A DNA stretch of 64,000 bases from the NCBI GenBank assembly GCA_965248835.1, contig CBDFLJ010000002.1, forward strand, positions 960,001-1,024,000. Reading direction: 5' to 3'. The stretch's first letter is position 1, and each line of letters begins with the position of its first letter. The stretch comes from Alphaproteobacteria bacterium (GTDB lineage: Bacteria > Pseudomonadota > Alphaproteobacteria > MPNO01). This document shows, one piece after another, positions 1 through 64,000 of the stretch. Both the position numbers and the translations under genes were made by a program. The notes beneath the pieces were generated by a model. The model saw only the letters and a list, made by a program, of their open reading frames with translations, did not search any database and was not told where the DNA came from.

Positions 1-591
1 GTCGCGGGGTATCTGTGGGCCTGCGGCAACACGTCGATCGCGACGCTCAAGCCCTTCAAGAAGCTCGACGACCTGAAGGGTCGAAAGATCCGAGTCCTCG
101 CGACCCCGCTCGAACGCGCCTTCATCTCGAAACTGGGCGCGACGGGTGTGCCGATTGCATATACCGAGGTGCTTCCGGCGCTGCAGCAGCGGGTGATCGA
201 CGGCGTGCGCAGCGCGGTCATCGTGATGTACCCGTCGAAGTTTCACACGGTCGCCAAGCATATCACGCTCACCGGCATGGCGCAGATCACCTGCGGCCAG
301 TTCCTCAGTAATGTCTGGCTCCGGAAGCTGCCGAGTGATCTGCGTGACATCGTGTTCGAGGCCGGCCGGGGCGTCACGCCGCACGCCGGCAAATGGGGCG
401 TTGATCTGACCAAAAAAGCGGAAGAGAACTGGGCCCGCGATGCCAACGCGTATCGCTTGTCCGAGGAAGACCAGAACAAACTTCGCCGTCTTGCCGCCCC
501 GATTGCCGACGAGATCCTCGCTGACGATCCTAGGACAAAGGGAATGTATGCGCTTCTCAAGGAAGCGGTTGCGGCAACGCGTATGAAGTAG
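1..591 (+). CDS. dctP: TRAP transporter substrate-binding protein, 5'-partial (runs off window)
   Basis: Frame 1 is open from base 1: KKLDDLKGRKIRV...LGATGVPIAYTEVLPALQQRVIDG, typical DctP motifs; stop TAG at 589-591. Confidence 0.9.
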   Translation, partial: VAGYLWACGNTSIATLKPFKKLDDLKGRKIRVLATPLERAFISKLGATGVPIAYTEVLPALQQRVIDGVRSAVIVMYPSKFHTVAKHITLTGMAQITCGQFLSNVWLRKLPSDLRDIVFEAGRGVTPHAGKWGVDLTKKAEENWARDANAYRLSEEDQNKLRRLAAPIADEILADDPRTKGMYALLKEAVAATRMK

Positions 592-607
592 AGAATCATA
601 AGGATAA

Positions 608-638
608 GCGGGCGCCTCGTCTTCTATGGGGCGTCCGC
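608..638 (+). terminator. GC-rich hairpin after dctP, possible terminator or RNA-stabilising stem
   Basis: gcgggcgcctcgt-cttct-atggggcgtccgc pairs with several G-U pairs; no strong U-tract. Confidence 0.4.
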
Positions 639-755
639 ACTCTTGAGGATATGCTTCCCCCTCACGCACTCGCCCATACGCCACCGCATAGGCCGATAGA
701 TAAAATCACCGTCAGATCTCCGGTTCGAAACCCACGTGTGTATCGGGGCCGGTTT

Positions 756-805
756 CCATGCGATCTTGGCCTTCCGCTTCGGTTGGAAGGCGAAAGATCT
801 CGTGG
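756..805 (+). other. Long intergenic hairpin capped by a cUUCGg tetraloop (candidate structured RNA or repeat element)
   Basis: ccatg-c-gatctt-g-gccttcc-gc-TTCG-gt-t-ggaaggc-ga-aagatc-t-cgtgg; about 20 bp paired by hand. Confidence 0.45.
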
Positions 806-982
806 GTGCGCCGAACCGCCGGTCAAACCCGCTCATGCCCAATTGAGCACCGATGCCGCCTCGCAACAGACCATAATTGTTTTCGCGAAGGTGTGACCGC
901 TATCGGCGATCTTGGGCGTGGCGCGCGACTTCACGAAGGATGTATGTTGTGCCGCTTTTGCGTCGATGGAATGCGGCGGAGG

Positions 983-1591
983 TCACTGCAAACGGATCGA
1001 GTCGATCACCCGTTGCACTTCCTGGTGTGAACCGGTCATGTCGTCCTGCCGCGTACTAGCCCCTACGATAAAAAGAAGGTCGCCCTTGAGCACGAACCAC
1101 ATTTGTGATTTGGTCGGAAATTGCCTCCCCTCTTGGGTTTCGAGGGTGTAGTCGATAACGACATAAGCCGCAGGAAACCCCGAGAATTGCATGAGTTCGG
1201 GCCCCTCTACGGCATCCACTTTTCCAATCATTTTCGCAACGACAACAACCATGCTTTTGGCAACGGCCAATAGATTTCCCGGATTTACGCGACCTCCGGG
1301 TCGGGCGGTGATCTTCACAGAGGGATTAAGATCGTCGTATGGCTCGCGGTACTTGGAAATCATGAATATCGGCGCGCTGGAGAGTTTCAGCACGAGAGAT
1401 TGAAACTCTGCATCGGTCATCTTCGTTCGGGCGATATTGCTGCGATGCTGTTTGTCAGTGACAAAAAACCATGTGGCGGGTTTTTGAACCGACAGGCCCA
1501 ATGTTTTGTTTTCATATAATTCTTGTGCAGACGTAATGTTCGCCAATGCACAAGAAAAAATAATTGCCGCTGCCGCTGTAAAGACACGCAT
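983..1591 (-). CDS. Secreted hypothetical protein, possibly PsbP/Mog1p-like fold
   Basis: MRVFTAAAAIIFSCALANITSA signal peptide; ENKTLGLSVQKPATW start and VQRVIDSIRLQ end resemble PsbP-like proteins; AT-richer than flanks. Confidence 0.65.
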   Translation of the reverse strand: MRVFTAAAAIIFSCALANITSAQELYENKTLGLSVQKPATWFFVTDKQHRSNIARTKMTDAEFQSLVLKLSSAPIFMISKYREPYDDLNPSVKITARPGGRVNPGNLLAVAKSMVVVVAKMIGKVDAVEGPELMQFSGFPAAYVVIDYTLETQEGRQFPTKSQMWFVLKGDLLFIVGASTRQDDMTGSHQEVQRVIDSIRLQ

Positions 1592-1859
1592 TGCATGCTC
1601 CCCATGGCTACGCCATCGAATATGCAAAATTACAGTCAAACCGGGATCTCCCACGTGGAGCCCGCCCGGCCGTCGAGTGTGACTCGGACCGGCTCGACGC
1701 GCAAGCCAATCGGCGCCCGGCGAGCAACTGTGAGCTGACCGGATCGAAAGAACGCCAATATAGGGCGGCGACCGCAGGAAACGGCCCGCTCGTCCACGAT
1801 CTGGGTGCATTGATCCTGTCGTCGGCGTTGAGCAACGGTTTGCCGTCGGTCATGCCGGG

Positions 1860-2245
1860 GCCGGCGGCGGCCTGAGCCGGTCGATGCGGCGCAGGATGTC
1901 GGCCAACAGGTCTTTCGGAACGGCCACTTCGGCCATCAGGAAGACGATGTAGCGCCCATGGCGGACGATCTTCGCGCCGATCTTAACGCGCTTCTCGCGC
2001 AGCGTTTTCAACGACTACTGCTCGACGGCCTCCGGCAAGGCGAGCGTCTTCATGAAGTTTCCGAGGTTGTAGGCCAGAGCGTGGCGCTGAATCCGGACGG
2101 CGTTGTGGCGGAACCTGTGGCATGACACGCGCGTCCACCGGATCGCGTTCTTGCCTTCCTTGATCCATTGTTCGGCCGTTCGACCTTGGCGATGACGGGC
2201 CGGGGCCTGTTCCAGATTCCCGCCCGGTAGCTGAAGCTGCCGTAG
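1860..2245 (-). mobile_element. IS1380-family transposase remnant (C-terminal part, with stop, frameshifts and internal deletion)
   Basis: Fragments SFSYRAGIWNRPR-VIAKVE, AEQWIKEGKNAIRWTR, ALAYNLGNFMKTLALP, KIGAKIVRHGRYIVFLMAEVAVP. Confidence 0.85.
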
Positions 2246-2251
2246 TCCGCC

Positions 2252-2584
2252 TTACGCCACGGCCCTTTGCGGACACGCATCCGCGTTCATCAACACGTCG
2301 ATCCGGTCGGCGACGCGCTGCGCGGGCTCGCGAAGCTGCTCCACCGTCCAGTCGGCGGAATAGCCTTCGGTCACATCGCCAGGCCGGGCGTGGTTGACCA
2401 GCCGCTTGGTCAGCGGGCGCGGCAGCACCAGGTCGCGCTCGGCTACCGTAATGAAGCAATTGCGCAGCCCGTGGAACCAGAACTTCGCGCCCCCGGCTCT
2501 TGTGATCCGTGGATGGAGATGCTGAAGCTCTTCGACATGGCCCGAGCCTCCGAGCGGCGAGGCGATCCTGCCGGTGGAAGCCAT
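2252..2584 (-). pseudogene. Tyrosine recombinase/integrase C-terminal fragment
   Basis: FHGLRNCF (HxLR), RLVNHA and VTEGY (catalytic Tyr); the N-terminal domains are absent. Confidence 0.8.
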
Positions 2585-2653
2585 AGTCGGCGGCGACGCC
2601 GATCAAATCGCGGTCACGAGCGAATGTCGGTCTCGACTATTACGAGCCCAGGC

Positions 2654-3037
2654 CTAAATCTGCCTTACGATCCGGCGTTCGGCGCGGTCGCGCCGGTCGT
2701 CGTAAAACGGTGCGTTGGAGTCGCGTTTCTCGCTGAACAGCACGCGCTGGGGGCTGAAACCGTACACCGTGAATGCGCGGTTGAATACCGAGGCGCGTAG
2801 GGTTGGTCTGCGGTCGCGGCGCGACGCGCCATCGGGCGTGAACGGGAACCACCCGCCTTCATATTTCGTCCAATACAGATCGCCGCCAATGCCGGCGTGA
2901 GGCTCAGCGAGAGCGTGAAGTGGGGTCGGTTCAGGCCGTCTTTCCGCCGGGATTCGCGCCGATGTCCCGGCGCCCGCCGCCGTCCTGTCAGGCGCCGCGT
3001 GAACCGGTGCGCTGATCGAAGCGGGCGCCGAATTCAC
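2654..3037 (-). CDS. Hypothetical protein, last gene of the Mo-hydroxylase operon
   Basis: GTG start 1 nt after the stop of the Mo subunit gene; aromatic-rich C-terminal half (LYWTKYEGGWFPF); no family recognised. Confidence 0.4.
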   Translation of the reverse strand: MNSAPASISAPVHAAPDRTAAGAGTSARIPAERRPEPTPLHALAEPHAGIGGDLYWTKYEGGWFPFTPDGASRRDRRPTLRASVFNRAFTVYGFSPQRVLFSEKRDSNAPFYDDRRDRAERRIVRQI

Positions 3038-3038
3038 C

Positions 3039-5348
3039 TCAGCCTTCGGTGTCGGCTGCGATCAGCGCATCGAGCACGCGTTCGGGCGTCATCGGCAGGG
3101 TGCGCAGCCGGATACCGGCGGCGTTGGCGATCGCGTTGGCGATCGCGGGTGCGGCGCCGATCAGCGGCGGCTCGCCGACGCCCTTGGCGCCGAACGGCCC
3201 CGTCGGTTCGGGGTCCTCGACGATGATGGTGTGGATCTCGGCCGGCGCCTCGTGGACGCCGGGCACCTTGTAGTCCATCAGGCTCGGGTTGGCGAGCCGG
3301 TCGTCGTCCCAGACCATCTCCTCGCTGAGCGCATAGCCCAGCCCCTGGACGAACCCGCCCTCGATCTGCCCCTCGATCATCGCCGGGTTGATCGCCCTGC
3401 CGACATCGTGGGCCGACCATGCGCGCAGCACCCGGACCTGTCCGGTGACCTCGTCGATCTCGACCTCGGCGGCCTGGGCGCCGAAGGTGTAGACCCCGAG
3501 GTTGGAGAAGGCGAGGCCGTCGACCACCGCGCGTTTGGGATCCATCCGCTCGCCGTCGAACATCAGCGACTCGGCGCCGGTGATCGGCCCGCCGGCGAGG
3601 TAATGGCTGCGCCCGGCAATCGCGGCAAACGGCAGTTCCCTGCCGGGCACGCCCTTCAGCCGGACCGCGCCGCCCGGGGCGAGCTCCAGGTCGACGGCGG
3701 CGCATTCCATCATCTCGGCCGCGGCCGAGATGATCTTGTCCTTGACCTGGTTGGTCGCCGACAACACCGCCCTGCCGGCCATGTAGGTCACCCGGCTGGC
3801 CGCGGTCTTCCAGTTGTAGGGCGATGAGTCGGTGTCGGGGCTGGCAAACGAGACCTGCTCGATCGGCAGCTTCAGCGCCTCGGCGCAGATCTGGGCGAGG
3901 ACGGTGTCCGAGCCCTGGCCGATGTCGACGACCCCGGTGTTGACCGCGACCGAGCCGTCGGTCCGAAGCTCGACGTTGGCGCCGGTCGCGAGCAGCCCGC
4001 AGGGATGGGCAAAGGCGGCATAGCCCACGCCGCGGCACTTGCCCGCCGCGGGCTCGGCCCCGGCCTCGCCGACCGCATCGCCCAGCTTCTCCAGGCATTC
4101 GACCATCGCGCACGACGGCACGGTCTGGCCGCCGGCGAAGGTGTCGCCCGGCCGCATGGCGTTCTTGCGCCGCAGTTCAAGCGGGTCCATGCCGAGCTTG
4201 GCCGCGAGCTCGTCGAGCTGGCTTTCGCCAGCGAAGCTGATCTGCGGGTTGCCGAAACCGCGGAACGCGCCGGCGCGCAGCTTGTTGGTATAGACGCCCT
4301 CGGCGCGGCCCTTGAGATTGGGAATCCTGTACGGGCCGCGGCCGAATAGGGCGCAGATCGAGATCACGGCCGGGCTGTCATCGGCATAGGCGCCGCAATC
4401 CAGGACCGCTTCGTAGGCACGCGCGATGAGCGTTCCGTCCTTGCTGGCGCCGGTCTTCATGCGGATGCGCGCGGGATGGCGCGACCGCATATATTCGAAA
4501 TCCTCGGTGCGGCTGAGCACGATCTTGACCGGTTTTCCGGTCTTGAGCGCCAGCGCCGCGGCCAGCGGCTGGACGGTCGGGCTTCCCTTGCCGCCGAACC
4601 CCCCGCCGATGCGCGGCACCACGGCGCGGACCTTGGCCATCGGCACGCCGATCCATTCGGCGATGCGCTGCTGGGTGAGGTGGACCGACTGGCAGGCCGA
4701 CCACACCGTCACCCGGCCGCTGCGGTCCGGCTCGGCCAGCGCGCCGCACGGCTCCATATACATGTGATGCTGCGCCTGGGTCTGATAGACGCCCTCGACG
4801 ATTACCGCGCAGTCTGCCCAGGCGGCATCGGCATCGCCCTCGGCGATGTCGGCGCGCCAGAAGCGGTTGCCCTGCGCCGGACTGTCGACGGTCTTGAAAT
4901 ACTGGGCGAAGTCCTCATGCAGGATCGGCGCGCCGTCGGCCAGAGCCTGGTCGATGTCGAGGGCCGCCGGCAGCACTTCGTACGCCACCTCGATCAGGCG
5001 GACCGCCCGGCGCGCGGTCTCGATGTCGGAGGCCGCGACCGCGGCCACCGCCTCGCCGACATAGCGCACCTTGTCCTTGGCCAGCATGACCTCGTCCTTG
5101 ATGAACGAGCCGGTGCGCTTGAGCGGATAGTCCGCGCCGGTCAGCACCGCCTTGACGCCGGGAAGCGCCAGCGCCGCCGCGATGTCGTAGGAAAGGATCC
5201 GTGCATGCGCATGGGGGCTCGCCAGGACCGCGCCGTGGAGCATGCCGGGCCGCTGGAGGTCGTCGACGAACAGCGCCTCGCCGCGCGCCTTCTCCTCGCC
5301 GTCGCCGCGCGGGATGCTGCGCCCGACGGCCTGGACGGTCTCGTTCAT
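3039..5348 (-). CDS. Xanthine dehydrogenase family molybdopterin-binding large subunit (nicotinate dehydrogenase/HcrA-like branch)
   Basis: Start MNETVQAVGRSIPRGDG; [45 protein letters not shown]. Confidence 0.93.
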   Translation of the reverse strand: MNETVQAVGRSIPRGDGEEKARGEALFVDDLQRPGMLHGAVLASPHAHARILSYDIAAALALPGVKAVLTGADYPLKRTGSFIKDEVMLAKDKVRYVGEAVAAVAASDIETARRAVRLIEVAYEVLPAALDIDQALADGAPILHEDFAQYFKTVDSPAQGNRFWRADIAEGDADAAWADCAVIVEGVYQTQAQHHMYMEPCGALAEPDRSGRVTVWSACQSVHLTQQRIAEWIGVPMAKVRAVVPRIGGGFGGKGSPTVQPLAAALALKTGKPVKIVLSRTEDFEYMRSRHPARIRMKTGASKDGTLIARAYEAVLDCGAYADDSPAVISICALFGRGPYRIPNLKGRAEGVYTNKLRAGAFRGFGNPQISFAGESQLDELAAKLGMDPLELRRKNAMRPGDTFAGGQTVPSCAMVECLEKLGDAVGEAGAEPAAGKCRGVGYAAFAHPCGLLATGANVELRTDGSVAVNTGVVDIGQGSDTVLAQICAEALKLPIEQVSFASPDTDSSPYNWKTAASRVTYMAGRAVLSATNQVKDKIISAAAEMMECAAVDLELAPGGAVRLKGVPGRELPFAAIAGRSHYLAGGPITGAESLMFDGERMDPKRAVVDGLAFSNLGVYTFGAQAAEVEIDEVTGQVRVLRAWSAHDVGRAINPAMIEGQIEGGFVQGLGYALSEEMVWDDDRLANPSLMDYKVPGVHEAPAEIHTIIVEDPEPTGPFGAKGVGEPPLIGAAPAIANAIANAAGIRLRTLPMTPERVLDALIAADTEG

Positions 5349-5824
5349 GGTACGCTTCCCGCGGTGACGGCCGAGACGGCTTCGACGATCTTCGCATAGC
5401 CGGTGCAGCGGCACAGGTTGCCCGAAATCGCGTCGCGGATCTGATTGCGGCTCGGCCGCGCGTTCGATGCCAGCAGAGGGGTCAGCGCGACGATCATGCC
5501 CGGCGTGCAGAACCCGCATTGCAGCGCCGCACCGTCGACGAAGGCCTGCTGCAGCGGCGTCAGCGGCCCGTCGCCGGCCAGGCCTTCGACGGTGGTAATC
5601 GCGAGGTCGGTGGAATTCGCCCCGATCGCCAGGCACGCCCGGATCGGCTTGCCGTCGGCCAGCACCGTGCAGGCCCCGCACACACCCTGGTCGCAGCCCC
5701 GCTTGGCCCCGGTGAGCCCCATCGCGCCGCGCAGGATGTCGAGCAGCGTATCGCCGGGCCCGGCAAGGGCCGCGCGGTCCTCGCCGTTGATCCGAAGCCG
5801 AAGGGCGATCCTGTCCTGGTTCAT
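5345..5824 (-). CDS. 2x[2Fe-2S] small subunit (CoxS/XdhC-type iron-sulfur protein)
   Basis: [29 protein letters not shown]; 4-nt overlaps with both neighbours. Confidence 0.95.
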   Translation of the reverse strand: MNQDRIALRLRINGEDRAALAGPGDTLLDILRGAMGLTGAKRGCDQGVCGACTVLADGKPIRACLAIGANSTDLAITTVEGLAGDGPLTPLQQAFVDGAALQCGFCTPGMIVALTPLLASNARPSRNQIRDAISGNLCRCTGYAKIVEAVSAVTAGSVP

Positions 5825-6699
5825 CGGCCGCGCCCCTCATGCAGCGATGCCAGCGCGCGCCGCAGCAAACGCGGGACGAGCCTGAGCCGGTAGGCAGCGC
5901 TCGCCCGCGTGTCGTCGAGGGGGTCGCACGCCGCCGCCAGTATTTCGCCCGCCGCGTCCGCGTCCGCGGCGCCGAGCCCGGTTCCGACCAGCATGTCCTC
6001 GGCCGCCGGCACACGCACCGGGACCGGCCCGGCGCTGCCGAGCGCCAGCCGGATCGATCTACATGCCGCGCCGTCGAACGCGGCGATCAGGGCGAGCGAC
6101 ACAACGGCGTAGTCGCCGTCGACGCGCGCGACCTTGTCGTAGACCGCCACCGCGTCGTCATCGCCCGGCGGCACATGCACCGCGGTGACGATCTCGCCCG
6201 GCATCAGTGCCGATTCCAAGTAATCGACGAAGAACCCATCGCTTTCGATCTGCCGCGTCCCGGCCGGGCCGGAGACCTCGACAACGGCATTCGCCGCGAC
6301 CAGGGCGGCCGGATAGTCGGCCGCCGGATCGGCATGGGAGATCGCGCCGCCGATGGTGCCCATGTTGCGGATCGCCGGATGGGCAATTGCCCCAGCGGCC
6401 TTGGCGAGAATCGCCTGGCCGGGCCGCATGCCAGCGAAGCCGGCCACCGCGCTGTGGGTCGCCATCGCCCCGATGACCAGCGTGCCATCGGCGCGCAGCG
6501 CGATGCGGTCCAGGCCGGGCAGCTTCTTGAGGCTCACCAATGACGACGGCTCGATCAACCCGGCGTTCATCATCGCAACCAGGGTCTGGCCGCCTGCCAG
6601 GCATCGCGCGCCGTCCTCGGACAGCAGCGCGTGCGCCTCGGCAAGCGTCTCAGGCTGGTGGAACCGCAAGCCCAACTCCGGTAATCCGGTCGTCATCAA
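5821..6699 (-). CDS. FAD-binding medium subunit (CoxM-like)
   Basis: LAGGQTL, IRNMGTIGGAISHADPAAD, DDTRASAAYR. Confidence 0.93.
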   Translation of the reverse strand: MMTTGLPELGLRFHQPETLAEAHALLSEDGARCLAGGQTLVAMMNAGLIEPSSLVSLKKLPGLDRIALRADGTLVIGAMATHSAVAGFAGMRPGQAILAKAAGAIAHPAIRNMGTIGGAISHADPAADYPAALVAANAVVEVSGPAGTRQIESDGFFVDYLESALMPGEIVTAVHVPPGDDDAVAVYDKVARVDGDYAVVSLALIAAFDGAACRSIRLALGSAGPVPVRVPAAEDMLVGTGLGAADADAAGEILAAACDPLDDTRASAAYRLRLVPRLLRRALASLHEGRGR

Positions 6700-6720
6700 C
6701 CCGCACCGTGCGGCGGGTCG

Positions 6721-7116
6721 TCACGCAAGCTTGCTTGGCCGGAAGCCGGCCGGCGCCGACAGGATCAGGTGCTCGACCAGGTTCGGGTGGCGCACCGCGA
6801 GCCAGGCGCCGAGCCACCCGCCGAGCGAGCTGCCGACGACATCGGCCGCCCGTCCCGGCAGATCTTCGATGAAACGCGCCGTGAGATCGGCCAGCGCCGG
6901 CATCGAGTCGACGCCGTCCAGGACCGGCGTGCCGTCGAACCCGGGCACGATCGGCGCCCAGACCCGGAAACGCCGGGCCAACCGGCGCAGCGGCGCGGAG
7001 ACCCGCATACCGGCAGCGGGATGCAAATAGACCACGTCATGACCCGTGCCGGCCACGAAATACTCAACCCGTCCGGCCGGCAGGTCGATCGCATCGCGCA
7101 TGAACTCGGATGTCAT
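6721..7116 (-). pseudogene. Alpha/beta hydrolase, C-terminally truncated (131 aa)
   Basis: YLHPAAG, PGFDG and VVGSSLGG nucleophile elbow; ends right after ILSAPAG with no Asp/His half in any frame before the next gene. Confidence 0.8.
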
Positions 7117-7161
7117 CGTTGTCCTTTCGTGCGGCCCGGGAGAAGCGTGCGCGGCGCGATC

Positions 7162-8169
7162 TTAGCGCGCCGCGGCGGCGATCCCCAGCACCGGGGGCAG
7201 TCCCGACGCGATGCGGACAAAGCCTTCGCCGCCGTCCGCGCTCGCCCAGATGTCGCCGTCATGCAGGCCGACATAGATCGCCTCGGGATCGTCGCGGTCC
7301 CCGGCGACGGCGCGCGGTGCCGCCTCGAGGCGGTCGGGCAGCCCGCCGGTGAGCCGGTGCCATGATCTGCCGGCGTCCTCGCTGCGGTAGAACGCGGCCC
7401 CAGGTCCGCCCGCGCGCGACCAATGCGGCGGCGGCACCTCGGCCCCGGCGGTGTAGAGAACGGCCGGCCGGTCCGGGTGGACCGCGACATGAGTCAGGTA
7501 GCGGTTGGCGATGCCCGCATTGACGTCGGCGAAGCTCTCGCCGCCGTCCTCGCTGCGGAACAGGCCGTCGCCCGAGGTCGTGACGACCGCCATCGGGTTA
7601 TCCGGCAGCACGGTGACGGTGTGGGAGTCGAAGTCGGTGCCGTCCTTGAGGTTGTCCCAGCTCGCCCCGCCGTCGGTCGAGCGTATGAGCCAGCCCTCTT
7701 CGACCGCGCCGAAGATGACGTCCGGGTCGGACCGGCACAGCCCGAGCCCCCGGACATGAGGCACATAGGGCGGGCCGGGGAAGGTCCAGTCCTTACGGGT
7801 CGGCAGCTTGCGCAGTGTCTCGAGCTCCGTCCAGTGGTCCCCGCGGTCGTCCGACCTGAAAATGCAGGCCGGCTCGGTCCCGACATAAAGCGCGCCGGTC
7901 AGCGGATGCTGGGCGAGCGAGTAGGCGTGCTTGTAGACCAGGCCTTCGTTCTTCTCCGCCCAGCTGCGCCCGCCGTCTTCGCTGCGCCAGACCCCGCCGC
8001 GCTCGGTCGCTGCCCACACGCGCGCCGGATCGTCGCAATCGGCCAGGATCCAGCGGACACCGCCCTTGTCCTCGAGGCCGAGGGCGTGCGCCTCGCTCGC
8101 CGCCCCGTTCGATTGTGTGAGAAAAACGCCCCGACCGGTCGCGACATAGAGGCTCGTCCCGCCACCCAT
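7162..8169 (-). CDS. BNR/Asp-box repeat beta-propeller protein (sialidase/Ycf48-like)
   Basis: Repeated SxDxGxSW motifs (RSEDGGRSW, RSDDRGDHW, RSTDGGASW, RSEDGGESF, RSEDAGRSW); no signal peptide. Confidence 0.88.
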   Translation of the reverse strand: MGGGTSLYVATGRGVFLTQSNGAASEAHALGLEDKGGVRWILADCDDPARVWAATERGGVWRSEDGGRSWAEKNEGLVYKHAYSLAQHPLTGALYVGTEPACIFRSDDRGDHWTELETLRKLPTRKDWTFPGPPYVPHVRGLGLCRSDPDVIFGAVEEGWLIRSTDGGASWDNLKDGTDFDSHTVTVLPDNPMAVVTTSGDGLFRSEDGGESFADVNAGIANRYLTHVAVHPDRPAVLYTAGAEVPPPHWSRAGGPGAAFYRSEDAGRSWHRLTGGLPDRLEAAPRAVAGDRDDPEAIYVGLHDGDIWASADGGEGFVRIASGLPPVLGIAAAAR

Positions 8170-8287
8170 GATGCCGTCTCCTTGCCTCGCATGCGGTGTC
8201 TGAACGTATCACAGCGCCCCGCGCCCCGCCGCGTCAACCCGCCTTGGTGGTCGTTCCACCGCGAATTTCGTCGGCATATGATGCCGC

Positions 8288-9072
8288 ATGAGCCTCGCGC
8301 ATCGCGTTCGCAGCGTGCGCCTCGTCGGCAGCATCCCGCTGGAGAGCGCAGATGCGGTGTTCGATTTGGTGGGTTCCCGCCTCGGCGGGCTATGCGCCAG
8401 GATCCCCGACGGCGAGACCGGGGTTCGCCGCAACTGGATCGGCTGGCAGCTCGGCGTCTTTGCCCGGCAGGAGGCGCTGGAGCAGTCCGGAGAACGCGAA
8501 CGAGCCTACCAGCTCCATCCGCCGTTCGTGTTCAAGCCGGGTTTCGAAGCCGGCGATCTCGACTTCGGCGCGCTCGGCTTCAGCCGCGAGGCGATGCGGT
8601 CCTATGCCGTCTTCGCCGCCAGACAGCGGCGCGGAATCTTGCCGCCGGGCGCGCGGTTCCTGGTCGCTATCCCGACGCCTTTCGCTCCGGTCTATTCCTT
8701 CACCGGATACGCCATCCAGGAAGCGGTCTATCCGGTCTACGAAAGCGCGGTCCTCGCCGAGCTCGACCGAATCTGCGAGGCCATACCGCAGGAACGGCTC
8801 GCCATCCAATGGGATGTCGCGACCGAGATGAGCATCTTCGAAAACGTCTACAACGTGCCCTTCGAGGGCGCGTGGGACATCCTTATCGACCGGCTGGCCG
8901 CACTCGGAGACCGCGTGCCGGCGGGCGTGGAGATGGGGTACCACTTGTGCTACGGCAGCATGAACAACCGTCATTGGAAGGAGCCCGAGGATCTCCGGAT
9001 GTGCGTCACCGTCGCGAACGCGGTTGCCGCACGGCTTGCCCGGCCGATCCAGTTCCTGCACATGCCGGTGCC
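8288..9072 (+). pseudogene. UROD/MetE-like (cobalamin-independent methionine synthase fold) protein truncated by deletion
   Basis: LVGSIPL, RIPDGETG, LAIQWDV, GYHLCYG (HxC Zn ligands); homology ends at FLHMPVP, so the distal Cys-containing region is missing. Confidence 0.75.
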
Positions 9073-10050
9073 GGCGACGTCACCTTCGAGCCCGTCGGGC
9101 TCAGGCGGCTCGGCCAAGACATCGTCGTCTGGCGCAACGGCGAGGGCAAGGTCAACGTGATCGCCGACCGCTGCCCGCACCGCGGCGCGCGCCTGTCGAA
9201 GGGTCGCGTCCTAGGCGGCGACATCGCTTGCCTCTATCACGGGCTCAGGCTGGACGGGAACGGCGTGATCACCGCGACCCCGCCGACCCCCGATTGCCCG
9301 TTCGTGGGCCGCAAGGCCGTGCGCAGCTATCCCTGCCGCGAGCTCCAGGGCGCGGTTTGGGCCTATTTCGGCGATCAAGATGACAAGGATCCGCCGGAGA
9401 TGATCCTGCCCGAGGAGTTCGCCTCAGAGGAATGGTCGTCCTTCCTTTTCAGCCAGGTCTGGGACTGCCCCTACCAGGCGGTGCTCGACAACCGGCTGGA
9501 TCCGATGCACGGCTCGTATCTGCATTCGGACAGCTACACCCTGGCTTACGGCAACAAGCAGGACCGGTTGCAGATCGCGCACACCGACAAGGGCTTCGTC
9601 GTCCGACGCGAGAACCAGATCGGCGTCAACATCGATCGGACCGAGCTGTTCCACCATCCGGACAACAACATCTGGATCCAGACCGAGATCCCGTATCCGG
9701 CCTCGGGCGGCGGCGGGTTTTTCCGGATCGGCGGGTTCGTGACGCCGATCGACCGGAAATCCTGCCTGTTCTGGGTGTTCCGCTCGCAGCGCTCGTCGGG
9801 CTGGCGCCGCGACCTGTGGCGGTTCCTCTACCGCAACCGGCTGGAACGGCGGCATCTCGACGTGCTCGACCAGGACCGCGAAATGCTGGAATCGATCCAC
9901 GACGACGCGCGCAACGACGAGTGGCTGCTCCAGACCGATGTCGGCATCACGCGCATGCGCCGCATCCTGCGACAGGTGGCCGAAAGCCAGTGCGCCGCCG
10001 CTGCCGCCGAAGCCGAAGCCGGTGGTCGAAGGATTCGCGGCTCGGGATGA
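9073..10050 (+). pseudogene. Rieske non-heme iron oxygenase alpha subunit lacking its N-terminus and start codon
   Basis: DRCPHRGARLS...IACLYHG Rieske motif and DNRLDPMHGSYLH Fe site; begins abruptly at GDVTFEPVG with no start codon before the Rieske domain. Confidence 0.8.
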
Positions 10051-10066
10051 GTGGGGAACCGCCGCG

Positions 10067-10903
10067 ATGACATTCGAAACGATAAAGTTCTCGCCGGCGC
10101 TCGGCGCGGAGATTCGCGGGATCGATCTGCGCCGGCCCCTGGATGCCGAAACCGTGGCCGCGCTGCGGGCAGCCTGGCTCGACCACCTGGTTCTGGTGTT
10201 CCGCGGCCAGGACCTCGACGAGGACGATCAGGCACGGTTCGCCGGTGCTTTCGGAACGCCCAGCGCGACCCAGAGACCCGACAAGCGCAGCGAGAAGCAC
10301 AACCCCGACCCGCGGATTCTGCTAATCACCAACATCCGCGAGGACGGCAAGCCGATCGGCTTTCTGCCGGACGGCGAACTGCAGTTCCACTCCGATTCGG
10401 CGTTTCTCGAACACCCGTTGATGGCGACCGTGCTCTACGCCGTCGCGATCCCGTCGCATGGCGGCAACACGCTGTTCGCCAACGCCTACATGGCCTTCGA
10501 GGCCTTGCCGCCGGCGCTGAAGCGCCGGCTGGACGGCCGAAAGGGGCACAACGTCTACGACTACACCACCCAGGTAAAGACCGGGAAGCTCGACCGAACC
10601 GGCTTGCCCCATGCCGTCCATCCGGTCATCCGCACCCACCCCGAGACCGGCGGCAAGGTCCTCTACGTCAACCGGCTGATGACCGAGGAGATCGACGGCA
10701 TGGCGCCCGAGGAAAGCACGGAGATCCTGGCCGCGCTGTTCGCGACCATCGAGCGCCCGGAATTCGTTTACGAGCACGTCTGGCGCCGTGGCGATCTGAT
10801 CATCTGGGACAACCGCTGCGTCCAGCACGCCCGGCGCGACTTCCCCGCCGACCAGACCCGCCTGATGCGCCGCATCGGCATCGCCGGCGATACGCCGCAT
10901 TGA
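10067..10903 (+). CDS. TauD/TfdA family Fe(II)/2-oxoglutarate dioxygenase
   Basis: LGAEIRGIDL, FHSDSAF (HxD), GGNTLFAN, HPVIRTHPETG, IWDNRCVQHAR. Confidence 0.95.
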   Translation: MTFETIKFSPALGAEIRGIDLRRPLDAETVAALRAAWLDHLVLVFRGQDLDEDDQARFAGAFGTPSATQRPDKRSEKHNPDPRILLITNIREDGKPIGFLPDGELQFHSDSAFLEHPLMATVLYAVAIPSHGGNTLFANAYMAFEALPPALKRRLDGRKGHNVYDYTTQVKTGKLDRTGLPHAVHPVIRTHPETGGKVLYVNRLMTEEIDGMAPEESTEILAALFATIERPEFVYEHVWRRGDLIIWDNRCVQHARRDFPADQTRLMRRIGIAGDTPH

Positions 10904-10910
10904 CGCGTGT

Positions 10911-12563
10911 TCAGGAGCCGTCGCCCGGCCCGGGCGGTGCGAGCCCGGCATTGACCTGCTCGGCGAGACGGCGCCGGTTGACCCGCATGGTCGGGCCGCG
11001 CGGAAAATCCGCGACCACCACCAGGCAGGCCGGGAACTTGTAGCGGGCGATTTCCCGGTCGCGGAGGAAGTCGACGATCTCCTCCAGCGTCACCTCGGCG
11101 CCCTGGCTGGGGATCACGCATAGGCAGGGAACCTCGCCCAGCGTCGGATCGGGGATGCCGATAACTGCGGTCTCGAGGATCTTGGGATGGTCGGCCAGGA
11201 TGTCTTCGAGCTCGAGCGGAAAGATATTGGCCCCGCCGCGGTTGATCATCTCCTTCATGCGCCCGATCAGCGTAACGTATCCGTGCGCGTCGATCGTCGC
11301 GATGTCGCCGGTCCGGAACCACCCGTCCGGACCCAGCGCGCCCCAGGCCTCCACCGTCCTCTCCGGGTCCCGGTAATAGCCCGAGCTGGTCGCGGCGCCG
11401 CGGACCAGCAATTCGCCCGGCGATCCCGGGGGCAGGGCGTCGCCCGCCGTATCGACGACCCGCACCTCGCCGCCCGGCACGACCTTGCCGACCGCCTCGC
11501 TGTGGCGGATCTGCGGCGGGTCCTCGACCGACATCTGGCCGAACGGACAAGCCTCCATCGCCCCGCCGGCCTTCACCAGGATGCACCCGAGCCGCTCTTC
11601 GGCCCGCTTGACGACCGCGGCCGGGATGCCGGCCGCGCCGGTGCGCACGATCCTGAGCGATCCGATGTCGTGGGCCTCGATCTCCGGCGAGTCGACCAGC
11701 CGGGCGACGATGGCCGGGGCGGTCATGACCGCCGTGATGCGCTCCCGCTCGATCAGGGAAAGCATGGTCTGCGGGCCGAAGCCGTCGCTCAGGACGAGCG
11801 CGGCGCCGCTGACAATCCAGGCGGCCCAGGCGTGGTAGCCGGGGCCGCCCGACAGGGGCGCGAAGCAGCCGATGGTGTCCCGGTGGTCCAGACGCATGCG
11901 CTCGGCCGCGCCGCGGCCCCACAGAAGCTCCTGCTGTTCGGGCCGCTCGACGAGCTTCGGCGTGCCGGTGCTGCCGCTGGTGACGACGAGCTTGGTGACC
12001 TCGAACGGCCCGAACCGCTTCTCGGCGGAAGGCTCCGGGCCGAGGGCGGCGTCCTCGAGCGCGATATGCACGCAGTCATCGGCATCGATCGTGGGCCCGA
12101 GGACGAGGATCTGCAATTCCGGCGCGCCCCGCCGGAGCGCCCTGGCGAGCCCCAGCGTATCGGTGTCGCGAAACCGTTCCGGCACCAGGATAGCGTCGGG
12201 CCGAAGGACCTCGATCACCGCTTCCAGCTCGCCGCGGCGCCATACCACTGGGACATAGACGCCCAGCAGCCCAACCCGCTTGAGCGCCAGGCGGACCAGG
12301 CAGCTTTCCGCGGTGTTATGGAGCTGGACGACCACCGGCGTGTCCCGTTCCAGGCCCAGCCGGTCGAGCTGGCGCGCCATGCTTGCCACCGCAGCGCGCG
12401 CCGCGGCCCATGTCAGCCGCCTGTGGGGGTCGACGAGCGCGACATCGTCCGGGCGCGCTTCGGCATGCCGATCCAGGATGTCGAGCGTCGTCTCATGCCG
12501 CCAGAACCCCTGCCGGACATAGGCTTCGATCATCTCGGGCGTGAAACGCGTGGGCTGGGACAT
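10911..12563 (-). CDS. ANL-superfamily adenylate-forming enzyme (aryl/alicyclic acyl-CoA ligase-like) with atypical A5 and A10 motifs
   Basis: Start MSQPTRFTPEMIEAYVRQGFW; TSGSTGTPK, WFRTGD, GRMKEMINRGGANIFPLELE. Confidence 0.9.
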   Translation of the reverse strand: MSQPTRFTPEMIEAYVRQGFWRHETTLDILDRHAEARPDDVALVDPHRRLTWAAARAAVASMARQLDRLGLERDTPVVVQLHNTAESCLVRLALKRVGLLGVYVPVVWRRGELEAVIEVLRPDAILVPERFRDTDTLGLARALRRGAPELQILVLGPTIDADDCVHIALEDAALGPEPSAEKRFGPFEVTKLVVTSGSTGTPKLVERPEQQELLWGRGAAERMRLDHRDTIGCFAPLSGGPGYHAWAAWIVSGAALVLSDGFGPQTMLSLIERERITAVMTAPAIVARLVDSPEIEAHDIGSLRIVRTGAAGIPAAVVKRAEERLGCILVKAGGAMEACPFGQMSVEDPPQIRHSEAVGKVVPGGEVRVVDTAGDALPPGSPGELLVRGAATSSGYYRDPERTVEAWGALGPDGWFRTGDIATIDAHGYVTLIGRMKEMINRGGANIFPLELEDILADHPKILETAVIGIPDPTLGEVPCLCVIPSQGAEVTLEEIVDFLRDREIARYKFPACLVVVADFPRGPTMRVNRRRLAEQVNAGLAPPGPGDGS

Positions 12564-12597
12564 CGGCGATACGCGGCGGCGCGGCGGCCTCAGCCGG

Positions 12598-12858
12598 TCA
12601 GATCCGCGGCTCGAAGTGGCATGTCCGCTCCAGCCGCCGCAACAGCGCCTGCCTTTCCTCTTCGGTGTAGCGGCGCGGCTGGACGAAGATGGCATCGACC
12701 GGGCAATCGAACTCGCACAGGAAACATCCCTGGCAGTCCTCGGCGTATTTGACCCGGGCCTTGCCGGCGTCCATGCGGATCACGTCGGTCGGGCAGGAGT
12801 CCACACAGGCGCCGCAGCCCGTGCACACCCTGTCGTCGATCCTGACCTCAACATGCAT
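12598..12858 (-). CDS. 2x[4Fe-4S] ferredoxin (AprB/AsfB-like)
   Basis: CTGCGACVDSCP and CQGCFLCEFDCP; 5 nt downstream of the flavoprotein gene. Confidence 0.92.
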   Translation of the reverse strand: MHVEVRIDDRVCTGCGACVDSCPTDVIRMDAGKARVKYAEDCQGCFLCEFDCPVDAIFVQPRRYTEEERQALLRRLERTCHFEPRI

Positions 12859-12863
12859 CGCGG

Positions 12864-14579
12864 TCAGCTCCTGAAGAACGGATGCAGGACCTTGGTGCGA
12901 TCCGGTATCCGGTGATGCTCATCGGCCGGGATGGGTTCCTCGAACAGGTCGAGCGCGCCGTTCCCGCCGACCCGCGCGAAGGTGTATTTGAGCCAGTCCT
13001 GGTTATCCATATAGGGAAAGTCCTCGCGCAGCACGTTGCCGCGGCTCTCCGTCCGCCGCTGGACGACGTGCAGCGAGATCTCCATGCATTGCAGGAAATT
13101 GCCCATGCCGAGGACCTTCGCGAGGTCGTGCGGCTCCGACGCCTTCATGCCCGGGACCAGCCGGCGGCGGATGTCCTGGACCTTGGCGATGACGGTCTCG
13201 AGCCGTTCGGCGTTCAGGATCTCGGTGATGTCGGTCCCGTAGAGCCCTTCGAGCGCGTCCCTTGTGGTCGCGAAGCTCGTTCCCTCGGCGCGCGCCATCG
13301 GTTCCAGCGTGCGGTGCGCAAGCCGATCGACCTGCTCTTCCGGTGCCTGGATCTCCGCCGTCGCCTTGGCCGCTTCGCTCGCCGCGCGGCCGGCATACCA
13401 GCCGCCGACCGCGCAGAGGTTGAGCGCCTGGGCGAGACCCATGAACGCCCCGTCGGACGTGTTGCCCGCGGCATACAGGCCGGGGATCGTCGTCGCGCCG
13501 GTCTCGGCGACACGGATTCCGGCGCCGCCGAGCGTCCCGCTCTGGAACGGCAGCATGGTCACGAACGGCACCGGATCGCGGCTCGGGTCGTAGCCCGCCC
13601 GCTCATAGGTGTTGAGCACGATCGGGACGACCTGCTTGTAGAGCCTGAGGTCCTCCGGGCTGAGCCTTGTGGCGTCCTTGTAGATCGGCCCACGGCCGGC
13701 GCCGTATTCGCGGATCACCTCGCGGGCGAGACGGTAGCGGCGGATGCGGTCGCCGCCGGCGATCTCCTCGCCGTTGCCGTTGATGAAGCGGACGCCCAGC
13801 CCGGCCCCCATCTCCAGCCCCGGCGCGGAGAAGAACTCCGCCGGGATGACGCCCCAGCCGGCCAGGAACTCCATCTTGGAAAGCTGCGCCCCTGCGCGGT
13901 AGGCCGCGGCCACGCCATCGCCGGTGCAGTTGATGGGCATGCCGTGGAAGCCCGCGCCGGCCTTGGGATAGGGGATGTGCACCGGGCCGGTGCACAGGAT
14001 CGTCGTCTTGGCGCGGATGACGTGGAGCGCGCCTTCGATGACATCGAAACCGACCGCGCCGACCACCCGCCCGCCGGTCGGGTGCTGGCCGTCGGAGGTC
14101 AGCAGCTCGGTCACCATCACGCGGTTGATGACCTCGACTCCGCGGCGCAGAGTTTCGTTGCGCAGCGCCATCATGAACTGCGGGCCGCCCTCGGCCATCA
14201 TCGCATTGACCGGGAACAGCGGGCCGACGGCCATGTCGACCCGCTGGATCCTGCCCGCATCCTTGATCCACTTGACCCCCCACCGGTCCATCAGCTGGAG
14301 CAGTTCGCCGGTGACCTTGATGCCCTGGCGCAGCGCGGTGATGTTGACCATCGGGTTGGTATGGGCCTTCACCCACCGGTCGAGGTCGTCGCCTTCCATG
14401 TAGGCCTGGAAGACCCCCGATGCGACGGAGCTGGTGCCGCTCCGGCCGTAGAAGCCCTTGTCGACCAGCAGCACCCGGCCGCCCGCCTCGCTGGCCTTTA
14501 TGGCCGCGCAGGCGGCCGCGACGCCGCCGCCCACGACAAGGACGTCGGCAGCATGCTCATGCGCAGTGGGGATCGCCAA
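12864..14579 (-). CDS. SdhA/FrdA/AprA superfamily flavoprotein (AprA/AsfA-like, non-covalent FAD)
   Basis: DVLVVGGGVAA, GRSGTS (no covalent-FAD His), CTGDG, PGLYAAGN, RTESRG...REDFP; TTG start. Confidence 0.88.
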   Translation of the reverse strand: MAIPTAHEHAADVLVVGGGVAAACAAIKASEAGGRVLLVDKGFYGRSGTSSVASGVFQAYMEGDDLDRWVKAHTNPMVNITALRQGIKVTGELLQLMDRWGVKWIKDAGRIQRVDMAVGPLFPVNAMMAEGGPQFMMALRNETLRRGVEVINRVMVTELLTSDGQHPTGGRVVGAVGFDVIEGALHVIRAKTTILCTGPVHIPYPKAGAGFHGMPINCTGDGVAAAYRAGAQLSKMEFLAGWGVIPAEFFSAPGLEMGAGLGVRFINGNGEEIAGGDRIRRYRLAREVIREYGAGRGPIYKDATRLSPEDLRLYKQVVPIVLNTYERAGYDPSRDPVPFVTMLPFQSGTLGGAGIRVAETGATTIPGLYAAGNTSDGAFMGLAQALNLCAVGGWYAGRAASEAAKATAEIQAPEEQVDRLAHRTLEPMARAEGTSFATTRDALEGLYGTDITEILNAERLETVIAKVQDIRRRLVPGMKASEPHDLAKVLGMGNFLQCMEISLHVVQRRTESRGNVLREDFPYMDNQDWLKYTFARVGGNGALDLFEEPIPADEHHRIPDRTKVLHPFFRS

Positions 14580-14846
14580 GCTTCCGTATCCTCGGTTAGG
14601 CCTTCGCGGCGAGGAGCCTATCCGGTTTGTGCAATCGATAACAGCCGCCCGCCCGCCGCCGCCCGCGCTTGCGCCGGATCGAGTCGGACAGTGGCGTCAA
14701 CCAGCCTTCCACGGAGACCAGATTGTAGAATATGCGTCAACAGATTTCCGATATTCAGGGGAGCGTTGAAGGAGATTTCGAAGTCCAGGAAAGACTGCCC
14801 GCCGGATAGGATGCTCATCCCGTTTTTTGCGGTGCGATCACGCATC

Positions 14847-15344
14847 TCATTTGACCGGTATTTCACTGCAATGGCTGTGCCCATGCTTACCCTGCACGAT
14901 CTCGCGGATCGTTTTGGCGGTTTTCGCCTGTTTGGGGAAACGCACCATGGTTTCGAACGCTGTCAGATCGATCCATTTGAAATCGACGTGCAAATCCGAC
15001 TCGACCGTGACGGCTTTACTTTCGAGCTGGCAGGCCGCGCTCGGAACGAGCATGACCGTATCGTAATGGGCATCGAAATAGGTATTCACCGAGTCCAGGG
15101 CAAAAACCCGCACCGGGCGTTGACCGGTCTTTTCTGTCGGCTGTCGGACAAAGGCTTCGCTGAATTTTTCGCCTTCCCATATTTTGCCGGACACCGGCTG
15201 CCAGACGTCCGGTAGAACGATGTCGGGACGTCGTTTCAGGAGCAGGAATTCCATATCGCCGTCTGGGGCGACAAAATACGGATAGACATCAACATACAAC
15301 AGACCCGCCAGCCTAAGTCGGGACAGAAATTGATCAATTGACAT
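14847..15344 (-). CDS. NUDIX-fold protein (NudB-like) with degenerate Nudix box
   Basis: EFLLLKR, WQPVSGKIWEGE...RQPTEKTG, HVDFKW; AT-richer than flanks. Confidence 0.75.
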   Translation of the reverse strand: MSIDQFLSRLRLAGLLYVDVYPYFVAPDGDMEFLLLKRRPDIVLPDVWQPVSGKIWEGEKFSEAFVRQPTEKTGQRPVRVFALDSVNTYFDAHYDTVMLVPSAACQLESKAVTVESDLHVDFKWIDLTAFETMVRFPKQAKTAKTIREIVQGKHGHSHCSEIPVK

Positions 15345-15719
15345 GAATGACCTCCGTCTTCAACGTTTTCTGGGCAAACATACCGAGGAGTGACATCGGG
15401 ACATCACAAGATTCTCTCGGATGTCAGGAACGGCGGATTTGAAATCGTTGCATATCTGCAGTCTCCGAAACTTGTGGGGAATACGGCGCCTTCGGCGAAC
15501 TTGAAAGAGGATCCGTCCTCGAGACGAAACCGCACGCCGTCTTTCATGACGGATTGGACTTCCACGAATTGTTCGTCGACCTGCCCGAAGACGGGATCGT
15601 TGATTGTGAAGCGCACGCGGTCGCCGCGCTCAATGCACGCGCCGAGCCGTTCTCATTCCCTGGTTTCTCGGCGGCGGATTGCGGCGGCGGTCAAGAAGGA
15701 GATCGCCGACCGATCTGCG

Positions 15720-16100
15720 TTAGGGCAGCAGCGCTTTGTCCAGGAAGAAGAGCCCGGTCAGATAGGAGCGGACCGAGATCAGGCCGTTCGCGTTGTCGAC
15801 GACCTCGGAGTTGATCTGATCGCGCGCGAGCATCGTCCGGAGAACCGATGTCATGATCGCCGAATCGGCCTTCAACCCGGCGAGAAAGGCCGAAGCCTCG
15901 CCCCCGGCACCCGACAGCGCGTCGAGATCCTCGACGATGGCGGTCACGGCCGCTTCGAACTGGACCAGAAACGTCCTGATATGCGCCCCGTCGGCGCCGG
16001 CGCCTTCGTCGCTGCGGCCCTGGGCGGCATAGGCGAGCATGAACTCATAGGCTTCCTCGATCCTCTCGATATGCGCCCGGATGGCGTCCGGATCGCTCAT
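15720..16100 (-). CDS. Conserved-looking helical hypothetical protein, last gene of the periplasmic Mo-oxidoreductase operon
   Basis: MSDPDAIRAHIERIEEAYEFMLAYAAQG; start overlaps the cytochrome b stop (ATGA). Confidence 0.75.
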   Translation of the reverse strand: MSDPDAIRAHIERIEEAYEFMLAYAAQGRSDEGAGADGAHIRTFLVQFEAAVTAIVEDLDALSGAGGEASAFLAGLKADSAIMTSVLRTMLARDQINSEVVDNANGLISVRSYLTGLFFLDKALLP

Positions 16101-16690
16101 GCGCCCGGCTCCGGCATGCGTCCGGAGTTCGCAGTTTCGCGGCCCAGCACCATGGCCGCAAGCAGCCGCCGATGCTCGGGCAAAAACGCGAAATAGACAT
16201 GCAGGATGAAGAAGAAGATCAATAGCATCGATGCAGCACCGTGACAGACATAGACCAGCCCCCAGTCCCCATCGGAGAGAATCGACGGATCGCGGCGCCA
16301 CAACGGCGTATCGATCTTGGCAAGCATGATGCCGCCGGTTACCACCAGGACCAGGACCACCGCCGCGACCGACCAGTGGTAGAGCTTCTGGTTGAGGTCG
16401 TATTTGGCCGCGCCGTCTTCGGGCTCCCTCTTGAAGACCGTTCGCATGTCATCGCCCGTCGGCATCATGGTTCGGACGCCGTGCACCCAGACCGCCCGGT
16501 AGAGGTGAAAGAGGATCGCCAGCGTCAGCAAGACACCGGACATCCAGTGGATCGGAACCCAGTTGAAGCGGACGCCGAGGATCGGCAGGAACGCGGTTCC
16601 CAGCAGGACGATCACCAGCACCGCCATCGTCCAGTGGAACAGACGGTCCGGCCATTTGTGCCGAATGTCTTCAGCCGCGCTTCCCGACAT
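16097..16690 (-). CDS. Di-heme cytochrome b (FdnI/HyaC-like membrane anchor)
   Basis: Four TM helices with His in RLFHW, PIHW, LFHL, VCHG and ILHVY; KYDLNQKLYHW loop. Confidence 0.9.
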   Translation of the reverse strand: MSGSAAEDIRHKWPDRLFHWTMAVLVIVLLGTAFLPILGVRFNWVPIHWMSGVLLTLAILFHLYRAVWVHGVRTMMPTGDDMRTVFKREPEDGAAKYDLNQKLYHWSVAAVVLVLVVTGGIMLAKIDTPLWRRDPSILSDGDWGLVYVCHGAASMLLIFFFILHVYFAFLPEHRRLLAAMVLGRETANSGRMPEPGA

Positions 16691-16705
16691 GGTTGCGAAG
16701 GTTTC

Positions 16706-16852
16706 TCAACTCCGCCAAAAGGCCAGCCGCAGGAGTTGATGCACCATGATCCAGGCGATCGCCGCCGCGACCGGGAGCCAAAGCAGGTCCCAGGACATCC
16801 CGAGCAGCATCTCCTGGCCCCAGACGTTCTTCGAGAAGCGAAAGACCTCCAT
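16706..16852 (-). CDS. 48-aa single-pass membrane peptide (absent from the ORF track)
   Basis: Hand translation MEVFRFSKNVWGQEMLLGMSWDLLWLPVAAAIAWIMVHQLLRLAFWRS*; starts 4 nt after the FAD-subunit stop; GC3-rich codons. Confidence 0.75.
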   Translation of the reverse strand: MEVFRFSKNVWGQEMLLGMSWDLLWLPVAAAIAWIMVHQLLRLAFWRS

Positions 16853-16856
16853 TCAT

Positions 16857-17846
16857 TCAGGCGAGCGATCTGACGGCGCGCGCCGCCAAGCTCCCCATGA
16901 GCGGGATCTTGAAGTGGTTGTAGTTGAGCGCCTTCGCGCCGCGCGCGGCAACCCGTCGGGCCAGCGTTTCCAGCTCAGGCCCCGCCGTCTCGCCCTTCAT
17001 CAGGTCCTCGACCTCGCTCAACCGCCTTGGCGTGCATTGCACCCCGCCGCAGGCGATGCGCACATCGTTCACCTTGGCGCCCTCGGTCTTGGCCACCATG
17101 GCGATATTGACCAGGGCGAAGTCCCAGGTTTCGCGGTCGGCGACCTTCTCGAAATAGGACTTGGCGCCGGCCCATTTCTTGGGGATACGGACTTCCGTCA
17201 GGATGTCGCCCTTCTCGAGCGCCGTCATCCGGGTGATGTCGACCGCAGGCCCGATAAAGAACGCCTCGCTGGGCACCGTGCGCATCTTACCGTTGCGCGA
17301 GATCATCATTTCTGCTTCCAGCGCGACCAGGGCCGGCGCCGTGTCCGAGGGCGTCACCGCGACGCAGCGGGTGGCCTCGAACAGCGCATGCTCCCGGTTC
17401 ATCGCCGTCGGCGTGTTGGCGTAGCAGGTGTTGCCTCCGGCGCGGTAGCAGGGGAACCCGTCGCGGTAATAGGTGCAGCGGGTATCCTGGGAGACGTTGC
17501 CGCCGATGGTGCCGGCGTTGCGGATCTGCGGGCTCGCGACCTTGGCCGCGGCCTGGGTGAGGACCGGGAAGTTGTCCCGCAGCAGTGCGCTGTCCTCGAT
17601 TTCGGTCAGCGTGGTCGTCGCGCCGATTGAGACGTGATCGCCGCGGTCGCGGATTCCGTGCAGCTGCCCAAGTCCGCTGATGTCGATGACCGCCTGCGGC
17701 CGCTTATGCCGGTCCTTGAACCAGTCGAAGCTGTCCTTGCCGCCGGCGACGATCCAGGCGTCCTTGCCGTGCTCGTCCAGGAGTCGCGTCGCGTCCTCCA
17801 GGCTGGCGGGCGTATAGAGGTCGAACGCGTGCATGAAGTCAGTCAT
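16857..17846 (-). CDS. FAD-binding subunit with extra [4Fe-4S] insert (PaoB/HcrB-like)
   Basis: VASPQIRNAGTIGGN followed by RCTYYRDGFPCYRAGGNTCYA...RCVAVTPSD Cys motif. Confidence 0.92.
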   Translation of the reverse strand: MTDFMHAFDLYTPASLEDATRLLDEHGKDAWIVAGGKDSFDWFKDRHKRPQAVIDISGLGQLHGIRDRGDHVSIGATTTLTEIEDSALLRDNFPVLTQAAAKVASPQIRNAGTIGGNVSQDTRCTYYRDGFPCYRAGGNTCYANTPTAMNREHALFEATRCVAVTPSDTAPALVALEAEMMISRNGKMRTVPSEAFFIGPAVDITRMTALEKGDILTEVRIPKKWAGAKSYFEKVADRETWDFALVNIAMVAKTEGAKVNDVRIACGGVQCTPRRLSEVEDLMKGETAGPELETLARRVAARGAKALNYNHFKIPLMGSLAARAVRSLA

Positions 17847-17868
17847 TGGTCTGCCTCCGTTCCGCCGG

Positions 17869-20283
17869 TCACTGGCAGTTGGTCTGCAACGGCTTGTGGG
17901 ATTGCGGCTGTTTCGCGAGCACGTTGATGATCATGTCCGCAACGACGGGCACCCGGTTGAACGTGTGACCGCCGAGCGCATCCGAGACCGCGCTCAGATA
18001 GGCCGATGATGCCGAGCCCTGAATGGGCTCGCCGACGCCCTTGGCGCCGACCGGGTTCTGGGGGTCATGCGCCCCTTCCACCGCGAGCGAGGCCATCTGC
18101 ACGGGTACGTCCAGATAGGTCGGCGGCTTCGACTGGTAGTAGCCCAGGGCGTTGGGCCGCCCATAGGCCGGGTCGTAGACATAACGCTCGGCCGCGGCGA
18201 GCCCGAACCCCATCACTGCGCCGCCGCGGATCTGAGCCTCCAGCCCTTGCGGGTGCAGCACCTGGCCGACATCGGCGACGCCGAGATAATCGATCACCTC
18301 GACCTTGCCGGTCTCCGGATCCAGCTCGATCTCGATGAAGGCCGCGGCGAGAGCGGGGACCACCCCATTCTTGGGGAGCTTGTCCTTGGCAACGCCGATC
18401 AATCCCGTACCCGCGATCATCCTGGCGGCCGCCTTGGTCAACCCCTTGAGCTCGGGGTCGACCTCATGGGCGGCGTATTTGCCGCCGAGCTCGATCGCCT
18501 TCTTTGCCGCCTGGGCGAAGGTGATCGATCCGGCGCCGTTCTTGGCGACCACGCGCTCGTTGTCGAGCTTGTAGTCGTCGGGCGCGCCGCCAAGCATCGC
18601 CGCGCCGATCTCCAACAGCTTCTGCTTGGCGTCCATCGCTGCGGCGTAGTTGGTCCGGGTCATCGTGAAAGAGGTGTTGGATCCGAACTGGCCGATATTG
18701 AACGGCATCGCCTTCAGGCTGCCGCCGCGTTCGATGACCGTGTTGTTCCAGTCATAGCCCAGCACCTCGGCCGCAACCCGCGAGGTGGCCGCGTAGGAAT
18801 AGGTGCCGAGATTGCCGACGCCGGTGTGGATATGGAGGATTCCATCCGGCGTGATACGGACCATGCCGTCCCAGCCGTTATACCCGGCGGCGTGATAGGC
18901 CTGGCCGATCCCGATCGCTCTGATCTTGCCGTCTTTCTGTTTGCCGGCCTGCTTGACCCGCTCGGCATAGCCGAACTTCTCGGCAGCCTGCTCCAGCCCT
19001 TCACGGAGATAGGCGCTGGTCAGGGGCGCACGCTTCGGGCCTATCTTGCCGTTAGGTCCGCCACCCGGCGCGTTCGCCAGGCGCAGCGCGAGTCGGTCGA
19101 TCCCCAGTTCACGCGCCCCCTTGTCGAGGAGCGGCTCCAGGATATTGGCGGTCTGGTTTTCTCCCGGGCCCCGCTGGGCACCCTTCGGCGGCGTGTTGGT
19201 GAGCACCGGTATGCCGCGGAACCGCATGGCCTCGGGCTGCAAAATGACCGAGGACGCCATGCCGAAGTTCTGGAAGTCCCAGAATCCGGCGGTCGAGCCG
19301 TTGTCCTGCACGACATAGCTGTCGAGCGCCAGCACGCGGCCGTCGGCGCCGAAGCCGATCTTGACCCAGCCCTGGAAGCCGGCGCGCGCGGAGCCGTTAT
19401 AGAACTCGTCGGCGCGGCTGATCCGCATCAGCACCGGGCGCCCGTTGAGCTTCTTCGACATCAGGGCGGGCAACGCCATCAGCGGATAGGAATAGGCCTT
19501 GCCGCCGAAGCCGCCGCCGCAGAACTCGCTGACCAGGTTGAGGTCCGTCGGCTTGATGCCGATATATTTGGCCAGGCTCGGCACGGCGAAGGACGAGGAC
19601 TGGGTCGAGCCCCAGACATGGCACTTGCCGTTCGCCCAATAGGCGGCGGCGGAGCGCGGCTCCATCGCGTGATGCGCGTTCGCCGCGCTGACGAAGGACT
19701 CCTCGACGACGACCTTGGCTTTGGCGAAACCGCCCTCGACATCGCCATAGGACCAATCCGCCGCCGGCTTGCCCATCGGCAGCTTGTCGTCGCCGGCACG
19801 GGCGAAGTCCTTGCCGGTCCACTTGATCTCTTGCAACTTGATGCCCTGGCGGTTGGCGACGTTGCCGCCGACATGGGCGTTCGGCCCGTCCGGCCGCAGG
19901 CTGTCCAGCGGATCGATGCAGAACGGCAGCGGTTCCACCACCACCTTCGCTGCCGCGATCGCGTCTTCGGCCTGTTGCTCGGTCATCGCCGCCACGGCGA
20001 GGATCGGCTGGCCCACGAACACCGGGTAATCGGTCAGGATCGCATGCCCGGCGTCCTTGGGCTGCTTGATCTCGCTCGCCACCAGCACGCCGACGACCCC
20101 TGGCATGCGCTTGATGCCGTCGACATCGATCGACTTGACCTTGCCGTGCGGCATTGGCGAGGGGAAGGTCTTGAGGAACACCATGCCGTCGGCACGGAAA
20201 TCCTCGGCGTATTTCGCAGCGCCGGTGACCTTGGCGTGAAGGTCCGGCGGGGTGAAGTTCTTGCCGATCAGCGAATAGGCCAT
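17869..20283 (-). CDS. Molybdopterin-binding large subunit (PaoC-like aldehyde oxidoreductase)
   Basis: AKVTGAAKYAED, HHAMEPRS, CGGGFGGK, GAQRGPGE, GAKGVGE. Confidence 0.93.
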   Translation of the reverse strand: MAYSLIGKNFTPPDLHAKVTGAAKYAEDFRADGMVFLKTFPSPMPHGKVKSIDVDGIKRMPGVVGVLVASEIKQPKDAGHAILTDYPVFVGQPILAVAAMTEQQAEDAIAAAKVVVEPLPFCIDPLDSLRPDGPNAHVGGNVANRQGIKLQEIKWTGKDFARAGDDKLPMGKPAADWSYGDVEGGFAKAKVVVEESFVSAANAHHAMEPRSAAAYWANGKCHVWGSTQSSSFAVPSLAKYIGIKPTDLNLVSEFCGGGFGGKAYSYPLMALPALMSKKLNGRPVLMRISRADEFYNGSARAGFQGWVKIGFGADGRVLALDSYVVQDNGSTAGFWDFQNFGMASSVILQPEAMRFRGIPVLTNTPPKGAQRGPGENQTANILEPLLDKGARELGIDRLALRLANAPGGGPNGKIGPKRAPLTSAYLREGLEQAAEKFGYAERVKQAGKQKDGKIRAIGIGQAYHAAGYNGWDGMVRITPDGILHIHTGVGNLGTYSYAATSRVAAEVLGYDWNNTVIERGGSLKAMPFNIGQFGSNTSFTMTRTNYAAAMDAKQKLLEIGAAMLGGAPDDYKLDNERVVAKNGAGSITFAQAAKKAIELGGKYAAHEVDPELKGLTKAAARMIAGTGLIGVAKDKLPKNGVVPALAAAFIEIELDPETGKVEVIDYLGVADVGQVLHPQGLEAQIRGGAVMGFGLAAAERYVYDPAYGRPNALGYYQSKPPTYLDVPVQMASLAVEGAHDPQNPVGAKGVGEPIQGSASSAYLSAVSDALGGHTFNRVPVVADMIINVLAKQPQSHKPLQTNCQ

Positions 20284-20286
20284 GAT

Positions 20287-21015
20287 CTATGCCCTCCCAG
20301 CCGCGCGCATCACGCCGGCGAGGTAATGGTTGTAGGCGCCGCATCTGCACAGATTGCCCGACATCCCGCGACGGGCCTCTTCCGCCGTGGGTTTCGGGTT
20401 CTTTTTCAACAGCCCGACCGCCGCCATCACCTGGCCCGGCGTGCAGAAGCCGCATTGCGGCCCGAGCTCGTCGATGAACGCCTGCTGCACCGGGTGGAGC
20501 GTGCCGTCCGGTGCAGCGACGCCTTCGACGGTCGTGATCTTCTTGCCGCGGACCTGGTGGGCCAGCGTCGAGCAGGAATAGATCGGGATGTCGTCGGCCA
20601 GAACGGTGCAGGCGCCGCATTCGGCCCGATTGCAGCCGATCTTGGTGCCCGTCATGCCGAGACGGTAGCGGATCGTCTGGGCCAGCGTCTCGCTCGGCGG
20701 GACATCGACGCGGCGCGTCCTCCCGTTGATGTTGAGCGTGATCAGCCGCTCGACCCCGCGCACCGCCGCGCGCGCCTCGCCCGATTGCACCGTGAACATG
20801 TAGGCGGACGCCGAAACCGCGACCCCCGAACAGACGACGCCGCGCAGGAACGCACGGCGGCTGGTGCCGCTCGCCTGCCAATTCGCCGCGGGCAACTCAG
20901 CGAGATTGCCGGCGACTTCGGGGGTTGCCGGAATCCACGCGAAGTCGTCCGCCGGATCGGGCGGAAATTCGGGGGCTTCGAACGCCGCCGCCTCATCCTG
21001 ACGATTTTGGATCAT
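20287..21015 (-). CDS. 2x[2Fe-2S] subunit with twin-arginine signal (PaoA-like)
   Basis: SRRAFLRG Tat motif, hydrophobic stretch, ARA cleavage site; [29 protein letters not shown]; start codon choice uncertain. Confidence 0.9.
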   Translation of the reverse strand: MIQNRQDEAAAFEAPEFPPDPADDFAWIPATPEVAGNLAELPAANWQASGTSRRAFLRGVVCSGVAVSASAYMFTVQSGEARAAVRGVERLITLNINGRTRRVDVPPSETLAQTIRYRLGMTGTKIGCNRAECGACTVLADDIPIYSCSTLAHQVRGKKITTVEGVAAPDGTLHPVQQAFIDELGPQCGFCTPGQVMAAVGLLKKNPKPTAEEARRGMSGNLCRCGAYNHYLAGVMRAAGRA

Positions 21016-21114
21016 GACGTCTCCCTCATCGAAAACCCGTTGCCGACCGCTGCCGGGCTGCGGAATTATAAAAAGCGTACCCCGAACACCCTCATAGACC
21101 AAGGGAGATCGCGC

Positions 21115-21138
21115 TTATCTACAACCGGCTGTGGATAA
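21115..21138. promoter_or_regulatory. Inverted repeat operator, or a paired DnaA-box-like site, in a divergent promoter region
   Basis: TTATCTACA-accggc-TGTGGATAA; the right arm is a perfect reverse-complement TTATCCACA, the left has 1 mismatch. Confidence 0.5.
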
Positions 21139-21396
21139 AACGCGGCACCGCCACGCGCTGTGCCGGGCAGGCGATCACCGGCATCTTCCCGCCAAGAGCT
21201 GCAGACCGGGACCAGCAAGCTGCACGTGCCGCCCCGCCCCGCCTCGCCCGCCAGGTTTACGCCGGTTGCCGACTGTCATTTTTCCCCTGATGCGATTAGT
21301 TTCTTCCGGCGGCGCAACGCTTTTTCTTCAGTCCGGCGTGCAAATCCGTTGCTCTGGCCGACGCCTGGGCGGGCAAACGGCGGGATATCGAAAAGG

Positions 21397-22389
21397 ATGG
21401 CCAAGGGGCTCGGAATCCGATTCGACGGATTCGATCACATGTCGGATACGCTTGAGGTTGTCCGCGAGGCGGAGAAAGCAGGCGCAAACCAGATCTGGAT
21501 GGCGGAGCATATGGGCTATCGCGAGGCCGTTGTCGCCTGCATGGCTTACGCGATGTCGACCGAGGCTGCGACGGTGATTCCGACGGCGCTCAGCCCGTAC
21601 CTGTGGCACCCCACCCCCACGGCGATGTCGCTTGCGACGCTGGCTGATGTAGCGCCGGGTAGGGTCGGCGTCGCGGTCGGCGTGGGCAATCCGCTCTTTC
21701 TCGGCGAGTCGGGTATCGAGCCGGTCAAACCGGTGCGGGCCGTTCGTGAATTCGTCGAATGCCTGCGCGCGCTGTGGACCGGCGAAGCGGTGACCTATGA
21801 CGGGGAATTTTTCCGGCTTTCCGGAGCACGCATGACCTTCTCTCCGTCGCATCCGATTCCGATATATATCGCAGCAACCCGAGAACGGATGCTGCGGCTT
21901 ACCGGACGTATTGCCGACGGGGTGGTGCTGTCCGGTGGGCTGTCCGTCGCTCATATCAGATACAGTCTCGGGCAGATGGCCGACGGTGCGCGGGCGGCGG
22001 GCCGCGATCCGGCCGAACTCCGCAATGCCGCCTTTCTCTACTTCTCGGTTTCCGCGGACGGGCGAGAGGCCGTGGACTACCTGCGCGGACGGCTCGCCTT
22101 CCTGTTTCGCAATCACACGATGGCGGACAATATCCGCTCGTCCGGCCTTCCCATCGATCACGAAGCCATCATCGATGCCGTCGCAAGGCGTGACATGGCG
22201 TTGGCGAGGCGCCTCGTTCCCGACGACGCGGTGGACGCTTTTGCGGTCGGCGGCACACCGCGAAACTGTCGCGATCGGCTTGCCGCCTATCTCGATACCG
22301 ATGTCACGGAGCCGGTTATCCAGATCAGCGGCTCGCCGGAAAGCCGGGCACTCGCGCTTGAAATCCTCAGGGAATTTGCGGCCGCATGA
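21397..22389 (+). CDS. LLM-class (luciferase-like/Mer-like) flavin- or F420-dependent oxidoreductase
   Basis: IWMAEH, SPYLWHPTPTAMSLATL, PIPIYIAA, GRIADGV; AAAGG RBS. Confidence 0.9.
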   Translation: MAKGLGIRFDGFDHMSDTLEVVREAEKAGANQIWMAEHMGYREAVVACMAYAMSTEAATVIPTALSPYLWHPTPTAMSLATLADVAPGRVGVAVGVGNPLFLGESGIEPVKPVRAVREFVECLRALWTGEAVTYDGEFFRLSGARMTFSPSHPIPIYIAATRERMLRLTGRIADGVVLSGGLSVAHIRYSLGQMADGARAAGRDPAELRNAAFLYFSVSADGREAVDYLRGRLAFLFRNHTMADNIRSSGLPIDHEAIIDAVARRDMALARRLVPDDAVDAFAVGGTPRNCRDRLAAYLDTDVTEPVIQISGSPESRALALEILREFAAA

Positions 22390-22406
22390 TGTCTGCCTGA
22401 AAGCCG

Positions 22407-24695
22407 ATGCGGACGTTCCAACCAGGCCGGCCGATACGGCGCAGCGAGGATCGTCGGCTGCTGACCGGCCGCGGCCGATTCCTCGATGACCGGACGTCGT
22501 CGGACACCGCGTATGGAGCGTTCGTGCGTTCACCGCACGCCCATGCCCGGATCTTGACCATCGACATGGCAGAAGCGCGCGCGGTGCCGGGCGTTCTCGC
22601 CGTCCTCACCGGGGAGGACTATGCGGCGGACGGGCTCGGCTTGCTGACATGCGGCGAACACGCGCTCAGGCGTGACGGATCGCCGATGAGGGTGCCGCCC
22701 CATCCTGCCTTGCCGATCGACCGCGTCCGCCATGTCGGCGAGGCCGTGGTCATGGTCATTGCCGAAACCGAGGCGATTGCCAGGGATGCCGCCGAACGCG
22801 TAAGGGTGGACTACGAACCGCTCGGCGCGATGACCGATACGGCGCGCGCCCACGCCCGCGATGCCCCGCTGGTCTGGGACGACTGTCCCGACAATGAAGC
22901 CTTCGTTGCCAGAGTTGGCGACCGGCATGCCTGCGACCGCGTAGAGGCGGAAGCGGCGTATCTTGTCGAACAACGGCTGGTCAACCAGCGCGTCGCCGCG
23001 AATTCGATGGAACCGCGCGGGGCCTTCGCATTTTTCGATGGCGATGTCGGCCGTTTCACGCTCTATGCCGGGGTTCACAGCCCCCATCTCCTGCGCGTGA
23101 CACTGGCGCGGGACATCTTCGGGCTTCCGCCGCGCTGTTTTCGCATTGTAACCGGCGACATCGGCGGCAGCTTCGGTATGCGCGGCGCAACCTATCCCGA
23201 GCTTGTCCTCGTGCTGTGGGCAGCACGCCGGCTGGCCCGGCCGGTCAAATGGATCGCGACCCGCAGCGAGGGCCTGATCAGCGACGACCACGGGCGCGAT
23301 GTGATCAGCGACGCCCGTCTGGCGCTTGACTCCGAAGGCCGCATTCTCGGTTTGCGTGCGGCGGTGACCGTCAATCTCGGTGCGTATCTTGCGGTCAAGG
23401 GGCCGCGTTCACCCTTGAACACACTGAGCCTGTTGTCCGGTGTCTACCGGATTCCGGTTTTCGATCTGGAAGCGGTCGGCGTGTACACCCATACCAACGC
23501 AACCTCTCCCTATCGCGGTGCCGGCGGTCCGGAAGCGGCTTATATCATCGAGCGGTTGCTCGACAAGGCTGCCCGAACGCTCCGGGTCGATCGCATCGCG
23601 TTGCGTCGACGAAACCTGATCGGCGAGCCCGCCATGCCCTACGATACCGGCCTCGGCTGGGTCTATGACAGCGGTGCCTTCGAACGGGCGATGGACATCG
23701 CGGTGCGGCAGGCCGACCTGGAAGGGTACGATATCCGCCGCGTCGCATCGCGCCGAATCGGACGCCTGCGCGGTGTCGGCATCTGCAACGCGATCGAACA
23801 GACAGCTCGTTCCGGCGCGGAGGAGGCGGCGATCCGGCTGGATCGCGATGGCGGCGTGACGGTTTGCGTCGGGACGGCGCCGCAAGGACAAGGTCATGAG
23901 ACCGTCTACCACCAACTCGTGAGCGCCGCACTGGGTCTCGATGTGGATGCGATACGCGTGCTGACAGGCGATACCGATGTGATTTCGACCGGCGGCGGTA
24001 CTTTCAATTCGCGCTCGCTCGTCTGCGGCGGTACGGCCGTGATATTGGCCGCTGAAGATTTAACCGACGCCGGCAGGGAGATTGCCGCCGAGATCCTCGA
24101 AGCGGCGAAGACCGATATCGCGTTTGCCGCGGGACGGTACGCGGTTGCCGGAACAGACCGGTCGGTGTCCTTGATCGACGTGGCGGCGAGAACAAGCGAA
24201 GGTCTCAACGGCGGGGCGCGCTACGCCCCGGACTCCGCGACGTTTCCCAACGGAACCCATGTATGCGAGGTCGAGATCGACCCGGAGACGGGCGAGGCCG
24301 CCATCGCGCGTTACGTCGCGGTCGATGATGTCGGCACGGTAATCAATCCGCTTCTGCTCGACGGGCAGATTCATGGCGGCGTGGCCCAGGGCATCGGGCA
24401 GGCACTATTCGAAAGAATCGTGTTCGATCGGGAGAACGGTCAGAATCTCACGGGCTCGTTCATGGATTACGCCATGCCGCGGGCCGACGATCTCTGTTTC
24501 GTCGAAACCGGATCCAGCCCCGTACCGACCGCCCTCAACCCTCTCGGAGCAAAGGGGGCGGGTGAGGCCGGGACGGTGGGCGCGCTGCCGGCGGTGATGT
24601 GTGCCATCGCCGATGCACTCGGCTCCGAGGAGGCCGAAGACCTCGACATGCCGGCGACACCGGAACGAATTTGGCGCATATTGAGCCGCGCCTGA
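22407..24695 (+). CDS. Orphan xanthine dehydrogenase family Mo large subunit (CoxL form II-like)
   Basis: RRSEDRRLLTGRG, IGGSFG, PYRGAGGPE, QGQGHET, GAKGAGE; no adjacent FeS or FAD subunit gene. Confidence 0.92.
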   Translation: MRTFQPGRPIRRSEDRRLLTGRGRFLDDRTSSDTAYGAFVRSPHAHARILTIDMAEARAVPGVLAVLTGEDYAADGLGLLTCGEHALRRDGSPMRVPPHPALPIDRVRHVGEAVVMVIAETEAIARDAAERVRVDYEPLGAMTDTARAHARDAPLVWDDCPDNEAFVARVGDRHACDRVEAEAAYLVEQRLVNQRVAANSMEPRGAFAFFDGDVGRFTLYAGVHSPHLLRVTLARDIFGLPPRCFRIVTGDIGGSFGMRGATYPELVLVLWAARRLARPVKWIATRSEGLISDDHGRDVISDARLALDSEGRILGLRAAVTVNLGAYLAVKGPRSPLNTLSLLSGVYRIPVFDLEAVGVYTHTNATSPYRGAGGPEAAYIIERLLDKAARTLRVDRIALRRRNLIGEPAMPYDTGLGWVYDSGAFERAMDIAVRQADLEGYDIRRVASRRIGRLRGVGICNAIEQTARSGAEEAAIRLDRDGGVTVCVGTAPQGQGHETVYHQLVSAALGLDVDAIRVLTGDTDVISTGGGTFNSRSLVCGGTAVILAAEDLTDAGREIAAEILEAAKTDIAFAAGRYAVAGTDRSVSLIDVAARTSEGLNGGARYAPDSATFPNGTHVCEVEIDPETGEAAIARYVAVDDVGTVINPLLLDGQIHGGVAQGIGQALFERIVFDRENGQNLTGSFMDYAMPRADDLCFVETGSSPVPTALNPLGAKGAGEAGTVGALPAVMCAIADALGSEEAEDLDMPATPERIWRILSRA

Positions 24696-25000
24696 ATCAG
24701 CGGCGTCCCGGCCTTCGGCGTTCCGTCCACGTCTTTTCTCGAGAATTTTTACCGAGCCGGGCTGACGACCTGGCAAGCGGCGGAGAGCGGCGTCATCTCC
24801 CGCGCCTGTATCGAAAGCGAGCCCAACAAGTTGACCAGGAGCCCGCCGCTGCCTGACTCGCCCCGCCGCCACTGGCTTCACAAGTCCGGAGATCCGACGC
24901 ACCGTTCATCGACGCCGGGGCGCAGCGGTACTGCTATCTTATGCAGACTTTAGAGGTCAGGCGGTGTAGAGCCGAAGCCGGGGCGACTGATGGATGTCAC

Positions 25001-26242
25001 TCAAGCCGGTTGCCCCACCAACGCTTCGGCCTCTAGGCGCCCTGCGTCAAGCAGTTCCGCCCGGGCGCGGGCTTTCCAGTCGGCTCGCATCATGAAACCG
25101 GGCTCGGAGCGGCAACGCGCCTCGGAGACACTGAGGATTTCCTCGTCGGACAGCGAGAAGTCGAGCGGCCAAGCGCTGGGTGCCGGCGTGTACCAGACCG
25201 ATTCACGACTTAGCTCGATCGTGTTGCCCTCGGGATCGTCACAGTAAAGCGACAGCGAATTGCCATGATCAACGGGACGGTAACCGTCAACGTCAGGATG
25301 GGCATGCATGCGTTCATGAACACCGCGTAAGGCCGAGATCGACGGCACCCTGAAAGTGACCTGGTTGATGCTGCTCGGCACGTCCGCCGGGCGTCCGGCG
25401 ACAAGGACAATCTGAGCGATTTGATTGGGGTCGCGGGTGAGGTAGACGACCTCTGCCGCCGGCACCTCGCCGACCGCCGCTCGGCGACCGCGCCCTGTGA
25501 CGAGATAGCCCAATGCGCTTACATAGAAAGAGGTGAGGGCATCGAGATCGCTCGCTCGCATGCCGATACGGAACATAGCGACGCGCGGAAACGGCTCGGC
25601 GCGCTTTGTTTTGAAGTCATTGCGGAAAACCGCTGCGGCGCCGGCGGGTGGAGGGTCGATCGAGGGTGTCGCCTGTATCTGCAGCTTGCCGCTTGCCGCA
25701 AGTGCGGCCTCGGCCTCCGCTCGCCATTGGGAGCGGTGGCAGAAGCCGACGTGATCTTCGCACCGACTCCGCGTTGTCGCACGGATCGCTTCGTCGTCAG
25801 ACTGAAGATCGAGCGGCCAAGCCTGCGGTTGCGGTACGAACCAGCCGGTGTCGACGTCGATGCTCACTGGAATGCCTGTCGGATCCGTGAAACGGAGCGT
25901 CCAGGACACACCATGATCAACCGCGGTGATGCCGGTCATGTCCGGTTCCCTCGCCAGCAGCGACGCAATCCGCCTGAGCTCACCCAGACTGGGTGCCAGG
26001 AAGCCCACGTCGGCCACGGTCGTCGGGTGTGCCGGATCACGGCCGCTCACGGCCACGAGCTGGTGATGCTCGAACGGGCGGCGGGTCATGAAGCAGATCC
26101 GCTGTTCACTCAGCCCGCCATCGTCGCTGACGCCAAATCCGAACACGCGCGTCCAGAAGTCGACAGCGCGGTCGTAGGCATCGGTGTAATAACCGAAATG
26201 GCTGAACACCAGAGGTGCCGCGGTTGAGTCTTGAGACGTCAT
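25001..26242 (-). CDS. Tandem-duplicated VOC (glyoxalase/extradiol dioxygenase family) protein
   Basis: Two homologous halves, each with FY/FW-xxx-G, RxP..QLV/QIV, DHGxS, DPxG, W(F/Y)xPxPxAWPLDxxxxDExI. Confidence 0.85.
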   Translation of the reverse strand: MTSQDSTAAPLVFSHFGYYTDAYDRAVDFWTRVFGFGVSDDGGLSEQRICFMTRRPFEHHQLVAVSGRDPAHPTTVADVGFLAPSLGELRRIASLLAREPDMTGITAVDHGVSWTLRFTDPTGIPVSIDVDTGWFVPQPQAWPLDLQSDDEAIRATTRSRCEDHVGFCHRSQWRAEAEAALAASGKLQIQATPSIDPPPAGAAAVFRNDFKTKRAEPFPRVAMFRIGMRASDLDALTSFYVSALGYLVTGRGRRAAVGEVPAAEVVYLTRDPNQIAQIVLVAGRPADVPSSINQVTFRVPSISALRGVHERMHAHPDVDGYRPVDHGNSLSLYCDDPEGNTIELSRESVWYTPAPSAWPLDFSLSDEEILSVSEARCRSEPGFMMRADWKARARAELLDAGRLEAEALVGQPA

Positions 26243-26753
26243 GATCTAAGCCTGCCCTCGTGGTTCCGTATGCTGTCATAGAGAATAATATCGGTTGGAA
26301 GCTCTTGACTATATATGCTTCGGATGAGGTGAGCATGGCGCCAATTCCTCCGATCCGCAAGCAGATTGCGCAAAGTAGCCGTGGGTTGGGACATCCAACA
26401 GATGGATATCAGGAGAGAGCCGCTCTGTGGATTTCCATGCCGAAAGTCGGGCGTCGCACGGTCTTGGCCGGATAGGCACCGAGTCGTTACGACCTGATGG
26501 CCAAGGGTCAGGTCATCAGATCTCCGGGAAATTCGGCACGCGGGTCGGCAGCGAAATTGCGGGCCGCCGCGCCCCTTCTTGACTCAACGAAATTCGACCC
26601 TGAACACCGTTCCTCGGCCCGCCCGGGCAACAAATTCGGGGATTCGTTGCACGCGACAGGGGCGCGCGGGATAATCCAACCCCTCGATGCAGGTTTGCCG
26701 TAACGAAGGCCTCATATTGCGATGGCCGGATACCATAGCTCCAAAGGTGTGAC

Positions 26754-27872
26754 ATGGCCGTCAATCGGATCGCTATCTTCGGTGCCGGTGGGGGCGGCTC
26801 ATCGGCGGCCGCGCATCTGACTACTCTAGGGTTCGAGATACGCCTCTACAGTCAGGATCAGCATGCCTTAGCGCCCCTCCGGAAAATCGGCGGCATCCAC
26901 TATACGGCACCTTTCGGCGACGGATTTGCGCCGTTGGCGCTGATCACCGACGATGCGGAAGCGGCAATGGACGGTGCGGAACTCGTGATGATCGTCAGCC
27001 CCGCTCACCTTCACGAGAAATGGATTTCTGCCGCCGCCCCGCACCTGACCGAGGATCAGGTTCTTTTCGTCTCGCCTGGCCATACGCTCCTGCTCATACC
27101 GCATGTGCTCCGGGAGCATGGTATTGCGCATCCCGTCTTCTGCGAGACCGCGACGCTGCCCTATCTTTGTCGCCGTATAGAACCGGCGAAATGCCGGATT
27201 TCACGGGTGTCGGATTTCATGGTGTTCGGCGGATTTCCCGGACGCGAGACGGAACGGCTTTACGAGGTCGTGAAAACCGTCTACCCGGCGGTGCAGCCTT
27301 TTTCCAATGTGCTCGAGACTGTATTCCCCTATGGCAACGCCATTCACCACCCCCCGGCCGTACTGTGTAATGCGGGTCGCATCGAGGCCACGGGCGGCGA
27401 CTTCCGCCACTATTACGACGGCATCACGCCGTCGGTCGGCCGGCTGATCGATGCCGTCGACCGCGAGCGAGTAGCCGTCGCCGACGCACTCAATGCGCGA
27501 ACCATGCCGTTTGTCGAGCTCTTCTGGCGCATGGGCTATACGACTGACGAAGCGGGTGCCTCCGGCCTTGCCTACGAGGCTTTCCACCAAAGCGAACCCG
27601 ACAGGTGGATCATGGCACCGACAAGCCTCGATCATCGCTACCTGCTCGAAGACGTACCCTACGGCCACCTGATCTATTCGGAACTAGGCCGCATCGCCGG
27701 CGTGTCAACGCCGACGATCGATCACATCATTCACCTGGCATCGGTGATCATGGAGCGGGATTTTCGTGCCGAGGGGTTGACCCTTGCCAAGATGGGACTC
27801 GGCGATATCACCCGCGACGCCTTTCTCGATCTGCTGGAGTACGGATTCGCCGACCGCGACGGCCCTGCGTGA
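26754..27872 (+). CDS. NAD(P)-dependent opine dehydrogenase (octopine/nopaline dehydrogenase family)
   Basis: IFGAGGGG Rossmann motif, ETATLPY, NAIHHP, HRYLLEDVPYG, GVSTPTID. Confidence 0.9.
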   Translation: MAVNRIAIFGAGGGGSSAAAHLTTLGFEIRLYSQDQHALAPLRKIGGIHYTAPFGDGFAPLALITDDAEAAMDGAELVMIVSPAHLHEKWISAAAPHLTEDQVLFVSPGHTLLLIPHVLREHGIAHPVFCETATLPYLCRRIEPAKCRISRVSDFMVFGGFPGRETERLYEVVKTVYPAVQPFSNVLETVFPYGNAIHHPPAVLCNAGRIEATGGDFRHYYDGITPSVGRLIDAVDRERVAVADALNARTMPFVELFWRMGYTTDEAGASGLAYEAFHQSEPDRWIMAPTSLDHRYLLEDVPYGHLIYSELGRIAGVSTPTIDHIIHLASVIMERDFRAEGLTLAKMGLGDITRDAFLDLLEYGFADRDGPA

Positions 27873-27939
27873 CGGTGTTTGCTGCCGGAGGACGTGGTCT
27901 CGGCGCGTGCGTTGCCAGCGCCGCCGCTGCGCGGCCACG

Positions 27940-28075
27940 TCCGAGGCGTGCATCGAAGGGTTCAGGCTTCATGCCGCCGGCCTCAAGAGCGCGGTCCTCT
28001 ACCACGTGCTCGGACCCGACTGCCTGGTCGCGGTCGATCTGATCGCCGAGCATGTGCGGCCTGCGCTCACCCCCT
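27940..28075 (+). pseudogene. Probable C-terminal scrap of an LLM-type oxidoreductase
   Basis: EACIEGFRLHAAGLKSAVLYHVLGPD..AVDLIAEHVRPAL resembles LLM C-termini; no start. Confidence 0.3.
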
Positions 28076-28125
28076 GGCGGGCCGGCGACCGGCCGATCCG
28101 AGCGGTCCCACCCGAGCGCTTGCGA

Positions 28126-28731
28126 TTATGCGTCCCAGGCGGCTTGCAAGGCCGGGCGCGCCTCGAGCCGTTCGATATAGGCGGCGAGGTTCGGCTTGTC
28201 GGTCACGTCGATACCGAAGCGCGCAGCGGTGCAGCAGGAGTGCCCGGTCATGATGTCCGCGCCGCTGAACTCTCCGGCCAGGAACTCCCGCCCCTCGAGC
28301 TCGGCATCGACGATGCCCAACATTCTCGTGAGCAGCCGGGTGGCCCGGTCGACATTGACCTGGTTGCGGCGCTCTTCCGGCAGGAGAATGGTTTCCACGA
28401 CGATGGTGTTGATCGGCGGCATGATCATGCCCTCGGCGTAATGCAACCATTGCAGATAGGCCGCGAAGGCCGCCGAACCTACCTCAGGGACAAGCCGGCC
28501 GTTGCCGTATTTTTCGAGAACGTATTGAACGATCGCCCCTGATTCGAAGATCTTGACGTCCCCGTCTTCCAACACCGGTACCCGGCCGAGCGGGTGTACC
28601 GCGAGATACTCCGGTGCCCGCATGGCAGGCTCTCCCAGCTTGTAGCGTTCGAGTTCGTAGGGAATCTCCAGCTCGTTGAGCAGCCAGACGATGCGCACGG
28701 CGCGGGTGTTGGGGGCGTAGTAAATCTTCAT
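28126..28731 (-). CDS. Glutathione S-transferase family protein
   Basis: YYAPNTRAVRIVWLL, HPLGRVPVLED, IFESGAI, FSGADIM. Confidence 0.95.
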   Translation of the reverse strand: MKIYYAPNTRAVRIVWLLNELEIPYELERYKLGEPAMRAPEYLAVHPLGRVPVLEDGDVKIFESGAIVQYVLEKYGNGRLVPEVGSAAFAAYLQWLHYAEGMIMPPINTIVVETILLPEERRNQVNVDRATRLLTRMLGIVDAELEGREFLAGEFSGADIMTGHSCCTAARFGIDVTDKPNLAAYIERLEARPALQAAWDA

Positions 28732-29220
28732 GGTTCTCGCTCACTCTTTTCGATGCACCGATCGCTTAGAGCCGGACAATCACGGCCTTGGGGTGCGCGT
28801 GTCCGCTCGGCTTTGACGGCATCCCATTTGATCGGGTGTCTATACGCGATCGGGCGGCATGCTGACGACCCAAATCCCTCGCCGACCTTGCGACCGGGTC
28901 CGATCGACCGCGCTCAGGCGTTCGGGCCACGATCTCGCAGGCGCGGTGGTTTCCGCGGCTCTTCCGCGTGTCGAGATCAGGCATCGGCCGACATTCGGAT
29001 TGGCGTTGCAGGACTCGGGTGAAACTCCGAACCTTACTATTCGGCGCAGCCACCGCCGTCTCGATCGCTGCGCCCGCCGCCGCCACCGGTCTTTGCATCT
29101 GTGATTCGGAGCCGCGCGAGGGCTCACCAGCGGGCATATTCGCACTGGTGATTCACGGCAATCACAGTTCGGTGCTACCTTCGCGCATCTTCACACCGAA
29201 CGCGCAGATGGATTCGTGGC

Positions 29221-30501
29221 ATGACAGCTAAGCCGGCGATTTCGCTCTGGGATGTGACAGCGGAAGAAGTGGATTTTGTACCATCCACACCATCTATGGA
29301 CGGCGACATCGAAACCGATGTGGCGATCGTAGGGGGTGGTTTCACGGGGTTGTCGACGGCGCTGCACGCGGCGGAGCGCGGGCTCGATTGCCATGTGTTG
29401 GAAGCCTGTCGGATCGGTCACGGCGGATCCGGCCGGAATGTCGGTTTGGTGAATGCCGGGCTATGGCTGCCGCCTCAGGATGTGCGTGCCCGCCTCGGCG
29501 ATAAACGCGGGTCGGCGCTGATCAAGGTGCTGGGGGAGGCGCCTGCTTATGTCATGTCGCTGATCGAACGCCACCAGATACGGTGTGAAGCGATGCGCAA
29601 GGGCACCATCCATGCCGCCCACTCGCCGCGCGGCTATGAGGATCTCGCACGCCGGGCGGAAGAGTGGCACCGGCTCGATGCACCCGTCGCGTTGCTGTCC
29701 CGCGCGGAGGCGTCGGCGAAGATCGGCAGCGAAGCGTTTTACGGTGGCCTCGAGGATCACCGCGCCGGCACGATCAATCCGATGGGCTATGTCCGGGGGC
29801 TGGCCCGGGCCGCACTCAGAGCCGGAGCCCGGATATCGATCGGCGTCACGGCGCGCCGCCTCCGCCGCGACAGCGGCCGGTGGATCGTCGATACGAACCG
29901 AGGCCGTGTTTCGGCGCGGGCGGTGGTGCTCGGGACCAACGCCTATACGGACGATCTATGGCCCGGGCTGAAAAAGACATTCACGATCATTCACTTCTTC
30001 CAGGTCGCGACCGTCCCCCTCGGTGATCGTGCGCGGTTTATCCTTCCCGAAGGGCAGGGCCTGTGGGACACCGGCCGGATCATGTTCTCCCTGCGACGGG
30101 ATGCGTTCGGGCGATTGATCGTCGGCTCGATGGGACAGGCGATCGGCGGCGAGAACGGGCTGTCGCAGCGGTGGGCGGCGCGCCGCATCAAGCGGCTTTT
30201 TGCCGCGCTCGGTGCCGTCGAATTCGAGAAAGCATGGCACGGACAGATCGCCATGACTCCCGACCATCTGCCGCGCATCCATCGTTTGGCGGACGGTCTT
30301 TACACACCCATCGGTTATAACGGCCGCGGTATTGCGCCAGGCACGATCTTTGGAAAGGCGATGGCCGAGCTGTTGTCCGACGGTCGGGAAGAAGATCTGC
30401 CGCTGCCCATCTCCGAGCCGAAACGGGTCGCGACGGCTCCGGTCGCGTCGCGCCTTTACCGTGCGGCGTTCACCGCCAATCAGATCGTCGGAGCGTTCTG
30501 A
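29221..30501 (+). CDS. FAD-dependent amine/imino-acid oxidase (DAO family; pipecolate oxidase/PuuB-like)
   Basis: DVAIVGGGFTGLSTALH, GGSGRNVGLVNAG, GYNGRGIAPGT. Confidence 0.9.
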   Translation: MTAKPAISLWDVTAEEVDFVPSTPSMDGDIETDVAIVGGGFTGLSTALHAAERGLDCHVLEACRIGHGGSGRNVGLVNAGLWLPPQDVRARLGDKRGSALIKVLGEAPAYVMSLIERHQIRCEAMRKGTIHAAHSPRGYEDLARRAEEWHRLDAPVALLSRAEASAKIGSEAFYGGLEDHRAGTINPMGYVRGLARAALRAGARISIGVTARRLRRDSGRWIVDTNRGRVSARAVVLGTNAYTDDLWPGLKKTFTIIHFFQVATVPLGDRARFILPEGQGLWDTGRIMFSLRRDAFGRLIVGSMGQAIGGENGLSQRWAARRIKRLFAALGAVEFEKAWHGQIAMTPDHLPRIHRLADGLYTPIGYNGRGIAPGTIFGKAMAELLSDGREEDLPLPISEPKRVATAPVASRLYRAAFTANQIVGAF

Positions 30502-30567
30502 AACACTGCCCACTTGGACGGGTCGGGGAATCGGAGACGCGCAACGAACCGAAAACGGGAGAAGCGG

Positions 30568-31320
30568 ATGACGGATCAAACCACGGCCCTGATCACCGGC
30601 GGTGCGCAGGGCATCGGTTATGCCTGTGCCGAAGCGATCGCGGAAAGCGGCGCCAGGATTGCCCTTGCGGACATCAACGCGACCGGAGTCAAGGCCGCCG
30701 CCGAGCGCCTGGGTGACAACACGGTCGCAATAGTTTGCGATATGGGCGACGCTGATCAGATCGAATCGATGTTCGATCGAATCGAAGTCGATCTCGGCCC
30801 GGTTTCGATACTCGTGAACTGCGCCGGAATCGCCGAGCCCAGTGATTTTCTCGAAACTTCCCTGGAGCAGTTCAAGTCGGTGATCGACGTCAATCTCGTC
30901 GGCACCTTTTTGGCGACACAGCGGGCGGCGAAATCGATGATTGCGGCCGGGATCAACGGATCCATCGTCAATATGTCATCGATCAACGCCCAGGTCGCGA
31001 TCCCTACGGTCGCAGCTTATTGCGCTTCGAAGGGCGGTGTTATGCAGCTCACCAAGTCGAGCGCCCTCGCTCTCGCCCCGTATGGCATCCGGGTCAATGC
31101 GGTCGGGCCAGGATCAATCGATACGGCAATGATGGCGGCTGTCAACGCCGATCCCGAAGCGATGAAGGTGGCGATGTCGCGGACACCGCTCAAACGCATG
31201 GGAAGCCCGCGCGAGATCGGCGATGTCGTTGCGTTTCTGGCAAGCGAAAAGGCGAGCTATATCACCGGCGAAACCGTCTACGTGGATGGCGGACGGCTCG
31301 GGCTGAACTACACCTGTTGA
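30568..31320 (+). CDS. Short-chain dehydrogenase/reductase
   Basis: TGGAQGIG, VNCAG, MSS, YCASK, GIRVNAVGPG. Confidence 0.95.
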   Translation: MTDQTTALITGGAQGIGYACAEAIAESGARIALADINATGVKAAAERLGDNTVAIVCDMGDADQIESMFDRIEVDLGPVSILVNCAGIAEPSDFLETSLEQFKSVIDVNLVGTFLATQRAAKSMIAAGINGSIVNMSSINAQVAIPTVAAYCASKGGVMQLTKSSALALAPYGIRVNAVGPGSIDTAMMAAVNADPEAMKVAMSRTPLKRMGSPREIGDVVAFLASEKASYITGETVYVDGGRLGLNYTC

Positions 31321-31344
31321 TCGCACGCGGCGAGGAAGTGAAGC

Positions 31345-32262
31345 GTGATGGCGCACCAGGGTCTGGAGAGATTGCCGTTCTTCAACGAAGCCGCAATCGC
31401 TGGCGTTCTGGAATGGGGACCGCTGATCGATGTTTTCGAACAAGCGATGATCTCGTTTTCCGCCGGCAGGGTGGCACAGCCGGTACGCCAGATTGTGCCG
31501 GTGCCGGGCCACGATGCGATTATCGCGGCGATGCCCGCTGTCGGCGATGCGATGGCAGTCAAGGTCGTTACCCTCTACCACGACAACGCCGGCACCGACT
31601 TTCCGACCCATCAGGCAGTGATCCTCGTGTTCGACAAGGATAACGGTGCGCCGGTTGCGGTCCTTGACGGCCGCCTGATCACTGAAATGAGGACGGCGGC
31701 GGGATCGGCTGCGGCGGCGCGCAAGCTTTCGGTTCCGGGGCCGGAGGTGGTTACCATCATGGGCAGCGGCGTTCAGGCGCGCGCCCACGCCAGTGCGTTG
31801 GCGACGGTCAGACCACTGGGCGAGCTCCGGCTCTGGGCCCGCACGGAGACAACCGGCCGTGCCGTTGCCGAGGAGATCGGCGCAGTTTTTTTCGGCGATG
31901 CCGAGCAGGCGGTGCGCGATGCCGACATCGTCGCTTGCACGACATCGGCCAAGACTCCCATCCTCAACGGGGACTGGCTGAAATCCGGCGTTTTCGTGAC
32001 CGCCGTCGGGTGGAATACCCGAGACGGCCGGGAGCTCGACGACGCGGCGATGGCGCACACCGTGATTGTCGAATCTCGCGATGCCGCCTGGGATCAGGCC
32101 GGCAATGTCCGCGGATCGAAATGCGAGATCTTTGCTGAGATCGGGGAGATCTTTGCGGGCATCAAGTCTGTTCCCGAGAATGCGACCGTGATCTACGATT
32201 CGGTCGGTATCGCCATCATGGATGTTGCTGCGGCGAAACTCGCTTATGACCTGCTGCGGTGA
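31345..32262 (+). CDS. Ornithine cyclodeaminase/mu-crystallin family imine reductase
   Basis: VKVVT, ITEMRTAAGSA, GSGVQARAH, YDSVGIAIMDVAAA. Confidence 0.93.
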   Translation: MMAHQGLERLPFFNEAAIAGVLEWGPLIDVFEQAMISFSAGRVAQPVRQIVPVPGHDAIIAAMPAVGDAMAVKVVTLYHDNAGTDFPTHQAVILVFDKDNGAPVAVLDGRLITEMRTAAGSAAAARKLSVPGPEVVTIMGSGVQARAHASALATVRPLGELRLWARTETTGRAVAEEIGAVFFGDAEQAVRDADIVACTTSAKTPILNGDWLKSGVFVTAVGWNTRDGRELDDAAMAHTVIVESRDAAWDQAGNVRGSKCEIFAEIGEIFAGIKSVPENATVIYDSVGIAIMDVAAAKLAYDLLR

Positions 32263-32384
32263 TCCAGGGAGCGTCGCCGCGGTCCTAAAAGGCGGATCCT
32301 ACGAAGTACATTCTACCCGCCAGATCAATTCTGGGCCGATCCGATGGTCCCATGCTCAGCCCCCAGTTTCTCCAGGGTCATGCC

Positions 32385-32655
32385 TGGCTCAATCTGACGC
32401 CCGACCGGCTGCAGGCTCTTCTGGCCGCGGTAGGGATCGCGCTGAGCCGGGACCCGATCTGGCGGTTTCTGAGGCGCGAGGGTCTGAGCTTTAACCCCCC
32501 CTGTTCGCGCTTGAGCAGGCCCGGGCGGCGGTTGCCTGCAAGCGGGCACGGTGGCAGGCGCAGAGAGGCTTCGCGCCCCACGGCCGCTGGCGCAGCATGA
32601 CCTTCCTGGCCGGTCTGCGCACCCATGGGCTGAGCGCGCCCTGCGTCTTCAGAAA
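32385..32655 (+). mobile_element. IS630-family remnant
   Basis: Fragments IWRFLRREGLSF and APHGRWRSMTFLAGLR..GLSAPCVF; most of the gene deleted. Confidence 0.7.
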
Positions 32656-32689
32656 CGCCCGATATGGTTCTATCTAAATCAGACAGACT

Positions 32690-33730
32690 CTAGTGGATAA
32701 AATCTAACAGACGATTCCCTTGTCCGAGCGTATGTGCGAGTCTGCGGGCATGCGCACAGGGATTACCTTCGAGGTTTGCGTCGCCGACCGTGCTCGTCTG
32801 GAAGCGGTCGTGGCGGACAGGAACAGCCCGCAGAAGCATGTCTGGCGGGCCGGGATCATTTTGGCCACGGCTGCCGGCGCGGGGACGGTCGAGATCATGC
32901 GCCGGACCGGGAAGTCGAAGCCTTGCGTCTGGCGGTGGCAGGAACGGTTCATGGCCGAGGGCGTCGATGGCCTGCTGCGGGACAAGACCCGGCCTTCGCG
33001 TATTCCGCCGCTCGAACCCGGTGTCGCCTTGCGCATCGTCGATCTGACCCTGACCGATCCGCCCGCCGAGGCGACCCACTGGACGGCCGCCATGATGGCC
33101 GGGAAGCTCGGCGTTTCCGTCTCTTCCGTGCAACGCATTTGGCGCGCCCACGGGCTCCAGCCTCATCGGGTGCGCCAGTTCAAGCTCTCCAAAGACGCCA
33201 ACTTCGCCGACAAGCTGCGCGACGTTGTCGGGCTCTATGTCGACCCGCCCGCCCATGCCATCGTGCTCAGTGTCGACGAAAAGAGCCAGATCCAGATCGC
33301 ACGCAGCCCGGCCTGCCGCTTCGCGTCCTCGACGGCACGGTCATCGGCCGCAACATGCAGCGTCATCGCCATCAAGAATTCATCCGCTTCCTCAACACGG
33401 TCGAGGCCGGAACGCCCGCCGGCACGGTCATCCATGCCATTCTCGACAACGACGCCGTCCACGCACCCCAAGGTCCGACGCTGGCTCGACCGTCTGAGCG
33501 CGCTGGACCGACTTCCTGTTCCTGGCTCAACGCCGCTTCTTCGCAAAACTCGCCAGCGCCGGCTCAAACGCGGTGTCTTCCACTCCGTCGTTGACCTTCA
33601 AGCCGCCATCAACTGCTTCGTTGCCGAGCATAACGCCAGCGAGGCCAAGCCATTTCGCTGGACCGCGGACCCGGACAAAATCATCTCCGCCGTCAAACGC
33701 GGGCATCAAGCGTTAGATTCCATCCACTAG
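32690..33730 (+). mobile_element. IS630-family element with both terminal inverted repeats; transposase internally deleted and frameshifted
   Basis: Left CTAGTGGATAAAATCTAAC versus right reverse-complement CTAGTGGATGGAATCTAAC (17/19); VWRWQERF, THWT, VLSVDEKSQIQ, KPFRWTADPDKI. Confidence 0.92.
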
Positions 33731-33734
33731 GCAT

Positions 33735-34325
33735 GGGCTTATGTCGGACGAATATCAGCACATCGCGATCATCACCGGGACGGAACGCCGCCGGCATTGG
33801 ACGGGGGTGGCGAAGCTGCGCTTCGTATAAGAACCACTGGCCAGCGGAGACAGCGTCTCGGCCGTGGCGCGACGCCATGGCGTCGCGCCAAATCTCCTGT
33901 ATCGTTGGCGTCGATTGATGACCGAGGAGGAGGGCGATCCCGGTGCGGACGGACGACGGGGCTACGGGCAATGGCGAGGTGCGCCGGCTTGAGGCGCGGG
34001 TGCGCGAACTGGAGCCTCAGCTCGACCGCAAGACGCTGGAAGTCGAGATCCTCAAGGAAGCCATTGCCAAGTCGCGGGAAAAATCGACCTTGCTCGCGCG
34101 GTCGCTGCTGAAGGACGCCTCCCAATGAAGGTTGAGGATGCGACGATGCGCGTGCGCCGCCTGGTCGATAACAAGCCGACCTATGGCTATCGACGCATAA
34201 CGGCGCTATTGAATGCTCGGCTCGATCACAGCCGCGCCGACCAAGCATCCGTCGCGGTTTCAAGGCAGAACCTCGCAACAGAACCATCACGACCCGCTGG
34301 CTCTCCCACTCAGCCCGACAGATCA
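33735..34325 (+). mobile_element. IS3-family remnant (orfA and start of orfB)
   Basis: SVSAVARRHGVAPNLLYRWRR, RVRELE..L.RKTLEVEILKEA, PTYGYRRITALL; internal stop and frameshifts. Confidence 0.85.
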
Positions 34326-34329
34326 CTAA

Positions 34330-35271
34330 GAGCCCTTCCGGAAAGTTCTTGAATCGGAAGAATCGTTTGTGATTCTGTGCTGGGCATCCGGTTTACAGGA
34401 GGAAGCCCGATGTGGACTGCGGAACACCGCCGCGCGGCGGAGCGTCGCGGACTTCGCTATCCGAGTGATCTGACCGACGCCGAGTGGGCGCTGATCGCGC
34501 CAATGATCCCGCCTGCCAAGCGCGGCGGGCGCAAGCGCTCAGTCGACGTGCGCGAGGTTCTGAACGGCATCTTCACCGTGCTGTCCACGGGCTGCCAGTG
34601 GAATGCACTGCCCAAGGATCTGCCGCCGAAGTCGACGGTGTACGACTATTTCGATCTATGGGAGTGGGATGGCACGCTGGAGCGGATCCATCATGAACTC
34701 TACGTCGCGGTGCGCGATGAGGAAGGACGCGAAGCCAGCCCGTCGGCCGCGGTCATCGACAGCCAGAGCGCCAAGGCGGCGCAAAAAGGGGGGCGTCGAT
34801 CGACGATCAAGGCTTCGATGCGGGCAAGAAGGTCACCGGTCGCAAGCGGCACATCATGGTCGACACGCTCGGCCTGATGCTGGGCATCGTGGTGCATTCC
34901 GGCGACGTTCAGGATCGCGACGGTGCCCACGAGCTCTTGCGCCGCACCCGGCGACGGTTCCCATTCATCGAGGTGATCTACGCCGACGGCGGCTATCAGG
35001 GACCGAAGATGGCCGCGACTGTCGCCAAGACCGGGGGTTGGCGGCTCGAGATCGTCAAGCGCAACGACGTGCCCCGCTTCGAGGTGCTGCCAAAGCGTTG
35101 GATTGTCGAACGCACCTTCGCCTGGATCAGCCGCAACAGGCGCCTCGCTCGCGACTTCGAACGTCACGTTCGATCCGTCGTCGCCTTCATCCGACTCGCC
35201 ATGATCCGCATCATGCTGCGCAGACTCGCCGCAACCCACTCACCATAGATTCAAACTTTCCGGATCGGCTC
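34330..35271 (+). mobile_element. IS5-family (IS1031-like group) element, apparently intact, with a -1 frameshifted transposase (34410-35248)
   Basis: Ends GAGCCCTTCCGGAAAGTT / AACTTTCCGGATCGGCTC flanked by TAA on both sides; RYPSDLTDAEW, IDSQS, A5G6 slip site at 34783-34793, GKKVTGRKRH, RWIVERTFAW. Confidence 0.93.
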
Positions 35272-35287
35272 TAAGGACAATGACCAT

Positions 35288-36283
35288 ATGACACCGGCAA
35301 AATGCGCTGCGACGATCATGATTGCAACCAGTCTTCTCTTTCTCGTTACCTACAGGGACGCCGTCGGGTCCGGCGACAAGAGACCATTGCATTGCGGCGA
35401 TGCGTACGCCCAATATGAGAAATATTGGAAGTACGATGCAGAAGAAGCGTTTGCATTCGGACAGAAGATCAAGGACACGGTGCGCCAAAGGGATCTCGTC
35501 GCGTTCTTTTCCCTGGTTGATGGCGAACTCGACAATGGGCCCAGGCGCATATACATCGACAACAAGTCATTCAGTGATATATTTCCAGAATCCTGGAGGG
35601 CGAAGATACTCAAATCCGAACCAGAGTGTACGCCGGTGGGGTGGCGTGGCTTCATGCTTGCGCATGGTCTAATCTGGTATCGCAGCAGTCCCTTCAGAAT
35701 AATAGCAGTCAATGGCTGGGTTGAAGAAAAATTTCCACCTGTTCCGGTAGGATGGAAAGTTGATGGCAAGATCCTTTCTCCGCGGTGTTTCGCCTACGAA
35801 TGGTCGTCCAGCGATAATTTCGAGGAATTTCAGGAGCAATTTGGCATCCGGGATTTTAGGGATTTTCGGCACAATACCGGAAAGTACTTTGGCGATCCGA
35901 TTTACCCCTTCGAACCGATTTTGTTTTATGGCGAAAGAATCAGTATTTGGCGCAATGTCATAGATTGCGCCGTCGACGTCGATGGCTTGTTGATTGAGAA
36001 TAAGGCGGTTAAATTTCCACCAAATGGCGATGAGCCATGGAGAAAATACGAGTATAGTCTTCTGTCGGAAATATCAAATAACCTGTGCCGGGAACTTGCT
36101 CCCAATCTTCCAGGAAGATGCGTTAAATCTTACCTTGTCGAAATATTCAGGCCCGGCGGCAGCATGTCGCTCGTCAGCCTCTATATCTACGGTTTGTTTG
36201 AGTTGGGAGACGGTGGAAAGATCGTTTTCCCGCTGAAATATTTCGATACATTGAACTCTGCACGAAATTTTCTCGACAATTGA
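35288..36283 (+). CDS. AT-rich secreted hypothetical protein (331 aa)
   Basis: Long open frame in visibly lower-GC DNA; N-terminal hydrophobic segment; several Cys; CTPVGWRGFMLAHGLIWY. Confidence 0.8.
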   Translation: MTPAKCAATIMIATSLLFLVTYRDAVGSGDKRPLHCGDAYAQYEKYWKYDAEEAFAFGQKIKDTVRQRDLVAFFSLVDGELDNGPRRIYIDNKSFSDIFPESWRAKILKSEPECTPVGWRGFMLAHGLIWYRSSPFRIIAVNGWVEEKFPPVPVGWKVDGKILSPRCFAYEWSSSDNFEEFQEQFGIRDFRDFRHNTGKYFGDPIYPFEPILFYGERISIWRNVIDCAVDVDGLLIENKAVKFPPNGDEPWRKYEYSLLSEISNNLCRELAPNLPGRCVKSYLVEIFRPGGSMSLVSLYIYGLFELGDGGKIVFPLKYFDTLNSARNFLDN

Positions 36284-36329
36284 TGAGAGATGTATGCGGA
36301 GGTCGTGCACCTGGACGCCTCCATTTTCC

Positions 36330-36790
36330 TGGAGAATTTTACCTGATTGTGATTCTCTGCGGCTGCTCGGCCGGCGGGGATCTTGATGAGACAGGCCGGC
36401 CTGTTTGGCTTACCGGATCATTTGTGCAAGCAGTGTTCGATCGGTGATCCGCTGGAAGTGTTGGCGCGAATGGCAGACTTCGAGATCTTTCGCCGCTCGA
36501 AGCAGCGCTTGGCTGTTCGGGCGGCCCAAAAGGCGGCCGCCCGGTTTAAGCGCGACCGAGATCTGGCTTGCTCAGTTGGCCCAAGCGGCGCAGAAGGGCA
36601 TCGATGCACGCTGGACGGCGAAGACCGGAAAGCGCAAGAACTCTGCCGGATCGCAACGGAGAATGCCCGACATCACGGTCCCGGTGTTCGGCGACAGCGG
36701 GCAGGACCGTCGCGCTTGTGGCGCGGCGGTAAGCCCGCGCAGCTCACATCGCTATCGACCGGGCCTACGGCTTCATCCGCACCTCGGCAA
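36330..36790 (+). mobile_element. IS5-family transposase remnant, heavily deleted
   Basis: MRQAGLFGLPDHL...GDPLEVL...DFEIFR N-terminus joined to QKGIDARWT..K and PVFG fragments. Confidence 0.7.
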
Positions 36791-36836
36791 TGACCGATGC
36801 CGCCTGCCATGACGGCAAGATGCGGCGCCGCAGGCG

Positions 36837-37850
36837 TCACGAGCGTCCATCCGCCGGTGGATTGAACTGCCGAGAGTCTCTCGTCTCCAGATCGTCCAGC
36901 ATGGCGTGGATGCGCGCGATATGCGCGTCGGTGTCGTACATGTTGTAGAGCAGCGCCTGGGTGCGCATGAGATCGCCGGTGTAGAACTGCTCGTGCAACC
37001 GCTGGCGCCCGGCGAAGCTCGACAGCGAGGCATCGAAGGTGAGGTGCAGCAACTTGATTCGCTCGGGCGAGCTCGCGTTGGCCGACTGGAAATACATCGC
37101 GACGTTCTCCTTGAGCTCGCCCGCCACCTCGGCATAGGACGGAACGGCGACAAGACCGCCCGCACCCAGCGTGTTCAGGATCTCGCATTGGCGGTTGTAC
37201 GGCTTCCAGTACATGCTCTGCCACGTCTGCAGCGGGCGGGTGCCGGCGGCTCAGGTGCCGAACTCGGTCTCGGTGCTTTCGGCCTCCGCAGCGATCCGGC
37301 AGGTGCGCGCGAACTCCGCAATCGCGATGGTTTCGGCGAGTTGGACCTGGACCGGGTTGTGGGCGTCGATCTTGGACGCACGCGCGACGGCGAGCGTGAG
37401 CGCCATCATGAACTCGGACTTGGACGTCGCCCGTACCACCGATTGCATCAAGGTGTTGGGCAGGGTGTGCGATTGCGGATTGACGAGCTGGTCGAATGCG
37501 GGATCGTGAAAAATGAAAGGCCTTTCCGACGGCACCAGCACGTCGTCGAAGATCACGAGACCGTCGGATTCGTCGTATTGCAGCGACAGCGGATGGTCCA
37601 ATAGCGACGGGCGTTGGTCTGGGCCACGGGTGGGCGGCAGATAAAGCGGAGCCCCGGCATAGAGACCGGAATCGCGAACCCGAACGAGAATGCCGTCGTG
37701 TCGCGGACCTCGTTGGTGCGGCGCCTTCCGGAAATGAGGCTGGCGGAAGGGCAGGGCTGGGCGTCCATCCCGACGCTCACGTTCAGAGGCGTTCAGAATC
37801 TGCTGGTGGTGTGGAGCACGACCAGGACGCCGAGATCATAGACCCGTCGC
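36837..37850 (-). pseudogene. 4-hydroxyphenylacetate 3-hydroxylase (HpaB-like) oxygenase pseudogene
   Basis: FAIPVSMPGLRFICR, DHPLSLQYDESDGLVIFDDVLVP, SSFAGRQRLHEQFYTGD spread over several frames; N-terminus missing. Confidence 0.85.
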
Positions 37851-37949
37851 GGCGCGCATGGGGTTGATGCTTTGGAGCGCCCGATGGTACGAAGTTTATC
37901 CGAACGTCGACGCGAATGGCTGCGAAAATCGAATGATGGAGCTGCGCTG

Positions 37950-39011
37950 ATGGCTGATGATCCAGTCGAACCGATGGTCCGCAACGCTTGGTACATCGCC
38001 GCTTGGGGACAAGAGGTCACGGACAAGCCGCTTGCACGTCGATTGCTGGACGTAGACGTCGTTCTGTTCCGTCACAGCTCGGGTCAGGCGGCCATCCTCG
38101 AGGACAGGTGCTGCCACCGTGGTGCGCCGCTCAGCCTCGGCAGCGTCGTCGATGACGGGATACAATGCGGCTATCACGGCATGACCTTCGGCCGCGACGG
38201 CGCGTGCACCGGGAATCCGGGCGAGGAAGAAGACCGGCCGCACTATCGGGTACGCTCTTATTCTGTCGTCGAGCGGCAGAACTTCGTTTGGGTTTGGATG
38301 GGCGATCCCAACCTGGCCGATCCGGCCCGGATCATCGATTTCCCGTTCCACGACGCCGACGAGGAATGGCCATTCCAGTTCGGCTGCTATCGCTACGAAG
38401 CGAACTTCATGTTCGTGATCGATAACCTCATGGACTTGACCCATCTCGGCTACGTCCACGGTTCGACCATCGGCGGGTTTCCCCAATCGCATGTGGAGGC
38501 GGTGCTGGAGACCACGGTGACGGAGAACGGCGTGAAATTCCTGAGGTGGATGATGGCATCACCCCCGCCGCCCTCCTTCGTTTCGGTCGCCGGATTCCAG
38601 GGCAAGGTCGATCGTTGGTCCGATTTCGAATACGTGGCGCCGGCCTCGGTGCTGCAATGGGGCGGCGCACTCGATGTCGGTCGCGGCGCGAAGGAGAACC
38701 GATACCAGGACGGCGGCGTGTCATTGCGGCTTTTCCACCATGCGACGCCGGAAACGGAAACCAGCTGCCACTATTTCTGGTCGGTCGCGAACCGCAATTG
38801 CCCGGAAAGCACGCCCGCCGGGAAGCAGTTCTATGCGGACATCGCCAACGCGTTCATCGAAGACAAGACCATGATCGAAGCCCAGCAGGCGGTGATCTCA
38901 CGCGACCGAGAACGCGGGCTGCACTACCGCCAACACGACGAGTCGGTCGCGCTCGCGCGCCGTGCGTTGCATCGCATGCGTGCCACGGAACTTAGATCCG
39001 CCGCCGAATAG
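37950..39011 (+). CDS. Rieske monooxygenase/demethylase alpha subunit (VanA-like)
   Basis: RNAWYIAAW, DRCCHRGAPLS, QCGYHG, DNLMDLTHLGYVH, FIEDKTMIEAQQ. Confidence 0.95.
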   Translation: MADDPVEPMVRNAWYIAAWGQEVTDKPLARRLLDVDVVLFRHSSGQAAILEDRCCHRGAPLSLGSVVDDGIQCGYHGMTFGRDGACTGNPGEEEDRPHYRVRSYSVVERQNFVWVWMGDPNLADPARIIDFPFHDADEEWPFQFGCYRYEANFMFVIDNLMDLTHLGYVHGSTIGGFPQSHVEAVLETTVTENGVKFLRWMMASPPPPSFVSVAGFQGKVDRWSDFEYVAPASVLQWGGALDVGRGAKENRYQDGGVSLRLFHHATPETETSCHYFWSVANRNCPESTPAGKQFYADIANAFIEDKTMIEAQQAVISRDRERGLHYRQHDESVALARRALHRMRATELRSAAE

Positions 39012-39058
39012 CGCTCCGGCTCCTGCAAGACAGATGGATGGGCGCAGGAACCGCTCGC

Positions 39059-39829
39059 TCAACAGCGGACTTGTTGATCTTCTTGATCTCCGATAACCGC
39101 GAAAACCCGCGCCGGCGAGCCGTCCAGCCCCTCCAGTCGCAGCGGCACCGCCGACAGCATGAAGTCGGCCGCATTGATGGCGCCGACATTGGTTACCATC
39201 TGAATGATGATGGTCTTGTTTCCAAGCAGCAGCCGGTGGTTGTGGCCCGCAGGCTGTCCTTCCGGGCGTTCGATGCCGTCCCGCCAGAAAGGAAATTCGG
39301 GGAAAAAGTCGATCGCGACCGCGCTCACGTTGCGTTCAACCAGAAGCGCGGCGGCGTCCCTGTGCATGTAAATCGTGTTGTCCCAGAATTCCGGGGTACC
39401 CCATTTCTGTTCCGTCCAGCCGGTGTGCAGGATCGGGATGACAGTCTCGTCGAAATCGACCCCGGCGTTCAGGATCGCCTCGGCCGTCACCATGCCGCCG
39501 GGCGGCACGTCCGTCAGGGGAATGATCCTGCCTTTCCCGACGGTCCGCTCGAGCGGGATCTGATCCACGGACCAGGTGTCTTCCAGCATATGCAGCGGCG
39601 CGTCGATGTGGGTTCCGATATGTGTGATGATCTCCAGCTTGCTCAACATGTGATTGGATAGTTCGGGTTCGATATCCCCCACGATCCCCATATTCTTCAG
39701 CCGTGCGTTCTGCGCCTCGCTCATGACCGACAGAGGGTAGGCTCGGGTGGGATTGTCGACATAGAACGGAAAACCGGGGAGTCCCGCCATGTTGCCGTTG
39801 ATCGGCAGGCTCAGATCTACAATTCGCAT
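39059..39829 (-). CDS. Cyclase family metallohydrolase (kynurenine formamidase/isatin hydrolase-like)
   Basis: THIGTHIDAPLH, LHTGW, DGSPARVFA. Confidence 0.92.
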   Translation of the reverse strand: MRIVDLSLPINGNMAGLPGFPFYVDNPTRAYPLSVMSEAQNARLKNMGIVGDIEPELSNHMLSKLEIITHIGTHIDAPLHMLEDTWSVDQIPLERTVGKGRIIPLTDVPPGGMVTAEAILNAGVDFDETVIPILHTGWTEQKWGTPEFWDNTIYMHRDAAALLVERNVSAVAIDFFPEFPFWRDGIERPEGQPAGHNHRLLLGNKTIIIQMVTNVGAINAADFMLSAVPLRLEGLDGSPARVFAVIGDQEDQQVRC

Positions 39830-40665
39830 GCGTTCACTCTTCTCTGGTCGTTCGATGGCGGATATGTGGCGAGAAATTCACGCAGGATGGCATTGAACGC
39901 ATCCGGCTTTTCCCACTGAACGAAACGCGAGGCCCCGGCGATGGGCGGCAGTTCCCGGAATCCTGCCATCTCCGCCAGGGTATCCGGCTGATCCGGAAAA
40001 GGATCAAGTGATCCGCAGACACCCCACACCGGCGTATCAAGCCTGGTGAATGGCTCGACGAGACTGGGCACCGAGACGGCGAACTCGAGCATGCCGCGTT
40101 CGTACTCTTCGGCCGGGTGGCGGGCAAACATCTGGATGCAAGGCTCCCGAATCGGCGAATCCAGAGGTATCACCGTGTACAGGCTGCGCCCCGCCTCGCG
40201 CCGCAGGTAATCTATCAAGGCGTCACGACCTTGCTCTTTCAGGATGCGAACAACCTCCCGGTTCGCCGCCGCCCAGCGATCGAAATACTTGCCGGCCTCG
40301 TGCAATTCGCTCCACGCGACCATCACAACCCCCCGCACCTGCTCGGGATGACGGATCGTGTAGTCGACGGCAATGGCGGTTCCGAAGGCAACCGCGACAA
40401 TGACCGGGCGAACGATGTCGAAGTGACCGATCAGCGCCTCGAGGTCGCTGCGCTGGTTCTCCAGTTCGTATCCGCCGCCCGGCGCGCCGGTGCGTCCGTG
40501 CCCGCGCCGGTGATAGACGAAACAGCGGTGATCCAAGGCAAATTCCCCGATCTGATGTTCCCAGTATTCCGTGCCGTGAATCTCTCCGTGAACGAAGACG
40601 ATATCGGGTCCTTTGCCGACAATCTCGCAATCGAATTCCCAACCGTTCGCGTTTACCAGGCTCAT
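39817..40665 (-). CDS. Alpha/beta hydrolase fold protein lacking the canonical Ser and His
   Basis: VFVHG, RRGHGRT, elbow VAVAFG, GASRFVQWEKPDAFN; overlaps the cyclase start. Confidence 0.88.
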   Translation of the reverse strand: MSLVNANGWEFDCEIVGKGPDIVFVHGEIHGTEYWEHQIGEFALDHRCFVYHRRGHGRTGAPGGGYELENQRSDLEALIGHFDIVRPVIVAVAFGTAIAVDYTIRHPEQVRGVVMVAWSELHEAGKYFDRWAAANREVVRILKEQGRDALIDYLRREAGRSLYTVIPLDSPIREPCIQMFARHPAEEYERGMLEFAVSVPSLVEPFTRLDTPVWGVCGSLDPFPDQPDTLAEMAGFRELPPIAGASRFVQWEKPDAFNAILREFLATYPPSNDQRRVNACEL

Positions 40666-40934
40666 GAAAGCGATCCCGGTTGCCGCCGCGCCGGCAAGCG
40701 GTCGGCTGGTTGCCGACAGCCATGCGCCTCTTCGGTCAGTTTCACGACGAGCGATCCCTCTGGGTCAGCTTTCTGGCCCCTGCGACGCATGCATGTGACC
40801 GTCATGGCGGCAGAAACCATAGCAGCCGCGGTATTGCGGGGCATAGTCCGCAACGACGGCAACCCGTGGGTGATCGCCGGCGCGGAGCCGGGCGAGGCCC
40901 TGCGCGAGGTTTACGATCCCTGGCATCGCATCCT

Positions 40935-41640
40935 CAAGCGTCGTCCTTACCCGAGCGATCTGACGGATGCGGAGTGGGCGCTGATCGCGCCAATGATCCC
41001 GCCGACGCGTCGCGGCGGCCGGCCGCGCGACGCGGATGTCCGCGAGGTGCTCAACGGGAGCTTCCATGTTCTTTGGACGGGCTGCCAATGCTCGGCGCTG
41101 CCCAAGGACTTGCCACCGAACTCGACGGTGGACCACGACTTCATGCTGTGGGAGTGGGACGGCACGCTCGGGCGCATCCATCATAGCCTCTACGTGATGG
41201 TGCGCGACCGGGAAGGGCGCGAAGCGAGCGAAGCGAGCCCATCGGCGGCGGTGATCGACAGCCAGAGCGCAAAGGGGGCGCAGAAAAGGGGGGCTCCGTT
41301 CGACCCGCAGGGCTCCGATGCCGGCAAGAAGGTCACCGGGCGCAAGCGCCACATCCTCGTCGATACGCTCGGCCTGCTGTTGAGCGTCATCGTCCATCCC
41401 GCCGACGTGCAGGACCGCGACGGCGCCCGCGAATTGCTTCGAACGGCGCGCCGTTGGTTCCCCTTCATCGAGACCATCTTCGCCGACGGCGGCGACCAGG
41501 GGCCGAGGATGGCGGCGACCGTCGCCGCGACCGGCGCCTCGTCCGCGACTTCGAGCGTTACGCAAGAACCGTCGTCGCCTTTGTCCGTCTCGCCATGATC
41601 CGCATCATGCTCGGGCGCTTGACACCGCCAACCGCTTGTC
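40935..41640 (+). mobile_element. Degenerate IS5-family copy related to the 34330 element
   Basis: YPSDLTDAEWALIAPMIPP, IDSQSAKGAQK, GKKVTGRKRH; internal deletion before RRLVRDFERY; left end missing. Confidence 0.9.
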
Positions 41641-41739
41641 GATAAAGCGCAAACTCTTGGATTCGCTGTTAACAACCTGTCCGATTTGCCGGGGCCACCT
41701 CAGTAAGCATTAGGTCCGGGATTGTGGACGTCCCGGGGA

Positions 41740-41768
41740 CTTGACTCTTGTTTTCACATAGTCTACGT
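41740..41768 (+). promoter_or_regulatory. Sigma70-type promoter of the GFA gene
   Basis: CTTGAC-N17-CTACGT resembles the alphaproteobacterial CTTGAC-N17-CTATAT consensus; followed by AAGGAGG RBS. Confidence 0.5.
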
Positions 41769-41792
41769 CAACAACAAAGCAAGGAGGAGAAC

Positions 41793-42230
41793 ATGTCACA
41801 TCAGTATTCTGGTGGTTGCGATCATATACGCACGCACTCGGACAACGATCCGATCGACAACCACACCTGCCACTGCTCCGTCTGCAAGCGTGTTACCGGT
41901 CAAGACACGACCCACGTGGTGTTTTTCAAACACGGAGATGTAGCCGTTGATAACGTTGATGGCTTGAACCGTCAGCCATTCAATGATCAAAACGCGGATG
42001 GCCCCTTGGAACTGTGCACCTGTGCAACCTGTGGCACACCGATCATGCTCGATGACAAACAACGCCGTATTCGCGTGATCGTACCAAACTTGATGGGTTA
42101 CGACCCGGACAGCCTGCCTGCGACCTATCATGCCTTCTACGATCCGGCCAGTGGTGCCCCGGAACCGAACGACGGTCGTCCTGTCTGTGAAGGTTTACGC
42201 CCGGACTTTGTGTGGCCGGAGCCCGCATAA
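41793..42230 (+). CDS. GFA/CENP-V family zinc protein
   Basis: YSGGCDH, TCHCSVCKRVTG, CATCGTPI; strong RBS. Confidence 0.88.
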   Translation: MSHQYSGGCDHIRTHSDNDPIDNHTCHCSVCKRVTGQDTTHVVFFKHGDVAVDNVDGLNRQPFNDQNADGPLELCTCATCGTPIMLDDKQRRIRVIVPNLMGYDPDSLPATYHAFYDPASGAPEPNDGRPVCEGLRPDFVWPEPA

Positions 42231-42270
42231 CAAGCAGATTCCATTACGTATTTCTGGCACTAAGATCCCA

Positions 42271-42312
42271 CTCATAACCTGAAGGTCAGAGGTTCAAATC
42301 CTCTCCCCGCAA
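42271..42312 (+). other. 3' half of initiator tRNA-Met(CAU); probable att site of an integrated element
   Basis: CTCATAA anticodon loop, CCTGAAGGTC, T-arm AGAGG-TTCAAAT-CCTCT, acceptor strand CCCCGCAA; no D-arm or 5' acceptor strand upstream. Confidence 0.88.
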
Positions 42313-42319
42313 AAAAATT

Positions 42320-42357
42320 AAACCCCTGGAAACATTGACGTTTCCGGGGGTTTTCTT
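42320..42357. terminator. Rho-independent terminator downstream of the tRNA fragment
   Basis: aaacccctggaaac-attgac-gtttccgggggttt with T tract after and A tract before. Confidence 0.85.
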
Positions 42358-42412
42358 ATGCCGGGATTGGCTGGTTGTCGGCAAGCCGTAAGCATACCGG
42401 AAGCGGATTCAT

Positions 42413-43171
42413 TATAATACCAACCTGGATTGATCAGGACCGATTGGCCCATTCTGGGTGGCCGCTGGAGATGATTTTCCAGGGTTGATCGAAGAGGTTG
42501 TTCCAGGCGTGGCAGCGGTGGTCGATGCTGTCGTCGTATGATTTGAACGCGCGGGTGGATAGCCAGTTTTCGGTGCTCCTTGGCAGGCGATCTGGTCGCG
42601 ATGTCACTGCATGGCCTGGGTGTTGCAGCGCGGCAGGACGAGGCCGGCGCCGACGCCGCGCCGGGGGCAGATGGCGTCGAAGATGTCGGCCGACTTGGTG
42701 CGCTGGTCATGCGGCGCGCGCGGCCGGGTTCCGCGTCTTGCCCAGCGCCCGCCGGTCGATCATCCTGCCACCACAACGCTATCTCGGTGCCGACCAGTGC
42801 CGCGCGGATGGCCGTGAGCTCGGCCGGGAAGGTTTTTTAAGATCCGCGAGCGCCAGCGCGTTCTGTGCGTAATGGCGCGGCCGTGCCGAAAGCTTGCCGA
42901 ACCCCATGGCCCGGCGCCCGCCGGTCGATCAGCCCATCGGGACCATCAGCGCCGCGAGCCGTTGTCGTAGATCGCCGCCAGCGCCAACAAGTGACGCTCG
43001 GTTGCCGTGCGAAGACGCCTTGGCAAGCCGCCGTAACCTCGCCGCGGCGTCGTCCGTCCGAAGCGGGATCGCTGCACCCATGGCAAACCTCCTTCAGTTT
43101 GCCAGCGTGAATCACAAAAAGGCCGATTCAGGAATCTCCTTTGCGAGCCGCAGTCAGCGCAGACTGGTATA
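42413..43171 (-). mobile_element. IS630-family remnant with both ends
   Basis: LLALAAIYD, GPDGLIDRRAPG, MWWQD, ENWLSTRAFKSYDD..DHRCHAWN fragments; ATACCA-type termini at both ends. Confidence 0.8.
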
Positions 43172-43255
43172 ACATCCGTCCGCCCTTCCCTCATGCGGGC
43201 CAATAGCTGGAATTCTATCCCCCGCCGCCGTCGCGGAACCGGAACCGTCCCGCGC

Positions 43256-44041
43256 TTACCCGTCCGAGACGTCGTCCGGCTTGCCGCCCTCGAGCACTTT
43301 CCAGTCGTGGGTCGGCAGAATCACGTCTGCGCGGGACTTGATGTCGATCAGCGCCCGGCGCATCGAATCCAGGTCGTAATAGATGCCTGGCAGGATCTCC
43401 TTGTCGATGTTGAGATCGAGCTTCCGGGCGATATCGCCGATGATCGCCACAATCCCCTCGGCGGTCTCGACGTAGATGCATTGGTGGCCGGGGGTGTGCG
43501 AGTTGGCATAAAGGACGCAGCGGATTCCCGGATAGGGCTCGTAATCGCCTTCCATCAGGTCGACCCGGCTCCAGAGCGGGTCGACCAGATCCGCGACATC
43601 GGCGCGGTCGAAGAACAGGCCCTTGCCGCCGATGTCGAGCTGCTCGGGTCCGAGCGGCGCCGCCGCCGCCATCAGCTCGGTGCGTTGCAGGACGAAGCGC
43701 GCATTCGGCAGCAGGTTGCAGCCGCCGGCGTGGTCGTAATGGAGATGGGTCAGATGAACGTATTTGATGTCTTCCGGCGTATAGCCGTGCTTGGCGAGCT
43801 GGGCCGGGATGGTCTGGTCCGGCGCGACGTTGTGCGGACCCAGCCCGTGGACGTCCTGCGCACGTTGCGCGTCGCGCATGCCGGTGTCGATCAGGAGCGG
43901 TCCGTCCGGCGTGCCCTCGATGAGGAAGGCGAGAATCGGCACCGACGAGGCGCCTCGGGCCCTGGACAGGCTCCAGAACACGTCGAGCATGTCCGGCACG
44001 ACGGCATCGCCGAGCAAGAGCGGCGTCACGCGATAGCTCAT
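43256..44041 (-). CDS. N-acyl homoserine lactonase family metallo-beta-lactamase fold hydrolase
   Basis: LIDTG, THLHYDHAGG (HxHxDH), HTPGHQ, IIGD, LPTHD. Confidence 0.9.
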   Translation of the reverse strand: MSYRVTPLLLGDAVVPDMLDVFWSLSRARGASSVPILAFLIEGTPDGPLLIDTGMRDAQRAQDVHGLGPHNVAPDQTIPAQLAKHGYTPEDIKYVHLTHLHYDHAGGCNLLPNARFVLQRTELMAAAAPLGPEQLDIGGKGLFFDRADVADLVDPLWSRVDLMEGDYEPYPGIRCVLYANSHTPGHQCIYVETAEGIVAIIGDIARKLDLNIDKEILPGIYYDLDSMRRALIDIKSRADVILPTHDWKVLEGGKPDDVSDG

Positions 44042-44223
44042 GGGTCAACCCTCCGATCCGTCAATGACTTCGTCTTTTCCCGACGGCTTCCGGCTCGGAT
44101 GTTAGTGCCTTATCGCGTGGCCTGAAAAGGGACAAGTTTCCGCGATCCCCTGCAGGTCGCCCCGGCACCGACTCCGCCGCCAGAGCATGCGCGCCAAGTG
44201 CATGCCTGCGATTGTCCCGGCCA

Positions 44224-45555
44224 TCAGCCGTAGCCGGTGACCAGCCAGGGGAAAAAGATGATCAGCAACAGGACGATGAACATCACCACCGCGAACGGGG
44301 CCGCGCCGATGAAGATGTCCGCGAGCGAGATCCGGTCGTCGTCGAGCGTGCTCTTGATCACATAGGCCGACAGACCCAGAGGCGGGGTCAGGAGCCCGAT
44401 CTCGACCGCGATCACGGTGACGATCCCGAACCAGACCAGATCGACGTTATAGACCTCGAGCAAGGGCAGGAAGATCGGGATCATGATCAGCATGATCGAG
44501 ATCCCGTCGAGTATGGTTCCCATGATCACGATGATCACGGCGTAGAAGATCAGGAGCGTGAAGAAGCCGAGCTCCAGCCCGTTGACGAAGTCGTTGATGA
44601 ACACCGGAACGCCCGAAAGGGCGAGGAGGCGGGTGTAGATGTTGGCGGCGATGATCAGCATCAGGATCGAAACCGTGATATGCCCGGTCTCGACCAATAC
44701 CTGCCAGACCCTTTCCCAGGTGAGCTTGCGCCGGGCCAGCGCCAGAACCAAAGCGCCAAGCGCGCCGACGGCGCCCGATTCCGTCGGCGTGAACCAGCCG
44801 AGATAAATCCCGCCGATCACCGCGAAGACCAGCGCGGCCAGTGGCCAAAGACGAAAGCTCGCCGCCGCGATCGACATGGGAACGTCTTCGATCTCGGCTG
44901 TCCGGACATCGCCGGCGCCTTCTCCTTCGCGCATCACTACAGCGGGTAAAAACGTCGCCATCCCCAGAATCGCGACGGCGAAGGCGAGTGACAGGAGCAG
45001 GCCCGGCACGATGCCGGCGATGAACAGGTCTCCGATCGATTGCTCGGCGAGTATCCCGTAGATGATCAGCAGCAGGCTGGGCGGGATGAGCATGCCGAGC
45101 ACCGAGCTGCCGGCGACGACGCCCACGGCAAAGCGGGGGCGGTAGCCGAGCGATATCATCTCGGGCACCGCGAGCTTGGTGAACACGGCGGCCGAAGCCA
45201 CCGAGATCCCGGTCACGGCGGCAAAGACCGCATTCGCCGCGACGGTTGCGATGCCGAGCCCGCCGCGGATACGCCGCATCAGCATATTGGCGACGACATA
45301 GGCGTCCTTGCCGAGATCGGAGACGCTGACCAGCAACCCCATCAGGACGAAGAGCGGGACGACGCCGAAGACGTAGCCTGCCACGGTGTCATAGGCCGCG
45401 ATCGCCAGCAGCTTGGTCGCCAGGGTCACGCTGCCCTTGACCGCCCAAACCCCGGCGAGCGAGACCACGCAAAGCGTCACCGCGACATGCATGCCCAGGT
45501 AGATCAGCAGCAGAATCGCGCAAATTGAGATCAGCCCGATCTCGACGCCGCTCAT
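44224..45555 (-). CDS. dctM: TRAP transporter large permease
   Basis: VVPLFVLMG, LGMLIPPS, GWFTPTESG, EIGLLTPPLG. Confidence 0.95.
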   Translation of the reverse strand: MSGVEIGLISICAILLLIYLGMHVAVTLCVVSLAGVWAVKGSVTLATKLLAIAAYDTVAGYVFGVVPLFVLMGLLVSVSDLGKDAYVVANMLMRRIRGGLGIATVAANAVFAAVTGISVASAAVFTKLAVPEMISLGYRPRFAVGVVAGSSVLGMLIPPSLLLIIYGILAEQSIGDLFIAGIVPGLLLSLAFAVAILGMATFLPAVVMREGEGAGDVRTAEIEDVPMSIAAASFRLWPLAALVFAVIGGIYLGWFTPTESGAVGALGALVLALARRKLTWERVWQVLVETGHITVSILMLIIAANIYTRLLALSGVPVFINDFVNGLELGFFTLLIFYAVIIVIMGTILDGISIMLIMIPIFLPLLEVYNVDLVWFGIVTVIAVEIGLLTPPLGLSAYVIKSTLDDDRISLADIFIGAAPFAVVMFIVLLLIIFFPWLVTGYG

Positions 45556-46142
45556 TTGAGCATTTCCGTGATCTGCCTGCGGTCCTCCGGATCCGCCGGC
45601 GCCATCCAGCCGCCGACCACCGCGAAATCGCGCCAGGCGAAGAGGCAGTACTGGATCGCGGCGACCGCGCAGCCGATCAGGATGATCAACCGCACCGGCC
45701 AGACCGGGTAGCTGACATAGCCCTGGATCCCGGCGTACTCGCCGGTGCTCCACGCCTCGACGAAGAAGGGGTAGCTCGCCCCGAACACCAGCATGAAGAG
45801 CCCGGCGCCGACCAGGTTGAAGATCAGCGTCATCGCATGGGACAGACGCGGCAGCCGCGCGCGCAGGATGCGCAGCAGGCCGTCGGAGCGCGTCATGCGG
45901 CCGGATCTGAGGGTGTGGCCGAGCTGGATGAACACGATCCCGACGATCGAGAGCTTCACCAGCTCCGGCACGCCGCGCAACGGCATGTTCAACGCGGTCC
46001 TTCCCATGATGTCGATATTGATGACCACCATGAGGACGACGATCCACAGGCTGCCCAGCGAATTGAGCCCGGCAACCAGCCTTTCGAAGGTCAGGAACCG
46101 GAGCCAGGCGGTCGCCTTCGACGGTGCCGCCCGGTCAGTCAT
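45552..46142 (-). CDS. dctQ: TRAP transporter small permease
   Basis: Four TM helices, DIMGR..LNMPLRGVPELV, YPVWPVR; lies between dctP and dctM. Confidence 0.92.
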   Translation of the reverse strand: MTDRAAPSKATAWLRFLTFERLVAGLNSLGSLWIVVLMVVINIDIMGRTALNMPLRGVPELVKLSIVGIVFIQLGHTLRSGRMTRSDGLLRILRARLPRLSHAMTLIFNLVGAGLFMLVFGASYPFFVEAWSTGEYAGIQGYVSYPVWPVRLIILIGCAVAAIQYCLFAWRDFAVVGGWMAPADPEDRRQITEMLK

Positions 46143-46214
46143 GATGTCCTGACCGGTCTTGGGCGGAACGGTTCGCCGTTCGGCCGGGCGCCGCAAGTCT
46201 GGCCGTTGACCGCT

Positions 46215-47279
46215 CTATTCCTTGTCCCATTCGCGGACCAGCGGGACCTTGTTGGCGCGGAGCTTGTCCATATAGGCCTTCAGCACCTTGTTCCCGGCAA
46301 AGCCCTTCGCCTCGACGCGCGCCGCCCATTGTTTGGCGATATTGGGCATCGCCTTTGCCCAGGCGAGTTTCTGATCGAGCGGCATCTGCGAAAAGATCGC
46401 GCCGTCCTTGGCCATCTTGGCCTCGAAGGTCGCAACCAGACCGGTCATCTTCTTGTCCTGCGCGTCCCGGTAATCGAGCGCCGCCTGATGCATGGCCTTT
46501 TTGACCTCGGCCGGCATCTTGCCCCACATCGCCTTGTTCATCGTCACGGCGCCCCCCGGCATGGCGCCGAAATTCACCTTGGTCGCGTAGCGCGCGATCT
46601 CATGCAGCTTGTTGGGGTAGTAGCCGGTGGTGAAGGCGATGATTCCGTCATAGACGCCGGTCTTGAGATTGTTGAAATGGACCGAAAAGTTTCCCTGGAC
46701 GGGCACGATGCCGATCGGAGCTTCCCAAAGAGACACCGCCCCGGCGCCGGCCAGCTTGCGGCCGTTGAGATCCTTGAGCGATCTGATCGGGAACTTGGTC
46801 AGCGGGTAGAAGGTATCGAAGCCGATCGGCGCCACGAAGACCTGGCCGTGCTTCTCCCAGGAGCCGGACATCTCGGGCACTTCCTGATGCAGTTCCTGGA
46901 AAATCTTGAGCGTCAGCCCCAGGCTGTCCGAGCCGAAGGGCGCCATGTAAGCGACGTTCTGAAGCGGCAGCTTCGCCTGCTCGAACAGCGAATAGACGAT
47001 CCCGAGGTCGGCGATGCCTTCCTCGATCACCTCCAACGTGCCGCCCACCTTGGAAAGCGTGCCGCCATAGGCTTTGGTCCAGTTGATCTTGTGAGCGGTG
47101 GCTTTGAGCCTGGCGTCGATGCCGGCGATGAAGACGCTCTGCGTCAGCCCGACCCAGGGGAGATGCACCCCCTGGGCGGCAGCGAAGGTCAGATTGAATG
47201 TTTCGGCCGAAGCCGTACCGACGGACAGACCCGCTGCCATGGCGAATGCGGCCGCCGTCTGTCGCAATTTGCTGTCCAT
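46215..47279 (-). CDS. dctP: TRAP transporter substrate-binding protein
   Basis: Signal peptide, YGGTLSK, GIADLG, PIRSLKDLNGRK, LKTGVYDG. Confidence 0.93.
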   Translation of the reverse strand: MDSKLRQTAAAFAMAAGLSVGTASAETFNLTFAAAQGVHLPWVGLTQSVFIAGIDARLKATAHKINWTKAYGGTLSKVGGTLEVIEEGIADLGIVYSLFEQAKLPLQNVAYMAPFGSDSLGLTLKIFQELHQEVPEMSGSWEKHGQVFVAPIGFDTFYPLTKFPIRSLKDLNGRKLAGAGAVSLWEAPIGIVPVQGNFSVHFNNLKTGVYDGIIAFTTGYYPNKLHEIARYATKVNFGAMPGGAVTMNKAMWGKMPAEVKKAMHQAALDYRDAQDKKMTGLVATFEAKMAKDGAIFSQMPLDQKLAWAKAMPNIAKQWAARVEAKGFAGNKVLKAYMDKLRANKVPLVREWDKE

Positions 47280-47590
47280 GAGCCCCTCCCGCGCTTTTGT
47301 GTCCAAACCGGCGACGCCCCTGTGCCGCAGGAAGTTCGAATCGATGGGAACGGCACGACCTCGCCAGTGAATCCTCCGTCAGCGATGTTAGTGCATCGCC
47401 GCGTTGCTCGCCAGGCCGGAGACCCTGCCGGTACCGGAAAGCTTGCATATTTGTCGTCGATCGTCGTCGGTCCCGATCCGCCCGGCCCGGGAAAGCTTCG
47501 TTCCGGATACCGCCATCGGCTTGCTGGCCTCGGGGCGCGGCGCTAAGCTCCACCCCGGCCGGCAGTGGTCCGGTATGGCGGGAGAGCGAT

Positions 47591-48247
47591 ATGTCTGACG
47601 ACCTCGCGGTCTACGAAAAGCAGGGGTTCGGCCACCGGATCGGGTTCGGCAGGAAGCCGGCCCTGATCGTCATCGACTTCATCAACGCCTTCAACGACCC
47701 TGACATGTTCGGCGGCGGCAGCATCCAATCGGCGATCGACCATACCGAGGATCTGCTGGCGGTCGCCCGCCACCATGAGCTGCCGGTCGCCTACACCACC
47801 CACGCCTACGCCGCCGACGGCAGCGATGACGGCATCTTCAATCTGAAGTCGCCGGGCCTGCGCAAGCTGGTCCCCAACACCCATGCCACAGCCGTCGTCG
47901 ACCAGCTCGCGCCCAGGCCGGGCGAGCGGGTGATCAGCAAGTTCTACCCTTCCGGCTTCTTCTCGACCGACCTTGCGAACTGGCTTGCGATGAAGGGCGT
48001 CGATACCGCGATCGTCACCGGCTGCACCACCAGCGGCTGCGTGCGGGCGACGGTGGTCGATGCGATGGGGTTCGGCTTTCGGCCGATCGTGCCCCGCGAA
48101 TGCTCGGGCGACCGCGCCGAAGGGCCGCACGAGGCGAACCTGTTCGACATGGACCAGAAATATGCCGACGTGATGCCGCTTTCCGAGGTCAAGGACGCGC
48201 TGGATGGGTTGACCCCGGGCCAAGCCGGCGTCCCGGCCGGCGGCTGA
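47591..48247 (+). CDS. Isochorismatase family amidohydrolase (maleamate amidase NicF/N-carbamoylsarcosine amidase-like)
   Basis: IGFGRKPALIVIDF, ISKFYPSGFF, TGCTTSGCVRATVVDA, HEANLFDMDQKYADV. Confidence 0.92.
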   Translation: MSDDLAVYEKQGFGHRIGFGRKPALIVIDFINAFNDPDMFGGGSIQSAIDHTEDLLAVARHHELPVAYTTHAYAADGSDDGIFNLKSPGLRKLVPNTHATAVVDQLAPRPGERVISKFYPSGFFSTDLANWLAMKGVDTAIVTGCTTSGCVRATVVDAMGFGFRPIVPRECSGDRAEGPHEANLFDMDQKYADVMPLSEVKDALDGLTPGQAGVPAGG

Positions 48248-48271
48248 GCGAGCGGCAATGGAGCGCAGATC

Positions 48272-49078
48272 ATGACGGATTCGATCGGCTGGCGGGCAAA
48301 CTGGGGGGTGATCGCGCCGTCGACCAACACCTCGGTCCAGCCCGAGTTTGACGACATGCGCCCGCGCGGCGTGACCAACCACCATGTCCGGATCTGGATC
48401 CCGGACGAGCCGGTCCATTCCGACGAGGACTTCAACCGGTTGATGGAAAACATCCGCCGCGAGTTCGACAACGCGATCCTGCGGGTGCTGACCTGCAACC
48501 CCGACTATATCGTGATGGGGATGTCGGCGGAGACCTTCTGGGACGGGCTCGCCAAGTCGATCGAGCTGCGCGAGCGAGTCAAGGAGCTCTCCGGGCTCAG
48601 CGTCGCGATGGGCTCCGATGCCTGCCAGGCCGCGCTGCGGTGCTACGGCGACATCAAGCGCATCGGCGTGCTTACGCCCTACTGGCCGGTCGGCGACAGG
48701 AACGTCCAGAAATTCTTCGAGGATTGCGGCTTCGAGGTCGTCGCCATCAAGGGGCTCAAATGCGAGAGCCCGGCGATGATCGCCCAGGTCACCGAGGACG
48801 AGCTGCGCGACGGGCTGGTCGAGCTCAACGCGCACGGCGTGGAAGCGCTGATCCAGTGCGGCACGAACCTCGCCATGGCGCGGCTCGCCGGCGAGGCGGA
48901 GAAGTGGCTCAACAAGCCGGTCATCGCCATCAACACCGCGACCTACTGGTATGCGATGCGCGCCAACGGCTACGACGACATCATCGAGGGGTTCGGCTCG
49001 CTGATGAGCGAGCACCGGACGCTGCCCGAAGCGTATCTGAACAGCAAGGCGGGCGAGGCCGCCAAGGCCGTCGCCTGA
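48272..49078 (+). CDS. Maleate isomerase/arylmalonate decarboxylase (Asp/Glu racemase superfamily) protein
   Basis: GVIAPSTNTSVQPE, IGVLTPY, QCGTNL, KPVIAINTA. Confidence 0.9.
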   Translation: MTDSIGWRANWGVIAPSTNTSVQPEFDDMRPRGVTNHHVRIWIPDEPVHSDEDFNRLMENIRREFDNAILRVLTCNPDYIVMGMSAETFWDGLAKSIELRERVKELSGLSVAMGSDACQAALRCYGDIKRIGVLTPYWPVGDRNVQKFFEDCGFEVVAIKGLKCESPAMIAQVTEDELRDGLVELNAHGVEALIQCGTNLAMARLAGEAEKWLNKPVIAINTATYWYAMRANGYDDIIEGFGSLMSEHRTLPEAYLNSKAGEAAKAVA

Positions 49079-49265
49079 ACCGGGTGCTCGGCGGCGAACG
49101 CAATTCGGCGTGCCGGAAACGGCCCAGGCTGCGGCAATTTGCTACATCCGGAGCAGCGCGGCCTCACCATATAGTGTAGTGCGGGCGATCGGGGCGTCCG
49201 TCCTTGTCACCCCGGCCCGCCTCGATGATAATGCGTCCGCTTCCGACCGAAAGGGACCTTATCCC

Positions 49266-49709
49266 GTGACCCGATTCCTGTGCATATTCTTCGTCTCCCT
49301 CGGACTGGTTCTTGGCGCCGCCGCGCCGGGCGCTCCAGTGATGGCGGCTGGCGATGCCGCGATGGCGGCCGGCGATGCCGCGAAGGGCAAGAAGGTCTTC
49401 CGCAAATGCCGGGCTTGTCACAAGCTGGTCGCGGGCAAGAAAGCGATCGGGCCCACACTGCATGCGATATTCGGCCGCAAGGCGGGCACGCTCGAGGGCT
49501 TCAAATATTCGAAGGACATGAAGGCCGCCGGCGAGAAAGGGCTGGTCTGGACCGACGAGACCTTCCTTGCCTACATGGCGAAGACGAAACGCTATATCGG
49601 GTCCTATATCGGCAAGAGAAGGGCCAAGACCCGCATGGCTTTCGCCGGGTTGAAAAAGAAGAAGGACCGACAGAACCTTCTGGCCTATCTCAGGGAAGCG
49701 ACCAAATAG
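49266..49709 (+). CDS. Periplasmic cytochrome c2-type protein, very basic
   Basis: Signal peptide, GDAAKGKKVFRKCRACH, IGPTLH, KTRMAFAGLK. Confidence 0.93.
   Translation: MTRFLCIFFVSLGLVLGAAAPGAPVMAAGDAAMAAGDAAKGKKVFRKCRACHKLVAGKKAIGPTLHAIFGRKAGTLEGFKYSKDMKAAGEKGLVWTDETFLAYMAKTKRYIGSYIGKRRAKTRMAFAGLKKKKDRQNLLAYLREATK
49341..49382 (+). repeat. 21-bp in-frame tandem duplication (MAAGDAA x2)
   Basis: atggcggctggcgatgccgcg / atggcggccggcgatgccgcg, 1 mismatch. Confidence 0.9.
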
Positions 49710-49725
49710 CGTCCCGCACGGGATC

Positions 49726-51348
49726 TCATCCCGGTTCGCCGCGCGCGGCCGATAGCGCTTCGGGCGTATCGACGTCGACCAGCACGCCGCCGTCCTCCAT
49801 AGCGACCTCGACGACCGACTCCACGTGCTCGCCGATCAGGTGGCGCGCGCCGGTATCGCCGGCAACCTGAGCCATCTCCTCGAAGAAGCGCCGGTGCCAG
49901 ACCACCGGGTTGCCGCGCTTGCCGTTATGGGTCGGCACACAGATCGCCGGCCGGTCGTGGGCGGCGAAGGCCTCGATCAGCCGATCGAGGTGGGCGGGCC
50001 TCACCCGCGGCATGTCGCCGAGACAGAACACCGCGCCATCGACATCCTCGGGAATGCCCGTGACCGCCGCCTGCAGCGAGCTGGCGAGCCCGCTGGCGTA
50101 GTTCGGATTGTGGACGAAGCGCACCGGGCGGTCGCCGACCGCATCACGCAGGCGTGCGGCCTCGTGACCGGTCACCACCACGACAGGATCGGCGCGGGAG
50201 GCCAAGATGGTCTCCACCGTGCGCACGATCATCGGCACCCCGTCGATCTCGGCCAGCAGCTTGTTGATCCGGCCCATCCGGCGGGATTGACCGGCGGCAA
50301 GCACGACGCCGGCAACCCGAGCCTCCGCGGGACCGGCGGCCGGTCCGCCCTCGCGCGGCTGAGGCCGGCTCGCGATCTCCTTCAACAGCCCGCCCACCCC
50401 CATTCCGGCGAGGTCGGCGCCGGTGACCGCCACGCCGGCGACCAGCCGCTGCAGCACCCAGTCGAAGCCGTGCAGCCGGGTCGAGCGCGCCGAGCCGGGA
50501 AGACCTAGGACATGCATCGCGCCCAGCCTGCCCAGCAGCGTCAGGTTGCCCGGATCGATCGGCATGCCGAGCCGGTCGATCGATCCGCCGGCCTGTTGCA
50601 CCGCCAGCGGGATCACGTCCCGCCGGTCGACAATGGCCGAAGCGCCCAGCACCAGGGCGATCGCGATCCCGTCGGCGCGAAAGGCCTCGAGCATCCGGGC
50701 GACCGCTTCCTCCTCATGGGCTGTCTGTTCGCAGCGGGCGAGCACCGCGCCCATCGGCGCAAGGCGGACGCGCGTGGCCTCGACGGTCTTTTGCGCAAGC
50801 CCCGGCTTGAGGCCCGGCAGCACGGTCTGGATGAGGCCGATCCGGCACGGCGCGAAGGCTGCGATCCGGACGACCGGCGCCTGGTCCCGCGCAATCGTCA
50901 TCGCCGCGTCCAGCACCGCGCCCGGCACGGCGAACGGGATGACCTTGACCGTCGCGGCGATCCCGCGCGCGGCGACCGGTTGGAACGGCGCGACGGTGGC
51001 GATGGTCAGCCTCTCATCGACGGCGTTGATCGCATCGATCGCCGAGCGGTCGAGGATCGCAAGACCCGGCGCGGCCGCCCGCAGGTTGGCGCGTCCGGTA
51101 AACGCCCGATCGAGCCTGAGCCCGGGCCCGATCACCGCGCCGGCGAGTCGGCCGGCAGCCTCGTTCTCACCGACGTCGCCGGGTTCGAGCCGCGCTGCGA
51201 TGACCGCTTCATGTCCCGCGCGTTCGAGCGCGGCGAGGTCGGCGGCGTCGATCACGTGGCCCTTCTTCAGGCTGCGCCCGGCAAGACGCATCGCATGGGC
51301 AAGCAGCGCGCCCTCAGCATCGGCCAGCCTGGTCAGGCCGAACTTCAC
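49726..51348 (-). CDS. Molybdopterin-binding domain fused to a MocA-like MCD cytidylyltransferase
   Basis: GTG start (MKFG); GMPIDPGNL in the N-domain; VLAAGQSRRMG..NKLL, LGDMP, GKRGNPV, GDTGAR, DVDTPE. Confidence 0.9.
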   Translation of the reverse strand: MKFGLTRLADAEGALLAHAMRLAGRSLKKGHVIDAADLAALERAGHEAVIAARLEPGDVGENEAAGRLAGAVIGPGLRLDRAFTGRANLRAAAPGLAILDRSAIDAINAVDERLTIATVAPFQPVAARGIAATVKVIPFAVPGAVLDAAMTIARDQAPVVRIAAFAPCRIGLIQTVLPGLKPGLAQKTVEATRVRLAPMGAVLARCEQTAHEEEAVARMLEAFRADGIAIALVLGASAIVDRRDVIPLAVQQAGGSIDRLGMPIDPGNLTLLGRLGAMHVLGLPGSARSTRLHGFDWVLQRLVAGVAVTGADLAGMGVGGLLKEIASRPQPREGGPAAGPAEARVAGVVLAAGQSRRMGRINKLLAEIDGVPMIVRTVETILASRADPVVVVTGHEAARLRDAVGDRPVRFVHNPNYASGLASSLQAAVTGIPEDVDGAVFCLGDMPRVRPAHLDRLIEAFAAHDRPAICVPTHNGKRGNPVVWHRRFFEEMAQVAGDTGARHLIGEHVESVVEVAMEDGGVLVDVDTPEALSAARGEPG

Positions 51349-52052
51349 GCCGCGGCGTGCTCCTTTTCGTGCAGCACCTGGGTGACCTGGCCGAGGATGG
51401 AGACCGCGATCTCGGCCGGCGAGACCGCGCCCAGAGACAGCCCGACGGGGCCGTGGATGCGCGCGATCTCGTCCTCGCCGAAACCTGCCTCCCTCAGCCG
51501 CTCGACCCGTGCGGCATGGGTCCGCCGGCTGCCCAGCGCGCCGATATAGAAGGCATCCGAGCGCAGCACCGCGGCAAGCGCGGGATCGTCGATCTTGGGA
51601 TCGTGGGTCAGCGTGACCACCGCCGTGCGCCGGTCGGCGTCGAGCGGCGGCAGCGCCTCGTCGGGCCATTCGTTGACCAGCGTGACCCCCGGGAAACGGT
51701 CGTCGGTGGCGAACGAGCCGCGCGGGTCGATCACCGTGACGTCGTAGCCCGAGACCGCGGCCATACGGGCCAGGGGCTGTGCGATATGGACGGCGCCGAC
51801 GATCAACATCCTGAGCGGCGGGTTGAAGACCTGGACGAACACGGTGCCGGCCTCGGTCTCGACCGTGGTGGATCTGTCGTCCCGGATCGCCGCGTCGATG
51901 GCCGCGCGCAGGCCGTCGTCGATCCCGACCGCGCCCTCGGCGCGGTCGGGATAGGCCAGCGTCTGCCCGCCGTTTTCGAGGTGGGTGACCAGCGCGAACT
52001 GACGCTTGGCCGCGCGGTGCTCCAGGAGCTGCTCGAGAATCGCGGTCTTCAT
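51345..52052 (-). CDS. XdhC/CoxF family Moco chaperone, C-terminal (Rossmann) part
   Basis: IVGAVHIAQ, TLTHDPKIDD, YIGALGSRRT, IHGPVGL, PAEIAVSI. Confidence 0.92.
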   Translation of the reverse strand: MKTAILEQLLEHRAAKRQFALVTHLENGGQTLAYPDRAEGAVGIDDGLRAAIDAAIRDDRSTTVETEAGTVFVQVFNPPLRMLIVGAVHIAQPLARMAAVSGYDVTVIDPRGSFATDDRFPGVTLVNEWPDEALPPLDADRRTAVVTLTHDPKIDDPALAAVLRSDAFYIGALGSRRTHAARVERLREAGFGEDEIARIHGPVGLSLGAVSPAEIAVSILGQVTQVLHEKEHAAA

Positions 52053-52382
52053 CTAGTCGAGCTTCTCGACATAGACCTGGACCTGGCCGCCGCAGGCGAG
52101 ACCGACTTCCCAGGCGTGCTCGTTGGTCACGCCGTAATCGAGGATCCTGGGCGTGCCGTCGGCCATGACCTCAAGCGCCTCGTGGATGACCGCGCCCTCG
52201 ATGCAGCCGCCGGAGACCGAGCCGACGAAGTTGCGGTCCGCATCGATCGCCAGATGGCTTCCGACCGGCCGCGGCGAGGAGCCCCAGGTCTTGATCACCG
52301 TTGCCAACGCCACCTCGCGGCCCTGGTTACGCCATGTCCGAGCTTCATTCAGCACGTCGTCATCTTTGGCCGGAGCGTTCAT
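52053..52382 (-). CDS. XdhC/CoxF family, N-terminal part
   Basis: TWGSSPRPVGS, GSVSGGCIE, VGLACGG. Confidence 0.92.
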   Translation of the reverse strand: MNAPAKDDDVLNEARTWRNQGREVALATVIKTWGSSPRPVGSHLAIDADRNFVGSVSGGCIEGAVIHEALEVMADGTPRILDYGVTNEHAWEVGLACGGQVQVYVEKLD

Positions 52383-53650
52383 GCCGAGAGCATCTGCAGC
52401 CATTCTTCCATTCCCTGTCTGCGCCGGCCGGCGGGGCGGCTGAGCGCGGTGATCAATTCGTCCAGACTCTGAAGATTGTGCACCGGCCGGAACTCGTCAA
52501 CATGGGGCAGCAGCGACCGGATGCCCTGCGAACGCGGCTCGAAGCCTTCGAAGCGCAGCAGCGGGTTGAGCCAGATCAACCGGCGGCACGACTTGTGGAG
52601 CCGCTCGACCTCCTCGGTCAGCCCGCGCCCGGCATCGCGGTCGAGCCCGTCGCTGATCAGGATCACCACCGCGCCCTGGCCGAGCACCCGGCGCGACCAG
52701 TGGCGGTTGAAAGCATTCAAGCTTTCGCCGATCCGGGTGCCGCCGGACCAGTCCTCGACCGCGGCCGTGATCTTCGTCACCGCGATGTCGACATCGCGGT
52801 AGCGCAGGAACCGCGCGACGTTGGTGAGCCTGGTGCCGAAGAGGAACGTGTGGACCCGGTCGCGGTCGTTGGTCAGCGTGTGCATGAAATGCAGGAACAT
52901 CCGGGTGTAGCGGCTCATCGATCCCGAGATGTCGCACAGGATGACCAGGGGCGGCGGGCGCCTGCGGCGCCGCCGCCATTTGAGCGGAATGCTCGCGCCG
53001 CCGGAGCGCAGCGCGGCCCTGAGCGTGGCCCGCATGTCCACCCGGCTGCGCCGCGGAGCCGGCTGGAACCGGCGGATCGGGACCTCGGCGATGGGCAGGT
53101 GCATCCGGGCGATCGCCGCCTTGGCGCGGGCGATTTCGTCTGCGGTCATCTCCTCGAAGTCCATCTCCTGGAGCAGCTCGTTGGCCGAGGCGGTCATCGC
53201 CGCATCGAGCTCGATCTCCTCCTCGCGCTCGCGTTCTTCGTCCGCCTTGTCGGAGTCGTCCTTCGGGGTCAGCGCATCGAGCAGCCGCCGGCTCGGCGGC
53301 TCGGCCTCGGGCGGAGGAGGGGCCTCGCCGGCCGGCAGGACGATCCCCATCATCCGCTCGAGGATCTTGGGGTCGCGCCAGAAGATGTGGAAGGCCTGGT
53401 CGAACAGCTCGTGCTGGTCACGCCGGTTGACGAACACCGCGTGCAGCGCCCAGTAGAAATCGGTCCGGTTCTTGAGCCCCACCTCGCGCACCGCGCCGAC
53501 GGCATCGAGAATCTTGCCGGTACCGACCGGCAGCCCGGCCGCACGAAGGATGCGGCCGAAATGCATCACGTTGGCGACCAGGCGGCTTCCTTCGAGCCCG
53601 CCCAGCAGGTCGAACGGGCTCGACGGCGCCACGTCGCCGTTGGCGGTCAT
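52379..53650 (-). CDS. coxE: VWA domain protein CoxE
   Basis: LCDISGSM (MIDAS), FLFGTRLT, DWSGGTRIG, ISDGLD, IWLNPLL. Confidence 0.93.
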   Translation of the reverse strand: MTANGDVAPSSPFDLLGGLEGSRLVANVMHFGRILRAAGLPVGTGKILDAVGAVREVGLKNRTDFYWALHAVFVNRRDQHELFDQAFHIFWRDPKILERMMGIVLPAGEAPPPPEAEPPSRRLLDALTPKDDSDKADEEREREEEIELDAAMTASANELLQEMDFEEMTADEIARAKAAIARMHLPIAEVPIRRFQPAPRRSRVDMRATLRAALRSGGASIPLKWRRRRRRPPPLVILCDISGSMSRYTRMFLHFMHTLTNDRDRVHTFLFGTRLTNVARFLRYRDVDIAVTKITAAVEDWSGGTRIGESLNAFNRHWSRRVLGQGAVVILISDGLDRDAGRGLTEEVERLHKSCRRLIWLNPLLRFEGFEPRSQGIRSLLPHVDEFRPVHNLQSLDELITALSRPAGRRRQGMEEWLQMLSA

Positions 53651-54570
53651 CTCTGGGCCTGGGCGAGCTGGGCCTTGACTTCGTTGAGGATCGCCGCGGC
53701 CTCGGAGCCGCGCACCTTCTCGATGTCGTCCTGATATTTGAGCAGCACGCCCAGCGTCGCGTTCACGGTATCGGGTTCGAGGTCGATCTTGTCGAGCTGG
53801 ACCAGCGCGTTGGTCCAGTCGATGGTCTCGGCCACGCCCGGCAGTTTGAACAGATCCTTGCTGCGCAGCTCCTGGACGAAGGCCACCACCTGGCGCGACA
53901 ACTCCTGGGCGACGCCCGGGACCTTGACGTTGAGAATCTCGAGCTCGCGCGCGGCATCAGGGTAGTCGACCCAGAAATAGAAGCACCGGCGCTTGATCGC
54001 ATCGTGGATCTCGCGCGTGCGGTTCGAGGTGACGATCACGATCGGCGGGTGCGGTGCGTGAATGGTGCCGATCTCCGGAATGGTGACCTGGAAGTCGGAC
54101 AGCACCTCGAGCAGAAAGGCCTCGAACGGCTCGTCGGTGCGGTCAAGCTCGTCGATCAGCAGCACTGGCGGAAGACCCGATATGTCGGGCTCGAGCGCCT
54201 GGAGCAGCGGCCGCTTGATCAGGAACCGCTCGGAGAAGATGCCCTCTTCGATCCGGTCGCGGTCGCGGTCGCCGGTCGCCTCGGCGATGCGGATGTCGAT
54301 CATCTGCAGGCTGTAGTTCCACTCGTAGACCGCGGATGCGACATCGAGTCCTTCGTAGCACTGCAGCCGGATCAGCCGCCGGCCGAGCGCCTCGGAGAGC
54401 ACCTTGCCGATCTCGGTCTTGCCGACGCCGGCCTCGCCTTCCAGGAACAGCGGCCGCGACAGCGTGAGCGACAGATAGAGCGCGGTCGCCAGAGACCGGT
54501 CCGCGACGTAGCGGCCCTTGGCGAGCATATCGACGACGTCGTCGACGGAGGCGGGTAGTGACGCGGTCAT
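53647..54570 (-). CDS. coxD: MoxR-type AAA+ ATPase CoxD
   Basis: LEGEAGVGKTE, RLQCYEGLD, LLIDELDR, TSNRTRE. Confidence 0.95.
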   Translation of the reverse strand: MTASLPASVDDVVDMLAKGRYVADRSLATALYLSLTLSRPLFLEGEAGVGKTEIGKVLSEALGRRLIRLQCYEGLDVASAVYEWNYSLQMIDIRIAEATGDRDRDRIEEGIFSERFLIKRPLLQALEPDISGLPPVLLIDELDRTDEPFEAFLLEVLSDFQVTIPEIGTIHAPHPPIVIVTSNRTREIHDAIKRRCFYFWVDYPDAARELEILNVKVPGVAQELSRQVVAFVQELRSKDLFKLPGVAETIDWTNALVQLDKIDLEPDTVNATLGVLLKYQDDIEKVRGSEAAAILNEVKAQLAQAQR

Positions 54571-54632
54571 GGCACACTCGTGATCCTGTGATCAACGGGT
54601 CGATCGATAACGGCAATCTCCCGGAAACGGGA

Positions 54633-54659
54633 CGGGGAGATCGACACCCGATCTCCCCG
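54633..54659. terminator. Perfect 11-bp hairpin between coxM and coxD
   Basis: cggggagatcg-acacc-cgatctccccg. Confidence 0.55.
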
Positions 54660-54704
54660 CATTGACTATCCCGCCGGGGCGGACCCGGCGCAACCGGTAA
54701 GGAC

Positions 54705-55502
54705 TCAGCCGTTGGCCTCGGCAACCGCCCGCTTGGCCATGATGGTGACCAGGTGCGCGCGGTATTCCGCGCTGGCGTGGATGTCGCTGTTGAGGTCGGC
54801 GTCGGGCACTTTGATGTCGGCCACCGCCTCGGGCGCGAAATTGCCGGACAAGGCCTGCTCCATCTCCGCGTTGCGGTGCACGCAGGCGCCCGCACCGGTT
54901 ACCGCCACACGCGGCCCGCCCGCGGTCTGGGCAACGAACACGCCGACGATGGCGTAGCGCGAGGCGGGGTTGGGAAACTTCATGTAGGCCGCCTTGGAGG
55001 GCACGGGGAAGCTCACCCCGGTGACCATCTCGTCGGGCTCGAGCGGGGTCTCGAACATCCCGGTGAAGAAGTCATCGCCGGCGATCTCGCGTTTGTTGGT
55101 GTGTACGGTGGCGCCGAGCCCGACCACCGCGGCCGGATAGTCGGCTGCCGGGTCGTTGTTGGCGATCGAGCCGCCGATGGTGCCGCGGTTGCGCACCTGT
55201 GGATCACCGATCCCGCCGGCGAGCTTGGCGAGCGCCGGGATCGCCTTTTGCACATCGGCCGAGGCGTTGACCGCCGCGTGGGTGGTCATGCCGCCGATGG
55301 TGACCCTGTCGCCGGAGACCGTGATGCCGACGAGGCTGTCGACGCCGGCGAGGTCCACCAGATCCGACGGGTTGGCAAGGCGCTGCTTGATCGTCGGGAT
55401 TAGCGTCATGCCGCCGGACAGGAACCGGCCGTCCTCGGCGCCGCCGACCGCGGCAACCGCGTCATCGACCGATGATGCCTTGCGGTAGTTGAAATCATAC
55501 AT
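54705..55502 (-). CDS. coxM: CoxM-like FAD subunit
   Basis: MYDFNYRK, LSGGMTLIP, IGDPQVRNRGTIGGS, NPASRYA, DIHASAEYRAHL. Confidence 0.93.
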   Translation of the reverse strand: MYDFNYRKASSVDDAVAAVGGAEDGRFLSGGMTLIPTIKQRLANPSDLVDLAGVDSLVGITVSGDRVTIGGMTTHAAVNASADVQKAIPALAKLAGGIGDPQVRNRGTIGGSIANNDPAADYPAAVVGLGATVHTNKREIAGDDFFTGMFETPLEPDEMVTGVSFPVPSKAAYMKFPNPASRYAIVGVFVAQTAGGPRVAVTGAGACVHRNAEMEQALSGNFAPEAVADIKVPDADLNSDIHASAEYRAHLVTIMAKRAVAEANG

Positions 55503-55534
55503 CGTCCAAAGACTCCTTGTTCGACGCCCCGGTC

Positions 55535-57904
55535 CTACGACGCCCTGGCGTTCTGGATGGCCTGCCAGACGTTGTTCGACGTCGCCGGCATATCGACATG
55601 GTTGATCCCGAACGGCGCCAGCGCGTTGACGACCGCGTTCATCACCGCAGCCGGCGCACCGATCGCGCCGATCTCGCCCACCCCTTTGACGCCCAAGGGG
55701 TTCATCGGGCACGGCGTGACGGTGTGGTCGAGGTCGAGGCTCGGCACGTCGTCGGCCCGCGGAAGCTGATAGTCCATCAGCGAGCCGGTCAGCGGCTGGC
55801 CGGAGTCGTCGAACACGACCTGCTCGCACAGGGCCTGGCCGATGCCGTGGACCACCCCGCCATGGACCTGTCCCTCGACGATCATCGGGTTGACGATGTT
55901 GCCGACGTCATCGACCGCGGTGAAGCGCTCGACCGCGACCGCGCCGGTCTCCGGGTCGATCTCGATCTCGCAGACATAAGCGGCATACGGGAAGTTGAAG
56001 TTGATCGGGTCGAAATAGGCCTGCTCGTCGAGCCCGGGTTCGAGCTCTTCCAGCGGGTAGTTGTGCGGCACGTAGGCCGCGAACGCGACCTCGCCGATCG
56101 AGGTCGACTTGTCGGTGCCCTTGACAGTAAAGGTGCCGCCCTCGAAGTCGATGTCCTCGACCGAGGCCTCCATCAGGTGGGCGGCGATCTTCTTGCCCTT
56201 GTCGATGATCTTGTCCATCGCCCGGTCGATCGCGCTGCCGCCGACCGACAGCGAGCGCGAGCCGTAGGTGCCCATGCCCATGGTCGACCGGTCGGTGTCG
56301 CCCTCGACGACCTCGACGTTCTCCAGAGGCACGCCGAGCTTGTCGGTAATGAGCTGGGCGAAGGTGGTCTCATGGCCCTGGCCGTGACTGTGGGTGCCGG
56401 CGAAAACGGTCACCGTCCCGGTCGCGTTGAAGCGGACCTGCGCGGACTCGTACAGCCCGGCGCGGGCGCCCAGGGCACCGGCGATGGCCGACGGTGCGGC
56501 GCCGGTTGCCTCGATCGGGGTGGCGATGCCGATGCCGCGCAGCTTGCCGGCGGACTCCGAGGCCTGCCTGCGCGCATCGAAGCCCGACCAATCGGATGCA
56601 TCGACCGCGATGTCCATGGTCTTTTCGTACTGGCCGGAATCGTAGAGCAAGGCCACCGGAGTCTGGTAGGGGAACGCATCGGCCGGGATCATGTTGCGCC
56701 GGCGGATCTCGACCGGATCGACGCCGGTGACGCGCGATGCCTCGTCGATGATGCGCTCCACCAGGTAGGTCGCCTCGGGCCGGCCCGCGCCGCGCAGCGC
56801 ATCGACCGGCGTGGTGTGGGTAAACACCGCCTTGACGTTGGTCCAGATCGCCGGCGTGGTGTACTGCCCGGCGAACAGGGTCGCGTAGAGATAGGTCGGG
56901 ACCAGCGGCGCGAAGGCCGACAGATAGGCACCCATATTCGCCGTCGTCAGCACCCTGAGGCCGGTGAATTTGGCATCGCCGTCGAGCGCGAGCTCGACCC
57001 TGGTGACATGGTCCCGTCCGTGGGTGTCGGTGATGAAGGATTCCGCGCGCTGGGCGGTCCAGCGGACCGGCCGCGCCAGCTTCCGCGCGGCCCAGCAGAC
57101 GATCGCGTATTCGCAATAAGGCGGGACCTTGGTGCCGAACCCGCCGCCGACATCGGGCGAGACGACCCGGAACTTGTGTTCCGGCTGATTGAGGACGAAG
57201 GCGCCGAGCAGCAGACGCATCGCATGCGCCGCCTGGGCGGTGCAATAAAGCGTCAGTTTGCCATCTCCCGGATTGTAGTCGGCGGCGGCGGCGCGCGGCT
57301 CCATCGGATGGGGCAGGATGCGCTGGTTGACCAACTCCAACGTGGCCACCGTCGCCGCACCTTCGAACGCGGCATCGGTCGTCGCCTTGTCGCCGAAGTC
57401 CCAGTCGAAGCAGAGGTTGTTTGCGGCCTCGGCGTGGACCTGCGGCGCGCCCGCATCGGCCGCGGTCGCGGTCGCAGCGGAGGCCGGCTGCGCCCGGTAG
57501 TCGACCGCGATCAGCGCCGCCGCATCGGCCGCCTGTTCGGCGGTCTCGGCGATCACCGCGGCGACGACCTCGCCGACATACCGTGCCGTGCCTTGGGCCA
57601 TGACCGGCCATTTGGGCTCGGCCATCGGAGTCTCGTCGTTGGACGTGATCCCCCAGCCGCACGGCATGCCGCCGATACCGTCGGCATCGGCGTCCGCACC
57701 GGTCAGCACCGTGACCACGCCCGGCGCCTTGGCGGCCGCGCTGGTGTCGATGCCGCCGATCCGCGCATGGGCGTGCGGCGAGCGCAGCATATGGGCGAAC
57801 AGCTCGCCCGGTTTCGTGTTGTCGTCGGTGTAGTTGCCGCGACCGGTCAGGAAGCGGAAGTCTTCCTTGCGCTTGACCGCCGCGCCGATTCCTCCCTCGC
57901 GCAT
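55535..57904 (-). CDS. coxL: Form II (putative) CoxL-like Mo hydroxylase large subunit
   Basis: [45 protein letters not shown]; S-L-M gene order. Confidence 0.92.
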
Positions 57905-57929
57905 CGATTCGCCTCCCGGGTCAAGGGCT

Positions 57930-58406
<477 letters not shown>

Positions 58407-58581
58407 CTGTGCCTCCTTGAGTCGGCCGGTGCCTCTGCCGGCCTCATCGATACCGAAAACCCTTCGCCAGGACGGGCGCGCGTATCGGGATCCCCCTTGC
58501 CCCCCGGTCCTTGTTGAGCGGCAGTATCCCGCCGAGCCCCGGGCAGGTCAAGGCATCGGGCCTTGCCCCGCCGCGATTTCC

Positions 58582-59166
58582 TCAGGCCAGCACGATGATC
58601 AAGACGACGACCACGATCGCCACCAGGCCGCCGATCCAGACCGCCGGGCTGAGCCCGCCGGTATCGGCGCCGGCCGCCGGAGGCGAGGCGGCGGGCTCCG
58701 GTTCGGCCGGTGCATCCGGCGCGGCGAGCTCGCCGACCGTTGCGGCGAATTTGCCGAAGAAGTCGTCGGCCATCTTGCGGGCCGTGGCATCGATCAGCCG
58801 CGAGCCGATCTGGGCGAGCTTGCCGCCGACGGTCGCATTGGCCGCGTAGGCGAGCACCGTCTCGCTGCCGTCCTCGGTGAGCGTGACCGAGGCGCCGCCC
58901 TTGGCGAAGCCGGCGACGCCGCCCTGACCCTCGCCGCTGATGGTGTAGCCGTTGGGCGGATCGATGTCCGAAAGCTGGACCTTGCCGGTGAACTTGGCCG
59001 AGACCGGGCCGACCTTGGAGGTGACCTTGGCGCTGAACTCGGTGTCGGAGGTCTTTTCCAGCTCCTCGCAGCCGGCGATGCACTGCTTGAGGATCGCCGG
59101 GTCGTTGAGTGCCTCCCAGACCCGCTCGCGCGGAGCGGAAATCCGGTATTCGCCGGTCATATCCAT
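58582..59166 (-). CDS. coxG: CoxG (SRPBCC/START domain with C-terminal membrane anchor)
   Basis: VWEALNDP, GGVAGFAKG, VGGKLAQIGSRLID, Pro/Ala linker, terminal TM helix. Confidence 0.93.
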   Translation of the reverse strand: MDMTGEYRISAPRERVWEALNDPAILKQCIAGCEELEKTSDTEFSAKVTSKVGPVSAKFTGKVQLSDIDPPNGYTISGEGQGGVAGFAKGGASVTLTEDGSETVLAYAANATVGGKLAQIGSRLIDATARKMADDFFGKFAATVGELAAPDAPAEPEPAASPPAAGADTGGLSPAVWIGGLVAIVVVVLIIVLA

Positions 59167-59390
59167 GGAACGCCTCCGGAGCCTGACGCGACAGGCTCGC
59201 TATCTGGTTGAATCGGCCCGAAAATAGGCGCTCGGCAACAAAGCGGCAAGAGTCTCGGCAATTCTCCTTTTGGCGTTGGGCGTCATATTCCAGGGTTTCA
59301 CGGCGGTTTTCGAAGGTATTGCGGTGGGGGATGCGGCAGGCGGTCGGGCCAGAGGTTCGGCATCGGCGACCTCTCGAAGCGTGGACGCGG

Positions 59391-59427
59391 CTCCATATAT
59401 GGGCTACGATGTGGCCCATATATGGAG
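59391..59427. promoter_or_regulatory. 14-bp perfect inverted repeat over the promoter/RBS of the toxin-antitoxin operon
   Basis: ctccatatatgggc-tacgatgtg-gcccatatatggag; the right arm contains the GGAG Shine-Dalgarno. Confidence 0.8.
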
Positions 59428-59433
59428 AATCAC

Positions 59434-59691
59434 ATGACCACAGTCGTTCGCGCCCGCATCGACGAGAAGATCAAGGACGAAGCCACGGCCGTGCTGGGCT
59501 CCATCGGCCTGACGGTCTCCGACGCGTTCCGCCTGATGATGGTGCGGATCGCGGTCGAGAAGCGGCTGCCCTTCGATCCCCTGGTGCCCAACGAGGAGAC
59601 GGTCGAAGCCCTGAAGGCGGCGCGGCGCGGCGATCTGGTCGAGGTCGGCGGCGTCGACGAGCTGATGGCCGACCTCGATGCGGACGATTAG
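59434..59691 (+). CDS. dinJ: RelB/DinJ family antitoxin
   Basis: VVRARIDEKIKDEA..VL..IGLTVSDAFRL, LPFDPLVPNEET. Confidence 0.9.
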   Translation: MTTVVRARIDEKIKDEATAVLGSIGLTVSDAFRLMMVRIAVEKRLPFDPLVPNEETVEALKAARRGDLVEVGGVDELMADLDADD

Positions 59692-59959
59692 GCGGACCGC
59701 AGCTTTCAAGCGAGATTACAAACGCGAGAAGAAGGGCCGGTTCGCCAAGACGCTGGACGAGACCCTCAGGGCCGTCGTCGCCGATCTCACGGCCGACCGG
59801 ATCCTCCCCCGGCGCTGTCACGACCACGCCCTGACCGGGGCATGGAAGGACTTCCGGGACTGCCACGTCCGGCCCGATCTGGTGCTGATCTACCGCAAGC
59901 CGGACGCCGAGCACCTCGATCTGGTGCGCTTCGGCTCCCACAGCGAGCTCGGTCTTTGA
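59678..59959 (+). CDS. yafQ: YafQ family mRNA interferase toxin
   Basis: FKRDYKR, DHALTGAWKDFRDCHVRPDLVLIY, RFGSHSEL; overlaps the antitoxin stop. Confidence 0.92.
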   Translation: MRTIRRTAAFKRDYKREKKGRFAKTLDETLRAVVADLTADRILPRRCHDHALTGAWKDFRDCHVRPDLVLIYRKPDAEHLDLVRFGSHSELGL

Positions 59960-60089
59960 GCGCCACGGTCATCACCGTAGCGAGCCGGCCGCCGGATTGA
60001 GCCGGTAGCAGCGCTCGATCGTCGGCGCCAGACCCTCACCGCGGCCGATATGGCGCGCGATGGCCCCCTCGACCTGCTCGATCACGATG

Positions 60090-60270
60090 TCGAGGGCGAG
60101 ATAGTGGTGGCGGCGATCCAGGCGCTGCGCGGCGTGGCCACGATCTCTGCCATCACGCTGGTGTGGCCGAGATCGGCGACTTCCGTCGCTTCACCAACCC
60201 CCGCGAGCTCATGGCCTGGCTCGGGCTGGTGCCGCGCGAGCGCTCCTCCGGCGCGACCACCATCCGCGAC
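60090..60270 (+). mobile_element. IS110-family transposase fragment
   Basis: VAAIQALRGVATISAITLV / AEIGDFRRFTNPRELMAWLGLVPRERSSG across a frameshift. Confidence 0.8.
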
Positions 60271-60518
60271 GTTTGAGACAGAGGAAGGCCCGAGACGAAC
60301 CACGGTCCTGCGGTAAACAACCCGCGCATCAGAGTCTGATCAACCGTCGTCTCTCGCCGCCGCGCCCAGCCGTGTACAGCCCGACAACAACAACGCTGGA
60401 AACAGCGAGACTACAAGCGCGTCTAAAAACTTGATAACGGACATGAGAAACACATCCTCAACCCGTTGAAAACCACCAGAATATAAAAAGTAGAATTGCG
60501 GCAAGAGTCTCGGCCGGC

Positions 60519-61733
60519 TCAGGTCGGCTGCATAGCCACGCGCTCGATCGGCTTGTCGTTGATCGGCCAGTGGATCAGCGCCGCGACGATCCCGAGCACG
60601 ATCGCCAACCACCAGGCGGTGTCGTAGCTGCCGGTCCGGTCATAGAACAAGCCGCCCAACCAGACGCCGCAGAAGCTGCCAAGCTGATGGCTGAACACGA
60701 CGATGGCGAACAGGGTCGCCATGTAGCGCGGCCCGAAGATCTGCGCGACGATGCCGCTGGTCAGCGGCACCGTCGACAGCCACAGCAACCCCAGGATGGC
60801 GCAGAAGATCAGTACCGAGGCCTGGCTGACCGGGACCTGGAGGAAGACCAGGAACAGGATCGCGCGGAGCATGTAGAGCAGGCTGAGGAGGTAGGTCTTG
60901 CGGAACCGCCCGCCAAGCCATCCCGCGCCCAGCGTGCCGATGAGGTTGAACAGCCCGATCGTGGCCAGCGCCCAGGCGGCGAGCCAGGGTGCGGCGCCCG
61001 AATCGGTGAGGAACCCGGGTAGATGGGTGCCGATGAACTGGACCTGGAAGCCGCAGACGAAGAACCCGATCACCAGCAGCCAGTAGCCGCGGTGGCTGCC
61101 GGCCTCGCTCAGCACTGCGCCCAGGCTTTGCGGTGTCGGCCGGCTCAGCGCCTCGGAGGATCCGGCGCGCAGCGCCAGGCAGAGCGGCACCATGACCGCG
61201 ACGATGACCGACAGGATCACGATTCCGTTCGACCAGCCGTAGCCCGAGATAAGGCCCTGGCTGATCGGCGCGAAGGCAAATTGTCCGGCCGAGGCGCCGG
61301 CGGTCGCGATGCCGAGCCACAGGCTGCGCCGGGCATCGGTGGCCACGCGGCCGATCAGCGCCAGCGGCAGCGTGAAGCCGATGCCGGACAGGCCGAGACC
61401 GACGATCAACCCGGCGCTCAGGATCATGGTTTCCGGCGTCGTCGACAACGAGATCAGCCACATGCCGACGGCATAAAGGACGCCGGTGATCGCCATCATC
61501 CGGATCGTGCCCCACCGATCCGCGATCGCGGCGACGAACGGCGCCGCCGCACCCATGACAAGGTTCTGGATTGCCAGGGCGATCGAGAACTCGGTACGGC
61601 CCCAGCCGAGATCGTCGCTCAGCGGGACCAGAAAAAGGCCGAAATTCTGACGCGTGCCGCTGGCGATCAACATGATCACCACGCCGCCGATCAGGACGAA
61701 GAGGGGCGTGCGCCAGAACGCTTTCATGACCAT
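60519..61733 (-). CDS. MFS transporter (YhjX/OFA-like)
   Basis: About 12 TM segments; IADRWG motif A, GFFVCGFQV, QIFGPRYMATL, HQLGSFCGVWLGG. Confidence 0.92.
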   Translation of the reverse strand: MVMKAFWRTPLFVLIGGVVIMLIASGTRQNFGLFLVPLSDDLGWGRTEFSIALAIQNLVMGAAAPFVAAIADRWGTIRMMAITGVLYAVGMWLISLSTTPETMILSAGLIVGLGLSGIGFTLPLALIGRVATDARRSLWLGIATAGASAGQFAFAPISQGLISGYGWSNGIVILSVIVAVMVPLCLALRAGSSEALSRPTPQSLGAVLSEAGSHRGYWLLVIGFFVCGFQVQFIGTHLPGFLTDSGAAPWLAAWALATIGLFNLIGTLGAGWLGGRFRKTYLLSLLYMLRAILFLVFLQVPVSQASVLIFCAILGLLWLSTVPLTSGIVAQIFGPRYMATLFAIVVFSHQLGSFCGVWLGGLFYDRTGSYDTAWWLAIVLGIVAALIHWPINDKPIERVAMQPT

Positions 61734-62076
61734 CTGCCGCGCTTCCGGAGATTGGTGAATCTTCAGGGCATTTAGGGTAGCGGGCGTGCCCGGTCAATTC
61801 GCGGCCCTGCCGCTTCAACCGGAATTTCTCAAGGGTCGCCGCCCGACGGCGCATTGCCGCCGCAAGCAGGTCTTCTTTGGCGGGGGACAACAGGCCCGGC
61901 ATGTTCTCTCCGCGTTCTCAGTCGCGGAGACCCCAAGCACGGTTTCGTGATGTAAGACAAGGCCCGAAAAGTCTGATCAGGTCTGACAGATCGAGGGTGT
62001 GCGGAGGGGGATTAGGGGGTGGGCGCCCGGATCGTGTGGTCGCAGATACGAGAAAGTGCGGCCCGTGGACCGCCCC

Positions 62077-62646
62077 CTACCTAAAAGAGATATTGCCCAC
62101 CATGCCAGACTCATAGTGGCCCGGAATGTTGCAGGCGAATTCGAGCGTGGCGTCAGAACTGAACTTCCAGACGATTTCGCCAGATTTTTTAGGTTCCAGG
62201 AGAACGCTGTTGGGGTCGTTGTGCTCCATGGTTTTGCCGCCGCCCATGTCCATCTTCATCTGGGCATAGTTGATCTTGTCCGGTTCCAGCACCCCATGCT
62301 CGACCATCAACATCATTTCTTTCTGATGGGCTTTATGCATTTTGGCTGTGCCGATATTGAATTCGTGGACAAAATCGCCTTTGTTTTGCAAGGCGAAACG
62401 AATGGTCTCGCCTTTTCTGATCTCGATGTTTTCTGACGAATAGCGGTTATCGGTCAATATAACGGTAATCGTCCGGCTTATCTCAGAAGCCTTGCCGGGT
62501 TCACCGATATTGGCCCCACCTCCATGACCGTGTCCACCACTGTGTTTCCCCGCCGCTAAAACGCCGGGTGAGGCGGACAAGGTTAAAGCCAAAACTGCAG
62601 CAGCGATTAACTTGGAAATAGGAGTCGTATTTTCGCGAGTACGCAT
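62077..62646 (-). CDS. Periplasmic cupredoxin copper-tolerance protein (CopI-like)
   Basis: Signal peptide, His/Gly N-tail, HEFNIG, Met-rich insert, FACNIPGHYESGM. Confidence 0.9.
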   Translation of the reverse strand: MRTRENTTPISKLIAAAVLALTLSASPGVLAAGKHSGGHGHGGGANIGEPGKASEISRTITVILTDNRYSSENIEIRKGETIRFALQNKGDFVHEFNIGTAKMHKAHQKEMMLMVEHGVLEPDKINYAQMKMDMGGGKTMEHNDPNSVLLEPKKSGEIVWKFSSDATLEFACNIPGHYESGMVGNISFR

Positions 62647-62904
62647 AGTCGATTTCTCCGTGTGTCGAGATTGAACCGGGATTCCCCGGATGGCTTCTCC
62701 CAACCGCCGACAATGATAGCAGAATGGGCATCCGACCGCGAACCCGGCCCTGAGCTGTCATGAAAGGCTGTAGTCCGCACTCGACCGGGCTGATTTGGTG
62801 ATGAGAAGCCCGGCCCGGTGGCCACGCCGCATTGTGAGGGCGCACTTCGACCTGCGCCGCACACACCTGTCCTGTCGGGCGACCTGGATGCTACTGGATG
62901 GGCC

Positions 62905-63440
62905 GCTGTCATGGCGGCAAAGGGGCCGGCCGCAGCTCATCGATGAGGCGGAGGATTTTTCGGAACAGCTCCCTCGGCACCGCAACCTCCGCCAGCTGGA
63001 AAGTGACATACCGGCCGTGGCTCACGACCTTGGCGCCAATCTTGATCACCCTTGATCGGCTTTGCCGCTCAAGCCCTGAGCGTGGTCAGAGACCAGTGCT
63101 CCATCGCCTTCGCCAAGGCCAGGGTGCGCATGAAGTTGCCGAGGTTGTAAGCCAGGGCGTGAAGCTGAAGCCGGACCTCGTTGTTGCGGAACTTCCGGCA
63201 CGAGAGGCGCGTCCACCGGATGGCGTTCTTACCTTACCTTGATGTGCTGCTCCGCCGTGCCCCGCTGGGTGTAAAAGTCGACCCCGCGTTCGGCGGGACG
63301 GCTCAGGTTGGTCACGCTTGAGCCGCGAAGCGGGTCAAGGCCGCCTCGGGGAACCGGTTCCCCAGGATGCCATTCAACCTTGGCGACCACCCGGCGCTTC
63401 CGGTCCCACGAGGCGGCCTGATAGCTGAAGCCGGCGTGGA
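62905..63440 (-). mobile_element. IS1380-family transposase remnant
   Basis: FSYQAASWDRKRRVVAKVEWHPGE, FYTQRGTAEQHIK, ALAYNLGNFMRTLAL, IKIGAKVVSHGRYVTFQLAEVAVP. Confidence 0.88.
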
Positions 63441-63526
63441 AACGGCGTGGTCGTGTCGAGGCCGGAATGGGCAATTGCCGGCGTTGCCGCCAACGCAAGA
63501 AGTCCGGCCAGCAGAATCGCCTTCAT
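63441..63526 (-). pseudogene. CopC-like copper-binding protein, 5' fragment interrupted by the IS1380 remnant
   Basis: MKAILLAGLLALAATPAIA-HSGLDTTTP: signal peptide then mature His1 and HxxLxxxxP as in CopC. Confidence 0.7.
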
Positions 63527-63536
63527 GGTAGTCCCC

Positions 63537-63959
63537 TCATCGGATGCCGTTGGCCCGCTGGAGTTCCCGGACATAGGCCACGATCGCCGCCACATCGCGG
63601 CGGGTCAGCCCCTCGACCGGCGGCATGTCCCCGAAACGCCAGTGGTGAGCCCGGACGCCCCGGGCGACAGCCCGCTGAAACGACTCGTCGCCATGATGCC
63701 CGGGCTCGTAGATGACGTGGATCAGCGGCGGGGCGATCCCTTCCTGTCCCGCGGCATTCCGGCCATGGCAGGCGCCACAGTTCGCTTCATAGGCCTTCTG
63801 CCCGAGCCGCGCCCGTGCCGAGAGGGTTCCCGGCACGCTGACCGACACGATCGGCGGTCCGCCGCCGGTGGAGTCGTCGCGGTCGCCGAAATAGAGGTAT
63901 CCCGCTACGCCGCCGGCGGCGGCCAGGACGAGCAGGATCGCGCCCCGCCTCAGTGACAT
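63537..63959 (-). CDS. Membrane-anchored monoheme cytochrome c in a copper cluster
   Basis: N-terminal TM, NCGACHG, YEPGHHGD, RAHHWRFGDMPPV. Confidence 0.9.
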   Translation of the reverse strand: MSLRRGAILLVLAAAGGVAGYLYFGDRDDSTGGGPPIVSVSVPGTLSARARLGQKAYEANCGACHGRNAAGQEGIAPPLIHVIYEPGHHGDESFQRAVARGVRAHHWRFGDMPPVEGLTRRDVAAIVAYVRELQRANGIR

Positions 63960-64000
63960 GCCCGCCCGAGCGCCTTCAGCCGCCAGTAGTTATAGGGGAG
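63950..64000 (-). CDS. 3' end of an upstream membrane protein gene, probably DUF4396 family (partial)
   Basis: LPYNYWRLKALGRACH*; overlaps the cytochrome c start. Confidence 0.55.
   Translation of the reverse strand, partial: LPYNYWRLKALGRACH

Follow-up and report, generated by a model that had tools for sequence, protein, structure and literature searches.

The superfamily of flavoproteins that contains SdhA and AprA covers few known chemistries, namely those on fumarate and succinate, on aspartate and on APS or PAPS, with AsfA as a further member. In AprAB, an FAD-carrying alpha subunit is encoded next to a small beta subunit with two [4Fe-4S] clusters, and the adenylate-forming enzyme Sat is encoded alongside. 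The catalytic and substrate residues of AprA are N74, W234, R265 and H398 (A. fulgidus numbering), and the equivalent set in Sdh, Frd and NadB comprises the His of HPTG, the catalytic Arg, His354 and Arg399. AsfAB, which belongs to arylsulfonate desulfonation, is likewise encoded by a pair of genes for a flavoprotein and a small ferredoxin; here the label "AsfA-like" rests on a gene-cluster description (PMC4267179) and not on a reference AsfA sequence. A further alpha/beta enzyme with a ferredoxin-like beta subunit, 8a8o, is described as the APS-reductase-like PAPS reductase of Methanothermococcus thermolithotrophicus (PMC10322725).

Three adjacent genes were analysed in a stretch of 64,000 nucleotides from an alphaproteobacterial contig (CBDFLJ010000002.1; hereafter the window). 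They encode a flavoprotein, a ferredoxin and an adenylating enzyme of the ANL superfamily, and a sequence-only reading of the window had proposed that they adenylate a substrate and then reduce it.

A flavoprotein, a ferredoxin and an ANL enzyme are encoded together

The locus contains the following features:

14847-15344: NUDIX gene, the next gene upstream of the trio
12864-14579, minus strand: flavoprotein of 571 aa with a TTG start, SdhA/FrdA/AprA fold with non-covalent FAD (GRSG)
12598-12858, minus strand: 2x[4Fe-4S] ferredoxin of 86 aa, predicted partner subunit of the flavoprotein
10911-12563, minus strand: ANL adenylating enzyme of 550 aa from the ATG at 12563 (MSQPTRF...)
ending at 10903, convergent with the ANL gene: TauD-family gene (Pfam TauD, 1e-64)

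From these coordinates, 5 nt separate the flavoprotein and ferredoxin genes and 34 nt the ferredoxin and ANL genes, in agreement with the initial description of three close, co-oriented genes, and this spacing suggests that the trio is co-transcribed. The flavoprotein gene lies 267 nt from the NUDIX gene, and 7 nt lie between the convergent stops of the ANL and TauD-family genes. At its maximal length the ANL reading frame covers 10911-12695 (minus strand) and runs into the ferredoxin gene. For this reason, and since relatives have 543-558 aa, the ATG at 12563 is the likely start. A scan of the locus for promoters and terminators gave nothing exceeding shuffled expectation. Searches of the window by tblastn (E<=1e-3), using the genome's own Sat and the SdhC and SdhB of related loci, found none of these proteins, as had been noted before for sat and sdhCD.

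The flavoprotein forms a small family beside AprA

By domains and by fold, the flavoprotein belongs to the SdhA/AprA structural superfamily. It matched the Pfam families FAD_binding_2 (E 1.3e-32, 113.9 bits, cut-off 20.4) and Succ_DH_flav_C (1e-10, 42.1 bits, cut-off 20.8), and Foldseek with an AF2 model (pLDDT 88.4, pTM 0.92) retrieved FrdA/SdhA (E 2e-34) and the PAPS reductase 8a8o (E 9e-34) at TM-scores of 0.81-0.83. It shares the fold of Sdh, Frd and NadB (TM ~0.8), both Pfam domains and their C-terminal R-x-E-S-R-G motif. Unlike Sdh and Frd, it lacks the covalent-FAD His, with GRSGT at the position of TRSHT in the SdhA of the genome, which bears out the earlier remark that this His is replaced, and the window holds no partner SdhB or SdhC. 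Among solved structures, 8a8o_A was the best sequence match (E 1.9e-24; ~23% identity) and gave the top TM-score (0.83, rmsd 3.4), and it is also 571 aa long.

However, the flavoprotein fell below the cut-off of every curated profile model. For AprA it reached 50.6 of 641.75 bits with TIGR02061, over the N-terminal part only, and 118.8 of 557 bits with PRK06854; the genome's true AprA, encoded in a separate sat-aprB-aprA operon elsewhere, scored 969 bits against the AprA model. The AsfA-type model PRK08275 gave 197.9 of 587 bits, plasmid-borne members of that family giving 1071.8 and 1123.2 bits, and the flavoprotein was 25-27% identical to AsfA-like proteins. Identity as Sdh/Frd (sdhA_frdA, 137 of 567.3 bits) or as NadB (nadB, 91.6 of 452.75 bits) was rejected in the same way. 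In a quick maximum-likelihood tree, the flavoprotein family was sister to a group of AprA and AsfA-like proteins (joint clade SH-aLRT 98), and at >=388 bits only 13 full-length representatives were found among 1.84 billion sequences. The flavoprotein is a member of a small orphan family, and the initial description of it as APS-reductase-like holds for its side of the tree and its best PDB match but not for membership of the AprA or PRK08275 families.

The residues at known catalytic positions were compared next to these scores. The positions of N74, W234, R265 and H398 were placed through the AprA of this genome and the 8a8o alignment from HMMER, and they read Q58, a gap, P246 and L350; Q58 varies within the family, and P246 is invariant in A2. 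In 8a8o itself, the Arg within 'ALRVKD' and the His within 'VGGHGQAG' pair with Pro and Leu of the flavoprotein. Because these positions are replaced, nothing in the flavoprotein points to chemistry with AMP as the leaving group. All four substrate-binding or protonating positions of Sdh, Frd and NadB are also missing (residue table), so that C=C chemistry could not proceed in the manner of fumarate reductase. At the position of the catalytic Arg of Sdh and AprA, the capping domain carries a family motif, P-x-E-F-x-(C/S)-A-P-G-(L/I)-E, which is an obvious candidate to supply catalytic residues. In this family the fold and the partner ferredoxin are retained, but every known catalytic residue has been lost.

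The ferredoxin matched Fer4 families in Pfam and carries two CxxCxxCxxxCP motifs, consistent with the two clusters assigned to it at first sight. Over 51 aa, within the ferredoxin core only, it shares 41% identity with the AprB of the genome, whose C-terminal tail it lacks (86 aa, compared with 153 aa for AprB). It is predicted to be the partner subunit of the flavoprotein, in a position like that of AprB or AsfB. One relative, P0055, is a natural fusion of flavoprotein (16-585) and ferredoxin (608-665).

The ligase departs from canonical ANL enzymes

In place of Sat, the neighbour of this pair is an ANL ligase, and no sulfate-activation genes lie near the trio, in contrast to 8a8o. Membership of the ANL superfamily is clear from both domains (AMP-binding, 4.8e-61, 207.1 bits; AMP-binding_C, 1.4e-13, 52 bits) and from intact motifs A3 (P-loop-like, TSGSTGTPK), A7 (TGD) and A8 (the hinge, GRMKEMINRGG). 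The top curated and solved matches were CoA ligases and aryl-acid adenylating enzymes, including the salicylate-AMP ligase 5wm2 (E 4.7e-68), DhbE, EntE, PchD and cyclohexanecarboxylate-CoA ligase, the nearest solved relatives being aryl-acid-AMP ligases; all curated cut-offs were missed (best 300.5 vs 476 bits). The ligase differs from these relatives in several motifs: A5 reads GGAMEA instead of YGxTE, A4 is atypical, the aromatic H-N-(F/Y) of the acid pocket reads GGP, and the catalytic A10 Lys is replaced by Arg. The HMMER alignment to 5wm2, pairing PRGPTMR with PRTSVGK, is consistent with the last change, and Arg occupies this position in 47/47 sequences at >=49% identity, compared with Lys in 68/68 at <=45%. 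By its motifs the ligase is non-canonical, as the sequence-only reading had it.

Unlike aryl-acid adenylating enzymes, the ligase has no carrier protein gene nearby, and the three PP-binding matches of the genome all lie far from the window. Since no carrier protein is close, transfer to CoA or release of the adenylate is the most likely outcome of the ligase reaction. We regard it as probably a former of CoA thioesters, noting that no sequence feature separates ANL enzymes that use CoA, stop at the adenylate or load carriers.

The trio is conserved across distant lineages

Fifty-one related loci were collected from public MAGs, all from uncultured carriers. A two-cluster ferredoxin motif adjoins the flavoprotein gene in 48 of them. 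Of the 45 loci whose downstream flank extends for 1.4 kb or more, 42 have an ANL gene <=3.5 kb away, so that the trio stood up to the comparison of neighbourhoods proposed with the original reading. It spans Alphaproteobacteria, Binatia/"Deltaproteobacteria" and Acidobacteriota. The ANL gene shares the strand of the flavoprotein gene in 17 loci and is convergent, immediately downstream, in 25. The ligases fall into two subfamilies with a mutual identity of only 31-36%, and the pairing therefore persists through deep divergence or replacement. Flavoprotein and ferredoxin occur with ample flank and no ligase in L020, L022 and L055, and a genome of the same order, G033, also has the two without a ligase.

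Other neighbours are less constant. Three of the 14 Defluviicoccus-type loci (L007, L010 and L012) have a co-oriented family-III CoA-transferase gene directly upstream of the trio, giving the order CoA-transferase, flavoprotein, ferredoxin, ligase; in the source genome the orthologue is on the other contig. An OCD/mu-crystallin gene adjoins the module in 23 of the 51 loci, comprising 20 of Binatia type, which as close kin are not independent, together with L020 (Chloroflexota), L021 and L022; it was found in none of the 13 Defluviicoccus-type loci and not in the window. L020 runs on into MTHFR and gcvTHP genes, L045 has two MtmB-like genes upstream, and genes for an amidase or amidohydrolase occur repeatedly (L043, L049, G033). 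In L043, the module sits between two Mutator-family transposase genes with one extra unknown ORF. Related orphan pairs occur among Rieske dioxygenase genes on a Mycobacterium plasmid (L069) and in L022. In none of the annotated loci did a gene for an enoyl-CoA hydratase, thiolase or acyl-CoA dehydrogenase neighbour the trio.

The TauD gene, taken at first as a hint of organosulfur chemistry, carries little weight: it adjoins the trio in the source genome only, in 0/13 other Defluviicoccus-type loci (phmmer), and TauD-family tblastn hits number 22 in the genome. The four AsfA-like loci inspected contained genes for HEAT-repeat and DUF971 proteins, a sulfonate/nitrate-type ABC transporter, and TauD or NtaA/DmoA; none had a ligase. 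Of the AsfA-type context of sulfur-scavenging loci, with ferredoxin, HEAT-repeat/DUF971 and sulfonate-type ABC transporter genes, the neighbourhood of the trio shares the ferredoxin alone.

Genes or operons of XDH-type molybdenum hydroxylases flank the trio in the window, and such genes also occur in L015, L016 and L018. A paralogous ligase is encoded 16 kb upstream of the window, directly following a 656-aa flavoprotein like OYE and 2,4-dienoyl-CoA reductase, giving the island a second pair of ligase and flavin reductase; this paralogue is more closely related to the Binatia-type ligase (35-40% identity).

Proposed function and alternatives

The three genes would form one functional module. 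We tentatively favour, at somewhat less than even confidence, a scheme in which the ligase turns a carboxylic acid into an activated form, probably a CoA thioester, on which an FAD/FeS heterodimer performs a two-electron redox step. The flavoprotein, with non-covalent FAD, and the ferredoxin would assemble as in AprAB or AsfAB, and the two [4Fe-4S] clusters would relay single electrons between FAD and a low-potential partner outside the heterodimer. With ATP, the ANL enzyme would activate the acid and most probably transfer it to CoA; the nearest relatives of the ligase and the molybdenum-hydroxylase island suggest that the acid may be aromatic or N-heterocyclic. The flavoprotein might then oxidise or reduce the activated acid, for instance by (de)saturating a C-C bond adjacent to the thioester, using catalytic residues that would have to differ from those of Sdh and AprA.

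Modules of ligase, family-III CoA-transferase and flavin reductase act on carnitine (CaiC/CaiB/CaiA with FixABCX) and bile acids (BaiB/BaiF/BaiCD). The same design, with a ligase for priming, a transferase for recycling and a flavoenzyme that acts on the thioester, may apply to the trio by analogy, although its redox enzyme has the SdhA/AprA fold in place of an ACAD or OYE, and most loci, the window included, lack the CoA-transferase. The thioester scheme draws on the conserved adjacency, the P0055 fusion, the lack of a carrier protein, the CoA-transferase in three loci, the matches of the ligase, the second ligase/flavin-reductase pair and the flanking XDH-type genes. Against it stand the missing substrate residues of Sdh, Frd and NadB, the lack of CoA-ester-processing genes beside the trio, a CoA-transferase adjacent in those three loci only, the four neighbourhoods without a ligase, and changes at nucleotide-contacting motifs in both ligase subfamilies (Arg for Lys at A10, or an A7 TGD that cannot be recognised), which are not expected of an ordinary CoA ligase.

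Those same changes might instead reflect unusual handling of an adenylate. Were the logic of AprAB and Sat applied to an organic acid, an acyl- or sulfonyl-adenylate made by the ligase would be cleaved reductively by the flavoprotein-ferredoxin pair with AMP leaving; in reverse, an aldehyde or sulfinate would be oxidised onto AMP and the ligase would then form ATP. The tree position, the match to 8a8o, the AprB-like ferredoxin, the ligase in the place of Sat and the lack of CoA-ester-processing genes all fit this idea. Yet the AprA residues are replaced and the AprA models score far short, the ligase is encoded on the opposite strand in 25 loci, the AsfA-like loci inspected lack it, and a search through proteins of 1001-2855 aa, itself weak evidence, turned up no fusion of flavoprotein and ligase. 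Acyl-adenylates are moreover normally enzyme-bound and labile, unlike free APS. 'Adenylate, then reduce' is a possibility rather than the best reading, and we consider it quite unlikely. Direct action of the pair on the adenylate of an organic or organosulfur acid from its altered ANL enzyme, either yielding an aldehyde or sulfinate without a thioester or running oxidatively with ATP regained by the reversed ligase, seems very improbable.

Oxidation of a C-N bond in an amino or imino acid by a NadB-like dehydrogenase, with the ferredoxin as acceptor, would account for the OCD/mu-crystallin gene, whose product would take the (cyclic) imine; the ligase would activate the acid ahead of a subsequent step. 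This gene occurs in three independent arrangements besides the Binatia type, and the MTHFR/gcvTHP, MtmB-like and amidase or amidohydrolase neighbours noted above accord with it, but its absence from the Defluviicoccus-type loci and the window, the kinship of most loci that carry it, and the missing NadB residues and low nadB score make this reading unlikely. It is also quite unlikely that the pair only transfers electrons ('reductase/ferredoxin', as AsfAB is called in the literature) to or from an oxygenase or molybdenum hydroxylase of the island, with the ligase a mere pathway neighbour. The orphan pairs among Rieske dioxygenase genes and the XDH-type operons flanking the trio speak for such a role, whereas the fold includes a capping domain that binds substrate and lacks an NAD(P)H domain, the ligase and not an oxygenase is the only neighbour stable across lineages, and the L043 module moves between transposase genes with a single additional ORF.

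Given the loss of known catalytic residues and a private, altered adenylating enzyme, the flavoprotein family very probably performs a reaction not yet assigned to the SdhA/AprA fold, and the trio points to an unstudied route in which an acid is activated and then oxidised or reduced. No publication on a flavoprotein-ferredoxin-ANL trio was found, and the sequence-only reading likewise knew of no described pathway with it. Identification of the substrate would also illuminate the role of the sister AsfAB proteins, and three genes are few enough for expression and assay. The trio occurs in Defluviicoccus, which are glycogen accumulators of wastewater, and in Binatia.

Gene arrangement and conservation of the trio

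The source genome (G000; contigs C1 and C2) is a high-GC genome of 4.9 Mb in two contigs, and its closest public relatives are Defluviicoccus/Rhodospirillaceae MAGs. ORF coordinates, intergenic gaps and Pfam matches confirmed that it carries three close co-oriented genes, as proposed by the sequence-only reading:

12864-14579, minus strand: flavoprotein, 571 aa (Pfam FAD_binding_2 and Succ_DH_flav_C)
12598-12858, minus strand: ferredoxin, 86 aa, with two CxxCxxCxxxCP motifs (Pfam Fer4)
10911-12563, minus strand: ANL adenylating enzyme (ligase), 550-aa form (Pfam AMP-binding and AMP-binding_C)

The longest ligase ORF begins at 12695, running into the ferredoxin gene. The gaps between the three ORFs listed are 5 and 34 nt, a spacing that suggests that the trio is co-transcribed. 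A scan for promoter-like sites found none (1.2 expected) and a scan for terminator-like sites found four (4.0 expected), with none of them located between the trio genes. The next gene upstream, 267 nt away, encodes a NUDIX protein, and downstream a TauD-family gene (Pfam TauD) is convergent with the ligase gene, their stop codons being 7 nt apart. The reported absence of sat and sdhCD from the window also held, as tblastn queries with Sat of the source genome and with SdhB and SdhC taken from related loci returned no match there.

A search covering 185,579 species, each represented by one genome, and using an 11-sequence alignment of the flavoprotein as query, returned 51 related loci, every one from a MAG, with no cultured carrier among them. 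Fourteen were of the Defluviicoccus type (75-88% identity), while the others (38-50% identity) were labelled Binatia, Deltaproteobacteria, Thermodesulfobacteriota, Syntrophobacterales, Solibacteraceae, Terriglobia, Chloroflexota, Dehalococcoidia and Hadarchaeota. The two-cluster ferredoxin motif adjoins the flavoprotein gene in 48 of the 51 loci, and in the remaining three the contig breaks off within or at the flavoprotein gene. Moreover, in a metagenomic relative of 705 aa (P0055) the flavoprotein and the ferredoxin are naturally fused. Adjacency and fusion together show that the ferredoxin is the partner of the flavoprotein. Beyond 1000 aa the search yielded no fusion at E<=1e-40, a result that carries little weight.

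The flavoprotein gene has an ANL gene within 3.5 kb in 42 of the 45 loci whose downstream flank is 1.4 kb or longer (L020, L022 and L055 lack it); the flank of the other six loci was too short to judge, and they were left out of this count. In 17 loci (the 14 of Defluviicoccus type plus L021, L039 and L043) the ligase gene shares the strand of the flavoprotein gene, and in 25 it is convergent and directly downstream. Because the 4.9-Mb source genome yields about 48 ANL-like tblastn matches, adjacency by chance would be a few per cent. The adjacency counts include loci from related organisms and are not independent, yet they span at least four lineages and two gene orders. These results establish the flavoprotein, ferredoxin and ligase as a conserved three-gene module.

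Counting the source genome, a flavoprotein orthologue (E<=1e-100) was present in 17 of 61 related genomes. Within the same family it was found in 14 of 19 other genomes, including 12/12 of one genus and 1/2 of the window's own genus, and in other families of the order in 2/41. Among 1.84 billion cluster representatives only 13 full-length proteins scored at least 388 bits and the next scored 320 bits, indicating that the flavoprotein family is small.

In a Terriglobia MAG (L043, 3347-13154) the trio and one 533-aa ORF (5538-7139, without a Pfam match) are bracketed by a pair of Mutator-family transposase genes that share one orientation, which suggests that the trio moves as a unit.

A distinct flavoprotein family in the SdhA/AprA superfamily

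The window flavoprotein scored below the cut-off of every NCBIfam model considered.

Scores of the window flavoprotein against NCBIfam models (model; score; cut-off)
PRK08275; 197.9 bits; 587
TfrA; 150.9 bits; 718
sdhA_frdA; 137 bits; 567.3
PRK06854 (AprA); 118.8 bits; 557
nadB; 91.6 bits; 452.75
TIGR02061 (aprA); 50.6 bits; 641.75

Its best sequence matches in the PDB were an APS-reductase-like PAPS reductase (8a8o_A, E 1.9e-24) and M. smegmatis SdhA (2.1e-23), followed by classical AprA, which matched in the N-terminal part only. The AF2 model (pLDDT 88.4, pTM 0.92) resembled FrdA/SdhA (E 2e-34) and 8a8o (E 9e-34, with the best TM, 0.83) to about the same degree. The fold has a capping domain and a site for FAD. 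ESM Atlas cluster names were only generic ("FAD-dependent oxidoreductase", "adenylyl-sulfate reductase").

A quick IQ-TREE phylogeny was computed from 38 rows and rooted on the genome's own SdhA. Besides the window protein, the rows comprised 28 of the 120 matches listed, four paralogues from the source genome, four AsfA-like proteins and a Mycobacterium orphan. The own AprA and the AsfA-like proteins formed one group (SH-aLRT 99), sister to a clade containing the window family and other orphan flavoprotein groups (support 88), and this joint clade was set apart from the Sdh/Tfr/NadB-like paralogues (support 98). The core window family, 19 rows, had support of 100. Because its reference rows are few and its branches long (AprA 1.77), the tree is indicative only. 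Taken together, the flavoprotein family clearly belongs to the SdhA/AprA superfamily while failing the membership tests of every named relative.

Residues known from the relatives are replaced throughout. The window protein has GRSG where the genome's own SdhA has RSHT, bearing out the earlier observation that RSG replaces the covalent-FAD His. The AprA positions N74, W234, R265 and H398 (A. fulgidus numbering) align with Q58, a gap, P246 and L350, respectively. The His of the Sdh HPTG motif is deleted, S251 aligns with the Sdh catalytic Arg, P343 aligns with Sdh His354 (E. coli SdhA numbering), and the Arg of HGANRLG is missing. At the Sdh/AprA catalytic-Arg position the family instead carries the motif P-x-E-F-x-(C/S)-A-P-G-(L/I)-E (residues 246-256, window ~13812-13844, minus strand), in which the variable position is Ser in the Defluviicoccus clade and Cys in most family members.

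Comparison with AprA and AsfA-like systems

The source genome has its own sat-aprB-aprA operon on the other contig (C1:9000-26000, locus L064), probably for sulfite oxidation or APS metabolism:

L064:7234-9078, minus strand: aprA (969 bits)
L064:9078-9539, minus strand: aprB (199 bits)
L064:9583-10368, minus strand: TcuB-like FeS protein
L064:10701-12059, minus strand: sat (490 bits)

A second aprA with an identical score lies at C1:2267319-2269133, near the opposite end of the contig; it could reflect overlapping ends in the assembly of a circular replicon, or else a true duplication. The contamination estimate of the genome is 9.51%.

Members of PRK08275 (1072-1123 bits) were found on plasmids of Cupriavidus (L068), Acinetobacter (L071), Sinorhizobium (L072) and Nostoc (L073), together with ferredoxin, HEAT-repeat protein, DUF971, sulfonate/nitrate-type ABC transporter, and TauD or NtaA/DmoA genes. 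These gene sets agree with the asf cluster as described in the literature (PMC4267179). Unlike the trio, the plasmid loci are without a ligase gene, and their AsfA-like proteins are only 25-27% identical to the window flavoprotein. In the alignment the AsfA-like proteins retain Asn and His near the AprA positions but not the Arg. DUF971 and the sulfonate/nitrate-type ABC transporters are often found beside the AsfA-like flavoprotein, ferredoxin and HEAT-repeat set, which looks like a separate uncharacterised enzyme system.

Two ligase subfamilies accompany the flavoprotein

The best curated matches of the window ligase were CoA ligases and one aryl-acid adenylating enzyme, all below cut-off, and its closest solved relatives are salicylate-AMP ligase, DhbE, EntE and PchD.

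Scores of the window ligase against curated models (model; score; cut-off)
PRK06187; 300.5 bits; 476
Cyclohexanecarboxylate-CoA ligase; 283.7 bits; 792.3
DHB-AMP ligase; 256 bits; 723.55

Motifs A3, A7 and A8 are intact, as is the ATP-binding core. The A5 motif is non-canonical (GGAMEA), the acid pocket has GGP in place of the aromatic H-N-F/Y, and the A10 lysine is replaced by arginine. In an alignment of the window protein with 114 homologues longer than 500 aa, from 120 listed, A10 was Arg in 47/47 sequences of at least 49% identity and Lys in 68/68 of at most 45% identity. Binatia- and Acidobacteriota-type loci carry ligases of another subfamily, 31-36% identical to the window ligase, in which the A10 Lys is retained (28/28) and a recognisable TGD is lacking in 27/28, with DLQE or DLEE at that place in a gap-free alignment. 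Their nearest own-genome relative is a second non-canonical ligase at C2:943324-944961, directly preceded by a gene for a 656-aa OYE/2,4-dienoyl-CoA-reductase-like flavoprotein.

Candidate mechanism of the trio

We tentatively favour, at somewhat less than even probability, a reading from sequence in which the ligase would activate a carboxylic acid, most probably as a CoA thioester, and the FAD/2x[4Fe-4S] heterodimer would then oxidise or reduce the activated acid by two electrons, exchanging electrons with a low-potential carrier. A CoA thioester is suggested as the product because no carrier protein is encoded near the window (three PP-binding matches genome-wide, all distant), because a family-III CoA-transferase gene lies directly upstream on the same strand in three loci (L007, L010 and L012 only), and because the paralogous ligase is paired with the dienoyl-CoA-reductase-like enzyme. 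Counted against this reading are the missing known catalytic residues, the absence of beta-oxidation-type genes nearby, and the alteration of AMP-contacting motifs in both ligase subfamilies.

The sequence-only reading had put forward the candidate model that the ligase makes an adenylate which the flavoprotein-ferredoxin pair reduces. The phylogenetic position of the flavoprotein, its AprB-like partner ferredoxin and the odd ligases are consistent with that model, but the AprA active-site residues are completely lost and we regard adenylate reduction as improbable. A role as an amine or amino-acid dehydrogenase acting with an OCD-family neighbour is unlikely. OCD/mu-crystallin genes occur in 23 of the 51 loci (20 of Binatia type plus L020, L021 and L022) and in none of the Defluviicoccus type. 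We give equally little credence as to adenylate reduction to a pair serving electron transfer only, as the literature proposes for AsfAB, and the remaining probability falls to something else. A literature search found no publication describing the flavoprotein-ferredoxin-ligase trio or this flavoprotein family; PMC13416013 concerns a VAO/PCMH-type flavoprotein and is irrelevant to the trio. Source annotations are generic ("FAD-binding protein", "fumarate reductase", "class I adenylate-forming enzyme family protein").

Neighbouring genes and genomic context

By Pfam scans and phmmer, no neighbour besides the trio genes is stable across lineages. NMT1-type binding proteins, with class II aldolase, were found in six loci each, and in G033, a genome of the same order, three NMT1 genes, a LysR regulator and an amidase occur but no ligase. 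Using phmmer, the NUDIX gene was not found in the other Defluviicoccus-type loci; one occurs two genes upstream in an unrelated locus (L022). Neighbour ORFs including 8288-9160, 15390-16196 and L043 5538-7139 had no Pfam match at E<=0.05.

The TauD gene, earlier read as a hint of organosulfur chemistry, was rejected as a substrate clue: it adjoins the trio in the window only, and the genome contains 22 TauD/TfdA-family tblastn matches (E<=1e-8), most of them ~46-50% identical to the window copy. This family expansion is unusually large.

In the window, XDH-type molybdenum hydroxylase gene sets flank the trio on either side, at 3039-6699 and at 16857-21102; a cytochrome b561 gene (16097-16690) follows the second set. 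With C2:934001-954000 (L074, just upstream of the window), these sets make up a large catabolic island containing three XDH/CODH-type molybdenum hydroxylase sets, with CoxG after one and the cytochrome b561 after another, and TRAP transporters. The part of the island around the second ligase encodes an NMT1-type binding protein, an amidase, a GMC oxidoreductase, an alpha/beta hydrolase, DUF1989, a cupin and an XDH-type molybdenum enzyme. The island looks like one for catabolism of N-heterocycles or aromatic acids. At its edge, just before the window start, is an IS630-type transposase gene (HTH and DDE_3; C2:958967-959972). The ORF at 6721-7116 (minus strand, 131 aa) matches only positions 22-102 of 245 of an alpha/beta-hydrolase profile. 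This gene, which has a BNR-repeat gene on one side and a molybdenum hydroxylase operon on the other, may be truncated.

Finally, in a Chloroflexota MAG (L020) an OCD-family gene precedes the flavoprotein gene and MTHFR, gcvT, gcvH and gcvP follow it, and in a Hadarchaeota MAG (L045) two MtmB-like methyltransferase genes precede it; these ligase-less variants hint at one-carbon or methylated-amine metabolism.
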